Source of the DNA: Squalus acanthias
Lineage: Eukaryota
NCBI GenBank assembly: GCA_030390025.1
Contig: CM059432.1
Coordinates: forward strand, 36,582,001 to 36,646,000
Length of the DNA stretch: 64,000 bases
Reading direction: 5' to 3'
Part shown: piece by piece, positions 1 through 64,000 of the stretch
Layout of the letters: the number at the start of each line of letters is the position of its first letter
How positions within the stretch are numbered: the first letter of the stretch is position 1
The notes under the pieces: model-generated
Told to the model about the DNA's origin: nothing
Databases searched by the model: none
The model's input: the letters and a program-made list of their open reading frames with translations, nothing else
Program-made: the position numbers and the translations under genes

Positions 1-9
1 TTGGTTATC

Positions 10-128
10 TGCCCTAATTTCTCCTTATGTGGCTCGGTGTCACATTTTTTGTCTTGTAATACTCCTGCGAAGTGCCTTGGAACGTTTTACTACGTTAAAG
101 GTGCTATATAAATACAAGTTACTGTTGA
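10..128 (+). mobile_element. L2-type LINE/SINE 3' tail fragment
   Basis: ...aaggtgctatataaatacaagtt tail; near-identical copies at 40394-40513 (+) and 20835-20985 (-). Confidence 0.6.
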
Positions 129-589
129 TTTGAAAGTTTTCATGTTTAAACCACCCTCCCCCCCCCCCCCCCATCTTGAAGCAAGAATATATAAGTTGCC
201 ATGTTATCAAATTGCTTGAAATTGGAAATTAGTAGGGTCTATGCATGTAATTTATCAGGATATAGCAGTTTTTCCTCCAATTTCCTTCCCCTACTCTGCC
301 TGAAGGTACCGACTCATGTTTTGTTTTAATTACACAGGCTCCATCCACTTGCCTGTATTTCACCCACGTGGCCATTCTTCACCTTGTGAATCTAGACAGC
401 AAATGTTGGCATGGCATTCGGCCAAAGCCCCAGGAGTTGCTGCATAGTGATCAGAAGCAAGAACCCAGCCTAGTCGTTCCTTTTCCAGTGGCACTGAAGC
501 CAGTAGTAGTGTGCAGGCTGTGATTAGCAAACTCAGAACGGGAATTAAACCTGTAATGTTGTGGTTTGTGTGGCTCAGCAGCATACCAG

Positions 590-1685
590 CTTGACTCAGT
601 TGGTAGCACACTTGCCTTTGAATCAGAAGGTTCTAGGATCAAACCCCATTCCCTGACCTGAGCACGTAATCAAGGCTGACACTTCATTGCAGTGTTGAGG
701 GATATACTTCATTGTCAGAGTTCCTATTGTTGGATACTTCTTTCCTTATCCTTTAAATAGATTCGTACAACTAGAGACAGTAATATGCTTGATAATTCAC
801 TTCATTGGTTATCGACAAAACAGTAACCTTGAACACCCTAACCAATGACACAGAGTAACACACGTAAGTCCCACATCTGAGACTCACGTGCTTAGATATT
901 GATGAGAAATCATGAAGATAGCTTCTCCAAGCCTGTTCATGACCCAGGGTCTCTTTTTTCTTCCTAACTAAGTAAAAACATGGCATTTGCCTTAAACACT
1001 TTCTTTGGGTCTCTTCCTGCCGAATGCATGTTTTACAATCACCCATTTGTTTCAAATAATTTGCCAGAGATGAGAGGCCTTGTACCTTTTCATAGCAGAC
1101 TGTTACTTCCTATTATTGCTCTCCTAAACCATGGCCCTGTTGGAAACAATCCTCTGATGTATGCACTCATAGCATCCTCTGCTGTGATAATAGCCTGTGT
1201 TTCAAAAGCTTTTCTTATCAACAGTATCTAGATGGGTTTTGGAGAACATGACAGGAAAAGATGGGCTTTTTTGAGAACACAGTTGGAAGCCAATCCTTCC
1301 AATATTACAGCTTTTGTCTCTGTTACAAATAAAAGCAATGTAAAGGCATATCGATATTCTAACAGCTATCGTTCGATGCAATGCTAAACCAAGGTCCTGT
1401 CTGCCTGTTCCTAGGGTTCAAATGGATGTTAAAGATCCTATTGCACTATTTGAATAGCAGTGAGTTTCCCATTGTCCAAGCCAACATTCATCCCTCAACC
1501 AACACCACCAAAAAAAACCTTTAACTTGCCATTCATCTCATTGCTGTTTGTGGGATCTTGCTATGTGAAAAATGGCTGCTTCATTTAGCTCCATAACTCA
1601 TTACACTTGAAAGTAATTCATTGTGTTTGAACTATTTTAAGATGTTTGAGAGTTGTATTGAGATGCTCTATAAATGCAAGTCTTT
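590..1685 (+). mobile_element. DeuSINE (SacSINE1/AmnSINE-like), split by an insertion at 728-1364
   Basis: tRNA-like head at 590-655, Deu-like core ggatgttaaagatcc...gcactatttgaa, tail tataaatgcaag. Confidence 0.65.
728..1364. mobile_element. Solo-LTR-like insertion
   Basis: TGTTGGATA...TATTCTAACA termini with flanking cctat/gctat imperfect target duplication; interrupts the DeuSINE. Confidence 0.45.
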
Positions 1686-1776
1686 ATACTAAGCCATCAG
1701 GGATGGCTGTAGTTTTCCCTCATTCTGATGCTACAAAACAGACAGTGATACTGAAAACCCTTTGTTTTTGTTGCAG

Positions 1777-1954
1777 GTAACTGAGGCTAAGAGCCCAGTG
1801 AAGCTCCCCTCATCCAGACCATCATCTGCAGGTGTGACAAAAACATCCAGTAACACTACTATTAAGAGCAGTACAACATCGCTGCAAAAAATGGCTGCTA
1901 CTACTGGATCTACTCAGAGAAACACCACACTCTCTACCCCTAAAAGGCCAACAT
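1777..1954 (+). CDS. MAP4: MAP4 coding exon, Pro/Ser/Thr-rich basic region (gene starts upstream of window)
   Basis: tttgttgcag acceptor; reads VTEAKSPVKLPSSRPSS...TLSTPKRPT; donor T|GTGCGT (phase 1) joins in frame to the next exon to give PKRPTSIKTE, as in mammalian MAP4 (recalled). Confidence 0.85.
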
Positions 1955-1989
1955 GTGCGTATCGAAGTCTTGATGTCACTGGATATGTG

Positions 1990-2320
1990 AAGGGACTGTG
2001 TGCTGGGTTAGCTAACAACCTTCAACCCTTTGAGACATGGGTTTCAATTTGTCCTAGTTTGATGCATGAAAGTTTCCTCTACTTATAAAGGTTCCATGTG
2101 AGATGAATTTGGGAAGTCTGAATCCAGTTTCTAGTGGGCACGAGTCCCTAATTTGGCACTAATTGGTAGTCTCACCCAGAAAGGTCACAAGAAGACTTGC
2201 ATGGGAAATGCAAAAAAAAAGTCACATAGTAGGGGGTGCTTTTCTGAGAAGGCTGAGTGAAGGGAGCGTCTTGCTGCCTTTGGCTATGCTATACCTGACC
2301 TGGGTGTACTGGGTGCCTGA
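1990..2320 (+). mobile_element. LF-SINE-like element
   Basis: ccatgtgagatgaatttggg..gtctgaatccagtttctagtggg...atttggcactaattgg matches the recalled LF-SINE core; related copies at 12965-13280 (-), 15450-15520 (+), 48050-48260 (+). Confidence 0.6.
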
Positions 2321-2482
2321 ACTGGGAAAAGTTCCATTCCCCAGTACTATCATCCCTCACCTTAATGAGTGTAAATGGGAAGTTTCCTTCAGCTGCGCTT
2401 AGAAATATGAATAACCCGATATGCCTTATTCCAACTTTGTTGTGCCACTCTCAATCTAGCATTGGAGCAGTGACCTGTTGAC

Positions 2483-2741
2483 TTGCTATTTTTCATCATG
2501 ATTCAAATATGGTGATCCATCAAGCCGGTTCAGTCTGTCAACTTTGAAGATGAGGGTTGTGACTCAAGTACACTGATAGAGGATTGGCTCAATATCCAGT
2601 TGCTTAGCCTCACTCCATGGTGCAACTGCATGGCGTGAGGCCAAGGAACTGGATATTGAGCCAATCCTCCATCAGTGTACTTGAGTCACAATCCTTGTCT
2701 TCAAAGTCGACAGACTGAACCGGCTTGATGCATCACAATAT
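2483..2741. repeat. Long palindromic foldback/MITE-like element; outer right arm displaced to 8362-8388
   Basis: 2507-2619 is the reverse complement of 2629-2741 with roughly ten mismatches. Confidence 0.9.
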
Positions 2742-2932
2742 AAGAACATAAGAAATAGGAGCAGGAGTAGGCCAATTGGCCCCTCGAGCCTGCTCCGCCA
2801 TTCAATAAGATCATGGCTGATCTGATCCTAACCTCAAATCTAAAGAACACAAGAAGTAAGAGCAGGACCCGGCCACTCAGCCCCTGGGCCCGCTCCGCCA
2901 CCCACAGGGCCCTGACCGATCCGAACTCAGCC

Positions 2933-5819
2933 TCATGTCCAATTTCCTGCCCGCTCACCGTAACCCCTAATTCCCTTTACCTCTAGGAAACTATCTATTC
3001 CTGTTTTAAATTTATTTAATGATGTAGCTTCCACAGCTTCCTGGGGCAGCAAATTCCACAGACCTACTACCCTCTGGGTGAAGAAGTTTCTCCTCATCTC
3101 AGTTTTGAAAGAGCAGCCCCTTATTCTAAGATTATGCCCCCTAGTTCTAGTTTCACCCATCCTTGGGAACATCCTTACCGCATCCACCCGATCAAGCCCC
3201 TTCACAATCTTATATGTTTCAATAAGATCGCCTCTCATTCTTCTGAACTCCAATGAGTAGAGTCCCAATCTACTCAACCTCTCCTCATATGTCCACCCCC
3301 TCATCCCCGGGATTAACCGAGTGAACCTTCTTTGTACTGCCTCGAGAGCAAGTATGTCTTTTCTTAAGTATGGACACCAAAACTGTATGCAGTATTCCAG
3401 GTGCGGTCTCACCAATACCTTATATAACTGCAGCAATACCTCCCTGTTTTTATAATCTATCCCCCTAGCAATAAAAGCCAACATTCCGTTGGCCTTCTTG
3501 ATCACCTGCTGCACCTGCATACTAACTTTTTGATTTTCTTGCACTAAGACCCCCAGATCCCTTTGCACTGCAGTACTTTCCAGTTTCTCGCCATTAAGAT
3601 AATAACTTGCTTTCTGATTTTTCCTGCCAAAGTGCATAACCTCACATTTTCCAATATTGTATTGCATCTGCCAAATCTCCGCCCACTCACCCAGCCTGTC
3701 TATATCCCCTTGTAGGTTTTTTATGTCCTCCTCACTTTCTACTTTCCCTCCCATCTTTGTATCATCTGCAAACTTTGATATGTTACACTCGGTCCCCTCC
3801 TCCAAATCGTTAATATAGATTGTAAAGAGTTGGGGACCCAGCATCGACCCCTGCAGAACACTACTGGTTGCCAGTCCGAGAATTAACCATTTATCCCAAC
3901 TCTCTGCTTCCTGTTAGATAACCAATCCTCCACCCATACCAGAATATTACCCCCAATCCAGTGATTTTTTATCTTGAGCAATAATCTTTTATGTGGCACC
4001 TTGTCGAATGCCTTCTGGAAGTCTAAATACACTACGTCCACTGGTTCCCCTTTATCCACCCTGTACGTTATGTCCTCAAAGAACTCAAGCAAATTTGTCA
4101 GACATGACTTCCCCTTCATAAAGCCATGCTGACTTTGTCCTATAAATTATGTTTATCTAAATGTTCCGTTACTGTCTCCTTAATAATAGACTCCAAAATT
4201 TTACCCACCACAGATGTTAGGCTAACTGGTCTATAATTTCCAGCCTTCTGCCTACTACCCTTTTTAAATAAGGGTGTTACATTAGCAGTTTTCCAATCTG
4301 CCGGGACCTTTGCTGAGTCCAGGGAATTTTGGAAAATTATTACCAAAGCATCCACAATCCCTACTGCCACTTCCCTCAAGACCCTAGGATGTAAGCCATC
4401 AGGTCCAGGGGATTTATCCGCCTTGAGTCCCATTATTTTACTGAGTACCAATTCCTTAGTGATTTTAATCGTATTTAGCTCCTCCCCCACTAGAGCCCCC
4501 TGTTTGTCCAGTGTTGGGATATTCTTAGTGTCCTCTACCGTAAAGACTGAAACAAAATATTTGTTCATCATTTTTGCCATCTCCATGTTTCCCACCATTA
4601 ATTTCCCGGTCTCATCCTCTAAGGGACCTACGTTTGCCTTAGCCACCCTTTTTCTTTTTATATAACTATAGAAACTCTTGCTATCTGTTTTTATATTTTT
4701 TGCTAATTTATTTTCATAATCTATCTTCCCTTTCTTAATCAATCCTTTAGATACTTTTTGCTGTCTTTTGAAGACTTCCCAATCTTCTATCCTCCCACTA
4801 AGTTTGGCTACCTTATATGTCCTTGTTTTTAGTCGGATACTATCCTTAATTTCTTTACTTAGCCACGGAAGGCTGTCATTTCTTTTACACCCTTTTTTCC
4901 TCAGTGGAATATTTTTTTTTTGAAAGTTGTAAAATAACTCCTTAAATGAACACCACTGCTCATGTACCGTCTTACCCTTTAATCTATTTTCCCAGTCCAC
5001 TTTAATCAATTCCGCTCTCATACCATCATAGTCTCCTTTATTCAAGCTCAGTACGCTTGTTTGAGAACCAACCTTCTCACCCTCTAATTGGATATGGAAT
5101 TCAACCATGTTATGGTCACTCATTCCAAGGGGATCCTTAACTAGGACATTATTAATTAATCCTGACTCATTACACAGGACCAGGTCCAAGGTTGCTTGCC
5201 CCCTTGTAGGATCAGTTACATACTGCTCAAGAAATCCATCCCTAATACACTCAATAAACTCTTCCTCAAGGCTGCCCTGCCCAATTTGATTTGTCCAGTT
5301 AATATGATAGTTAAAATCCCCCATAATTATAGCTGTTCCCTTATTACATGCCCCAACTATTTCCTGATTAATACTTCTTCCAGCAGAGTTGCAACTATTA
5401 GGAGGCCTATATACTACTCCCACTAGTGTTTTTTTCCCCTTATTATTCCTTATCTCCACCCAAACTATTTCATTATCCTGATCCTTTGACCCAATATCAT
5501 TTCTCTGTATTACAGTGATTCCTTCCTTTATTAACATAGCCACCCCACCTCCCCTTCCTTCCTGCCTGTCCTTCCTGATTGTTAAATACCCTGGCATATT
5601 TAGTTCCCAGTCGTTGTCACCCTGCAGCCATGTTTCTGTAATGGCCACAAGATCATATCCATACGTAGTTATTTGTGCCGTTAACTCGTCCATTTTGTTA
5701 CGAATGCTACGTGCATTCAGATAAAGAACTTTCAAATATGTTTTGTGACACTTAGTTCCTGCTTTTTCCTTTTTTAACACTTTACCTTTTACTCCATACC
5801 TTCTGTCCCTTCCTGACAC
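2933..5819 (-). pseudogene. CR1 ORF2 (APE endonuclease plus reverse transcriptase), broken near 4140 and 3845-3885
   Basis: ORFs 4140-5819, 3883-4119 and 2933-3844 join into one typical CR1 ORF2. Confidence 0.92.
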
Positions 5820-5863
5820 GCTTTCCTCTGTCTCCCTGCTCAGGTGCCCAACCCCCTGCCACT

Positions 5864-6839
5864 TCAGTTTAAACCCTCCCCAACAGCACTAGCAAACACT
5901 CCCCCTAGGACAGCGGTCCCGGCCCTGCCCAGGTGCAGACCGTCCGGTTTGTACTGGTCCCACCTCCCCCAGAACCAGTTCCAATGTCCCAGGAATTTGA
6001 ATCCCTCCCCCTTGCACCATTCCTCTAGCCACGTATTCATTTGAAATATCCTCCTATTTCTACTCTGACTAGCACGTGGCACTGGTAGCAATCCTGAGAT
6101 TACTACCTTTGAGGTCCTATTTTTTAATTTACCTCCTAACTCCCTATATTCTGCTTTTAGGACCTCATCCCCTTTTTTACCTATATCGTTGGTGCCTATG
6201 TGCACCACGACAGCTGGCTGTTCGCCCTCCCCCTCCAAAATGTTCTGTAGCCGCTCCAAGACGTCCTTGACCCTTGCACCAGGGAGGCAACACACCATCC
6301 TGGAGTCTCGGTTGCGGCCGCAGAAACGCCTATCTATTCCCCTTACAATTGAGTCCCCTATCACTATAGCTCTTCCACTCTTTTTCCTCCCAGCCTGTGC
6401 AGCAGAGCCACCCATGGTGCCAGGAAGTTGGCTGCTGCTGCCTTCCCCTGATAAGTCATCCCCGCCTTCCCCTGATAAGTCATCCCCCCCCAACAGTATT
6501 CAAAGTGGTATATCTGTTTGAGAGGGGGATGTCCACAGGGGACCCCTGCACTACCTGCCTGCACCTCTTACTCTGCCTGGTGGTCACCCATTTACTTCCT
6601 GCCTGTACACCCTTTGCCTGCGGTGTGACCAACTCGCTAAATGTGCTATTCACGAGGTTCTCAGCATCGCGAATGCTCCAATACGCATCCAATCGCAGCT
6701 CCAGCGCTGTAATGCGGTCTGCCAGTACCTGTAGCTGGATACACTTCCCGCACACATGGTTGTCAAGGACACCGGAAGGGTCCCTGATTTCCCACATAGC
6801 ACAGGAGGAGCATACCACGGGGCCAAGCTCTCCTGCCAT
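5864..6839 (-). pseudogene. CR1 ORF1 (zinc finger/coiled coil plus SGNH esterase), frameshifted near 6484-6491
   Basis: ORFs 6480-6839 and 5864-6493 are consecutive halves; IVIGDSIVRG, HIGTNDI and DGLHL motifs. Confidence 0.9.
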
Positions 6840-7167
6840 GACTTACCCTTTAATTAATTCAAATTAAATTAAAACAAATCAATCCCACCAATTGCACTAC
6901 AGTTAAATGATATACTTAAGGGCCCTGGTTTACCAACAGTCCCCGCTACACCACAGAGAGCTTAGAAACTATAAACCACAGAGTTTAAGTTTAAAAAGAG
7001 AGAAATACTCACCAACCAATCACTTACCTGCTTTCTGGTGACATCACACTTCGATTACTTTTTACTTCTCTCCCTCCGAGCTCAGAGATTGGTACGCCTA
7101 CCTGGTCTCTGCCGCCTCTTAAACCTCGCCGCCGCCGCCTGGTTCCCCGCAGGTCCGCCGCCGCTTT

Positions 7168-8362
7168 GAATCATAGAATGGTTACAGCACAGAAGGAGGC
7201 CATTCGGCCCGTCGAGCCCGTGCCAGCTCTCTGCAAGAGCACTTCAGCTAGTCCCTCTCCCCCACCCTTTTCCCGTAGCCCTGCAAATTTTTTTCTTTCA
7301 GGTACTTATCCAATTCCCTTTTGAAAACATAGAATCTAGAAGCAGGAGTAGGCCATTCGGCCCATCGAGCCTGCTCCACCATTCAATACGATCATGGCTG
7401 ATCATCCAAATCCAGTACCCTGTCCCTGCTTTAATCCCCACAGTACACATATCCCACCCTACCCCCGTAACCCCACGTATTTAATTCCCCCTAACGTATC
7501 CCATCCTATCCCCATAACCCCACATATTTAATCCCCCCCTAACACTAAGGGTCAATTTATCATGGCCAAATCAACCTAACCCGCACATTTTTGGACAGCC
7601 ATGATTGAATCTGCCTCCACCACCCTTTCAGGCAGTGAATTCTAGATCCTAACCACTCACTGCGTAAAATAGTTTTTCCTCATGTCGCCTTTGGTTCTTC
7701 TGCCAATCACCTTAAATCTGTGTCCTCTGGTTTTTGACCCTTCCGCCAATGTGAACAGTTTCTCTCTATCTACTCTGTCTGGACCCATCATGATTTTGAA
7801 CACCTCTATCAAACCTCCTCTCAACCATCTCTGCTCTAAAGAGAACAACCCCAGCTTCTCCAGTCTATCCACGTAACTGAAGTCCCTCATCCCTGGAACC
7901 ATTCTTGTAAATCTTTTCTGCACCCTCTCTAAGGCCTTTACATCCTTCCTAAAGTGCGGTGCTCAGAATTGGACACAATACTCCAGTTGAGGCTGAACCA
8001 GTGTTTTATAAAGGTTCATCATAACTTCCTTGCTTTTGTACGCTATGCCTCTATTTATGAAGCCCAGGATCCCGTATGCTTTTTTAACCACTTTCTCAAC
8101 CTGCCCTGCCACCTTCAATGATTTGTGCACACATACCCCCAGGTCTCTCTGTTCATGCACCCCCTTTAGAATTGTACCCTTTGGTTTATATTGTCTCTCC
8201 TCGTTCTTCCTACCAGTATCACTTTGCACTTTTCTACGTTAAATTTCATCTGCCGTGTGTCCGCCCATTTCACCAGCCTGTATATGTCTTCTTGAAGTCT
8301 ATCACTATCCTCCTCACTGTTCACTATACTTCCAAGTTTTGTGTCATCTGCAAATTTTGAAA
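7168..8362 (-). mobile_element. 5'-truncated CR1 LINE (ATTCTATG-tail family)
   Basis: RT C-terminal fragments (QRDLGV, LEYCVQF, RFTRMVPG); tail catagaat on + strand. Confidence 0.9.
7327..7596 (-). mobile_element. Truncated HE1/V-SINE-like element nested in CR1
   Basis: Reverse strand reads gtccaaaaatgtgcgggttaggttgatttggccatgataaattg (V-domain-like) followed by a CR1-type tail; host CR1 resumes after it. Confidence 0.65.
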
Positions 8363-8583
8363 TTTGAAATCATGATGCAAAATAGCAGGCCTACCCCCCG
8401 AGCAGTCCTAAACTGGGATTCTATGGAGTATAAAGGAAGGGTGCTACTTTCCCCAGCAAAGAAAGAAAAATATAACTGTGTCTAAAGAGAGGTGTGGATA
8501 GTAGAGTAGGCAGTGGCAGTTAAAGAGCTAGCAGCAGACCAGTAGTATTAAAATGATCATAACTCTAAACATTTTATTTTCAG

Positions 8584-8646
8584 CTATCAAGACGGAATCT
8601 AAATCTGCAGAGGCGAAGAAGTCCCTGTCTGCAAAATCACCCTTGG
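8584..8646 (+). CDS. MAP4: MAP4 coding exon (63 nt)
   Basis: attttattttcag acceptor, G|GTAATG donor; (S)IKTESKSAEAKKSLSAKSPL; phase 1/1 fits both neighbours. Confidence 0.88.
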
Positions 8647-8703
8647 GTAATGTGGATTCACTTTGCTGCTGTTTCTTTTGTTATTTCTATTTCATCCCCT
8701 TAC

Positions 8704-8868
8704 CAACATTCCCTTTAAGCTGCGCGGCCGCACACCTGTCTCGCGGTTCTGCGTAGCGGGTGAGCCTGCTTCTCAATGCAAAAAAACGCGCATGTGCAGA
8801 AGTTTGAATGGGCTGCGCAGCCAATTAAAGGGGCAGCTCAACCAGAAAAAAAAATAGGGGGAACATTG
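8704..8868. mobile_element. hAT-type MITE
   Basis: TIR caacattccc...gggaacattg; 8-bp TSD ccccttac/ccctttac; relatives at 32414-32572 and 41560-41718. Confidence 0.8.
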
Positions 8869-9490
8869 CCCTTTACCACCCCCCCCCCACCCCACCCAAC
8901 CCACACAATATCCCTCTTTTTTTTCCCCTCCCCTGAACTGTTAGCTCCTTGCTTGGAATGTTGTCCTATGTGCACCAGCTGCCCTCTGGTACCTCATCTA
9001 AGTGGCCATTCTTGTGTGAGCCTGGACAGTAAGTTTTGGCTGACTATTCAAATCATGTGGGTCTTTACAACTGACCCCAATCCTGGCCTCATCCAATGTT
9101 CACACATGTGTATTTTACACCAGGGTTGCTAGTTAGTGATCAGGAACTGATTTTCTCCCCTCTCCCCACTAACGTGGTGCTGAGGTCAATTGCACCCCTC
9201 CCCTAACTTAGGGGTGCTGAGGCCAGTTGTTGACCACCTTTCCTTCCACCACAAGACCAGCTAACGGCAAAGACTGGGAATAAAACCTGAATTCTGATCT
9301 GAATGGTTCAGTTACCCACTGGATAAACTCACTGAGTCATTGGGCGACTCTAGACTTGTTAAACTGATTATGGATATTTGCCGGTGGCAGTCAGCTGGCC
9401 TCCAGTCAGAAGGTGGGTGGGAGGGTTGAGCACAGATTTGATCCTATCCTTGAAACGAACCTTGGTTTTTGATGCATTTGCTCCCATATA

Positions 9491-9884
9491 CAGGAAACTC
9501 TTTATTAACCGGCACCGACGGGACCGGCGTGGTGCCGGTTTATCGAAAGTACCGGATAACGGAGAGTTATATCTACCAAGGCTATTTTTAACAAAGAAAA
9601 ATAAATAAATCAAGAAATGTGCAGTATACTTCCGACAGCGCCAGGAGGCCGAGTAGTGGCACTTTTGAAAACTACCCCTACTGACTAAATCGGCGTTCTC
9701 GGACTCGGGATCGGCAACATTGCCGGTTATTTGAGAGGAGTTTTCGGAGTACTCGGCGTTCGCGGAGACTCGACTGCGACTCGGCAACATTGCCGGTTAT
9801 TTGAGAGGAGTTTTCGGAGGATGATTTTTGCCGGTTAAGCGAGAATTCCGGATATTTGGGTGCCGGATAAACAAAAGTTTCCTG
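9491..9884. mobile_element. Tc1/mariner (pogo/Tigger-like) MITE
   Basis: TA|CAGGAAACTCTTTATTAACCGGCACC...GGTGCCGGATAAACAAAAGTTTCCTG|TA; internal 39-bp direct repeat at 9711 and 9781; CpG-rich. Confidence 0.85.
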
Positions 9885-10281
9885 TAAATGTTTTCCTGTG
9901 CCAGATCAAAGCCCTGTTCCCCCAATAGGTCCCCCAATTTGACTTAACGACTTCACACAGTAATGAAACTATGAATTAAACTGCCCATGGAGACAGTCGA
10001 TCAGTCAATTTAAGAGAGAGCTGGGTGTTTTTATTTTTTGTTTGATGAAAGAACTGATTGAGGGGTATGAGTGTGCATAGTATGGAATTTTGAATTTTGG
10101 GACCAGCAAGATCGTTCAGTTGTCCTCCCAGTACTGTTCGCTCTTGTGGAATAATTCCTCATCTTTATCACAATTTCTCAGTCTGTCAGATTTATTTATA
10201 TTTTTAATCACTAGATCAGGCTGGTATAGGAACCAATGACATTTTTGGAGAAAATAGCCTGATTTTATTTTTTGACCTTAG

Positions 10282-10604
10282 GTGAGACAGGTCGTCCAAA
10301 GACTGCTTCCACAACCTCTGTTAGGAGCACTGGCACTACCCCAAGTACGCCGAGCACCCCGCTGGGCACCCCTGGAACACCATCGTCCAACACCGCTCGG
10401 GCATCCAGAACATTGGCACTGAAGACAACGGCTGCTTCGGAGGCCAAGAGGGTTGCACCCATTCCTCGCACGCCTTCAAAACCCATCGTAGCAGCAGCTA
10501 CAAAGCAACTGCGGCCAACCAGTGCCCCCGCTCCAGACCTGAAAAACATCAAGTCGAAAATCGGATCCACAGATAATATCAAACACCAGCCTGGAGGAGG
10601 GAAG
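10282..10604 (+). CDS. MAP4: MAP4 coding exon: proline-rich region plus microtubule-binding repeat R1
   Basis: ttttttgaccttag acceptor; ends [31 protein letters not shown]; canonical tau/MAP repeat with KIGS and PGGG. Confidence 0.95.
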
Positions 10605-11487
10605 GTAAGGGATTGCCTATTTTATTTGGAGGTAAATGAGAACATGATTTTGATTCCACTCCCCGTCAATCCAGTCCAATTGATGGTACAAAGTGCTAGA
10701 AATCTGAAATGAGACAACGCCAACGTCACTGGCGAATAAAGGCCACTTGGCTGATCAAAGCTCATCCCTCTAATATCCTAATTCTCCCATTAAAAGAAAG
10801 AAAGACTTGCATTTAAATAGCACTTTTCACGACCTCAGGACGTCCCAAAGTGCTTTACAGCCAGTTAAGTACCTTTGAAGTGCAGTTACTGTTGTAATGT
10901 AGGAAATTTTGAAAGTGCAACTGCATTTTGTAAGTCGTTCATGTATGTGCTTAACAGCTTATTCTAAACATGTTATTCTTCATAATTTCTATATCATTAA
11001 TTTTTGTCCTCTTCCCACTTGCCTAGTTTAAGATAACATTGAGTTTATTTATCTGTCCCATTTAATATTTGATGTATCTCGGTGAGCTCCACCTTCTCTC
11101 CAATTGTCTTGTTGCTGTGCTCTGCATCCCCTCCAGTGCATCTATTTATTTCGCCGTGTGGTGACCAGAACTGTACACAGTGCTCTAAGAAATGTCTGGC
11201 GAGTACTTTGTAGCTCCTCGTGTAATTTCTGGAGACTTGTATACTTCCAGAAAAGGGAAAAATATCAAGTCAGTCTGCACCTGACAGAGTAGGCTCAACA
11301 TCAGCACTGGGTCTGGCCTGAAGTCACAACCCCATTGTGATCGCCATGGGCTGGAGAATGAAGAAGGTTACCACCCAAGATGCCATCTCTCCCCAACCAG
11401 ATGCTGACTTAACCTGCAGCTTGTTTCCAGCATGTTCTGTTTTTAATTCTAATCTAACTGGACTGAGCAGAGTAATGCAGCTTGGCG

Positions 11488-11568
11488 TGGCGCTGTCCTG
11501 CCGTGGAGCGGCGCTGTCCTGCCGTGGCGCTGTCCTGCCGTGGCACTGTCCTGCCGTGGCGCTGTCCT
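11488..11568 (+). repeat. Short 16-bp tandem repeat (gtggcgctgtcctgcc), about 5 copies
   Basis: Directly visible. Confidence 0.85.
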
Positions 11569-11704
11569 GACACTGCAGAGTTGTTGGCCAAGATTGTACG
11601 GCATGTTCACCGTTGCTATTAACCAACCTCACTGCAGAGATTTCATCCATTTATAAATTACTTTAGGCAGCCCCCAAAGTCAAATCGAAGTATGGGTTAG
11701 AAAA

Positions 11705-12820
11705 ATTAAAGCCTATGATAATAAAGGGACAGTGGCAGCATGAATACAAAATTGGCTAAGGGACAGAAAGCAGAGAGCAGTGGCAAACAGTTGTTTTTCA
11801 GACTGGCTGGAAGTATATAGTGGTGTTCCCCAGGGGTCGGTATTAGGATCACTGCTCTTTTTGATAGATATTAATGACTTGGGTATACTAGGTATCATTT
11901 CAAAGTTTGCAGATGATATGAAACTCGGAAATGTAGTAAACAATGAGGAGGATAGTAACCGACTTCAGGAGGACATAGACAGACTGGTAAAATGGGCAGA
12001 CACATGGCAGATGAAATTTAACGCAGACAATTGTGAAGTGATACATTTATGTAGGAAGAATGAGGAGAGGCAATATGAACTAAATGGTACAATTTTCATG
12101 GGGATACAGGAACAGGAAGAGCTGGGGGTGTATGTACACAAATCTTTGAAGGTGGCAGGACAAGTTGAGAAGGCTGTTTAAATAAGGCATATGGGATCCT
12201 GGGCTTTATTAATAGAGTTCAAAAGCAAGGAAGTTATGCTAAACCTTTATAAAACACTGGTTAGGCCTCAGAAAGCGTATTGTGCTCATTTCTGAGCACC
12301 ACATTTTTAGGAAGGATGTCAAGGCCTTGGAGAGGGTGCAGAAGAGATTTACTAGAATGATACCAGGGATGAGGGACTTCAGTTATGTGGACAGACTGGA
12401 GAAGCTAGGGTTGTTCTCCTTAGAGCAGAGAAGGCTTAGAGAAGATTTGATAGAGATGTTCAAAATCCTGAATGGTTTTGATACAGTAAATAAGGAGAGA
12501 CTGTTTCTAGTGGCAGAAGGGTCGGTAATCAGAAGACACAGATTTAAGGTGATTGTTAAAAGAATCAGAGGTGAAATGAGGAAACATTTTTTACACAGCG
12601 AGTTGTTGTGATCTGGAATGCACTGCCTGAAAGGGTAGTGGAAGCAGATTTAATAGTAACTTTCAAAAGAGAATTGGATAAATACTTGAATGGAAAAAAA
12701 TTACAGGCTACGGGGAAAGAGCAGGGGAGTGGGATTAATTGGATAGCTCTACCAGAGAGCCAGCACAGACTCGATGGGCTGAATGGCTTCCTTCTGTGCA
12801 GTATCATTCTATGATTCTAT
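11705..12820 (+). mobile_element. 5'-truncated CR1 LINE
   Basis: GVPQGSVLG and FADD RT fragments; tail attctatgattctat. Confidence 0.9.
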
Positions 12821-12964
12821 AAGTCTCAAATATTTCACTGTAGTTTTTAGTTTGGCACACAGAAAAGAAAATTCTACTTCTTGTGAAGGTGAGAGATGTC
12901 AAAGTTGGGGAACTGAAACACTTTTTCACTTTGGATTCCAAAGTCAGCATCAGTTACGCATATA

Positions 12965-13280
12965 TTAGATATGGAGTAAAACTCCCTCTATACTGTCCCA
13001 TGAAACACCAAACACTCCCAGGGCAAGTACAGCACAAATTAGATGCAGAGTAAAGCTCCCACTAACTACCTTGCAATTCTAGGTCAGTTACAGCATGGGT
13101 CTTAACCCCAACCTCAGAAGAGTACCTCCTACTGAACCAGTATGTTTCCTCACTTCCCACAGCAGCCATCCTTGTTTGTCCTAAGTGAGGTTTTTGCCCT
13201 GTTGTGAGTAGTTTTGTCCTTTTGGCCCATGTCCACCATGAACTGGCCTGAGACTGTCCAAACTCATTTCACGTAGAAAT
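12965..13280 (-). mobile_element. LF-SINE-like element
   Basis: Reverse strand reads ctacgtgaaatgagtttggacagtctcaggccagttcatggtggac, matching the recalled LF-SINE core. Confidence 0.55.
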
Positions 13281-15196
13281 CAGCAGCCAATCAGCCGCTT
13301 TTTGTGTTAATTTTCTCCCTTTCTGAAGGCATTGACTTGTGCTGATGTATAGTTTCTCGGGCACTAGGTGCTCCTTGTACCTTGCCTAAGTATTTTTGAT
13401 GTGCGAACATGTCAGCAGGCTATTTGAATGTAGAAGATATTGCAGGCGAGCTCAATCCTGTTTTTGCCTGATGTCCGTACTCTGCACTTTCCAATTGGGG
13501 ATAGAAATCAGGCTAGGGAACTCCCCTCGGAATACTGAAGCCAGTTGCATCACCTATTTTGCCAACTAGGCAAAGACTGGGAATTGGACCTATGATCTTG
13601 TTATGGGTTAATGCTACACTAGGCAATGCTTCTACCCACTAAGTTGTGGATAAGACAAAAACATGTGCTATACATATATAGTATATCTTTTGACAGCTAT
13701 AGGCCTGGCTCGTTGCCTACTCTGCTCAGTGTCTATGCCCAGTGACTGCTTGTTGCATGTGCTTCCAATGTTCTATTTGTAGTGACTTAATAGCAGTGTA
13801 TAGGATTTAGAGATGGATAAAGAAAAAGTTTTCTTACAGTTCAAATGGTTTGACTTCTGAAAAGTTGTTTAAAGACTGAGGAATGTGGAGGGGTGAAGAC
13901 GTATGCACTTAATTCAGAGTGCTCCCATTCTAAGTTCAAGCAAATGTTGGGGCAAATTATCCTTTTTTTAAATTTCAAATCTTTGCCTCCAATTGAGATC
14001 TGCCAGTTTGGGTCATCTCCTTGATGCTAAGCCACTTTGGGACCTCCGCCTTAGGGAACCGCCTGAGAATTAATCCAGAATCGACGAGACCTGAGAAAAG
14101 CAGGGCACTGGCTGTGTACTGTGCTTTTCCAGCCACTAGCAGGTTTTTTTGAATATAGAATTGAGGGGTGTCATTTTGTAAAATAATGTAAATCCCTCAC
14201 ATCACCCCAAGGCCTTCCTTTCCCCTCAGAGTTCATTTTCTGTCCCTCCCCTTCCCAGTGCAGAATGGCAAGGATATAGATTCACACTTGTGATTCTGTC
14301 ACAGGCCTTTGCCAATCTTCAGCTTGGCTATGAAACGGGGAAGAAAACGCCAATCCTGGGCCAGTTGGTCCCCCGACTTCCCATTTGAAAAGGGTTCTGA
14401 GCCTAGTAGCCTAACTTCCTAGTAGCTAACTTGAAAAGCGTATTGTCTGACTCCAGCAACAAGGCTTCCTGCATACCTTTGATTCCAGTTTTACCCCTGA
14501 ACTCTCCTGAAGCATTGACTCTTGCTGGGGTGCAGTTCCATAGATGCCAAGCACCCTCCTGTACCTCACCCAAGTTCTTCACATCTGTGAGAGTGAGTGT
14601 CAGCAGACTATTCCACTGTGTGGGCAACAGAATAGAGCACAATATTCTCAATCGAATATAGTATGCACACTTTCCATGAGGGGCCACTGTATAGTGATCA
14701 GGAGGAGCAGGGACCCTGACTGATGTACTTTTTCCTTCTTTCCTTGCAACTCTCCCCAAGCACTTCTTTCATAGCTAAGGGTGCTGAGGTTCATTGTAGC
14801 ACCCATCCTTTGGGGGGGGCAATAATTTATACAGCAAGAATGGGAGGGGAGTTGGAGGACTAAAACCCTGGAAATGTGTGTTTTTTTGGAGGCGACGGGG
14901 GAAGAAAGTAAATTAATTGTTTCTAATCCTGGGGATTTTTTTTGGACAAAAAGTATTTTGGAACATCAGTGAATGACTTTTGGAATGAGGTCAAACCATT
15001 AGGAAATGAAACGGCATACAATATTCTGTAAAACATTGTCCTATTGTATTGTGATTGATGTTTTTTATTTTAAATGCCTCCTCTGGGTTAATTATTCGAT
15101 TCCATTTCATTCCAGGACATTTTTTATTGAGTTTTTCCCACATTACATCTGCCTGTGTGTTTGTTTTTTTCCCCATCTCTTTTGTTGTCCATTTAG

Positions 15197-15319
15197 GCTA
15201 AACCAGTAGAGAAAAGGCCTGAGCCGGTAAGATTGAACCGAAAAGCTGAATCCAGCACTGTAAATCGAGTAGCTAAAACCACAACCACGAAAGATAGCCA
15301 AAAACAAACCAATGGCAAA
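15197..15319 (+). CDS. MAP4: MAP4-specific pseudo-repeat exon (123 nt, phase 0/0)
   Basis: ttgtccatttag acceptor, AAA|GTGAGT donor; AKPVEKRPEPVRLNRKAESSTVNRVAKTTTTKDSQKQTNGK resembles the AKVEKK...AGK insert between R1 and R2 found in MAP4 but not tau or MAP2. Confidence 0.9.
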
Positions 15320-15574
15320 GTGAGTGAATGAAAATGTCGATTTTTGTTTTACATTCATTTTTAAACTGAATACATGTCTTTGCATTTCAATATGATTTTC
15401 CATCGTGTTCCCTGTGAGTATAAATCAGTAGATTGTTTATAGTACTGGATGGTGCAGTGGATTACCACACGAAGCTTTCACTCTTGGGGCCATGGTTCAG
15501 ATCTAGTCAAGACTGATGCAACAATCTGAACAACAACAACTTGCATTTATATATAGCGCTTTTAATGTAGAAAA

Positions 15575-15750
15575 TATCCTCGCTCTCTCCCTATGTCCTT
15601 CTCTCTCTCTCTCCCTCCCGCTCCACCTCCTCAACCTCTCATCCCTCTCACTCTCCTTCCCCCCACTCATCCATCCCTCACTCCCTCCTTCCCTCCCTCT
15701 CGATCTTCCCCTCCCTCCCCCCTCCCCCCTCTCCCCTCCCCCCTCCCCCC
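15575..15750 (+). repeat. C/T-rich low-complexity tract
   Basis: Almost pure pyrimidine. Confidence 0.85.
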
Positions 15751-17450
15751 ACAGAAGGAGGCCATTCGGCCCATTGTACCTGTTTTGGCTCTTTGAAAGA
15801 GCTGTCCAATTTACACCCCAGCTTTTTCCCCATTACCCTGCAAATTAGTCCTCTTCAAGTACATGTCCAATTACCTTTTGAAAGTTCCTATAGAATCTGC
15901 TTCCACCACCCTTTCAGGTAGTGCGTTCCAGACCTTAACAACCCTCTGGGGGGGGGGGGGGAATTTCTCCTCACTTCCCCTCTAGTTCTTTTGCCAATTA
16001 TTTTAAATCTATGACCTCTGGTTACTAACCCACTTGCCAGAGGAAACAGTTTCTCCCTACTTGCTTTATCAAAATCCCTCATAATTTTGAATACCTCTAT
16101 TAGGTCTCCCCTTATATCCTTCCCTGCTCTAAGGAGAACAATCTCAGCTTTTCCAATCTCGCCACGTAACTGAAGTCCCTCATCCCTGGTATCATCCTGG
16201 CAAACCTCTTCTGTACCCTCTCCAAGGCCCAGAATTGTACACAATACTTCAGCTGAGGTCTAACCAGTGATTTGTAAAAGTTTAACATGACTTCCTTGTT
16301 TTTGTATTCAGTGTCCCTATTTACAAAACCATATATTCCATATGCTTTCTTTACTGCCTTCTCAACTTGCCCTGCCACCTTCAAAGATTTATGAATATGC
16401 ACCCCAGGTCCCTCTTCTCTTGCATCCCCTTCAAAATAGTACCATTTAGATTAGACTGCCTCACCATGTTGTTCCTCCCAAAGTGCATCACTTCGCATTT
16501 ATCCACATTAAATTGCATCTGCCATGTGTCTGTCTATTTCACCAGCCTGTAAATGTTCTCCTGAAGTCTACTACTATCCTCCTCACTACTTACTACATTG
16601 CCAAGTTTTGTATCATCTGCAGACTTTGAAATTATATTCCCTATATACAAGTCCAGGTCACTTATATATAAACAAGAAAAGCAGTGGTCCTAATATCAAT
16701 CCCTGGGGGACGCCACTGCATCCTTCTCTCCAGTCAGAAAAACATCTGTTGCACCACTGCTCTCTGCCTCCTAACCCTTGGCCAATTACATACCCAAATT
16801 ACCACCATCCTTTCAATCCCATGTGCTTCTATTTTCCGAATAAGTCTGTTATGTTGTACTTTATCAAATGCCTTTTCAAAGTCCGTATATACATCTACTG
16901 CACTACCTTCATCAACCATCTCTGTTACTTAATCAAAGAACTCAATCAGGTTAGTCAGACACGATTTGCCTTTAACAATTCTGTCCTGGGTGTCCCTTAT
17001 TAACCCATGCTTCTCCAAGTGAGAATTAAATTTGTTCTTGACGATGGTCTCCAGTAGTTTTCCCACCACTGATGTTAAACTGACTGGCCTGTAGGTTTAT
17101 CCCCCTCCCCTTTAATGAATTGGGTGTAACATTTACAATCCTCCCAGTTCTCTGGCACCACTCCCATGATCCAAGGAAGACTGAAAGATTATGGTCAGAA
17201 CTTCTGCTATCTCCACCCTTGCTTCCCTCAGCAACCTAGGATGCATCCTATCTGGAACAGGTGACTTGTTAACTGAGTGATGCCAACCTGTTTAGCACCT
17301 TCTTTCTATTTTTATACTATCCAATATCTCTACTCCCTCCTTCTCTACTGCGACATTAACTTCATCATCTTTTGAAAAGACAGATGCAAAGTACTAGTTC
17401 AGTACCTCAGTCATGCTCTCTGCCTCCACAAGGATATTTCCCTTTAATTT
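15750..17450 (-). mobile_element. Decayed CR1 LINE
   Basis: RT fragments DFEKAFDKV and LKYCVQFW on the minus strand. Confidence 0.85.
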
Positions 17451-17509
17451 TAATCTCCTCTATTACTGCCTGAGTGCAGCCAAGACTGAGATGTTACCTT
17501 ATATGGTGT

Positions 17510-17913
17510 ATGGCCTTAGAGAGGGTGCAGATTTACTAGAATGGTACCAGGGATGAGGGACCAGTTATGTGGAGATACTAGAGAAGCTGGGATTTTTCTC
17601 CTTAGAGCAGAGAAGGTTAAGCGGAGATTTAATACAGGTGTTTAAAATTATTAAAGTTTTTGATAGAGTAAATAAGGAGAAACTGTTTCCACTGGCAGGG
17701 GAGTCGGTAACCAGAGGACACAGATTTAAAATAATTGGTGGAAGCAGATTCAACAGTAATTTTACAAAGGGAACTGGATATATACCTGAAAAGGAAAAAT
17801 TTGCAGGGATATGGGGAAGGAGCAAGGGTGTGGAACTAATTAGGTAGCTCTTTCAAAGTGTCGCCACAGGCACGATGGACTGAATGGCCTCCTTCTGTGC
17901 TATATGATTCTAT
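17510..17913 (+). mobile_element. CR1 3' fragment
   Basis: LEKLGFFSLEQRRL; tail atgattctatg. Confidence 0.8.
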
Positions 17914-17984
17914 GGTGTATTCCACAGTGACTGGTCACTGAGGAAAAGTACTTGGCAGTGGGCCCTTTGTATATGTAGTGTCAG

Positions 17985-18375
17985 CTTCTCCTGTGGCTTA
18001 TTGGCTAACTTTCACACATAATATAGTACTGAGCCATACTGAAAATAGGAAGATCCCTGGTTTGATCTCCAGTTAACCCATCCCAACCAGTGCGGCAATT
18101 GGCTTCAGCGCCACTGAACTAGGAAGCAGAGTGTGGGGAGGAAATCAATTGGGGTTCTTCCTCCCAACTGCTTTACAGTCATCGCTGCTGGAAAATGTAC
18201 ATGTGTAGACGTGGGTGAGGAAAGGATCAGGTTCAGCTCCGGCCCTCTCCCCTGGTTAACTAGCCTGCAAACACTCTTTCTAGAATCAAGAGACTTTTCA
18301 GAGGGTGCTAAGGGTCCTTGGAACTATACTCCAGCAACAGTCAGCACCTACAGGAGTGCAGGGGAGAAATAGGAA
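17985..18375 (+). mobile_element. Representative copy of an old tRNA-headed SINE family present more than 15 times in the window
   Basis: Shared motifs gaatagcctgctga, gaatggccacttgggcgaggtac and cagcaagagtcagcaccttcagg also occur near 270-530, 8920-9345, 13300-13640, 14490-14800, 29280-29610, 31200-31460, 33880-34280, 38110-38510, 42270-42520, 43160-43530, 47290-47570, 48680-49540, 54300-54690 and 55380-55700. Confidence 0.6.
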
Positions 18376-19548
18376 AGGGCTCAAAGGAACGATGTAGAGA
18401 CAAAATTCACTCCTTTAGAATATTTGCTCTCTGAACCTCACCCCTCCCCATCCAGCTTCCCTCTTTAGGTCCTCTCCTGTGCATACTTATAGAAGTCAAA
18501 CAAGAGGTGGGGACATCTGAGGTGTTGTCCTAAAATTATTGGGAAGAAGAAAACGACACAGGCGTACACATCCAATTTAATGACAGACACTTGGAGATGT
18601 ATTATCGTTACTACATTGTGAAGGCTTAACTAACTTTTCTTTGTGCTTCAGTTAATAAAGAATGTTGAAGGTGTTGTCCAACAGGCTTACCCCCTACTCC
18701 ACCTCTCCTTTCATGGTGTTCAGTTTCATGAGCAGTCCTCTGGAACCATTCTATACGTGCGAGTCTACAACCTAAGCGTCAGCAGGTTATTCCACCGTGA
18801 AAGGCATCACGGCTGAACCTGATCCTGCCTGCGCCCAACATTTTCCAGCATGGTGGGATCATAGAAAATACAAAGAGGTCTAAGTTAGGTTTGGAGTGCA
18901 TGTGTGTAAATGCACAAAGTGTGATTAATAAGATTGGTGAGCTGCAGGCGCAAATAGCCATGTGGGACTATGACGTAGTGGCGATAACTGAGACCTGGCT
19001 CAATAAAAGGAGGATTAGATGCTTAATATTCCTGGTACAAGGTGTTCAGGAAAGATAGGGAAGGGGGAAAAAAACGAGGTGTAGCAGTTTTGATTAGGGA
19101 AAATATTACAGTTCTAGAAAGAGAGAATGTCCTTGAGGGGGTCAAATTCAGAATCTGTCTGGTTAGAGGTTAGAAACAATAAAGCAGCTATTATACTACT
19201 TGGTGTATTTTATAGGCCACCAAATAGTGGGAAGGAGATAGAGGAGCAGATTTACAAAGAAATTACTGAGAGGTGCAAGACCTATAGAATATTGATAATG
19301 GGAGACTTTAACTACCTCAGTATTGAATGGGGCAATGATTGTGTGAAGGGGAGGAATTTCTGAATTGTGTTCAGGAGAATTTTTTTGATCAGTATGTTTC
19401 CTGGTCAACGTGGAAGGGAGCGTTGCTGGATCTATTCCTGGGACATGAAATGGGTCAAGTGGAGAATTTCACAGTCGGGGAACACCTTGGGAATAGTGAT
19501 CATAATATCATAGGGTTTAGATTAGTTATGGAAAAGGACAAGGAGCAA

Positions 19549-20494
19549 TCATAGAGTCATAACGGCACAGAAGGAGGTCATTTGGCCAATCGAGTCCGTG
19601 CCGGCTCTCTGTAGAGCAATCCAGTCAGTCCCATTCCCCCGCTCTATCCCCGTAGCCCTGCAAGTTTATTTCCCTCAAGTGCCTATCCAGTCTCCCCTTG
19701 AAAACATTGAGTGTCTCCGCTTCCACCACTTCCGTCGGCAGCGAATTCCAGGTCATCGCCACTCGCTGCATAAAAAAGTTTTCCCTCACATTCCCCCCTG
19801 TATCTCTTGCCCAAAACCTTAAATCTGTGTCCCCTAGTCCTTGTACCATCAACTAGTGGGAACAGCCTTTCCCCGTCTAGCCTATCCAAACCCGTCATAA
19901 TCTTGTACACCTCTATCAAATCACCCCTCAAACTCCTTTGCTCTAATGAAAACAAATCCACCTTCTCCAACCTGTCCTTGTAGCGAAGATCCCCCATCCC
20001 TGGAACCATTCTGGTAAATCTCCTCTGCATCCTCTCAAGGGCCTTCACATCCTTCCTAAAGTGTGGTGACCAGAACTGGACGCAATACTCCAGTTGTGGC
20101 CTAACCAGCGCTTTATAAAGGTTCAGTATAACTTCTCTACTTTTGTACTCAATACCACTATTTATGAAGCCCAAGATCCCATATGCTTTGTTAACCACTC
20201 TCTCAATATGCCCTACCACCTTCAAGGACCTATGCACATTAACTCCCAGGTCCCTCTGTGCCGTTAAGTGTATATTACCTCTCCCTGTTCCTTCTGCCAA
20301 AATGCATCACCTCACACTTCTCTGTATTAAATTCCATCTGCCACTTGCCTGCCCATTCTGCTAGCCTTTTTCTATGTCCTGTTGCAGTCGATTGGTATCA
20401 TCATCACTGTTTGCCACACTCCCAAGTTTGGTGTCATCGGCAAATTTAGACATTCTACTCTGTATTCCAATATCCAGGTCATTTATATATATAT
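19549..20494 (-). mobile_element. Nested 5'-truncated CR1
   Basis: ORF 19683-20300 is an RT C-terminus; tail catagagtcata. Confidence 0.9.
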
Positions 20495-20834
20495 CTAGTA
20501 TAAAAATACTTATCTGGAGGAGGGCTAATTTCAGCAAATTGAGAAGGTATCTGGCATGGGTAAATTGGAGTCAAAGGCTGGCAGGCAGAAATGCAACAGA
20601 GCAATGGGCGGCCTTTAAAGTGGAGATGGTTCGGGTACAGTCTAGGTACATTCCCACAAAGGGGAAAGGGAGGACCACCAAAGCCAGAGCTCCCTGGATG
20701 ACGAAGGAGTTAGAGAGTAGGTGAAGCAGAAAAAGGCATATGGCAGATGTCAGCTTGATAATGCAAGGGAGAATCAGGCTGAATATAAAAAGTACAGAGA
20801 AGTGAAAAAGGAAATAAGAGGGGCAAAGAGACAG

Positions 20835-22030
20835 TAACAACAATAACAACTTGTATTTATATAGCGCCTTTAACATAGTATTTATATAGCGCCTTTAACG
20901 TAGTAAAACGTCCCAAGGCACTGCACAGGAGTATTTTAAGACAAAAAATTTGACACCGATCCACATAAGGATAAATTAGGGCAGGTCAGAAATGGGGATG
21001 TTCGCTGATGACTGCACAGTGTTCAGTGCCATTCACAACTCCTCAGATAATGAAGTAGCCCATGCCCGCATGCAACAAGACCTGGACGACATTCAGGCTT
21101 GGGCTGATAAGTGGCAGGTAACATTCGCACCACAGAAGTACCAGGCAATGACTATCTCCAACAAGTGAGAGTCTAAACACCGCCCCTTGACTTTCAGTGA
21201 CATTACCATCACCGAATCCCCCACCATCAACATCCTGGGGGTCACCATTGACCAGAAACTCAACTGGACCAGCCACATAATTACTGTGGCAACAAGAGCA
21301 GGTTAGAGGCTAGGTATTTTGTGGCAAGTGTCTCACCTCCTGACTCCCCAAAGCCTTTCTACCATCTACAAGGCACAAGTAAGGAGTGTGATGGAATACT
21401 GTCCACTTGCCTGGATGAGTGCAGCTCCAACAACACTCATGAAGCTCGACACCATCCAGGACAAAGCAGCCTGCTTGATTGGCACCGCCTCTACCACCTT
21501 AAACATTCACACTCTCCACCACCGGCGTACCGTGGCTGCAGTGTGTACTATCTACAAGATGCACTGCAGCAACTCGCCAAGGCTTCTTCGGCAGCACCTC
21601 CCAAACCCGCAACCTCTTCCACCTAGAAGGACAAGGGCAGCAGACGCATGGGGACACCACCACCTCCAAGTTCCCCTCCAAGTTATACATCATACTGACT
21701 TAGAAGTATATCGCCGTTCCTTCATCGTCGCTGAGTCAAAATCCTGGAACTCCCTACCTAATAGCACTGTGGGAGTACCTTCACCACACGGACTGCAGCG
21801 GTTCAAGAAGGCAGCTCACCACCACCTTCTCAAGGGCAATTAGGGATGGGCAATAAATGCTGGCCTTGCCAGCGACACCCACATCCCATAAAAACAAATT
21901 TTTTAAAAAGTGACCAAAAGCTTGGTCAAAGAGGTAGGTTTAAGGAGCGTCTTAAAGGAGGAAAGAGAGTTAGCGCGGCGGACAGGTTTAGGCAGGGAAT
22001 TCCAGAGCTTAGGGCCTAGGCAACAGAAGG
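20835..22030 (-). mobile_element. L2-type 3' fragment, itself split by a LINE at 20985-21910
   Basis: caacaacttgtatttatatagcgcc tail; continues at 21910 with gtgaccaaaagcttggtcaaagagg. Confidence 0.7.
20985..21910 (+). mobile_element. 5'-truncated LINE of a second CR1/L2-superclade family (Zenon-like)
   Basis: GMFADD and STIYKAQVRSVMEY; tail gggatgggcaataaatgctggccttgccagcgac..ccacatccc; same family at 40900-42120, 45472-47170, 58238-64000. Confidence 0.85.
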
Positions 22031-23236
22031 TACGAGAATAGATTGGCAGCTAACATAAAGGGGAATCCAGAGGTCTTCTGTAGACATATTAACAGTAAAA
22101 GGGTCATCAGAGGACCGGTGAGGCTGATTAGGGACCAAAATGGAGACCTATTGGTGAAGGCATGGCTGAGGTACTAAGTGAGTACTTTGCATCGGTGTTT
22201 ACCAAGGAAGAGGACTTTGCCAAAGCTTTGGTAAACAAGCAGATTGACGGGATAGATAATGAGATAAAAATAGATAAAGAGGAGGTACCAGAAAGGTTGG
22301 CAGTACTTAAAGTAGATAATTCACCTGGTCCGGATGGGATCCATCCTAGGTTGCTGAGAGAAATAAGGGTAGAAATTGCAGAGGTGCTGGCCACATTCCT
22401 CCTTAGATACAGGGGTGAAGCCAAAGGACTGGAGGATTGCAAATGTTACACTCTTGTTCAAAAAAGTGGAGAAGGATGAACCTGGCAATTACAGGCCAGT
22501 CAGTTTAACGTCGGTGGGGGGGAAGCTTTTAGAAACATTAATCCGGGAGAAAATTAACAGCCACTTGGACAAGTATGGACTAATAAAGGAAAGCCTTCAT
22601 GGATTTATTAAGGGCAAATCATGTTTGACTAATTTGAGAGTTTTTTGATGAGTTAACAGAGAGGGTGGATGAGAGTAGTGCAGTTGATGTTGTGTATATG
22701 GACTTTGAAAAGGCACTTGATAAAGTACCACATATTAGGCTTGTTAACAAAATTGAAGGTTAAAAGGGGCAGTAGCAGCATGGATACAAAATTGGCTAAG
22801 GGACAGAAAACAGAGTTGTGGTGAATGACTGACTGTTTTTCAGACTGGATGGAGGTATACAGTGGAGTTCCCCAAGGTTCACTAGGACCATTGCTGTTTT
22901 TGATGTACATTAATGACTTGGACTTGGGGGTAGAGGGCACAATTTCAAAATTTGCAGATGACATGAAACTTGGAAGTGTAGTAAACAGTGACTAAGATAG
23001 TAATAGACTTGAAGAAGACATAGACAGGCTGGTGGAATTCAACGCAGAAAAGTGTGAGGTGATGCATTTTGGTAGGAAGAATAAGGAGAGACAATACATG
23101 CTAAATGATACAATTTTAAACGGGGTGCAAGAAGAGAGAGACCTTGGGGATGTTTGTACACAAATCTTTGAAGGTGGCAGGACCGGTTAACAAAGCAGTT
23201 AATAAAGCATATTGGATCCTGGGCTTTAAAAATTGA

Positions 23237-23295
23237 CAAAATTGAGAGGTCGCACAACACCAGGTTATAGTCCAACAGTTTTATTTGAAATCACT
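23237..23295. mobile_element. 59-bp Penelope-like terminal fragment
   Basis: cacaacaccaggttatagtccaacag flanked by a 13-bp direct repeat ctttaaaaattga (23224-23236, 23296-23308). Confidence 0.55.
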
Positions 23296-23677
23296 CTTTA
23301 AAAATTGAGGCATAGAGTACAAAAGCCAGGAAGTTATGCAAGGCCTATATAAAACACTAGTTTGACCTCAGCTGGGCACCACACTTTAGGAAGGACGTGA
23401 AGGCTTTGGCGAGGGTACAAAAGAGATTTACTAGAATGGGATGAGGGATTACATTTACGTGGATATACTGGAGAAGCTGGGGTTGTTCTCCCTAGAGCAG
23501 AGAAGGCTAAGAGGAAATTTGATTGAGGTGTTTAAAATTATGAAAGGTTTAGATAGAATAAATAAAGAGAAACTGTTTCCAATGCCTGAAGGTTCGATAA
23601 CCAAAGGGCATCGATTTAAGTTGATTGGCAAAAGTACCAGAGGCGACATGAGGAAAATTAGTTTTACGCAACGAGTA

Positions 23678-24437
23678 TTTCCTAAATGGTGAAAGATTGG
23701 GGAATGCAGATGCTCAAAGGGACCTGGATGTCCTTGTACATGAGTCACTGAAAGTGAATGTGCAGGTGCAGCAAGCCATTAAGAAGGCAAATAAATGGTA
23801 TGCTGGCCTTCATTACAAGAGGATTTGAGTACAGGAGTAAAGAAGTCTTACTCCAATTATATAGGGCCATAGTGAGACCACACCTGGAGTACTGTGTACA
23901 ATTTTGGTCTCCTTACCTAAGGAAGGATGGAAGGATATACTTGCCATAGAAGGGAGTGCAACGAAGGTTCACGAGATTGATTCCTGGGATGGCGGGACTG
24001 TCGTATGAGAAGAGATTGAGTAAACTAGGCCTGTATTCTCTTGAATTCAGAAGAATGAGAGGGGATCTCATTGAAGCATACAAAATTATTACAGGGCTTG
24101 ATAGGGTGGATGCTGGGAGAATGCTTCCCTTGGCTGGGGAGTTTAGAACCAGGGGCCACAGCCTTAGGATAAAGGGTAGGCCATTCAGGACTGAGATGAG
24201 AAGAAATTTCTTCACAGAGGGTGGTGAATCTTTGGAATTCTCTATCCCAGAGGGCTGTGGAGGCTCAGTCATTGGGTATATTCAAAACAGGAGTCGATAG
24301 ATTTCTGACTAGTAAAGGCATCAAGGGATATGGCGATAGGGCCGGTGAATGGAGTTGAGGCAGAAGATCATTGAATAGCGGAGCAGGCTCGAAGGGCCGA
24401 ATGGCCTACTCCTGCTCCTATTTCTCATGTTCTTATG
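23678..24437 (+). mobile_element. Nested CR1 3' fragment
   Basis: RPHLEYCVQFWSP and RRFTRLIPG; tail ttctcatgttcttatg. Confidence 0.85.
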
Positions 24438-25039
24438 AGTGGTTCGGATTTGGAATGCACTGCCTGATAGGGTGCTGGATACAGATTCAGTAGTAATCTT
24501 CAAAAGAGAATTGGATAAATACTTGAAGGAGAAAAAATTGCAAGGATATGGAGAAGGAGTGGGGCTAACTGGATTGCTCTTCAAAAGAGCCAGTGCAGAC
24601 TCGACAGGCCGAATGGCGGCCTCCTGTGCTGTACTATTCTATGATTCAATGATTCTTTCCCTTCCCCACACCCCTATCCCTATCCCTAGCCCAAGGGCGC
24701 TCTACCAGTTGCACTGATTAAGATCAGCTAAGAGACCTGACGTTGAGCAGGGGACCCGCATGCCCATCGCATGATGCCTATAGCTGCTGAGCCAGCAAGG
24801 GAGCATCCATCTAACTGATACCATAAATTGGGACTGAGAGAACAAAGATGATAGAGGCTGAATTTTGCTGACAGATTTGCTTCTTTGCCAGTAGATGTTG
24901 TTTTGAGTCCTGCTACAAGAGGAAAGGAAATAAAACCATTAGATTGAAAGAAAATACTGTCAGGACTCTAATTATGTTGTTTCCCTCTAATCCTATTTTT
25001 GAATGGTGTAGTTAACAGTTAATATCAGGGTTACAAAGA

Positions 25040-25475
25040 GTAGGGTGTGTTTGTGTCGCAGTGATTCGCATAGATTAGAGCGTTTGAAGGTGACAGACAT
25101 GTCTCTCTCCCCCCCTCTCTCTCCTTCTCTCTCACTCATTTGCCTGATTTGACGTCAGTGTGTGTGTGCTGGGGGGAGGGGAGAGAGTAGAACCATCCAG
25201 ACGGTGCTTTAGCAGCAATGTAATAACCGTTTAGAGGCTGGATTAGTGATGGAATCTGCTGAATTAAGATTCAGCCTTGCGTGTAAAATTATATACCGCA
25301 CTGCAGCCTTCCATTAAAATGACGGTGGCAGTTTAGTGAGACTATAATTAATATTTCGCACAGATTAGCTATTTTTAGGGTGGGCAGGAGAAGAGGGGAA
25401 GAATAGGGATAATTCAGGGGAAATTAAGATCTTGACATCAGTACTTTTGGGAATAGATATCTAGAACAGGTAACA
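25040..25475 (+). promoter_or_regulatory. Candidate intronic enhancer or internal promoter
   Basis: TE-free island with perfect CRE TGACGTCA (25150-25157), perfect MEF2 site CTATTTTTAG (25369-25378), TAAT motifs and an orphan donor CAG|GTAACA at 25470. Confidence 0.4.
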
Positions 25476-27084
25476 TGTATGTCAATCTTTGTATAAACCT
25501 GCTCTGTGTTGGGAGGGGGGAAATTACAAGTAGCTACATGTCCCTCGATTGGAAGGTGAGTTGGGAGGACTGGAGGGATGACAGCCATGGTTACCTCTCC
25601 CGAACACTATCCAGTGACAACCTGCTAGGATGTGTGTGTGTGATGGTTGGGTAGCTTGCTGAGATTATCTGGCCTCGTGATGACTGGGTACTTGGGCATG
25701 GTAACAGAATGACTGACATCATCCAGCATGAGATCGTGCCTCGAGGAAAAGCGGGAAGAGCAAATCACCACCTGAGATATTTTTAAACTTGCATGAAGCC
25801 ATTTCCATTACAATACATGGATTGTCCATAATTATAAACTGATGCCCACTTTTCTACATTCCTGGGCTTGTATCTGATACACTAAATGCTTTCACTGTTA
25901 GGATCATCTCTGGCTGCTGTCTCTGTTGTATGCAGTGAACTAGAACCGGCCTCCATGTACCTGCATGGATGCAAACATAGTCGATGACCATTTAAATGAC
26001 TGCACAGTTCATGTGCTGGTGTCCTCGTATACTGAGGTAGTGTGCCTGTGTTCTTGACTCATCTGGCGTCACGATGTAAGCACTGACGTGCTGAACCGCC
26101 TCACCATGCCTGCTGGGCAGACCTGTGAGATCCAAGAACCCATGGCAGGAAAATCGTAGCCACTGGATTTGCATGAGTGTTAAATTTAACTTAAACAGTG
26201 CTACCAACTGACCAGGGCCAGTGTGTCAAAAGTCAACAGCACTTCTGTAAAGTAAGAGTGCCTTTCAGTCCACTGTTTAACTGTGTTCCAAAATCTCTAA
26301 GTCCATGTAGAACACCACACTGCGATTAATTTGTTTTCTTTAAAACTTCCTGGGGTTGTGCTACTTACAACTTTTGCTGCTGCAGTTTGTTCCCACAACA
26401 ATCAGAGCTCTGAAGTGACAGGTCTCGAAAACATAATTGTGAGGATCAGGAAAACAGCAGTCCTGTTCCCTTTTCAAAGAGCAACCCCATTACCCACCTT
26501 ATTACCATATCCCTCAATCGCTTCTCTCTCAGAAACTGAGCCAATTGCTTTGTAAGCCTATTGTCCAATTTAGTGTCCTTCCCCAGTAACTTATCCCACA
26601 ACTCTATTATCCATAGGTGAAACATTTCCACCTGACTTCCCTTCGTAACTGCTTTTATCCTAATTTTTAACCTGATACCTGGTACTACTGGCAGCTTCTC
26701 ATTCAGATGATTCAATTTGTGTGAATTCTGTAAATGAGTCTTCTGACTCGTTCATAAGAATTTGGAGTTGATCCATAGTGCATCAGTCACTGTCCTAAAA
26801 GAACTGTTTCGGTCTTCAATTCTTTCAGTTTCTTGGTCTAATAGAAAATCGGATTTTTTGCCAAGTCCCAGCAGGAGGTGGGCACATGCTTTGAGTTCTG
26901 ATGTTTGCTTTGCTGCTAACAAAAAATTAATGGATGACCTTAATCACCTGTTATGCTGTGAGACACAGCAGATCACGGGGAAGGGAATTCATTCACAAAT
27001 TGGAATTTTTCATGTTCAGGTTACATTTTAGAAATTTTCCAGAGTGTTGGGTCTAAAACTAGCCGAGGAACAGAGGGTCCTGAA

Positions 27085-27960
27085 CCTCAACACAACCAGA
27101 GCGGGGCAATCCTAAGCCTGAGTCACATGGGCATTCCTAAACCTTAGCCAGGGAGGGGCAGTCCCAAACCGGAGCCAGGGAGGGGCAGTCCTAAACCTGA
27201 GCCAGGGTGGGGCAGTCCTAAACCTGAGCCAGGGAGGGGCAGTCCTAAGCCTGAGTCACATGGGCATTCCTTAACCTGAGCCAGGGAGGGGCAGTCCCAA
27301 ACCGGAGCCAGGGAGGGGCAGTGCTAAACCTGAGCCAGGGTGGGGCAGTCCTAAACCTGAGCCAGGGAGGGGCAGTCCTAAACCTGAGCCAGGGAGGGGC
27401 AGTCCTAAACCTGAGCCAGGGAGGGGCAGTCCTAAACCTGAGCCAGGGAGGGGCAGTCCTAAACCTGAGCCAGGGAGGGGCAGTCCTAAACCTGAGCCAG
27501 GGAGGGGCAGTCCTAAACCTGAGCCAGGGAGGGGCAGTCCTAAACCTGAGCCAGGGAGGGGCAGTCCTAAACCTGAGCCAGAGGGGAGCATTCCTAAACC
27601 TGAGCCAGGGAGGGGCAGTCCTAAACCTGAGCCAGGGAGGGGCAGTCCTAAACCTGAGCCAGGGAGGGGCAGTCCTAAACCTGAGCCAGGGAGGGGCAGT
27701 CCTAAACCTGAGCCAGAGGGGGGCAGTCCCAAACCTGAGCCAGAGGGGGGCAGTCCCAAACCTGAGCCAGAGGGGGGCAGTCCCAAACCTGAGCCAGAGG
27801 GGGGCAGTCCCAAACCTGAGCCAGGGAGGGGCATTCCCAAACCTGAGCCAGGGAGGGGCAGTCCCAAACCTGAGCCAGAGGGGGGCATTCCCAAACCTGA
27901 ACACAGCCAGGGAGGGCCATTCCCAAACCTGGACATAGCCAGAGAGGGGCAATTTAAACT
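27085..27960 (+). repeat. 27-bp G-rich minisatellite (aaacctgagccagggaggggcagtcct), about 30 copies
   Basis: Directly visible; produces 9-aa periodic ORFs in several frames. Confidence 0.97.
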
Positions 27961-28296
27961 TGAATAATTGAATGAAACCTGCCTTTAATTGTCCCATTCC
28001 TTTTATTTTTGGTCTTTGCTCTTCTTGCATTGAAGGTTCTGTTTTTCCCAATCTAATGATCTTCCTTTTCTTGTAGTACGCAGCGTGGTGTTTTATAACT
28101 GGTACTGCTGTTGGTATAGTTGTAATATCTGCTTAACTGGACTGATTATTTTTCTCCACATAATTTTCTCTTGAGAATTTTAATCTTTAACTCTCTTGTA
28201 AGTCGTCTCACACACCATAGAGGAACCTCAACACCTTTTGAATTCTTTATTAAAAAGGAAACTGATCTAGAATTGATTTGTTCCAATGTGTCTTAG

Positions 28297-28389
28297 GTCC
28301 AGATTGTGAACAAAAAAATTGACTACAGTCATGTGCAGTCAAAGTGTGGCTCCAAGGATAACATTAAGCATGTTCCTGGTGGTGGCAAT
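28297..28389 (+). CDS. MAP4: MAP4 repeat R2 exon (93 nt, counterpart of tau exon 10)
   Basis: tcttag acceptor, AAT|GTGAGT donor; [31 protein letters not shown]. Confidence 0.96.
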
Positions 28390-29642
28390 GTGAGTATTGG
28401 CTTTTGGGCTCTCTTTACACTAACCTCCTTCCATTTCAGTGCTGTCACTCGGCTTATTTAGTCTTTTAGTACCAATATAATGTAGGAAAAAGTTGCACTT
28501 ACAAGAAGTGTATCAGACAACATGAGTTAATTCATCACCTACCACGGCAACCACCGCTAGTGACGGGTCTGTAACCTCCAGTACCTCACCTTAATATTGT
28601 ACAACTCCAAGTACAGCCTACAGACAGTTCCAGTGGACACGGTCTGAAAATTTCACAGACTTTACACTGGGTGGGTGTCCTGACTACAGCCTGTTGGCCA
28701 ATGCAGCCCTTGAACCCTGCCACTCCAGCTCACAAAGCCTTGTATTTCTTATTTGCTGGTTTGCTCTATTAGAATTTTGTGGGCCTGGAGGTCAGGAAAG
28801 AACTGTCCTTAGTGCTGGTGGATCAATCCTAAATCAGACCTGTTAGAATCAGCAACTTTCAAGGCGATGGAGATAGAGCGGCCGAGTGGGACTAAGTGGA
28901 TAGCTCTTTCATAGAGTCAGCACGATGGGCTGAATGGCCTCCTTCTGTGCTGTAAGATTCTATGATTAGATATACACAAATTAACAGGAGCATAGATTTA
29001 AATTTAAGGTGGCCTCTGAGGCTCCATGGTATACACCCAAGTATCCCACGAAGACAAAGGCTTGGACACTCCTGCTTTACTGAAATCCTAGTGACAGCAC
29101 TGCATTTCCATGCCAAGGCTGCTGTATGTTGTGGTGTGAACACATTAATGGGGTGAGTGCAGGGGATACTAATCTGTTAAATCCTACAGCTGCCTTTTAG
29201 CATTTCACTGCTAAATAAGTCATTCGCTGTTCTTCTGCTACTTTGGACTTGGTTCACACAGTACTTCTACCAGGCGAGCGGCACGGAAAGAAGAGGGGAG
29301 TGGCCGACTCGGTCTCTGATTGGATGCCTCGTCTGTGTTGAGCTGGCTGATCTTAGATAGGTTAGCAGTATTGGGGAAGCTACTGTTCAACACACTGCCG
29401 TCCCTAATCACTGTCCACTCAACTCCTGCTGGGAACTTGTGTGTGGTGGTAGGATTGGCCTCGACTGAGATGCCCCCATCCCAGACGATGGCGCTGTTGA
29501 GGTTCACACGGGAGAATGGTGAGACATTGAGAGGCACCTGGCGTCTGTGGGAACCAACTCCAGTAATTGTCGGAGTCTTCAGGAGAGGAGAGGAGGAAAG
29601 AGAATTGACTGAATTTGGTAGAAATGCTACTTTTACCATGAA

Positions 29643-29935
29643 TATGGTGGTGTGGTGGTTTTGGTAGAGGACTAGCAACCCAAAGGTCATGACTTCAAAT
29701 CCCACCATGGCAAGTGTGAAATTTAATTGAATAAATCTGGTTATTTATGAGCTAGCAATGTCCTTCAGCAAAGGGAACCTGCTATCCTTATCCAGTCTGG
29801 CCGACACCCTCTGAAGTGGTGTTCAGGTGTAAGGACTGTAGCAGTTTACATAGAAGGCCCGCCGCTAACTTCTGAACCCAACTATGGATGGGGAATAAAA
29901 GCAACCTTGCCAGCATTGCTCTCTTCCCAAGCACA
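29643..29935 (+). mobile_element. Old SINE sharing head and tail with the Zenon-like LINE
   Basis: ttcaaatcccaccatggcaag head, aatgtccttcagcaaagggaacc middle, gatgggaataaaagcaaccttgccagc tail. Confidence 0.55.
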
Positions 29936-32369
29936 ATTCCTTTTTTTAAATAGTAGCTAAGCAGAGATGGGTCAGCTGTGGTTTTCAATTGCATGACCAG
30001 CAAGCCCTACCGTGTGCAGCCAGGTATTCATCCCTGTAGTGTGCATTTCCCCAGAGAGCGATGAGTGGTCATGGCTAGGATATGTGGTTTGGCATGGTGC
30101 AATATTCCACCCATTTCTGCACATATTTGCTGCCCGAGTATCGTACTTATACATACAAAGGCCCAGAGGCAGTGAGTGTACTGATTACTGAATGGTAACA
30201 GATGATCACGCCAAGTTCTGGCAGGCCAGCAAGCCTTGTCTGATGCCCCTGTACTCTTAATTAAGAGTTACTTTTGCTCTTCCACCTCTTTAATTAAAAA
30301 AAAATCAGACTTCCATTGTGGTTTTCTACTGGAGGATTTTTTTAAAAATCTGTTTATCTGTTGGTACTTCTGAAGCTTTTTTTTTTAAAAAAAAAACAAA
30401 ATGATCTGAAAAGAGTTTATAATCTTAGCTGTGGAAAAATCGGGTTATGTAAAGGTACCCTTAGTGTAGTGCCGGTCAGCTCTGGGAGCTGCCCAGACTC
30501 GTATCTAAATGGGTTTCCCTATCATATATACTTGTGTATAAGGTGAGACAACCTTACTTTCTAGCCAACAATCTACAGTGGTGGGGAGAAATTGATGATC
30601 CAGGTGTAATATCCAGTCACTACACTCTCCAGGAAATTTGTCTTCAATATTCATGTGTTGCCACCACTGTGCACAGACAAGGAGGGGGAGATCATAGATG
30701 GGAGAACGTGACTGGGCCAGGAACAAGTGAGTGTTCCCTCCTGCCACTCGGACCTGGATTGAAGCTTATGCCCTGCTTTCAACCCCCAAAGAGTGACCTA
30801 AATTTCTAGTCATCTATTTGAGTGAACATGGTGTATTTGTTATTGTACCTCTGTGCATTCTATTGTTTTTTTTTGGTATGTTTGCCATCTTGCATCCCCT
30901 CCTAGAATTTGGGCCTTTTTTTTGGAGTTTGGGGGGGTGGCGGGGGGGATGTTACAAATGATGCTGATCACTGCACTGGTTTCGGGTATTCTACTGAATA
31001 AACTTGAGCTTTTGTCCTTTGTGGAAGCAGTTACCAATGCCATGTTGTCGGAGATGGAGATCAAGGCTTCAGTTTATGGCATTTAGGAACTGAAAAGGAA
31101 GCCATTTGGCTCATTTGGGGTAGACTCATAGGGCAAAACTGGAAAATATAAACTGATTTACGTATAAGACTCTTGGATCATTATTTTGTCTGTGCACATA
31201 ATTGACCTCAATGACCCTGGTCTAAGGGAGGGGGGTGAGAAATCAGCTCCTGATCGCCCTCCAGTGGGCTTTGCTGGAAAATGAATGTGCTCACATCAGG
31301 TGAGGACAGGATGCCTAATGTCGAATAGCCTAATGAAGCTCACTAAGCTGACATGACGAATGGCCACTTGGGCAAGGTATCATCGACAACTTAGCACGCT
31401 TAGAACTGTATCCTAGCGAGGCGTCAACCTCTTCAGGGTGAAGGGGAGAGAATTGGTCAGGAAAAATAGATAGCATTCATTAGGAGCAGGTCAGTGGGAA
31501 GTCAACCAACTGGTCTGTGGAAATGGTGGTTCACCTAAGCACATGTACCTGTGCAAACACTTCTTAATGTAAACAAAAAATGGTTTTAAATCACTGGGTA
31601 AAATGCATTTTTCAAGAACCAGTAACAAAATGAACACGAGAGCCATACACAATCAGAAAACAGCTCTAGAGCTCACAGTGGAACCAACAGACGTTATGTG
31701 AGTTTAAAAAAAAATATTCAAATTACCTTTCAGCTTAGCTTATTGTGCTCGGCCTTTCATTGTAAATTTTGCTTTTGACTCCTGTGTTTTGATTTGTTTT
31801 TAAATCGCAGCCACTGTTGTCAATCTGAATTACCATAGTGGTGGCTGACCTTATTCTGAAAGAATTTTCCTCTCACTCCTCTCCAATACTTTGCACATCA
31901 TTTCCACAGGACTAATATTCAAGACCATTCTCAGCAGTCCAAAAGTGACTGTGTAACAGTGCCTTCATTTGGGCCCTTTGAGCCCATTATCGTCTTTTTT
32001 TTCTGTGCCAACTTGTCACAGACATAAGTAATACCTGTTTATATATTGGGTTTAGTGCGACACTAAGCCCTGGCTCCAGACAATAACCCTAGTGTAAATT
32101 TCCTGGATTTACTAAAGCCAGCAGGTTCACTCCAGCTTTGCTGGAAAATCATTGTGCTCACGTCAGGTGAGGACAGGATGCCTAATGTTGAATAGCCTAG
32201 TGAAGCTCGCTAGGCTGACATGACGAATGGCCACTTGGGCAAGCTTAGAACTGTATCCTAGCGAGGCGTCATTGGCTGCACAAGAACCATGCATTGAGAG
32301 CCAACGGCTTTGGCACTCTGTTAAACCCGATATATGGTTGGGTTCATTGGTGTGAAAAGGCCATTCAGA

Positions 32370-32911
32370 CTTTTTTTTATATTCATTCTCGGGCTGTGGG
32401 TGTCACTGACGGGCAATGATCCCTCTAAGCTGCGCAGCAATCTGCAAGATCCCGTGCAGGCCGCTCACTGTCTTTTCCATTGTAAATACCACGCATGCGC
32501 AGAAATTTAAAAGGACTGTGCATTAAAAGAAACAGGCCACGCAGAACAAAGCACAGCTTACAGGGAACATTGCTGGCATGGTCCGTATTTATTGCCTGTC
32601 CTTAGTTGCCCTGAGAAGATGGTGATGGGCCACCTTGCAGTTTGGTACAACTAAGTGGCATGCTAGGCCACTTCAGAGGGCAGTTAAGAGTCAACCACAT
32701 TGGTGTGGGACTGGAGTCACATATAGGCCAGACCAGGCTTCTTCCCTAAAGGATTTTAGTGAACCAGTTGAGTTTTTACGATAATCAGACAGCTTCATGA
32801 TCACTTTTACTGAGACCAGCTCTTTATTTTAATTGAACTCAAATAGTGAGATTTGAATCTAGGCCTATTGGATTACTGGTCCAGTAACATAACCACTACT
32901 CTACCGTACCC
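32370..32911 (-). mobile_element. tRNA-headed SINE made of the 5'UTR plus 3' tail of the Zenon-like LINE; contains a hAT MITE at 32414-32572
   Basis: Reverse strand aligns by eye to 58238-58570, then switches to the LINE tail seen at 21805-21890 and 47065-47150. Confidence 0.75.
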
Positions 32912-33252
32912 AGACTGTGAAAACCTATCTCTTGTACATTTATTCTCTCATTGTATTTTGAATGACTCTAGTGTTTTTATTGCTGTTACCTTACTCGGTA
33001 AATTATTCGAAACATTCATCAGCCTTTGGATAAAAAAAAGTTCTTCCTGATGGGTCTAATTCCTATTTATGTCCTCTGGGCCTAGTTTTCTGGCTTAATT
33101 GGAAGTAACGTTCTGGATTTACATTATGCGGTTTAATATTTTATGCGCCTTGATGAAGTGCATCAGTTGCTGATATGGTTCTCGTTTCTTCTTCGTCTTA
33201 AGGGTACTGACCATTGATATATTTGTATTTTGTTAAACTCTCCAATTTTTAG

Positions 33253-33334
33253 GTGCAAATTCCAAAAACGAAGGCGGACATGGGCCGTGCATCGTCAAAA
33301 TACGGATCCAAGACTAATCTAAAACACAAAGCAG
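33253..33334 (+). CDS. MAP4: MAP4 repeat R3 exon (82 nt, counterpart of tau exon 11), divergent
   Basis: tttttag acceptor, CAG|GTACTA donor; VQIPKTKADMGRASSKYGSKTNLKHKA(G); length and phase 0/1 match the family. Confidence 0.92.
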
Positions 33335-33384
33335 GTACTACTAATATATTTAAAAAAATAAACCCAAAAATTGAAAATGAAAGC

Positions 33385-33752
33385 CTTGCATTTAGGTAGC
33401 ACCTCATCATATCTCTCAAACATCCAATGCATTACTTTGAAGTGCAGTGACTGTTCTGTAGGCAAATATGGTGTCTGTGTCCCACACACGGTGCAATACA
33501 CAGCAATAATATGAATGACCTTTTAATCTGTTATTGGTGACGGCGGTTGTGGAAGGGATGTTGGCCAGAACACTTGGAGAGCTCCCTGCTCTTCTTTGAA
33601 CAGAGCCATGGGATCTTTTACAGCCACCTGAGCCATTAGAACAGACGTGGCCTTGGCTTAATGTCTCATCTAAAACGCAGCACCTCCGGCAAAGCACTCC
33701 CTCGATACTGCACGGGAGATTATGTGCTCAACTCCTGGTGTGGGATTTGAAT
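33385..33752 (-). mobile_element. DeuSINE copy
   Basis: gccatgggatcttttac core and cttgcattta tail on the reverse strand. Confidence 0.65.
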
Positions 33753-34289
33753 AAAGCCCAGTTTTGTCCATTTGTTCTACTATGTGAAGAGGATTGCAGA
33801 TTGAACCCAGGATGCTGCCAGCAGCACTGGTTTGTTTATTCTAAGATGAGATTTGTCACTTCACTAAGAGATTTTGCTTCCCCACCACCCCTCACCTCTC
33901 CTGGGGGTGCTGATCTTGCCTAGGTACAGTTCCATGGGTACAGGTAGTATTCTGGTACCTCACTCAAGTGGCCGTTCATCACGTGTGAGACTAGGGTCAA
34001 CATGATATTTGACTATATGGGAGGCAACACAGTCATGCCCGATCCTGTTCTCACTCAACATCCATGTACATTTCTTAGCAGGGGTCTTTGGTTAGCTATC
34101 GGGAGCTAAAATTTTGGTTGACCTCCTCCCCAGCTCCCTAACCTAGCCACACTGAGGACAATTAGTGCCCCAGCTGCTGCCTTGTAGAGGTCAGTTAACT
34201 TGACACCGATTTTGAACCGAAATTGGGACTGCTTAGCCTGTATAACTTAGAGCAGGTGATGGATTTACTTAATAACCCATCTGTAACAT

Positions 34290-34650
34290 GGTGTGGCATC
34301 TTGGACTAGGTTGTGGGTTCACGTCCACTCCAGGATTGGAGCATCTAATCTAGACTGCCTTTCCAGCACCGTGCTGAGGGAGTGTTGCATTGTTGGAGGT
34401 GTTTTCCTACGAATTTGATGTTCAAACTCGGGGCCCATTTGTCTATTCCAGCAGTTAATTTGAAGGAGAGCAGGAAGCTCTCATGGTGTCCTAGCCAACA
34501 TTCCTCCTTCAAACAACACTAACAAAAAAAATGCAATCATTTGTTTTATTACTGTTTGTGGGATGCTGCTGGCGTAGATGGTTGCTGTGCTTTCTACATA
34601 AGTCAGTACCCTTCAAGTATAATTCATTTTGTAAAGAACTTTGAGACACT
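34290..34650 (+). mobile_element. DeuSINE copy
   Basis: gtgctgagggagtgttgcattgttggagg; ggtgtcctagccaacattcctcc. Confidence 0.6.
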
Positions 34651-34821
34651 ACAAATTGAATTCACCTCTCCCCCTCCCAACCTGCCTCATCACTTAAATC
34701 ATCTCTTTCCACCACCGCCCCCCCCCACCCCCCGCATTCAACAGAAGCTGCAAGCAGGTTCTATATCCATCTCTACCTGGCTGCACCCACAACTTCTATC
34801 TGTTTTACTTATGTTTTTGAA

Positions 34822-37775
34822 ATTTATCCTGACAGGAAGGGATAGAGAGTACAAATCTAAGAGTAAATCAACAGATAAGGCTAGAGGTTACAAAAATAAT
34901 AAAAGGACAAAACTAAAGGCTCTGCATCTGAATGCACGTAGTATTCGAAACAAAACAGATGAACTGATAGCGCAAATAGAAATAAATAAATATGATCTGA
35001 TAGCCATTACAGAAACATGGCTGCAGGATGACATAGATTGGGACCTGAATATTGAAGGGTACATGACATTTAGGAAGGACAGGAAGGTAGATAAGGTGGA
35101 GGGGTGGCTCTGTTAATTAATGATGGTATTAGAACAATAGAGAGGGATGACCTAAGTTCAGGAAACCAGGATGTAGAAGCGGTTTGGGTAGAGATGAGAA
35201 ATAATAAAGGCAAGAAGTCACTTGTGGGAGTGGTATACAGGCCCCCTAACAGTAACCACATGGTAGAATGGAGTATAAAGGAAGAAATAACGGGAGCTTG
35301 TCAGAAGGGTACGGCAATAATCATGGGGGATTTTAATCTACATATAGACTGGAAAAATCAGATGGGCAAAGGTAGCATAGATGAGGAGTTCATGGAATGT
35401 TTTCAGGATAGTTTCTTACAACAGCATGTTCTGGAGCCAACCAGAGAGCAGGCTATACTAGACCTGGTATTGTGCAACGAGATGGGATTAATTAATGACC
35501 TCATAGTGAAGGCGCCCCTAGGTAGCAGCGATCATAATATGATTGAATTTTACATTCAGTTTGAGAGAGAGAAGAGTGGGTCCAAGACTAGTATTTTAAA
35601 CTTAAACAAGGGCAATTATGAGGGCATGAAAGCAGAGCTAGCTAAAGTGAACTGGCAAATTAGGTTAAGGGATAGGTCAATAGAGTTGCAGTGGCAGACA
35701 TTTAAGGGGATATTTCAAAATACACAGAATATATACATTCCAACAAGAAAGAAAAATTCCAAGGGGAGGACCCACCATCCGTGGTTAACTAAAAAAGTTA
35801 AAGATAGTATTAAACTTAAAGAAAAAGCATATAATTACGCAAAGATGGGTGGCAGGTCAGAAGATTGGACAGAATATAAAAAACAGCAAAGAATTACTAA
35901 AAGATTAATGAGAGAAAAATTAGAGTACAAGAGAAAGCTAGCTAGAAATATAAAAACAGATAGTAAGAGTTTCTGTAGATATTTTAAAAAGAAGAGTTAA
36001 CAAAGTGAGCGTTAGTCCTATAAAAAAGTGAGTCTGGGGAATTAATAATGGAAAATAAGGAGATGGCAGTTGAATTGAACAGGTATTTTGCATCAGTTTT
36101 CACTATAGAGGACACAAGTAACATCCCAGAAATAGCTGTAAATCAGGAAATGGAAGGGAGGGAGGAACTCAAGAAAATTATAATCACCAGGGAAGTGGTA
36201 CTGAGCAAATTGTTGGAGCTGCGGGCTGACAAGTCCCCGGGTCCTGATGGACTTCATCCTAGGGTCTTAAAAGAAGTGGCTAGTGAGATAGTTGATGCAA
36301 TGGTTTTAATTTTCCAAAATTCCCTAGATTCGGGGAAGGTTCCATTAGATTGGAAAATAGCGAATGTAACTCCTTTATTCAAAAAGGGAGGGAGGCAGAA
36401 AGCGGGAAACTATAGGCCAGTTATCTTAACATCTGTCATAGAGAAGATGTTAGAAGCTATTATTAAAGATGTTATAGCAGGGCACTTAGAAAAGTTCAAA
36501 GTAATCAGGCAGAGTCAACATGGTTTTGTGCAAGGGAAATCATGTTTAACCAATTTATTGGAGTTCTTTGAGGAAGTAACATGTGCTGTGGATAAAGGGG
36601 AACCGGTGGATGTACTGTACTTGGATTTCCAGAAGGCATTTGATAAGGTGCCACATCAAAGGTTATTGCGGAAAATAAAAGCTCATGGTGTAGGGAGTAA
36701 CATATTGGCATGGATAGAAGATTGGCTAGCTAACAGGAAACAGAGAGTAGGCATAAATGGGTCATTTTCTGATTGGCAAGATGTAACGAGTGGTGTGCCA
36801 CAGGGATCAGTGCTGGGGCCTTAACTTTTTACAATTTATATAAATGACTTGGATGAAGGGACCGAAGGTATGGTTGCTAAATTTGCTTAAGACACAAAGG
36901 TAGGTAGGAAAGTAAATTGTGAAGAGGACATAAGGAGGCCATAGATAGGTTAAGTGAGTGGGCAAAGATCTGGCAAATGGAGTATAATGTGGGAAAATGT
37001 GAAGTTGTCCATTTTGGCAGGAAGAATAAAAAAGAAGCATAATATCTAAATGGTGAGAGATTGCAGAGCTCTGAGGTGCAGAGGGATTTGGGTGTCCTAG
37101 TGCATGAATCGCAAAAGGTTACTATGCAGGTACAGCAAGTAATTAGGAAAGCTAATAGAATGTTATCGTTTATTGCGAGGGGAATTGAATACAAAAGTAG
37201 GGAGGTTATGCTTCAGTTATACAGGGCATTGGTGAGACCACATCTGGAGTACTGTGTACAGTATTGGTCTCCTTATTTAAGGAAGGATGTAAATGCGTTG
37301 GAAGCAGTTCAGAGAAGGTTTACTAGACTAATACCTGGAATGGGCGGGTTATCTTATGAGGAAAGGTTGGACAGGCTAGGCTTGTATCCGCTGGAGTTTA
37401 GAAGAGTAAGAGGTGACTTTATTGAAACATATAAGATCCTGAGGGGTCTGGACAGGGTGGATGTGGAGAGGATGTTTCCTCTTGTGGGAGAATCTAGAAC
37501 TAGGGGTTGCCCATTTAAGACAGAGATGAGGAGAAATTTTTTCTCACAGAGGGTCGTGAGTCTTTGGAACTCTCTTCCTCAGAGGGCGGTGGAAGCAGAG
37601 TCTTTGAATATTTTTAAGGCAGAGGTAGATAGATTCTTGGTAAGCAAGAGGGTGAAAAGTTATCGGGGGTAGGCGGGAATGTGGAGTAATCGGATCAGCC
37701 ATGATCTTATTGAATGGCGGAGCAGGCTCGAAGGGCCGAGTGGCCTACTCCTGCTCCTAATTCGTATGTTCGTAT
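34822..37775 (+). mobile_element. CR1 LINE with nearly complete, decayed ORF2
   Basis: APE (NARS, ITETW, GDFN, SDH) and RT ORFs 35104-36000, 36048-36824, 37061-37672; tail ttcgtatgttcgtat. Confidence 0.93.
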
Positions 37776-37848
37776 CCTAAATTTACAGCCGTGTCGGGGA
37801 GCAAATAATTTTTGTACGTAAAGTTCTTTCTTTACAAACTGTTTTTAG

Positions 37849-37961
37849 GCGGTGGGGATGTGAAGATCGAGACTGGCAAGGCTGATTTCAAAAACAAAGC
37901 AGAGTCGAAAATTGAGTCCTTGGACAACCTCAACCATACTCCAGGAGGAGGCAACGTGAAG
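37849..37961 (+). CDS. MAP4: MAP4 repeat R4 exon (113 nt, counterpart of tau exon 12)
   Basis: gtttttag acceptor, AAG|GTGAGG donor; [38 protein letters not shown]. Confidence 0.95.
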
Positions 37962-38642
37962 GTGAGGCAGATATGGCAGGGTGGCAGAAACTAGACCAGT
38001 ACAGTGGCTAAAAAAGCATCAACTCGTCACACCAGCTGTGAACAAGGCCTGCGAAACTTCTTCTCCTCTATCTTCTAATTTGCATCTATCTTTGTTCTGT
38101 AGCCTCCCCAGGTTTTTCTCTACCTTTCTCTCCTTTCTTGAGGGTAGTGACTCCCTTGCTGGGTGTGCAGTTCCACAGATGGTGATGGTGACCCTTTGGT
38201 ACCTCACAAAAGTGGCTGTTATGCCTCTGTGAGCCTAGGGGTATGGGGCAGCAAGATAATTAACTGAGGGCATCACAACCAAGCCTGATACTGTCCTCGC
38301 CTAAAGTCTGTACACACGCCCTTCCAGCAATGGAAAGCGATCAGGAGCACTGGCTGATTTTTTTTTTCTCTTTTCCTCCAACCCCTTAACCCAAGGGTGT
38401 TGAAGCTAAATGTAACATCCCTGCCACCACCCCAGCTAAGATCAAACAAATTGCCACACGTTGAACCTATTTGGCTCATACATGCTGTCTTTACCAACTG
38501 AGCCATTTAAGTATTTAGTTCTGCCCCACCCTGCCCCAATCAGCCTCTAGTCTTCCAGGGACATGTACAGTGGGGGAGAAGGAACCAGAAAGGTGGGGGA
38601 AGTTGCTCCTTGGTCCGTGCCAGTCAAAAAGCTCGGCACTAC

Positions 38643-39340
38643 TGTAAGACGTTCTGATTGTCTGACAGTTGATAGAGTTCAGACCCATGGAATAGACAAC
38701 ACAAAACCCAATGAATCTGTGAAACTTCTTTTACTTAAAAATCAACAAGAGGTTACAAGTAATTACCAGAATACAAACTGTACTCAATTCATGTACTTAT
38801 TACAAGCAAGCATCTAAAATCATTTACATTAAGCTCAGGTGATTATAAGCAAAACCACATACACACTATTCACCAGATGAGAGGTCAATTCAACGATGAT
38901 AGACATATGACTAACTTTAACTGGCAACTGACCAGGTCACCATCGACTATAGCCCCGACTGCAGCCCCGAATGTTTTGAAACCTTTTATACCCCAAAGTT
39001 TGGCAACTCTCCCACTGCGTACGTGTCCCTAACTATATGGCATAATGGTCGGCAGTTGTTTCCCAGACCCTCTTATCACTAGTCCGTTAGTCAACTGTGG
39101 GCCTTCAAGGCGAGGTACATTCCATAGTCTGAAGATGTTTCTGTTATTTCACTGATTTCACAGTCAATAGTCTGTTCCCACAGAACTTCAATAAGCTTGT
39201 TTTCCATATCTTTTGAAAGACAATTGGCAGCTTTTACAGCTTACAAGTCAAACAGTTTATTTTGCAAAGTTCTCACAGCAACCAGTCTTTGTCCTTTGGT
39301 AAAATTTGGTCAACTTTTACAGCAAATAGTGTGTTCTACA
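38643..39340 (-). mobile_element. Solo LTR
   Basis: TGTAAGA...TTCTACA termini, perfect 4-bp TSD ctac; TATAAAA and AGTAAA in LTR order on the minus strand. Confidence 0.75.
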
Positions 39341-39869
39341 CTACACAGAACAAATCTTGTCCGCTTGAGCGTCATCCCATCCACCTGCTTAAACATTCAT
39401 TGTAATTTCAGGGTGTCTGTAATGGGAGAGTTAGGTAACCAGAGGGGATGAGCTTCGATGGCTTTTTCTTGCCCCTGACTTTTATTTTCTTGTGATGTAG
39501 CAGGGAGGGATGTACAGCTGTCAAGGAGGGCTGTGTAAACCACTCCCCCACTCCTGGTTTTCTTGCTGAGTAAGAAGAGTTTACTTGGACTTTTATAGGA
39601 CTCAATACCTGAAGTTAACTGTGCTGGTGTGACCACGATCGCTGTCCTACTCACTTGTACAGATTTATTGAGGCTTTGAGTGGTAACCAGGGGGCTAAAG
39701 TTTTGCCACCCTGAGTCGAGCTTTGGGGTAAGGGAGATGAAGTTGGGTGGGGGTAGAAAAGAACAGACCTGGAAGTGTCGGTGGAATGGCGTGCAGGTAA
39801 CGGAGTTTATCACAAGCTTCCATTTTTCTTTTGTATCCAAAATCTCACTTTCACTTCTTTTTCATGAAG

Positions 39870-40172
39870 ATTGAAGCATTAATCAACGACCAATTTTATA
39901 AGCTTGCCCTCCAGTTTGAGATTCTGCTTCAGGGCAGCTGTGTCAGTCTCGCCGCCAGCATCTGTTGTATACGTCGAAGGGGCTCTCGCTGTGATAGTGC
40001 ACTGCCGACTTGTGATACTCCCACCGTCCTGGAACTCCTGAACATAAACACCCCGACGCTCCGGCTGCAGTACACACCCAATATTTGTGCTAGTCTGTAT
40101 GATCCACAGTCAGGCTGCCTGTCTTGCCTGGCTTTCTCGGGTCATGGAGCCGTTTTTAATGCGTTGTCGTAG
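39870..40172 (+). CDS. Candidate alternative terminal exon (100 aa, IEALINDQ...NALS*)
   Basis: About 50 nt AG-free pyrimidine tract, aag|ATTGAA, open in the phase required after R4; non-repetitive sequence; no recognisable homology. Confidence 0.25.
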   Translation: MEALINDQFYKLALQFEILLQGSCVSLAASICCIRRRGSRCDSALPTCDTPTVLELLNINTPTLRLQYTPNICASLYDPQSGCLSCLAFSGHGAVFNALS

Positions 40173-40899
40173 TGCTGTGACTCTCCGAACTGGCTCAGTG
40201 TCAATTCCCAGGTCCACTGCATGTGTAAAAATGTCATGATGTGGGGCATTTGTTCACAACAGGAACTCAGCACATGCACAGTCAAAAAAGATGTCCATTT
40301 TCTGAATCTGCCTCCAACAAGCCTAGGGAGTATTGAGCGTGGGAGAGGGGAACATGTTGTTTTACCTATCTCTTTGATCAAGCTTTTGTTCACCTGCCCT
40401 AATTTCTCCTTATGTGGCTCGGTGTCAAATTTTTTGTCTTTTAATACTCCTGTGAAGCACCTTGAGAGGTTTTACTACGTTAAAGGCGCTATATAAATAC
40501 AAGTTGTTGTTGTTTTGATATTGCTCTGCAGGGATTCATGGGGATTTTTGTGTCCCAAAGTGGCTGCCAGACTCTCTCTCTTCCCTCCTTTCTCCTTCGC
40601 TCCCTATTTATCCCGCTCTGTTTCATTCTTTGAATCTCCCTTCAATCTACAAGCTTTCAAAATCCAATTTTGCCATCAGCTAACTGCTGATTCTCAATTT
40701 GTCTGGTTTCTCCCACTCATTCCTACTCGGCAGTGCCCTAAAGTGTGGACCCTGGCCATTCACCCAGGTTTATCAATAATTTAACAGCTAAGTAGATAAC
40801 CAGGGATACCCAGTAAATAATCGGTTACCCAATGAATAAGCAACAGGAAGAGTCATCAATATTGACATCAGGCAACACCTAACTCTCCAATCTCAGTTC

Positions 40900-42120
40900 G
40901 GGTTCCACCGTACCACTGTATTCTAAACCTCTTCATAGCCTTGATCCAGGTGTGTTTACAAGACCTGAATGCCAGTCCAGGAGAAGTGAGAGTAGCTATT
41001 TTCAACATCAAGGTAGTACTTGGCTAAGTAGGGCACCAAGGAGCTCTACCAAAACTGAGCTCAGTGGGGGTTAAGGGGAAAAACCTTATAGTGGCTGTTG
41101 TCCTGGCACACAGGAAGATGGTCATGGTTGTTGGCGGCCAATCGTCGCAGTCCCAGGACATTGCTCCAAGAGGGTCCTCAGCCCAACCATCTCCAGCTGC
41201 TTCATCAATGATCTTCCCTCCATCAAAGATCAGTTTGCTAATGATTCTTTTGAGTGTTCTTCTCCATTTACAACTCCTATAATAATGAAGCAGCCCATGC
41301 CAGCCTATAGCAGGACCTGGACAACATCCAGAGATTAGCTGATGGCAAGTGGCAGGTAACATTCACGCCACAAAAGTGCCAGGTTATGATAATCTCCTAC
41401 AAGAAAAAGCCCTTGGCCCAATCACCGAGTGTCTCACCATCATCATTCTGGGGGTCACCGTTGAGTGACCAAAAGCTTTGTTGGCTAGCCATATCAACAC
41501 CATGGCTTCAAGAACAGGGTAGAGGCTGGATACTCTGCGACAAGTAGTCACCTCCTGACCAACGTCCCTCATAAGTGGCACTGGCTCTTGCGCAGTCTGC
41601 CTCCCCCAGTGCGCAGCCCATTCAAATTTTTGCACATGTGCGGTATCTACAATAGAAAAGTTGGTGAGCAGCCTGCACCGGACCTTGCAGATGACTGCGC
41701 AGCTTAGCGGGAACGTTGCTCCTGACCCCTCCGAGCCTTTCCACCTTCTACAAGGCTCAAGCCAAGAGTGTGATGGAATGGCCTGGATGGATCCAGCTGC
41801 AACAACATTCAAAGCTTGACACCATCCAGGACAGCAGTTCGCTTAATTTGCACCCCTGCCGTGAACTCAATATCCACCACCGGCGCGCCATGGCTGCAGT
41901 ATGTACAATCTTCAGAATACACTGTAGCAACTCACCAAGATTACTGTGCCAGCCCCATGACATCCACCACCAAGGAGGACCAGAATAGCAATGTCATTGG
42001 AGCACCATCACAACAAGAACTGCTGCGTTCAAGAAGAACACAGTCCATCGCCACCATCTCGGGGCAGCTAGGAATGGGCCTTCACAGTGTCACCACATCC
42101 CAAGAACAAATATTTAATTT
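40900..42120 (+). mobile_element. Heavily decayed Zenon-like LINE with hAT MITE insertion
   Basis: LSTFYKAQAKSVME and KLDTIQD remnants; tail ccacatccc. Confidence 0.75.
41560..41718. mobile_element. hAT-type MITE
   Basis: caacgtccc...gggaacgttg TIRs; perfect 8-bp TSD ctcctgac (41552-41559, 41719-41726). Confidence 0.88.
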
Positions 42121-43859
42121 TTAAAAATACATCATTCAAGGCTCATTCACTCTCTCCTATTAGCTCCGTATATTTATCGTGTAGAATGAAGACCAGACTG
42201 GTCTCCATTCTAAACGAGGAAACTGATCTCACCCGAGGTAGACTAGCCATATTATAGTTAGTCACAGGGCTCGCGGTTCCTGCTCCCGGTCTCTCTCCAC
42301 CGCCCTTTTTTTCTGGAAATTGTGTGGAAGTTGGGTGAAGGTAGGATTGGACTTAAATGTGGTTGAATTGGCTGCTGTCATTCCCTGACGATGCTCCGAC
42401 ATACAGAATGCCCACTTGGGCGAGGTACTGGAGGATGACCCCTCTCATGGAACTGAATTCCAGCAAGAGTCGGTGCCTTCAGGAGAACAGGAAGGAACAT
42501 TGCCAATTGGCGGAGTGGGTGGGGTAAATTTTGCCCAGTGCTATCTGTGTACATGCCCCACCCACCCCTTTGCCTTTGTTCTTGTCCCCTGTCCCTACTC
42601 ACCCAAGACCCAGCTGCTCCTTGGATGAGTTTTCTTTCTTCCCTGTTTCCTTCCCCCACCTCAAATAAAGCTGGCTCTGCAGAGTGTGGGAAGTTGTGGA
42701 GTTTAACCACATCTTGTCCTTTGCATGGACTGAGTTCCTTCACCATCTAGGAGGGCACCTCCCACTCAGGCCGTGTCATCGTCATCGGTCGCCTATCATC
42801 AGAGCTCTTCGTTGACTTGTTCTGTACTGCGGCTGTGTCACATCTTGCAGGTTGTGGAGGCTGTTAGATAATTCAAGGATTAGCTCATCTGTCTTTTGAT
42901 GGCATTTCCTCCATCAAGTGTCCCACTCCCATCCTCCTGTCTAAAGTCGTTGGCACTTTCTGGAGGTGGCCCGGCAACTGAACTGCCACCCAGCACTTGG
43001 TGTTGGCCAGTCACCAGTAATACCGCCTGCTGTCATGACAGTATCTGGTTTTAACACCTGACCTGACCTACTAGGCCGTATCACAAGGTAGAAATCAGCT
43101 CTTTTTTCCTTTCCTTCCCCCTTTCCCTGTTGGTTCAGTGGGAAAATACACTGCCTGGTATAGTACAAAAGCCATACAGATTGGCGAGTTCTAGGTTCAA
43201 TTCACATTCCTTGCTGACGTCATTGATCTGAGGCAGGCAGCAGCCAGAAAGCTAGTTAGCCTCAGTACCCTTGGGCTGAGGAGGAGAAAAATCAGCCACC
43301 GTTCCTGCTGCTGATCACCATCCAGGGACACCTGCTGGAAGGTGCACATAGGTGGTTGAGAACCAGGTAAGGTTTGGTAGTGATGGCTCCGCAGCCGAAT
43401 AGCCTGCTGATATTCGCTCACACATAAATATTGAAAACTTGGGCAAGGTACCTTGAGGAATGTAGGTGGAAGCGTGGTGCCCAAACCCAAGCAAGAGTCC
43501 CATCTTCAGTAGGGAAGAGCAAATTGGAAAAATACATTTAAAATGGATGAAAAATTGCAGTGGGGAAGAGATGTCGTACAGTTTTTTAGTGCACATTTAG
43601 GTTTCCTGTTTGCCAGTTGTTTTCTGAGTGCTCCCGATGTATTTACTGCATTCAGGAATGTTACCATCTTCATGTACCACAGTGTTCTGTTTTTTAATTG
43701 CAGTCGATGTGATAGCATTTTATGTTTCTGCACAGAATCTGTGTCTGCGTAATTTCACTTTAGGAATTACTGTACACACAGAAAAGAGATGGCTTGAATT
43801 TTGACCTTGTGTGTTGTGTCCTTTATTTCACCCCCCCTCCCTTTTTTTGGTCTTTTCAG

Positions 43860-43871
43860 TATTTTGACATG
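43860..43871 (+). CDS. MAP4: Candidate 12-nt in-frame microexon (YFDM)
   Basis: About 70 nt AG-free pyrimidine-rich tract ending ttttcag, then TATTTTGACATG, then GTGAGG. Confidence 0.45.
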
Positions 43872-43908
43872 GTGAGGAAGGAAAATGCACTGGGGAACTA
43901 GAGAGCCT

Positions 43909-44656
43909 GGGCTAGAAATTCGGCCCATTTGTGCCTGCCGTTAGCGCCTCCGGGGGGCAAAGGGCTTATCGCCTGGTGGGGTGTCCAAAAAAACGCCTCC
44001 TGAGAAATTCGGCGGGGCGTTGCTGAGGAGCTATCCGATAGCGCCGCGCCCTCGCCAGTATCGCCTGCGCCGCCAGCGATTATGTCATCGCCGTGCGCCG
44101 CAACCCCTTAGCGCCCTGCCGCGGCCCCTTAATGCCCAGCGGCAGAAATTCATCTGCGCCCCGCGCAACTGCCACGGACGGTGTCAGCGGCAGCCTCGTG
44201 GGTCGCGAGCCGGGCCGACTTCCGCTCGCAGGGCGGTATTTAAAGGGCGAGGTGAGGCTGCGACCCGCGCCGCCATCTATTTTTGGCCGAGCTTCAGGTT
44301 GGCCCTCCGTGGTGTGCCATGGCGTGGTCCTGGCCGCCATTGCGCAGCCTGGCACCGTGTTTCGGTGCCGGGCTGTGGCCGCGGCACCATGCCGCCCTGG
44401 TGGCCTAGTGTGGGCCATCCGAGGCGCTGCAAAGTGCGCAGCGGCCCTCCCCTTTAACTGAAGGGGAGGGGCGTTGAAACGCGGAGCGCTGCCAATCGCG
44501 CCCCAACATCACCTTGGTTACCGCCCCAGCAGGAAGTGGAGCGCCCGAGATTGCGCTCCACTTCCTGTGCGGGGCAGTACTTCAGTGCCGGGCGCTAAAT
44601 GTCCGGCCTTAACTCAGTTACCGCCCCCAAATGGGGCGTAACCGAATTTTGCGCCC
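43909..44656. mobile_element. GC/CpG-rich non-autonomous DNA transposon (PIF/Harbinger-like)
   Basis: Imperfect TIRs GGGCTAGAAATTCGG and CCGAATTTTGCGCCC; internal hairpin aggaagtggagcgc...gcgctccacttcct; TSD unclear. Confidence 0.65.
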
Positions 44657-45169
44657 AGGAGATCTTCACCCACACATCTGATGCTGACGTGCACAGAGTC
44701 TTTCGACTACGTCTTTTGTACTCCCGGAAAGTTTGGCTTTTGCATTGAGTGAATAGGCTCCAACCTTCCTCTCTCTGTCACTACATTTCTCATCTCTGTT
44801 TCTCTTATCAATGCTCTTCTGAACTTTCACACCTTGTTCCTCCTAAGCTTCAAATACCCGAACTGCACACTCCTCCTCCATTCTACATTCTCACCGTGTT
44901 AGAGCAATGAACCTTACTTTTATTTCCTGCTCACTCGTTCTCTTTCTCTCTTCCCCCAACCACCCGCCCCCCCACCCCCCCCCCCCCCCAACACCTCAAA
45001 GCTGTGGACCTCCTTAACCTCCAGTCTGTCTGTCATCCTAAAGTCTGAAAGATTACCTTTCCCTAATCACTGTTCCTTTTATTTGCTGCTTCATCTCTCT
45101 CTCTCTCTCTCTTTTCGACGATGATGCTGTCCATTGTGGCCCTTGGCCCACTACCTCGATCAAGCCCCG

Positions 45170-47232
45170 ATCCATGATTTGAGCACATATTCCAGACTGA
45201 CAACTTCAGTGCAGTACTGAGGGGGTGTTGCATGGTCAGAGATGCCGTCTTTCAGATGAGATATTAAACCGAGGGCCTGTCTGCCATAAATATCCTACGG
45301 CACTATTTGAAGTAAACCAGGGGAGTTCACCTGGTGTCCTGGCCAATTTTTATCCAACATCATTAACAGATCATCTCATCTTTTGTCTCATTGCTTTTTG
45401 TGGGACCTTGCTGTGCGCAAAATGACCGCTGCATTTCCCTACAATACAACAATGACAACACTTCAAAAGCATTCATCAGCAAAGTGATGGAAGGTGTCAT
45501 CGACAGTGCTATCAAGCGGCACTTACTCACCACTAACCTGCTCACTGATGCCCAGTTTGGGTTCCGCCAAGACCACTCGGCTCCTGACCTCATTACAGCC
45601 TTGGTCCAAACATGGACAAAGGAGCTGAATTCCAGAGGTGAGATGAGAGTGACTGCCCTTGACATCAAGGTAGCATTTGACTTAAATAAAAACAGAAAAT
45701 GCTGGAAATACTCAGCAGGTCAGGCAGCATCTGTGGAGAGAGAAACAGAGTTAACATTTCAGGTCGATGACCCTTTGTCAGAACTGGAAAAAGTTGGAGA
45801 TGGAACAGGTTTTTTAAGCAAGTGTAGGGGCAGGGGGAGGGGAGGAAAGAACAAAAGGGAAGGTCTGTGATCGGATGGAAGGCAGGAGAGATTAAGAAAC
45901 AAAAGGGATGATGGTGCAAGGCAAAAGGAGATGGTAATGGGACAAGTTAAGAAACAAAAGATGACTCTAGATGAAGTGTAAATGGCAATGCCAGAATGAT
46001 CGACAGCTGCCATGTGAGAGAATTTGACCGAGTGTGGCATCGAGGAGCCCTAGTAAAACTGAAGTCAATGGGAATCGGGGGGGAAAACTCTCCACTGGCT
46101 GGAGTCATACCTAGCACAAAGGAAGATGGTTGTAGTGGTTGAAGGTCAATCATCACAGCCCCAGGACATCGCTGCAGGAGTTCCTCAGGGCAGTGTCCTA
46201 GGCCCAACCATCTTCAGCTGCTTCATCAATGACCTTCCCTCCCACATAAGGTCAGAAATGGGGATGTTCGCTGATGACTGCACAGTGTTCAGCGCCATTC
46301 ACAACTCCTCAGATAATGAAGCAGTCCATGCCCGCATGCAACAAGACCTGGACGACGTTCTGGCTGGGGCTGATAAGTGGCAGGTAACATTTGTGCCACA
46401 GAAGTACCAGGCAATGACTATCTCCAACAAGCGAGAGTCTAACCATCGCCTCTTGACATTCAATGGCATTACCATCAACGAATCCCCCACCATCAACATC
46501 CTGGGCATCACCATTGACCAGAAACTTAGTTGGACCAGCCACATAAATACTGTGGCAACAAGAGCGGGTCAGAGGCTGGGTATTCTGCAGCGAGTGTCTC
46601 ACCTCCTGACTCCCCAAAACCTTTCCACCATCTACAAGGCACAAGTAAGGAGTGTGATGGAATACTCTCCACTTGCCTGGATGAATGCAGCTCCAACAAC
46701 ACTCAAGAAGCTCAACACCATCCAGGATAAAGCAGCCTGCTTGATTGGCACCCCATCCACCACCTTAAACATTCACTCCCTCCACCACCGGCGTACCGTG
46801 GCTGCAGTGTGTACCATCTACAAGATGCACTGCAGCAGCTGGCCAAGGCTTCTTCGGCAGCACCTCCCAAACCCACGACCTCTACCACCTAGAAGGACAA
46901 GGGTAGCAGGTGCTTGGAAACACCACCACCTCCAAGTTCCCCTCCAAGTCACACACCATCCTGACACCATCGCCGATCCTTCATTGTCACTGGGTCAAAA
47001 TCCTGGAACTCCCTACTTAACAGCACTGTGGGAGTACCTTCACCCCATGGACTGCAGCAGTTGAAGAAGGCGGCTCACCACCACTTTCTCAAGGGAAATT
47101 AAGGATGGGCAATAAATGCTGGCCTTGCCAACGACGCCCACATCCTATAAAAATGAATTTTTTTAAAAATTCATCGGCTTGAAGCGTGTTGGGACATCCC
47201 TGAGGTCATGAAAGGTGGTTTATAAATGCAAG
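45170..47232 (+). mobile_element. DeuSINE split by a Zenon-like LINE (45472-47170)
   Basis: Deu core at 45170-45470; tail resumes at 47170; attcatc repeated at both junctions; RT ORF 46126-47064. Confidence 0.8.
45682..46021 (-). mobile_element. Penelope-like element end with decayed minimal hammerhead ribozyme
   Basis: aaatgctggaaatactcagcaggtcaggcagcatctgtggagagag terminus; 7-bp TSD atttgac (45675-45681, 46022-46028). Confidence 0.7.
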
Positions 47233-47828
47233 GTTTTTTTTCCTTAACTAATCTATCCCCCTTCCCACCCTCACCGATCTGTCCCAATGTCCTTGGGAAC
47301 ACACGACTGGAATAGACCATTTCTATCCGCTGGGTGGGTAGGGGCAATCCAATTGGCCTCAGTACCCCTGGGTTCGGACTGAAAAGAAAATTAGCCAGGG
47401 TTCCCACTCTTGATTGCTGTGCAGCAATTCCTGCTGCAAAGTGGACAGGGGGATATCCGGTGAGGACAGAATCGGGCTTGGCTGTGATGCCTCACATGTT
47501 CAATTGGTTCACCCACACTCACTGCATCCTTGGAGGCGGAACCCCGCAACTTGCAAGGGGTGTGGGGAGAGGAAGGATAGACATATAAAAGCATAAATGT
47601 AGTTTTAACCTGTTACTCTTATTCCTTTCTATACTCTGACTATTCTGGCTCATTCCTTAAGGACGTCTCCTCAGTGACCAAAGATTACTCTCAGTCCATC
47701 AGTGCATTTGATTGTTTGAACCCTGAACATTTTTTTAAAAAATCTCTTGTGTATATATTTTGCATTTCATTTCACGCCCTCCTATAACAATGCACCATTG
47801 TACCCCCACCCCATAATTTTATTTTTAG

Positions 47829-47994
47829 AATGAGGGTGAAGAAGAATCAGAATCAGCAACGATCAGTCAGATTCCAGAAAATGGGGATCTGACAGGACAA
47901 GCTGAGAGTGGCACACAGCAAAATGGAGTAGGGGAGGACCCCACTGCCAGGTCTGACGAAACTCACAGCCAAGAGTTACAAATACAGGAGACAT
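47829..47994 (+). CDS. MAP4: MAP4 acidic C-terminal tail exon (166 nt, phase 0/1, probably alternative)
   Basis: ttttatttttag acceptor, ACAT|GTAAGT donor; NEGEEESESATISQIPENG...HSQELQIQET ends in the QIQET motif typical of MAP4. Confidence 0.9.
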
Positions 47995-49711
47995 GTAAGT
48001 GAAAGCTTGGCCTTCGTGGGGTGTGTCGTTTTGTGAAAAATGTTGACGGTCGGTTGGGAACTAGGTGCTAAAGTGGGCTCGATGTTGGCCTTTCACTCTG
48101 GGAATTGGATTCAAATCAAACCCAGACAGATGGGTTGCAAAATCCCCTCTGTGCTTTGAGCAGTCTCACCCCACTTCCTAATGGGTACAAGCCCACAGAA
48201 GAAAATTGCCCCTAATTCAGTCACAAAAATGTCAATCCGATGGGCCAATAATCAGGACCTGGTACGTACAAAGTAGGCGTCAAATGATTGAGGAAGTTTG
48301 GAATAGGGGTCTTTTATTTAAAATTATTTTGGGGTTTAAAGAAAGTGTATTTTATCTTGCACCCTGTGATATGGATAGGATAAATAATTAGTTGCAAAGT
48401 GTGCTCAAACCCGATCTGAAGCCTCCATTCTCATGGTCTCCAGGATTTTGTGTAAAATCATGAATCATGCTAAGTGCGACAAGTGTAGAAATTCACAGGA
48501 TGTCATGGCACAACAGTCATTTGCTCTAACTATGGGTTTACAAATTGGATTATTTAGCAGTTTATGGGGTTTATGCATATTCACTATTTTTGGTTGAAAT
48601 GCACCCATTCATATTCTCTGGTAATGCACAGAGGCACTTCTTACCTGTTGGCATTGTGAGGACAGAAGATAAATGCAGTGCAAACCAGGAGAATCCGGGG
48701 TTCAATCTCTGATGCGTGCGGAGTTAGCTGATCTAGAACAGGAGAGGAGTAGGACCGGTGCACTTTGCCTCAGCACCCCTATGTTTAGAGGTGAGGGAGA
48801 ATTTGAGGCTGGGGTCTCCTTCTTGATTGTTACGTGGTGCTGGAAAGTGTACATGTGCGGCCATCAGGTGAGGAGAGCATCAATCTCGGTTGTGAGAGTC
48901 AAATACTTTCGATGGTCACAGTCCAGGCTCTCGAATGAGGAATCGCCACTTGGGTGAGGTCCCAGAGTGTGGCTGATGCCCTCACTGTTGAGCTTGATCC
49001 TCAGTGAGAGTCAGTCCCTTCAGGAGAGGGGGATGAAAAAAATTGGAAGAGAATAAAGGAAGAAAATTTAAAGTGCAGAGATGAACGATTTTATTTAACA
49101 TTTTTTGAAATGGTTTTTGCTTCCAGAAGTTATAGTATTACCATAATGTTGAGCTGTTTTAGTATCGGTACGAGTATGGAAATTTTTTATTCTGTCCTGT
49201 TCCCTGGGGTTGTTGGTGGTCTAGCAATCTTTTGGAATGAACTGTGTTTTTGCCCCCTCTTCTCCCGAAGAGGGCTGACTTTTTGCGTACCGTTCCCTTG
49301 GTACCAGCAGCTTTTCCAGTAACTCACCAGTGGACACTTTTCATGTCTGAGCCCTGACAGTGTCAGCAGGCTATTTGACTGTAGAGGGCATCACGGCCAA
49401 TCCTGACCTTGTCTGTACCTGATGTCCACACTTTCCAGCTGGGGTCACTGGCTGATTCCTCCCTTCTCCCTTCTACCCCAGGAGTACTGAGCCCTCCTAT
49501 AGGGCCTCCATACCTCGGCCGTAGCTGATGTAGGTTCATTCAGAATGATCCCACATTGGAATTTCCTGGTCCGTGTGGCTCAGTAGCAGGACATAAGGTG
49601 TGTTTACGAAGCCACTGGGGTGTGAGTGGAGCGATAGGGATTCTGTTCCTAACGAGATGTTTTCACTCTTCCCCCCCCCCCCCCCCCCCCCCCCACCTTC
49701 CTCCTCTGCAG

Positions 49712-49921
49712 ATTGAATCTCGCAAGCTGATGTTCCGTGAGAATGCCAAGGCCAGGACAGACCACGGAGCAGACATCGTGTACAAATCCCCCAACGTTTC
49801 AGACAATACCTCTCCTCTCTGCAGCACGTCACTGACCGAAAGCCTCAGCTCCCTCGGATCTCCGCAGCTTGCTACTCTCGCTGAAGATGTGTCTGCCGCT
49901 CTAGCACAGCAGGGCTTGTGA
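49712..49921 (+). CDS. MAP4: Terminal coding exon with tau/MAP2-type C-terminal tail (frame 0); read as (Y)-stop when spliced after the acidic exon
   Basis: C24 tract plus ctcctctgcag acceptor; [35 protein letters not shown]...[20 protein letters not shown]; strongly similar to tau exon 13 and the MAP2 C-terminus. Confidence 0.93.
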
Positions 49922-51529
49922 ATTTTTTCTTTCTTTTTTTTTGCTCATGTTCTTTTCAAACTACTTTTAACAAAAACAAGAAGTTTAGCATCATTAACAG
50001 GATTTGTGCTTTAAAAAGGACTCGTTCCTATTGAGTTATTTTGGGGCTGGGTAGCTATAATGCACCCTTTTATCTTAAAATTCCACAATACAGATCCAAG
50101 GTACTGCTACCACATGGGACCTTATTGCCGAATAGTTGATAAACTTCCGTTCTTTCGGGATAAGAGCTGGGTTTGATGCTTGAATAGAGCAACCAGTGTC
50201 TGGCACAGCATTTTGGAGACTGAATGGGAGAGTGTATTGGATCATCTGATAGTCAAAATCTGACAGACAGGGGAGGTGGTTATAGTTAATTAAAAACACC
50301 CTAATCCCACTGGCTGCCCAAATATAAATCCTGCCTCCTCAACAAACACTTCACTAAATGAAGGGAATTTTCCCTGCTTTTTTTTTTCTTTTCTAAACTG
50401 CATTTTCCCCATAAATTCTAGAAATTTCCTTGATCTGCACCCTGCCCTTGAAAATCTGATGGCAGTTGTAAATTTAACATTTTTAAAAAAATAAAATAAT
50501 CTTGCCCTTCTGCTGGAGTCTCTAATAACTTGTGAAACTCCAAACCCCATGTTATGTTAAAGGTCACTGTTTTCCAGATTTATTTTCCTCCTTTTTTCCT
50601 GTAAATAAATCATAAATGTCAAAGGAATAGATAATTAGAACAAATTAAATTTGTTCTCACATTAGGAAAGGAGAGGGGCCGGGTGCGTGGGTTAGAGAAA
50701 CACAGATCAGTTTGATTTAAAGGAAAACGGGGATGAATGATGGTGAAAAATCTTCAAACCTTAAAGGTTTGTTGCTTAAGTTATTTTTTTTTAAAGAAAC
50801 TGCAGTCATTATTTTTCCCTGAGAGATTCTGTAATCTTCTGGCCGTGTTTCTCTCGGTGCCAGTCGCTGGATTCTCGTACAGTGTGGCCTGCAGTTCGGG
50901 GAGTTGTTCATCGCTCCATTCACTTTTGTGCATTTTTAATAGAATCTTACAGCACAGAAGGAGACCATTCGGCCCATCGTGCCTGTGCCAACTCTTTGAA
51001 AGAGCTATTCAGTTAATCCCCCTCCCCCACTCTTTCCCCATAACCCTGCATCTCCCTTTAATTCTGTTATGGTTACATTAAATTTGTAATGGGAAGACAG
51101 TAGGATAAAAGAATGAGATCAAATGTCACCTCCACCCAAACGTCTTGATTTTGTTTGGGAGTTAAGCTGAGGTACAAGTGTTGGCAGCAGCTGGTTTGAT
51201 GCTAGGAGTAGAAGACCAAGTGGAATTACTTTAAAACCAACACCCTTAATCTCAGCACGTTTGCTCACCATTGTTTAAACTGAGTTGGGCTGAGGGCAGA
51301 TAGGACTAAAAATAATTGGTACGTAAAATCGTAAACCAGCAGAATGCTTGTGGATATTTTTGCAGTCCAGTGTGTGCACTGTACAGAGATCTGTGGCAGG
51401 TCCAGGAGCTGAATCCATCCGCTTCGACTGAATTTCTGCAGGTTCCCCATTCCCTGAGCTGTCGAGCCATGGGCTCGTCCCTCCCCAGTCAGCATTCTGC
51501 CTTTGGTGAGTGAAGCAGCAACTTAAAGG

Positions 51530-51660
51530 GGGAGAAACAAAAAGCAAAATACTGAATATGATGGAAACACTCAGCAGGTCTGCCAGCACCTGTGCAGAGA
51601 GAAAGGACATTGACCTGAAACATTTAACCCTACCTTCCTCTTTCCACAGATGCTGTGTCT
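51530..51660. mobile_element. Penelope-derived inverted terminal fragment in the putative 3'UTR
   Basis: cagcacctgtgcagagag ... ctctttccacagatgctg inverted pair; homologous to 45682-45790. Confidence 0.55.
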
Positions 51661-53819
51661 GTTTCTATTGAAGTGGAGGAATTTTGTTTTCCTTCTCCTC
51701 CCTCCCTTCAGTTGAGTGGAACATCTTCAGTCACCATCTCGGTCTTAAAAAAAAAACTAGACCTTTTTTAAAATAACACTTAGGCCAGGCTAAAGATCCC
51801 CAGTTATATAACTGTTAAAAGACATGGCTAAAATGTTTAATTCCTCCAGTTAACGATTGTGATTTTAATATTGTTTTTAAGCACCTCATTCAGATGGTCT
51901 AAATTTAGACCCCATCCCCAGCTGCTGCTTTGTTGAAATGGGACTTTGTTGCTTTATTTTAGGCATCTTTTATTTGGACCACACGCAAGATTGTGTTAGT
52001 GGTGCCCTTCAAAAGAGGCACTTGCAGTGCTGACATCTGTCAGGTGACACTGGAGCAACTCAGTGCCACCCTTGAGTCCAATTAAAATAGGCCCTCTTCT
52101 CTGGGATGGAAAGGTGGTTGCCACTCCACAGCTACTTTCCAGATGCCCATATCCTGGTTGGAGGTGAATTTGGATAGAGGAGGGGGTGGGGTCACGACTG
52201 GATTTCTCTACATAGTGACTCAAAGCCATTACTTGGTTTTCTTGCATTAAGAACAAGTCCTGTTAGTGAATAAAATGGAGGCATCTTTTCCCTCAGTCTT
52301 TGCAGCTTCTCTGTTTCCGCATCGGTGTTTAAATCTGTTTTTAAAAAACTGTAAATTGTTTTAACTTGTAGATTTCTTCAAAGTTAATCTTTGGTGATGA
52401 AGTACTGCCTATTGTATAATGAGTAGTGATTTAAAAAAATACAATTAACTTTGTTCTCTAAGCAATATAATCTTAACGGTTGTGTCAAGTGGAGCTCTGC
52501 CTTGATAGGATAAATGGTTCCAGGAGGGATGGTGGACTGGGTTAATGTCGGCCTGGATTTGTAGGATTGTTTTCGGTGGTGGTTTGTATAGCAAGAAGGC
52601 AGCTGTACGTGGAAGTGATGTTCGTGCAGAGTTATATGAAGTGAAAAGTCGGGGATAGAGAGGCAGTTAAAAAGTGTCACGGTTATACACCAATGTGTAG
52701 CAGTGAGCAAAGCTTTAATGGACTACAACAAGGCCTTAAAGTTTGTCAGTCAGGACGGTAGCTACCGTGAGTGAGTGGAGTCTGGGCCTGTGTGCCTTTT
52801 GTGTGTTTTAAAATTTGAAAAAATATAAAATTGCAGGTTGCACACACACACGGTGGGTGAGAGCTGTGCACAGTGCAACCGTGTACATACAAGACGAGTA
52901 TGTTTGCATTTGATAACTGGTGCTGTGGTGCTTGTTCCAAGTTCTGTAACTGGCCTCCAAAGGAACACGCTTAGAGCAAAGGGGGTCAGACCATAAATTG
53001 CTGAAATTGTTTTCACCACCATGTACGGTAGCGGGGGATGGGAAGGGGTATAATCTTACAAAAAATAGTATCCGTCTGAACAGCACAGAGAGGTTGGAGT
53101 TCTGCAGAGCGACTCCAGAGTTGTCTCTAACATCATTCACCTCCGAGGAATTTTTTAATTGTTTGCATGGTGTGTGGTGAGAGTGAAGCCCTGGGGCCGC
53201 TGAGTGTCTCCCTCAGTTTGTGGTGGGCCAGTAGGGAGAGGGGATGGCGTTTTTATTTTACATTGCCCCTGGCAGTCACCGAGTGAGACCTGGATGCCAC
53301 CGGAGGCACGGATTGCACCTCCTCTCTTATCTATAGTGCGCTTCCGTAGCGGGAGGTGTGCAGGTCACAGTTGGTACCCTAGATGGAAACGCAGTTAAGA
53401 GAAGTTTCTGATGAGTGAAATTCTTCCTAATTTAGGGAGGGAGGGCCAGATTGACTAAGGCGGATGAAGAGTGTTAGGAGTGGAAGATTAACCGTGGGGA
53501 GATGCGCCTGCGTTTCACACAGCGACAGGGTTTTACTTTCCAAGTGAAGTCGGGTATCTTAGTTGGTGAAGAATTAATGTTGGGTTTATCGATCAAGGTT
53601 TGGTGGACAACATCAACTCTAACGTTGCTCAGAAGGATACTCAGTGTTCAACACTCACTGCTCATTAATCCTCATCTAAATGCCATTGTCACAGGGATTT
53701 ACTGCCTCTGTACCAGTCTGTCCCAGTAGCATCACTGCTTCTCTCTAGCTTTGTATTGTACCTGCGATCACAGTCTGTACTTAACCTTTTAAACACTATT
53801 CAGAATCGCTCGAGCGTTT

Positions 53820-53822
<3 letters not shown>

Positions 53823-53853
<31 letters not shown>
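53823..53853. repeat. (AT)n microsatellite
   Basis: Directly visible. Confidence 0.95.
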
Positions 53854-53856
<3 letters not shown>

Positions 53857-56027
53857 TGTTGTTTACACTTAACTCAAAGTAGCTGTAGAAGATGGCTGGT
53901 TATAACAACATTGCTTTATTCTCTGCACTAATGTTCAGGTGTGTGTGTGTGTGTCAGGGAAGACAGAAGGGATGTGTTGGATGAATTTTTTTTTTTAAAG
54001 ACTAAAATTTATATGTGTATTCAAAACTCACAGCAGTGGAAAGATAGCAAACTCAGATTGTTGGGGTCACTTTAACTGGTCCTTAGATCAGTGACTTCAG
54101 CACCATTGCAGTCAGCAGTGTACAACTTGTGCCCAAGCGCAGTTTTCTTATTGTAGATGAGGGTGGGATGTAATATTTGAGAGCTGCTTGGGATGATTGA
54201 GCTGCCAGTGAACTGCTGTACTTGAGCAGTCAGGAGTTTGGCCCCATTCCTGAGTCTCTGATGTGGATACACTTTTCATTGTGCTGTCAGTTTTTACCCC
54301 TCTCTAATTTTCACCTGTAGCCGCCTCCTCTCTCGAAAGCAGTGACTCGTGCTGGGGGCTGTATGGTTTGGTGGGTGAAGCTAGTCCTGGTGTACTTGGT
54401 AGTGTGGCCCTTCCCCATGGGGGTGGGCATCACAACTGAGCTGACCCTCAGTCGGCACCTGGACACGTGTGTCTCCAGCAGAGCTCATTGGATAGCGGAC
54501 AGGTGCCCTCCCCAAACCCGTGGAACTATCTATTAAAATTTTGGCCCGTGAGAATATTATAGCGGCTCTTCAGCGTTTACCCAATGGGCCAGCAGGGGAT
54601 CCAGGGTTTGGACCAGGAGGGGGTCTAGGGGAGGGCTAACGGACCCCAGCAAGAGTCAGTGCTGTCAGGAGAGAAGGGGCTGGAAATTAGCGAGAGATGT
54701 TAAAGAAATTGGCATTTGAAACCGAGAGGTATTAATGACGTTTATCGGGGTTTTTGTTGGCTTTTAGAAGTGTTTTTGTTGTAAGTCGGTCTGCTTTGCC
54801 CTTTCCTTCAAACTTCCTAACAGAAAAAGTGAAGTCAGGGTGTGTCTTCTGTGGGCCCTTCTCTGTTTCAATAACTTGTTAAAATCCATCGCTAAGAGCC
54901 GTGTCACTACCCAGCTTTACTACGTTTACAAGTAAAACTACTTTTGATAGATTAGTTTCAGTACAAAAAAAATTACATTTGCACAGAATTGATTTCAGGA
55001 AAACGGTGGGATTGCCCTGGGCCTGACGGTCCCAGACAGATTGGTTCAGGTTTACAATTGTGTTGAAAAACGCTCTTAAAATGTTATGCATCCAACAGTT
55101 TGTAAAGAATTGTACACGCTGCTCGGTGCGAGTATTTCAGATGTTATGTGCATGTGTACTTGTTGCCTGGATCATTTTAACGTGATATTTGTGCTGCTGT
55201 GATTGTAATTTTTTTAGTTGTGTTGCCTTCGTGTGGTTTAATGTGAATTGGTCTGTGTCAGAAGCAGGTGGCAACCCCTTGACATCGTCTGAATCCTGTT
55301 TGTTTTTTAAAACCGCCAATACCACTTCTCGATACCACGTGGAGTAGCGTGGAGCTATTGGAATGGGAATTACAGGTTTGATTTCAGGTCTGTGCACACT
55401 TATGCTGATCTGAATCTGGGGCAGCAGTCGGGACTCTACAGTTGGCCTCAGCACCTCTAGTTTGGGGCTGGGGCAGGGGAGGGTGGGGGGAAATCAGCCT
55501 GGGTTCCCGTTTCCGATGGCTATCCAGTGACTGACTCCTGGACATGTGCACCCAATAGATGTCCAGCGAAAAGAGGATTAGGCTCTGATGCCTTCTATGG
55601 TTGAATAGCCCGCCTAGACTTGCACGTGATGAATGGTCATGGGCCGGGTGCCCACAGAGCCAAGAGCCAACTCTTCGGGGCGGGAGAAACTTGGCAGGAG
55701 ATTTTTAAAAAGGTCTTTAATGAGGGCCATTTGGGGAATGTGTTCGTGATTTGGGATTTCAATAATCAGTGTGATCTGATTCCAGAAGTGATGTTTGATG
55801 TGACTTACAATGTTCTCCTCAGCTCGGCATGCCCACCAACCCCACCCCCGAAAAAAAAATACTCCTGTTACTGACTACTGTGATTCTCGGCCAGATCTAG
55901 TACTCTCCAGAATGAATTTATTTACTTGTGAATTGTTCCTTTAAATGAATATTGAAATATAAAATTAAAAAAAAAATTCTGCATGTGCTACCTAGATTTC
56001 TTTAAAAAAAAAAAAAAAAAATTTTTA

Positions 56028-56081
56028 AATAAATCCTGTATGGAATTGTAGCTAACAGCTTTTGGGGGCAAAAGCAATAAA
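56028..56081 (+). terminator. Candidate proximal polyadenylation signals
   Basis: AATAAA at 56028-56033 and 56076-56081 in an AU-rich stretch. Confidence 0.45.
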
Positions 56082-56844
56082 ATGTTCAGATCACCGATGG
56101 TTTGCACTCCGAGCCAGGTGTGTGGAACCAGTGTGACCTGCACCTGATTCCAGAGCGGGTGTGTGATGTGACGGACATTGTGATTGATGTTTAATGATAT
56201 AGATTCTGCTATAGTTTAAAAAAAACACTGCAGTCCACTCCAGGGCCAACATATCATCCTCCCCCCTACACCCCGGCACCCCCCCCCCCCCCCCCCAATA
56301 AAAAGGGAACATGTTCGTGACTGCTGTGAGACTGGATGACTTTGGCTTTATTTAAGTAAAGGAGAGCCAGTGTTTGACGGTCAGCCTGCACGGGGTACTT
56401 CAAATGCTGACTGTCCTTTTAAAGTGGGAGTCTCACTTTCGGGACCTCCGTTGCAAAATCAGTTGCCAAGAAGTTGAATCCCTTTTGTTGGGTCAATTTT
56501 TGTTTTGAGAGAGAAAACTATTTTAGTTTAAAGCGACGTGATGCCCCAGCGGCACTGAGTTGAAAGGATCGGCGCTTTCTCACCACTAACTCTGCACTCA
56601 GTCGATGCTGCATACCTTGGGTTTGTGTCCCTGTGTTCACTAACAGTTCACCTCTCTCTCACTTCAGATCGGCGATTCCTTCAAACGCTGTCCCCTCCCC
56701 CGACCGCCGACAATGCATAAAACAAAAACAAATTCAGAAAAGAGAAATGGCAAAAGCACCTGCTGATCTTTGGTAACAAAAGGCAGGGACGAAAAAAGGC
56801 CATTGAGTCCTTCGTAGCGCATCCCTCCATACCCTAACACCACC

Positions 56845-57265
56845 TTTCCCTCCCCTCCCGATTCCCATCCCCTTTTTCTCCCTTCCCCTTCCTCTCCCCT
56901 CCCCTCCCTCTCCCCTCCCCTTCCTCTCCCCTCCCCTCCCTCTCCCCTCCCCTTTCTCTCCTCTCCCCTTCCTCTCCCTCTCCTCTCCCCTCCCCTTTCT
57001 CTCCTCTCCCCTTTCTCTCCTCTCCCTTTTCTCTCCTCTCCCCTTCCCTCTCCCCTCCCTCTCCCCTCCCCTTTCTCTCCCCTCCCCTCCCTCTCCCCTC
57101 CCCTCCCTCTCCCCTCCCCTTTCTCTTCTCTCCCCTCCCCTTTCTCTCTCCCCTCCCTCTCCCTTCCTCTCCCTCTCCCCTCCCCTCCCTCTCCCCTTCC
57201 TCTCCCATCCCCTTTCTCTCCCCTCCCCTCTCACTGCCCCTCCCCTTTCCTTTCCCCCCTCCCTC
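56845..57265 (+). repeat. About 420-bp polypyrimidine tract (ctcccct-like units)
   Basis: Directly visible. Confidence 0.95.
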
Positions 57266-57934
57266 AGCTACATTTTGGACTATTGCAGTCTGTAGGGAAC
57301 CTTGTCTGGCAGTTTATTCCAATCATTTTCATTCTTTAAAGAAATTCTTCCGAAAGTCTGTTACTTTTTTTTTCCCCACTAGTTCTAAATTTATTTTTGT
57401 GTTTTTTGGGGGTAGGGCCTGTGATGGTGAGACTCTAAAGGTCTCGAGATTTCAGTTTTTATTTCACTTGTGCCCTTTCAAAATTACTTTGTCGCTATTT
57501 TAACCGAACCATCACTTCTCAACGAAGGAATTTGATGAAGCTTTAAGCATCCGTCCACTAAAGTCACTGAGCGTAACTTCGAGACACGAATTCTTTACAA
57601 AAATTGACACTTCATTGTTGTTTCTACAACTTGAGATGAGAGAAGCGAGACTTTAAAAAAATAACCTGTTACTGAAGACCGAGGAACACGAGTTGATTTT
57701 TGTGTTTTCTGTGTTTTTTTGGAATCTATAAATGGATTTTAAAAGCAGTAAATGGCTCCAGCAGTGAGTGTCTGGGTGAGGTTGTACAGTATTTCTGCTG
57801 CTGCTGTTGTCCTTCCACACATTTAATATTCTGGAATTTTCTTCTCGCTTTTGCTATTTGGCCGCTGATGAGCACCACCACTGGCAGAACTCAATTCCCA
57901 TTGTTCGGTCCTTATTGTATAAGTAAAGGTTTGA

Positions 57935-57985
57935 AATAAAGCTTATATGTTGATGTTAGCCCCGCGTGTGTTTTTTGTTACATTT
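57935..57985 (+). terminator. Candidate distal polyadenylation site
   Basis: AATAAA at 57935-57940, upstream TGTA, downstream gtgtgttttttgtt; dense TE insertions resume shortly after. Confidence 0.6.
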
Positions 57986-58822
57986 TCTGAGGTTATGCCA
58001 TGTGTTTCTATAAAGTGTTACGGTGCGGCGGTCCTGCTGGGGCAGGCTGTTGAGATGTAGTGGTCCTGCTGGGGCAGGCTGTTGGGATACACTTCCTTGA
58101 CTGATTACCTCCAAGGGCCCAGTAGCTCAGGGGCAGTCATGTTTCTAACCAATATTCATCTGGTTTATCCATAACACTCTGCGGGGAGGGGGGGGGACAG
58201 AGTTCCATTTCTTCTCTGGTCTTGCTGTTAACTACAAGGGAACGGTAGCGTAGTGGTAATGTCACTGGGCTAGTAATCCAGAGGCCTGGACTAATAATCC
58301 AGAGACGTGAGTTCAAATCCCACCACGGCAGCTGGCGAATTTAAATTCAGTTAATTAAATAAATCTGGAATTAAAATAAAAGCTAGTATCAGTAATGGTA
58401 ACCATGAAACTATCGGATTATCGTAAAAACCCATCTGGTTCACTAATGTCCTTTAGGCGAAGGAATCTGGTCTGGCAGCCTATATGTGACTCCAGACCCA
58501 CAGCAATGTAGTTGACTCTTAACTGCCCTCTGAAATGGCCTAGCAAGTCACTCAGTTGTAACTAACCGCTACAAAACAAAATAATAAGAATGAAACCGGA
58601 CGGATCACCCGGCATCGACCTCGGCTACGGACACGGCAACGGCACACCCAACCCAGTCAAAGTCCTCACCAACATCTGGGGACTTGTGCCAAAATTGGGA
58701 GTGCTGTCCCACAGACTAGTCAAGCAACAGCCTGACATAGTCATACTCACAGAATCATACCTTTCAGCCAATGTCCCAAACTACACCATCACCATCCCTG
58801 GGAACAGGACAGACCCACCAAG

Positions 58823-59868
58823 AACATAAGAAATAGGAGCAGGAGTAGGCCAATCGGCCCTTCGAGCCTGCTCCGCCATTCAATAAGATCGTGGCTGATC
58901 TGATCCTCACCTCAAATCTAAAGAACACAAGAAGTAGGAGCAGGACCCGGCCACTCAGCCCCTGGGCCCGCTATGCCACCCACAGGGCCTTGACCGATCC
59001 GAACTCAGCCTCATGTCCAATTTCCTGCCCGCTCCCCGTAACCCCTAATTCCCTTTACTTCTAGGAAACTGTCTATTTCTGTTTTAAATTTATTTAATGA
59101 TGTAGCTTCCACAGCTTCCTGGGGCAGCAAATTCCACAGACCTACTACCCTCTGAATGAAGAAGTTTCTCCTCATCTCAGTTTTGAAAGAGCAGCCCCTT
59201 ATTCTAAGATTATGCCCCCTAGTTCTAGTTTCACCCATCCTTGGGAACATCCTTACCGCATCCACCCGATCAAGCCCCTTCACAATCTGATGTTTCAATA
59301 AGATCGCCTCTCATTCTTCTGAACTCCAATGAGTAGAGTCCCAATCTACTCAACCTCTCCTCGTATGTCGACCCCCTCATCCCGGGGATTAACCGAGTGA
59401 ACCTTCTTTGTACTGCCTCGAGAGCAAGTATGTCTTTTCTTAAGTATGGACACCAAAACTGTATGCAGTATTCCAGGTGCTGTCTCACCAATACCTTATA
59501 TAACTGTAGCAATACCTCCCTGTTTTTATAATCTATCCCCCTAGCAATAAAAGCCAACATTCCGTTGGCCTCCTTGATCACCTGCTGCACCTGCATACTA
59601 ACTTTTTGATTTTCTTGCACTAGGACCCCCAGATCCCTTTGCACTGCAGTACTTTCCAGTTTCTCGCCATTAAGATAATAACTTGCTCTCTGATTTTTCC
59701 TGCCAAAGTGCATAACCTCACATTTTCCAATATTGTATTGCATCTGCCAAATCTCTGCCCACTCACCCAGCTTGTCTATATCCCCTTGTAGGTTTTTTAT
59801 GTCCTCCTCACTTTCTACTTTCCCTCCCATCTTTGTATCATCTGCAAACTTTGATATGTTACACTCGC
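58823..59868 (-). mobile_element. Young 5'-truncated CR1, same subfamily as 2742-7165
   Basis: Nearly identical to 2742-3790, including the doubled 3' tail. Confidence 0.93.
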
Positions 59869-60905
59869 TCTGGAGGCACAGTGATATACAGTTGGGAAGG
59901 AGTGGCCCTGGGAGTCCTCAACATTGACTCCGGACCCCATGACGTCTCATGGCTTCAAGTCAAGCATAGGCAAGGAAACCTCCTGCTGATTACCACCTAC
60001 CGCCCTCCCTCAGCTGATGAATCAGTACACCGCCATGTTGAACACCACTTGGAAGAAGCACTGAGAGTAGCAAGGGCACAGAATATACGCTGGGTGGGGG
60101 ACTTCAATGTCCATCACCAAGAGTGGCTCGGTAGCACCACTACTGACCGAGCTGACCGAGTCCTGAAGGGCCTGCGAAAGGTGGTGAGTGAACCAACTAG
60201 AGGGAAAAACCTACTTGACCTCGTCCTCACCAATCTACCTGTCGCAGATGCATCTGTTCATGACAGCATTGGGGTAGCAGTGACCACCGCACAGCCATTG
60301 TGGAGACGAAGTACCATCTTCACACTGAGAACACCCTCCATTGTGTTGTGTGGCACTACCACCGTGCTAAATGGGATAGATTCAGAACAGATCTAGCAGC
60401 TCAAAACTGGGTATCCATGAGGCGCTGTGGGCCATCAGCAGCAGCAGAATTGTATTCCACCACAATCTGTAACCTCATGCCCCAGCATATCCCTCACTCT
60501 ACAATTACCACCAAGCCAGGGGACCAGCCCTGGTTCAATGACGAGTGTAGAAGAGCATGCCAGGAGCAGCACCAGGCGTACCTAAAAATGAGGTGCCAAC
60601 TTGGGGAAGCTGCAACACAGGACGACATGCATGCTAAAAAGCGGAAGCAGCATGCTATAGACAGGGCTAAGCGATCCCACAATCAACAGATCCGATCAAA
60701 GCTTTGCAGTCCTGCCATAATCCAGTCGTGAATGGTGGTGGACCATTAAACAACTAACGAAGGAGGAGGCTCCATGAATATCCCCATCCTCAATGATGGT
60801 GGAGCCCAACACGTGAGTGCAAAAGACACGGCTGAAGCGTTTGCAACCAACTTCAGCCAGAAGTGCCGAGTGGATGATCCATATCAGCCTCCTCCTGAGG
60901 TCCCC

Positions 60906-62058
60906 TGTAGGGGGGGGTGGGAGTGGTGGTAGGGGTCAGCCTTACCCCTGACTCAGTGAGCGGTTCGAATCGCTCCCACGCCCCAGGTTCAGACCTTGGA
61001 CTTATTTAGGGGTTGTGACTAAAGATGCAGTAGACAACAGGTTCCGATGAAAGAATTTTGACTTTTATTAGTAGAAAAAGGTAACAAACTTAAAACACAC
61101 TTAACACTTAAACAGGTTGGGGAACACACGGTACAAGCGAGGGAGAATGACAATATACAAAAAACCCTTATCCCTCCCAAAAACCCCACTATCTAGCTAG
61201 GTTTCGGTTTCAGGAGATCAGGGATAATGCTCACCAAACGGGTTTTAACAGTGCGAAATCCAGCCAGGTAAGTTGATTGCGATGGTGGTCTGGTCGTCGA
61301 GTGTCTTCCTGGAACGTGCTGCTTCTGGAACAGAGCCGAGAGGGAGCTGTGCGAGCGTTGTCAGAGAGTCCAGAGAGAGAGAGAGTCTTGGGGGTTAGGC
61401 CCCCAATTATACTTGTTCAGCCCCTTTGTCCTTTTTGCGCCAAAACCCCTTGCTAAAACGATTTTGTGTTGAAGTGATTTAGGTTTCAGTTGAGGCCTGT
61501 TCATTCCATTGTCTTGGTTCTGCGGGCTTGTTAAGTTTTGATGGGTTTAACTTGGTGTTAAATTGTCCTGAACTCCCTTCTTACTGAACTGTTGTAACTG
61601 CTTGATGGGCCTTCAATTATGCTAAATTGAAGTGGCCTTGTCAGAACCAAATCAAATCCTGGTCATTGTAAGACCTCGTTAACAGTAACGACTTTACTGA
61701 GTGTCAAATGGCTTGCGTCCTGTCGATCTGTTGTTTAATCGGAGTTTGCATTGTCCTCATGTTTTGGGTTTCTTGCTGGGCCTAGCACTCCTATCTTTAT
61801 GCATCTCTTTAATGGGTTCTGTGATAGGTTTTTCTGGTTCCTGTGTTTTGGGTGGGGCTGCCTTCTCCAGGGCCTATTGTCCAAATGTTAATGTTTGCTG
61901 GGGATTGAATTCCAGACATGTCCTTTTAAAATGCCAAAGCTTGGTTTTGGTCTTAAATTCCTTATGTTAGGCCCAAATGCATTTTTATCACTCTGGGGTA
62001 GTTCCAAAGTCCTTTTTCCTTAGATTTTTGGGGATCTGCAAATTTTGGAAACTTTACA
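60906..62058 (-). mobile_element. Solo LTR (1153 bp)
   Basis: TGTA...TACA termini, cccc target duplication, host LINE collinear across it; TATAAT near 61410 and AATAAA near 61065 on the minus strand. Confidence 0.8.
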
Positions 62059-62162
62059 CCCCACCATCACAGAAGCCAGTCTTCAGCCAATTCGATTCAC
62101 TCCACGTGATATCAAGAAACGGCTGAGTGCACTGGATACAGCAAAGGCTACGGGCCCCGACA

Positions 62163-63197
62163 ACATAGAAACATAGAAAATAGGTGCAGGAGTAGACCAT
62201 TCGGTCCTTCGAGCCATTCAATGCGTTCATGGCTGAACATGCTACCTCAGTACCCCATTCCTGCTTTCTCGCCATACCCCTTGATCCCCCTAGTTGTGAG
62301 TGTTATATCTAACTCCCTTTTGAATATATTTAGCGAACTGGCCTCAACAACCTTCTGTGGAAGAGAATTCCATAGATTCACCACTCTCTGGGTGAAGAAG
62401 TTCCTCCTCAGCTCAGTCTTAAATGGCTTCCCCTTAATCCTTAGACTGTGACCCCTGGTTCTAGTTTTCCCTAACATTGGGAACATTCTGCCCGCATCTA
62501 ATTTGTCTAAACCAGTCAGGATTTTAAATGTCTCTATAAGATCCCCCCTCATTCTTCTGAACTCCAGAGGATACAAGTTCAGTTGACCCAATCTTTCTTG
62601 ATATGTCAGTCCGGCCATCCCAGGAATCAATCTAGTGAACCTTCGCTGCACTCCCTCAATAGCAAGAATGTCCTTCCTTAAGTTAGGAGACCAAAACTGC
62701 AAACAATACTCCAGGTGTGGCCTCACCAAAGCCCTGTACAACTGCAGCATCACCTCCCTACTCCTGTACTCAAATCCCCTTGCTATGAAGGCCATCATTC
62801 CGTTTGCTTTCTTGACTGCCTGCTGCACTTGCATTCCCACCTTCAGTGACTGATGTACCATGACGCCCAGGTCTCGTTGCACCTCCCCTTTCCCTAACCT
62901 GCCACCATTCAGGTAATAGTCCGCCTCTCTATTTTTACCACCAAAGTGGATAACCTCACATTTATCCACATTGTACTTCATCTGCCATACATTTGCCCAT
63001 TCACCCAACCTGTCCAAGTCACTCTGTAGCCTCCTAGCCTCCCAATTTAGTGTCATCCGCAAATTTGGAGATATTACATTTAATCCCTTCGTCCAAATCA
63101 TTAATATATAATGTAAACAGCTGGGGTCCCAGCACCGAACCCTGCGGTACCCCGCTGGTCACTGCCTGCCATTCTGAAAAGTACCCATTTACTCCTA
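62163..63197 (-). mobile_element. 5'-truncated CR1 (HER1-like)
   Basis: ORF 62247-63101 RT C-terminus; tail catagaaacatagaaa; acat repeated at both junctions. Confidence 0.92.
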
Positions 63198-64000
63198 CAT
63201 CCCGGCTATCGTGCTGAAGACTTGTGCTCCAGAACTAGCCGCGCCTCTAGACAAGCTGTTCTAGTACAGCTACAACACTGGCATCTATCCGACAATGTGG
63301 AAAACTGCCCAGGTATGTCCTGTCCACAAAAAGCAGGACAAATCCAACCCGGCCAATTACCGCCCCATCAGTCTACTCTCAATCATCAGCAAAGTGATGG
63401 AAGGTGTCATCGACAGAGCTATCAAGTGGTACTTACTCACCAATGACCTGCTCACTGATGCCCAGTTTGGGTTCCGCCAAGACCACTCGGCTCCCAACCT
63501 CATTACAGCCTTGGTCCAAACATGGACAAAGGAGCTGAATTCCAGAGGTGAGGTGAGAATGACTGCCCTTCACATCAAGGCAGCATTTGACCGAGTCTGG
63601 CATGAAGGAGCCCTAGTAAAACTGAAGTCAATAGGAATTGGGAAAAATGCTCCACTGGCTGGAGTCATACCTAGCACAAAGGTAGATGGTTGTGGTGGTT
63701 GAAGGTCAATCATCACAGCCTCAGGACATCGCTGCAGGAGTTCCTCATGGCAGTGTCCTAGGCCCAACCATCTTCAGCTGCTTCATCAATGACCTTCCCT
63801 CCAACATAAGGTCAGAAATGGGGATGTTCGCTGATGACTGCACAGTGTTCAGCGCCATTCACAACTCCTCAGATAATGAAGCAGTCCATGCCTGCATGCA
63901 ACAAGACCTGGATGACGTTCAGGCTTGGGCTGATAAGTGGCAGGTAACATTCGTCCCACAGAAGTGCCAGGCAATGACTATCTCCAACAAGCGAGAGTCT

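Follow-up and report, generated by a model that had tools for sequence, protein, structure and literature searches.

The closest described system is the alternative exon 18 of Map4. Jelen et al. (2007; PMC2014790) reported that in mouse this exon has the Nova silencer NISS2 and that it is excluded in mouse and chicken brain; in chicken it is excluded more in brain than in liver and without the YCAY cluster of the mouse, and in zebrafish only inclusion was seen. According to Preussner et al. (2020; PMC7392665) and the supplement of that paper, the mouse exon has 190 nt, the exon upstream of it has 113 nt, and a second acceptor lies 106 nt upstream, which is the acceptor used in the human row shown there; the mouse skip frame is annotated and supported by RNA-seq, and a peptide from it was detected in brain lysate. 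As a splicing event, the MAP4 switch is already published, in mouse and chicken, as a Nova-silenced brain exon.

The other relevant background concerns the pseudorepeat R' of tau. When residues 369-400 (R') are removed from tau, its off-rate increases by a factor of more than six (Niewidok et al. 2016; PMC5221586), and El Mammeri et al. (2022; PMC9299549) described R' as the highest-affinity microtubule segment of tau. The R' motif in MAP4 is noted in the former paper, the available part of which makes no link to a frame switch. For human tau the available text of PMC9735940 lists, at the corresponding place, only the retention of intron 12 (W-tau). In the literature that we searched, which left outside older papers on MAP4 isoforms and Nova targets and supplements that are figures only, we found no paper that ties the exon 18 switch to R', traces it outside bony vertebrates, or describes a cassette in the last intron of tau, and no binding assay of either MAP4 tail. 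Nothing on a tail switch was found in the available parts of PMC6759874 and PMC12269874, and two other papers were set aside, PMC12974184 because it concerns MAP4K4 and PMC11513531 because it concerns a muscle exon 8. The intact shark tail described below is already visible in database annotations; the parts that appear to be new are the homology of an exon in tau and the link to R'.

Exon anatomy and the frame switch

The window, that is, the whole stretch of 64,000 nt that was examined (C8:36582001-36646000 of Squalus acanthias, GCA_030390025.1, contig CM059432.1), carries on its plus strand the 3' half of a tau-family gene, which was located by tblastn with catshark and skate MAP4 models. 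All features in this section are on the plus strand and are given in window positions. The proline-rich region and the R1 repeat exon of MAP4 occupy 10278..10604 (tblastn with the same models; the start is approximate and the donor was read), followed by the inter-repeat exon between R1 and R2 at 15197..15319, which is matched by chondrichthyan MAP4 models, and by the exons of R2 (93 nt, 28297..28389) and R3 (82 nt, 33253..33334), both placed by tblastn and splice-site reading. The R4 exon (113 nt, 37849..37961) ends in phase 0 at an AAG/GT donor and is joined to 47829 in all four runs of a first set. Every internal exon from R2 onward has AG/GT ends. The acidic, frame-shifting penultimate cassette exon, the orthologue of Map4 exon 18, has 166 nt and lies at 47829..47994. 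When it is included, the first five nucleotides of the last exon (49712..49716) complete a split Tyr codon and are read as far as TGA, and the resulting tail of 56 residues, with 1 K/R and 14 D/E, ends in QIQETY. When it is skipped, the last exon is read in frame 0 as a 69-aa tail that ends in QQGL. This tail consists of R' at 49712..49801 (the equivalent of tau 371-400, with the S396-type Ser-Pro) and, at 49802..49921, a Ser-rich linker with the S404- and S422-type Ser-Pro sites, a helix segment (49865-49918) and the stop. The 3' UTR at 49922..50600 is common to both forms and continues beyond, with AATAAA at 50490 and 50604. The reading of phase, exon length and both tails in the original prediction was correct base for base, and its statement that both stops are within the last exon agrees with RNA-like contigs that run unbroken from 49712 to 50600.

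The last exon is homologous to tau exon 13 and to the last exon of MAP2, and it shares with them R', the terminal helix and the sites of S396/S404/S422 type. The 69-aa tail is identical to human tau 371-441 at 47/69 positions (68%) and has a deletion of 2 residues, as counted manually on the alignment, and Ser-Pro is present at the positions of tau S396, S404 and S422. The alignment thus upholds the claim that the helix and these sites are intact in this species. It had also been stated that the DMVD site of tau is missing from this gene. It is indeed absent, but the loss is not specific to MAP4 because the shark's own tau (NMVE) and chicken tau (NMVD) do not have DMVD either. The region is disordered. 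Whereas the last-exon tail is constitutive in human tau according to the part of PMC9735940 available, it is optional in shark MAP4.

The shark exon resembles exon 18 of mouse, human and chicken Map4 in its gene, in being a penultimate 3n+1 exon after a 113-nt R4 exon, in giving QIQET-x-stop on inclusion and an IE..DHGADIV frame on skipping, and in the motif blocks of its acceptor; the exon start is the same in the alignment of Figure S2 of PMC2014790. It differs from the mouse exon in length (166 against 190 nt), and the shark skip tail runs on through three Ser-Pro sites and the QLATLA...QGL helix, which are lost in mammals. The second upstream acceptor, which gives the ETSI form, is present in tetrapods and is not found among the shark models. 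Third endings from other acceptors were seen as QIQETYDTAVG in horn shark (P0219) and as QIQETSI in tetrapods (P0246, P0433, P0445, P0454). Like the frameshifting penultimate exons of Preussner et al. (2020), the shark exon is 3n+1, places both stops in the last exon with escape from NMD and adds more than 20 new residues, that class being defined by a length that is not a multiple of three, two stops that both fall within the last exon and a gain of 20 or more new residues. Whereas that class exposes a recent proline-rich frame, the "3' UTR frame" of the shark gene is the ancestral C-terminus of the family.

The acceptor region of the cassette (47767..47828) contains five YCAY motifs from -62 to -18 and is a candidate Nova silencer. 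Opossum Map4 exon 18 and the tau cassette described below have motif blocks in common with it. Three blocks at 47780-47814 follow one another as they do in the opossum sequence of Figure S2 of PMC2014790, and this pattern, which was chosen post hoc, matched the window once and 100 shuffles not at all. With the scoring rules of PMC2014790, where the cut-off is 0.6, the YCAY cluster scores 0.9 (log10 assumed), and the five other acceptors that were scored all gave 0. A score this high was, however, also reached by 9 of 116 pseudo-acceptors, and shuffling gave p 0.11. Based on the cluster and the ordered blocks, it is somewhat probable that skipping in the shark is biased to brain and driven by Nova.

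Some further features of the window were observed. A run of about 25 C makes up most of the pyrimidine tract of the last exon (49670-49700), and in the intron before R2 a sequence of about 27 nt is repeated in tandem (27245-27984), the array being open in several frames. Broken LINE-type reverse transcriptase/endonuclease fragments with very high depth fill introns at 2933-6499, 34523-37672, 45367-47064 and 59270-63158. In this assembly the Cys of R3 is changed to Tyr (KYGS) and the Gly of R4 to Glu (KIES); every other chondrichthyan model displayed reads KCGS and K[IV]GS at these places. Since the R4 exon matched exactly in two runs and with a one-base difference in two, this may be a polymorphism by which a KXGS site is lost.

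A candidate homologous exon in shark tau

The original prediction held that the acidic tail arose within MAP4 as a cassette. This was not supported because the last intron of the shark's own tau contains a homologous acidic 3n+1 exon. A scan of this intron (9,534 nt) for open AG..GT exons gave five candidates at two places. The exon of interest has 145 nt and lies on the minus strand (L013:1329-1473, which is G000:C19:5767028-5767172), 1,166 nt before the last exon of tau. It starts in phase 0, and splicing to the last exon would give a T-Y-stop ending as in MAP4. When donor-anchored, ungapped identity to the MAP4 cassette was ranked over 40,402 GT sites in 314 kb, the tau exon came first with 31/50 (next best 26, mean 12.1, sd 3.1), and its acceptor ranked 16 of 42,621. 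A gapped acceptor motif, again chosen post hoc, was found only at the MAP4 and tau cassette sites in the window and 20 loci. Of 5,289 stretches, the tau exon was the best non-self match both to a profile built from 17 MAP4 tails (E 0.055) and to one built from the 12 tetrapod tails alone (E 0.067), and against the 94 stretches of the two paralogue introns the tetrapod-only profile gave E 0.0012.

The rival explanation dates the cassette later than the duplications of the family and places its origin within MAP4; the tau segment would then resemble it by chance or have passed from one paralogue to the other afterwards. In its favour are the weak protein likeness, 12 bits with the MAP4-tail profile and the E of 0.055 given above, the narrow margin with which unanchored DNA tiles place the tau site at the top (88.5 against 83.5 for an unrelated tile), the result that neither the exon scan nor the profile gave a candidate or a cassette relic in the 690-nt last intron of MAP2, and the finding that no tau protein in the database ends in an acidic T-Y tail. 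This explanation does not sit well with the rank of the donor and of the acceptor, with the E of 0.0012, or with a candidate that occupies the same intron on the same strand and shares phase 0, 3n+1 length and the T-Y-stop ending. The tau segment is also single-copy and not a repeat, and it is too diverged to have been transferred recently. We therefore consider an origin inside MAP4 unlikely. The homologous exon in the tau intron implies that the switch likely predates the MAP4/tau duplication, and on these comparisons there is a good probability that the cassette was present before this duplication and was lost from MAP2. A fuller history, for which the chances seem evenly balanced, would be that the single ancestral vertebrate tau/MAP2/MAP4 gene had a Nova-controlled exon that switched R' and the tau tail, that the switch was kept in shark MAP4 and in shark tau, where it would give an acidic-tailed tau without R', that MAP2 and mammalian tau became locked in the "on" state through loss of the exon, and that MAP4 took "off" as its default with decay of the helix.

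Between the paralogues, four-fold sites have diverged far (10/26 to 16/29) yet the splice sites and the frame of the tau exon are intact, which argues that this exon is still in use. If so, it would give a predicted acidic-tailed tau without R'. Only three scattered YCAY motifs (-124, -21 and -10) are upstream of it, with no cluster. Human W-tau (PMC9735940) is like the predicted cassette form of shark tau in that it has no exon-13 tail; it differs in that W-tau, as far as that source describes it, comes from intron retention and ends in a short unrelated peptide, whereas the shark candidate is an acidic exon homologous to that of MAP4.

Two further observations were made on the family. The tau-type exons are divided between C13, with R1 and R2 (43.003-43.009 Mb), and C19, with R3, R4 and the last exon (5.766-5.781 Mb). 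The missing exons were not found in 86 kb downstream on C13 or in 65 kb upstream on C19, and there is a 500-N gap on each side. This separation of MAPT is probably a split in the assembly, and two half-genes is not the favoured reading. Protein P0093 of Lingula closes, past its last repeat, in a short acidic tail that contains the word QEIQS, which recalls REIQS of tetrapod MAP4 and is probably due to chance.

Proposed role of the two tails

Based on the reports on R' and exon 18 and on the anatomy given above, we propose that the shark MAP4 gene is a switch that gives the acidic tail on inclusion and would give the ancestral tau-like tail with R' on skipping, a step that Nova likely drives in neurons; we regard this as likely. 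In most tissues the cassette would be included, and MAP4 would end with a tail of net charge -13 straight after R4, without R'. Such a tail may give a weaker or more spaced hold on the acidic surface of the microtubule. In neurons the cassette would be skipped, likely via Nova, and R' with an S396-type phosphorylation site would be added; in this shark the skip form would also gain the full tau tail. The cassette of the ancestral gene would have been kept by MAP4 and by shark tau and lost by MAP2. By analogy with tau, it is reasonable, with modest confidence, to expect that R' raises the dwell time of MAP4 on microtubules while the net -13 tail lowers it.

A different role has been proposed in general for penultimate-exon frameshifts, and Map4 is in the lists of that paper (PMC7392665, in the parts available). 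Skipping would then be mainly a switch of stability or interaction, through proline-rich destabilising tails, rather than a gain of microtubule binding. Bird and lizard skip tails are in fact now proline-rich. The part that is kept in every lineage, however, is the R' microtubule anchor and not the proline-rich end, the shark skip tail is not proline-rich, and its frame is the ancestral one. It is thus quite unlikely that stability or interaction is the main function.

Use of the tau-like frame, selection and gene identity

Eight of the 24 runs listed were examined as assembled contigs that have no tissue label and whose RNA nature was guessed, but which skip GT..AG introns. In the first set of four, every run had a single contig that leads from R4 through the cassette into the last exon, with the GT..AG introns removed. 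In the second set the cassette and the last exon were on one contig in 4/4 runs, with the R4 end upstream in the three loose ends displayed. The inclusion junctions 37961-47829 and 47994-49712 proposed for checking are thus represented by inclusion contigs in 8/8 runs, and the contigs listed for these eight runs show no skip junction 37961-49712. Since contigs drop minor forms, this means that inclusion is dominant in these runs and says nothing on the absence of skipping.

Skip forms were counted in database models, from partial lists and with RefSeq XP skip models that are predictions and could have been seeded by homology to tau or MAP2 proteins. Within these lists the acidic tail is present in 21 of 22 named chondrichthyans, the model of the whale shark stopping after R4. 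At least 6 of the 22 have skip models with the tau-like tail, each also with an inclusion model, and 15 have only inclusion models among those listed. Among the models listed for other vertebrates, skip models number 6/15 in leatherback, 2/15 in chicken, 2/15 in a gull cluster, 4/15 in a parrot cluster and 3/15 in opossum; they are also present in lungfish and a skink, and none was seen in a caecilian (0/10), two other turtle clusters (0/15 and 0/9), a second opossum (0/6) or quail (0/4). Four unnamed proteins (P0660, P0662, P0665 and P0666) have MAP4-like skip tails that keep R' and end without QGL; they are possibly MAP4 of ray-finned fish, which would imply skipping there too. A tail scan of 1.84 billion representative proteins gave 151 matches, all of them unnamed except six that had already been met in the other searches, and no new tail type.

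The conservation of frame 0 is uneven along the tail. Compared with five other chondrichthyan skip models, R' has 22-23/24 identities and the linker 23-26/27, and R' is 19-23/24 identical in all 12 other MAP4 skip models. The terminal helix has only 11-14/18 in the same five and is broken by proline in three batoids, although that of this species is 16-17/18 identical to five MAP2 rows. Its tail is the least eroded of 13 MAP4 rows, with an end branch of 0 in the tail tree. SPQLATLA is retained in lungfish, only QQGL remains in reptiles and birds, and the end is missing in opossum and mouse; the helix is nearly intact in lungfish and eroding in other sharks, rays and tetrapods. The expectation that the mammalian skip form diverges after the DHGADIV motif agrees with the models and the mouse rows. 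The state of the helix was scored by proline and identity because hydrophobic moments (0.16-0.30) failed to separate intact from broken helices, and the exon lengths in this comparison are 3n+1 by construction and are not evidence.

Although frame 0 is 3' UTR in the inclusion form, it stays open from sharks to birds with its stop at the homologous place. Changes in frame 0 listed for two relatives among the runs were synonymous in 5/8 cases against 25-30% expected (p 0.04-0.08; one list is incomplete), and none of nine indel rows was in frame 0 (p 0.03; several indels are in a T-run). The density of substitutions in frame 0 relative to the UTR did not differ significantly (4/210 against 16/379, p 0.16, one relative's list being incomplete). 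From the conservation of R' and helix, the synonymous excess and the lack of indels, selection is judged to act on frame 0, and its hold is firm on R' and loose on the helix. The earlier claim that the complete tail is under selection therefore stood for R' and not for the helix, which is relaxed.

These data also bear on whether the cassette is effectively constitutive in this species, frame 0 being a decaying relic or splicing noise. The finding of only inclusion in 8/8 runs would fit this, as would inclusion alone in zebrafish, the erosion of the helix in other elasmobranchs and its loss in mammals. A relic would not be expected to have the least-eroded tail of the 13 rows, a helix so close to that of MAP2, R' conserved in every other skip model, a synonymous excess without indels, and skip models in six chondrichthyans. 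A constitutive cassette is thus very unlikely, and it is highly probable that skipping takes place in Squalus acanthias.

The window gene is, by sequence comparison, the shark orthologue of MAP4. Trees were built from R3 and R4 (31 rows), from the same with the tail (31) and from the tail only (29), with Lingula excluded throughout and tunicates also excluded from the tail tree. On R3 and R4 alone the window gene falls together with 12 MAP4 models at 98/90 and, with the tail added, at 99/100, and on the tail only it is in MAP4 at 100/100; the C19 gene groups with tau (95/95 and 95/91), and the window gene does not. The tail-only tree bears out the claim that the tau-like tail was inherited and is not a recent copy from tau. 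The tail matches three loci in the genome, namely, the window on C8, C19 and C3, and in a stricter first search all 4 matches to the MAP2 projection domain PF08377 were on C3 and none on C8. The acidic QIQET-x tail is 45-56/56 identical in 13 chondrichthyans and 21-28/56 in 5 tetrapods named MAP4. On the same strand of C8 are a SMARCC-family gene (PF16496, 37.03-37.05 Mb; SMARCC1 and SMARCC2 were not distinguished) and CSPG5 (PF06567, 37.39 Mb), and MAP4, SMARCC1 and CSPG5 are linked in human. Human MAP4 is also linked to CDC25A and DHX30; no match to PF06617 or PF07717 was found on C8, these searches being lower bounds. The three trees and the SMARCC and CSPG5 neighbours thus confirm the predicted identity. 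A search with a lungfish sequence gave mainly tau and did not reach mammalian MAP4, the 55 PDB matches included tau and one MAP2 chain and no MAP4 chain, and the MAP4 segment fell in the Atlas only in tubulin-binding clusters, all under 0.9.

About 120 kb downstream of MAP4 there is a KANSL1-like gene in tail-to-tail orientation (C8:36750309-36752250, minus strand), and another is placed likewise beside tau on C19; one exon of the C8 gene is 30/33 identical to the KANSL1 beside tau. Together with the C19 and C3 copies, the C8 gene looks like a third KANSL1-family duplicate. Since a gene of this family adjoins both the window gene and tau, it marks a shared ancestral block and is not diagnostic, and these neighbours fit descent from one duplicated block. 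In PMC4815063, as far as its available text goes, MAP4 is the first split and MAPT and MAP2 are linked to KANSL1 genes. That the window gene is a second tau copy, or has a last exon converted from tau or MAP2, as this neighbour and the 68% identity of the tail to human tau might suggest, is largely refuted by the three trees, a 2-residue deletion in common with lungfish MAP4, four-fold sites that match only 16/29 to tau and 10/26 to MAP2, and the SMARCC and CSPG5 neighbours, and is scarcely credible.

If the proposal for MAP4 is true, a single exon under Nova control makes MAP4 tau-like in brain; this could be tested with existing off-rate assays and bears on the redundancy among tau, MAP2 and MAP4. 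The MAP4 tails form a natural decay series, intact in this shark and lungfish, broken in rays, partial in birds and lost in mammals, that separates the role of R' from that of the helix. If the tau candidate is true, shark tau would be a natural tau without the exon-13 segment that, according to the available part of PMC9735940, enters the cores of disease filaments. The exon in the tau intron would also revise the history of the family, in that the acidic end of MAP4 and the end of tau would be two settings of one ancestral switch.

Follow-up and report, generated by a model that had tools for sequence, protein, structure and literature searches.

A high-copy single-ORF LINE of cartilaginous fish with a tRNA-derived 5′ end and a putative Pol III promoter

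In a stretch of 64,000 nucleotides of Squalus acanthias DNA (contig CM059432.1; hereafter the window), a LINE begins at position 58238 with a tRNA-derived head, which is followed by a leader and a single ORF for an APE endonuclease and a reverse transcriptase (RT). Contigs of three organisms showed that the head, the leader and the single ORF belong together as one unit of high copy number. On balance, we favour the reading that this is an autonomous, ORF1-less, Pol III-transcribed APE-RT LINE family of cartilaginous fish, CR1/Zenon-like and with a constant tRNA-derived 5′ end; Pol III transcription of the focal LINE itself is probable, judged from its sequence features. By its protein the family is a LINE; its promoter and ends appear SINE-like. 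An earlier note on this DNA had proposed a single-ORF LINE family carrying a SINE-type promoter. This proposal is supported by the high-copy junction and the sharp 5′ end, with the promoter function being predicted.

The head (58238–58330, forward strand) forms the 5′ end of the element, as delimited by an Rfam match and by contig ends. It contains a Pol III A box (TAGCGTAGTGG, 58246–58256), two tandem anticodon-like arms (58265–58302) and a Pol III B box (GTTCAAATC, 58311–58319), all on the forward strand, so that each part described for it beforehand could be located. The first arm (58265–58281) reads CTGGG-CTAGTAA-TCCAG with AGT at the centre of the loop, and the second (58286–58302) reads CTGGA-CTAATAA-TCCAG. 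Contig depth is high through both arms, and the arm duplication is therefore common in the LINE family. Further tandem repeats of the arm were observed in some contigs at 58265–58306 (joints going back 37–42 nt), indicating that arm number varies within the family. A scan of both strands of the 64 kb with an A+B box pattern gave a single match, the focal head. The Rfam tRNA family RF00005 matched 58245–58324 with 23.3 bits (E 0.071; gathering score = 29), and ARAGORN called no tRNA on the focal head. Because of the sub-threshold score and the missing ARAGORN call, the head is to be classified, by these sequence models, as tRNA-derived and not as a tRNA gene; a Thr(AGT) isotype is suggested by the anticodon loop only. 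Folding of the head, of the head of a short copy and of the 3′ end yielded z-scores of −0.6 to −1.1, leaving special structure unsupported.

The whole element is a single-ORF APE-RT LINE of about 3.25 kb with its 5′ end at 58238 and three later insertions, and it continues beyond position 64000; the 3′ part within the length of ~3,250 bp was supplied by a second copy in the window. Behind the head lies a leader or body (58331–58569, forward strand) common to short derivative elements, with 235 of 273 aligned columns identical to 32911–32637. The first piece of the single ORF (58506–58819, forward strand) was placed using the ORF list and an alignment to relatives, with the APE N-terminus from ~58662. 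Its stop-to-stop frame is 58566–58829 and its ATG is at 58590 (+352), in agreement with the claim of the earlier note that an ORF opens about 350 bp from the element start; a candidate earlier ATG is at 58506 within the shared body. Pfam gave no match for this first piece alone; it aligns to the APE N-terminus of the full-length relative P0008 (E 1e-9), by which the claim that the ORF reaches this N-terminus was borne out. A protein search with the first 76 residues of the ORF returned one relative, P0006, which begins at the same MKPDG.

In the 352-nt leader, seven ATGs precede 58590 and the longest ATG-started frame upstream of the ORF has 38 codons, so that no ORF1 is present; the two-ORF organization of vertebrate-type CR1, with ORF1 upstream of ORF2, is thus not found in the focal LINE. 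Also, the sequence between head and ORF contains neither T4 nor an A tail. Both the missing ORF1 and the missing SINE tail had been noted before. The ORF end previously placed at 58829 had to be given up, as this stop lies inside a later antisense insertion starting at 58820.

This insertion (58820–59866, reverse strand) comes from a CR1 LINE of the vertebrate type, of which it represents the 3′ part; it matches 2742–3794 at 97.3% and has RT C-terminal frames on the reverse strand. It is followed by the remaining APE endonuclease and linker, which are frameshifted (59867–60905, forward strand; PF14529, E 3e-7). The next insertion (60906–62058, no strand assigned) is solo-LTR-like by its TG...CA ends; it comprises 1,153 bp without a long ORF, with a 4-bp duplication, CCCC, at both sides, and no second copy was found within the window. 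Behind it, sequence and relatives revealed a short ORF piece ahead of the RT (62059–62164, forward strand). A second antisense CR1 3′ insertion (62165–63198, reverse strand; from ORFs and self-comparison of the window) separates it from the RT (63199–64000, forward strand; PF00078, E 8.5e-13 and 4.4e-15), which runs off the window. The ORF pieces are colinear with full-length relatives of 930–1,050 aa, and as in LINEs an APE endonuclease is followed by an RT in one polyprotein (PF14529, PF00078).

A one-off nesting, in which a 5′-truncated LINE inserted into a SINE at the focal locus, had been named in the earlier note as a refutation of the proposed family. Two short elements with the same head in the window fit such an event, as do the frequent nested insertions here, three of them within the focal element itself. 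The depth analysis covered four of 24 sequencing runs, which were aligned to 58140–58819 at 85% likeness. Three of them are contigs from organisms A, B and D; the fourth, raw reads (X22), gave just 12 aligned reads and is uninformative. Summed contig depth, which is not a copy number, was 0–54 in the flank and 0.35–11 × 10^5 in the five junction bins (58554–58668); the increase at 58238 was about 10,000-fold, and depth was kept high across the head-to-ORF junction in all three organisms. Ahead of 58238, 200 (X3) and 299 (X9) contigs carry unrelated letters (agreement 0.33); the element has a sharp 5′ end at this position. The same junction was found at another locus in a protein model of Heterodontus francisci (P0001), in which the body and then the ORF start follow in one frame, a weak match (E 9e-4). 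With a high-copy junction and this second locus, one-off nesting is very unlikely, to the point of being barely credible, and the ORF at the focal locus is complete to the N-terminus instead of truncated.

The contigs also gave information on the variability of the junction. Behind ~58560 the contig forms diverge, with loose ends in three runs. Among the 24 pieces listed of 122,917, none covered the whole of 58140–58819; one of them, which spans 58523–58648 and departs from the focal copy by 12 letters and 6 gaps, is another copy. Among the 18 loose-end rows listed of 2,229, none had loose ends ahead of a place between 58561 and 58662, and the contigs that are loose before 58663 run on into the same linker; they mark a small deletion in the focal copy. 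In part because of this deletion, depth in X4 and X9 (organisms B and D) was several times higher at the APE-start bins than at those of the junction, and it is possible that other 5′ ends also feed this depth. At both in-frame stops of the focal copy (58510 and 58563), most of the depth in three runs has other letters. The ORF may therefore begin within the shared body, at ATG 58506, which would favour a short form derived from the long form. As a separate observation, an organism B contig covers the unique flank (58140–58266), to which it shows about nine differences, and it seems to extend 29 nt into the head; the insertion may thus be shared between species.

Further copies were detected in the window, and as typical for LINEs they are dispersed, mostly 5′-truncated and have a common 3′ end. 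One 5′-truncated copy (45470–47169, forward strand, interrupted at 45682–46024) supplies the 3′ end and has 394 of 412 positions identical to the focal RT. A second one (20983–21909, forward strand) was identified by self-comparison of the window; the family copies are about 96% alike. Two short elements were found by alignments. In the first (32374–32911, reverse strand), which has one anticodon arm, head and body are matched from 32911 on up to focal position 58569, where they are joined to the LINE 3′ end; its tail scored 71 against this 3′ end versus 43 for the best of 1000 shuffles. The tail carries a palindromic insert and is without a terminal T run. The second (29640–29950, forward strand) is older and has a different junction. 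Every part of these SINE-like short elements is found in the LINE, and they look like derivatives consisting of head and 3′ end of the LINE.

Several other repeats were seen in the window. A related LINE family at 40894–42120 is 69% identical; it is missing its 5′ end, and its tail is similar, with T5A5 as the last letters. Palindromic, MITE-like inserts are located at 32405–32570, 41570–41719 and 2507–2741, one of them in the short element tail and a related one within the LINE copy at 40894–42120. A different SINE at 45300–45469 and 47170–47235 is split by the truncated LINE copy at 45470–47169; by eye we take it to be Deu-like. An identification of the short element as SacSINE1 was set aside; by eye, the SINE split by the truncated copy looks more Deu-like. 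A long pyrimidine-rich simple repeat is present at 56840–57270 and a tandem array of ~80 bp at 27096–27963.

Close protein matches to the ORF came from Heterodontus, Heptranchias, Mobula and Scyliorhinus, pointing to a cartilaginous fish as host. The RT is 45–54% identical to invertebrate relatives of 930–1,050 aa and 31–36% identical to the vertebrate-type CR1 of the window. In an RT tree of 40 rows, built without named (labelled) reference sequences, it groups with short-ORF invertebrate LINEs (support 94/90, not starred), far from the CR1 of the window. We presume that the focal LINE falls into the CR1-Zenon class of RepeatMasker. This class is present in the whale shark according to the accessible part of 10.1101/443036, and a hagfish CR1-7_EBu is listed in the accessible part of supplement 2 of PMC7245038.

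A tRNA-like head was not seen in the relatives with leader DNA (L001, L003, L006), and none of the four relatives scanned had an Rfam tRNA match. Upstream of the 48 relatives whose leader covers 200 nt or more, no A+B pair was present; this zero is of limited power, since the decayed short copy at 32911 likewise escaped the scan. Similarly, ARAGORN found 0 tRNAs at 60 of 130 relative loci, which is uninformative since the same tool misses the focal head. Comparison of head and body by blastn with the 130 relative loci gave one 31-nt T-arm match, and comparison with five MAGs gave one 38-nt match; viral contigs were without relatives of the LINE. The metagenome (best 80 of 537) and genome (50 loci) scans returned only invertebrate-type relatives with 27–48% identity and no shark copies. 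As the closest fetched relatives are without the head, it was probably acquired, and by this comparison the gain probably took place in the cartilaginous-fish lineage. The earlier note had offered a promoter either captured from a SINE or ancestral to one, and both look partly true: the head-less closest relatives speak for capture, and the short elements, as likely derivatives of head and 3′ end, speak for the ancestral part. Two observations were made on the database records. Many GTDB MAG records among L081–L130 carry animal LINE contigs due to host contamination. NCBI shark gene models (P0001, P0002, P0007, P0010, P0019; e.g. CWC25, CSL4, anoctamin-7) include LINE ORF pieces, which are probably annotation artefacts.

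The shortest Pol III terminators given in the accessible text of PMC8466645 are TTTT and TVTTT. Read once from end to end (3,248 bp), the element has 0 TTTT and 0 TVTTT on its sense strand, and 18 and 10, respectively, on its antisense strand; two CR1 copies of the window have 7 and 15 T4 as well as 10 and 12 TVTTT per 2.9 kb. The earlier note had suggested to look for T4+ terminators, and the sense strand being free of them until the terminal T run supports transcription by Pol III, as far as can be predicted from sequence. For the 2,610 coding bp, synonymous redraw gives 3.9 T4 where the element has 0 (P 0.013), and 18.7 T3 where it has 6 (0/1000 redraws); for Phe, TTT:TTC is 3:13. Of 82 invertebrate relatives with an ORF of at least 600 aa, drawn from the 130 loci of the two scans, 0 had zero T4 (median observed/expected 1.0).

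A less likely alternative accepts the head as family-wide and attributes the coding RNA to Pol II, initiated in the leader or by host read-through; the A and B boxes would then be a passenger of a captured SINE 5′ end and the scarcity of T runs compositional. According to the accessible parts of PMC10886601 and PMC5786205, LINEs are transcribed by Pol II, and 5′ switching is described as common among them in the accessible part of 10.1101/2022.11.04.512097. The compositional part is favoured by shuffles that keep codons or dinucleotides, against which the absence of T4 is not significant (codon-order shuffles, expected 1.8, P 0.14; dinucleotide shuffles, P 0.30). The T content of the LINE (0.196) is the lowest of the compared set, and the T4 depletion is in large part due to it. 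A CR1 control is mildly depleted in T4, too (3 vs 6.7, P 0.04), the relative L086 with a T content of 0.20 and a single T4 is nearly as low as the focal LINE, and a single internal T4 is present in the copy at 20983. The 953-aa relative L086 (34–2892) stems from a MAG with contamination, and its 5′ end lies outside the contig. Against a merely compositional effect stand the 3-fold depletion of T3 at synonymous sites, the absence of the weak TVTTT terminators and the 2.5–11.7 T4 per kb in the head-less same-clade relatives L003, L006 and L001. Also against this alternative, the element begins exactly at the head and the boxes are intact.

The 3′ ends bear on the choice of polymerase as well. 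In three of the four family 3′ ends in the window, T6–7 followed by A3–5 is located exactly 47 nt after AATAAA. These are the ends of the copies at 45470–47169 (AATAAA 47111, T7A5 47158) and 20983–21909 (AATAAA 21852, T6A5 21899) and of the short element at 29640–29950 (AATAAA 29894, T7A3 29941); the background is 20 T5+A3+ sites per strand in 64 kb. By sequence, these three ends correspond to the T+ SINE type with AATAAA, Pol III terminator and A tail. The AATAAA near the end would also fit Pol II polyadenylation, but the sole T run being terminal and in register in 3/4 ends speaks against the Pol II reading. The As behind the T run may belong to the tail or to the target DNA, and next to old A tails T runs can become longer (accessible text of PMC8466645), so that the terminal T run is a suggestive signal for a Pol III stop.

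In the preferred reading, Pol III would start at ~58238 from the internal promoter, which would be copied with each full-length insertion. It would then read 3.25 kb without a terminator and stop at the T6–7 run 47 nt after AATAAA, and the terminated transcript may receive an A tail like T+ SINE RNAs. Translation from ATG 58590 or 58506 would have to proceed without a normal cap by a cap-independent or low-efficiency route, presumably the weakest step; a cap, as provided by Pol II, would solve it. In LINEs, APE nicks the DNA and the RNA is copied by RT through target-primed reverse transcription, with copies being mostly 5′-truncated. The RNA of the focal LINE would be copied in this way, yielding mostly 5′-truncated copies, and the short elements of head and 3′ end would use the same LINE enzyme. 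The head may have been gained by a template switch or a fusion with a SINE, probably in this lineage. Counting against Pol III reading is that Pol III elements span 100–1,263 bp, a range tied to processivity (Kojima 2024, accessible part). For the complete scheme of a Pol III-transcribed coding LINE with captured tRNA promoter, terminator-purged strand, T+ SINE-like end, cap-independent translation beginning within or right behind the SINE-like body, and SINE-yielding internal deletions, the chances are close to balanced and lean slightly against it, and we put it forward tentatively.

Uncapped RNA with many upstream ATGs is expected to be translated poorly, as would then apply to an uncapped focal RNA with its seven upstream ATGs. 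This points to another explanation, which we consider quite improbable: both polymerases, or a split of roles, in which Pol III would provide the template and the enzyme would act in trans from a capped RNA of other copies or of a sister family, the headed form being partly non-autonomous. The related family at 40894–42120, with its 69% identity and similar tail, would be at hand within the window. However, the ORF pieces are colinear with and complete relative to full-length relatives, and the copies are about 96% alike. Moreover, T runs are avoided at synonymous sites, not in the protein, as expected if one RNA serves as template and mRNA.

Compared with known systems, the focal LINE resembles CR1-group single-ORF LINEs in its APE-RT polyprotein, but the CR1-group relatives L001, L003 and L006 are without a tRNA head and have internal T4 runs. 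With tRNA-derived SINEs (SINE2) it shares the A/B-box head at the 5′ end, whereas these are non-coding elements of 100–700 bp and the focal element, at 3.25 kb and encoding APE-RT, is neither short nor non-coding. By eye, the body gave no match to the printed hagfish Deu, Meta (SINE2-5_EBu) and UCON3 bodies. MetaSINEs have tRNA-Thr-like heads and CR1-type tails (PMC4824008, accessible part); a 66-bp Meta domain follows their tRNA-Thr-like head, and the focal head type agrees. B2, Dip and Ves, which are T+ SINEs, share AATAAA, T run and A-rich end with the focal family, but are described in mammals in the accessible text of PMC8466645. Bov-tA, CoeSINE4 and SINE2-1_EC resemble the short elements in combining a head with LINE 5′ and 3′ parts. 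In the Bov-tA type, however, the head was added after internal deletion of the LINE, whereas here a full-length CR1-group LINE carries it, and the donors of such bipartite SINEs are only RTE and Vingi as opposed to the CR1-group donor here (PMC5786205, accessible part). SacSINE1/CmiSINE with L2-2_CM are cartilaginous-fish tRNA SINEs with a tail common with a LINE, as here, and are set apart by their description, with only tail homology to the LINE reported in the accessible part of PMC5499810. Cassandra, Helenus and Ajax (TRIMp3) are likewise non-SINE retrotransposons with a small-RNA-derived Pol III promoter; these belong to the LTR type, are non-autonomous, do not exceed 1,263 bp and encode no protein, in contrast to the coding focal LINE (PMC10886601, accessible part).

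Motif searches of full texts and supplements gave no identification of the body of the short element. Searches of an open-access literature library revealed no full-length LINE that codes for protein and bears a tRNA head, and the accessible parts of PMC7245038, PMC3747384, PMC11481361 and PMC5804259 do not describe one. Known from the accessible parts of the literature are chondrichthyan SINE-LINE pairs sharing their tails, heads on deleted LINEs of the RTE and Vingi type, and LTR elements that are non-autonomous and have a Pol III promoter.

According to the rule stated in the accessible parts of PMC10886601 and PMC5786205, LINEs use Pol II and code for proteins, while SINEs use Pol III and are non-coding. 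If the preferred reading is true, a high-copy Pol III head together with a full APE-RT ORF would break this rule. It would also put the length limit assumed for Pol III retroelements to the test and provide a natural case of translation from uncapped RNA. For the origin of SINE bodies, the short elements suggest a route in which a single LINE, not of the RTE or Vingi clade, contains head, body and tail. Internal-deletion products of such a LINE would then be ready-made SINEs, so that a SINE could be born without later capture of a head.
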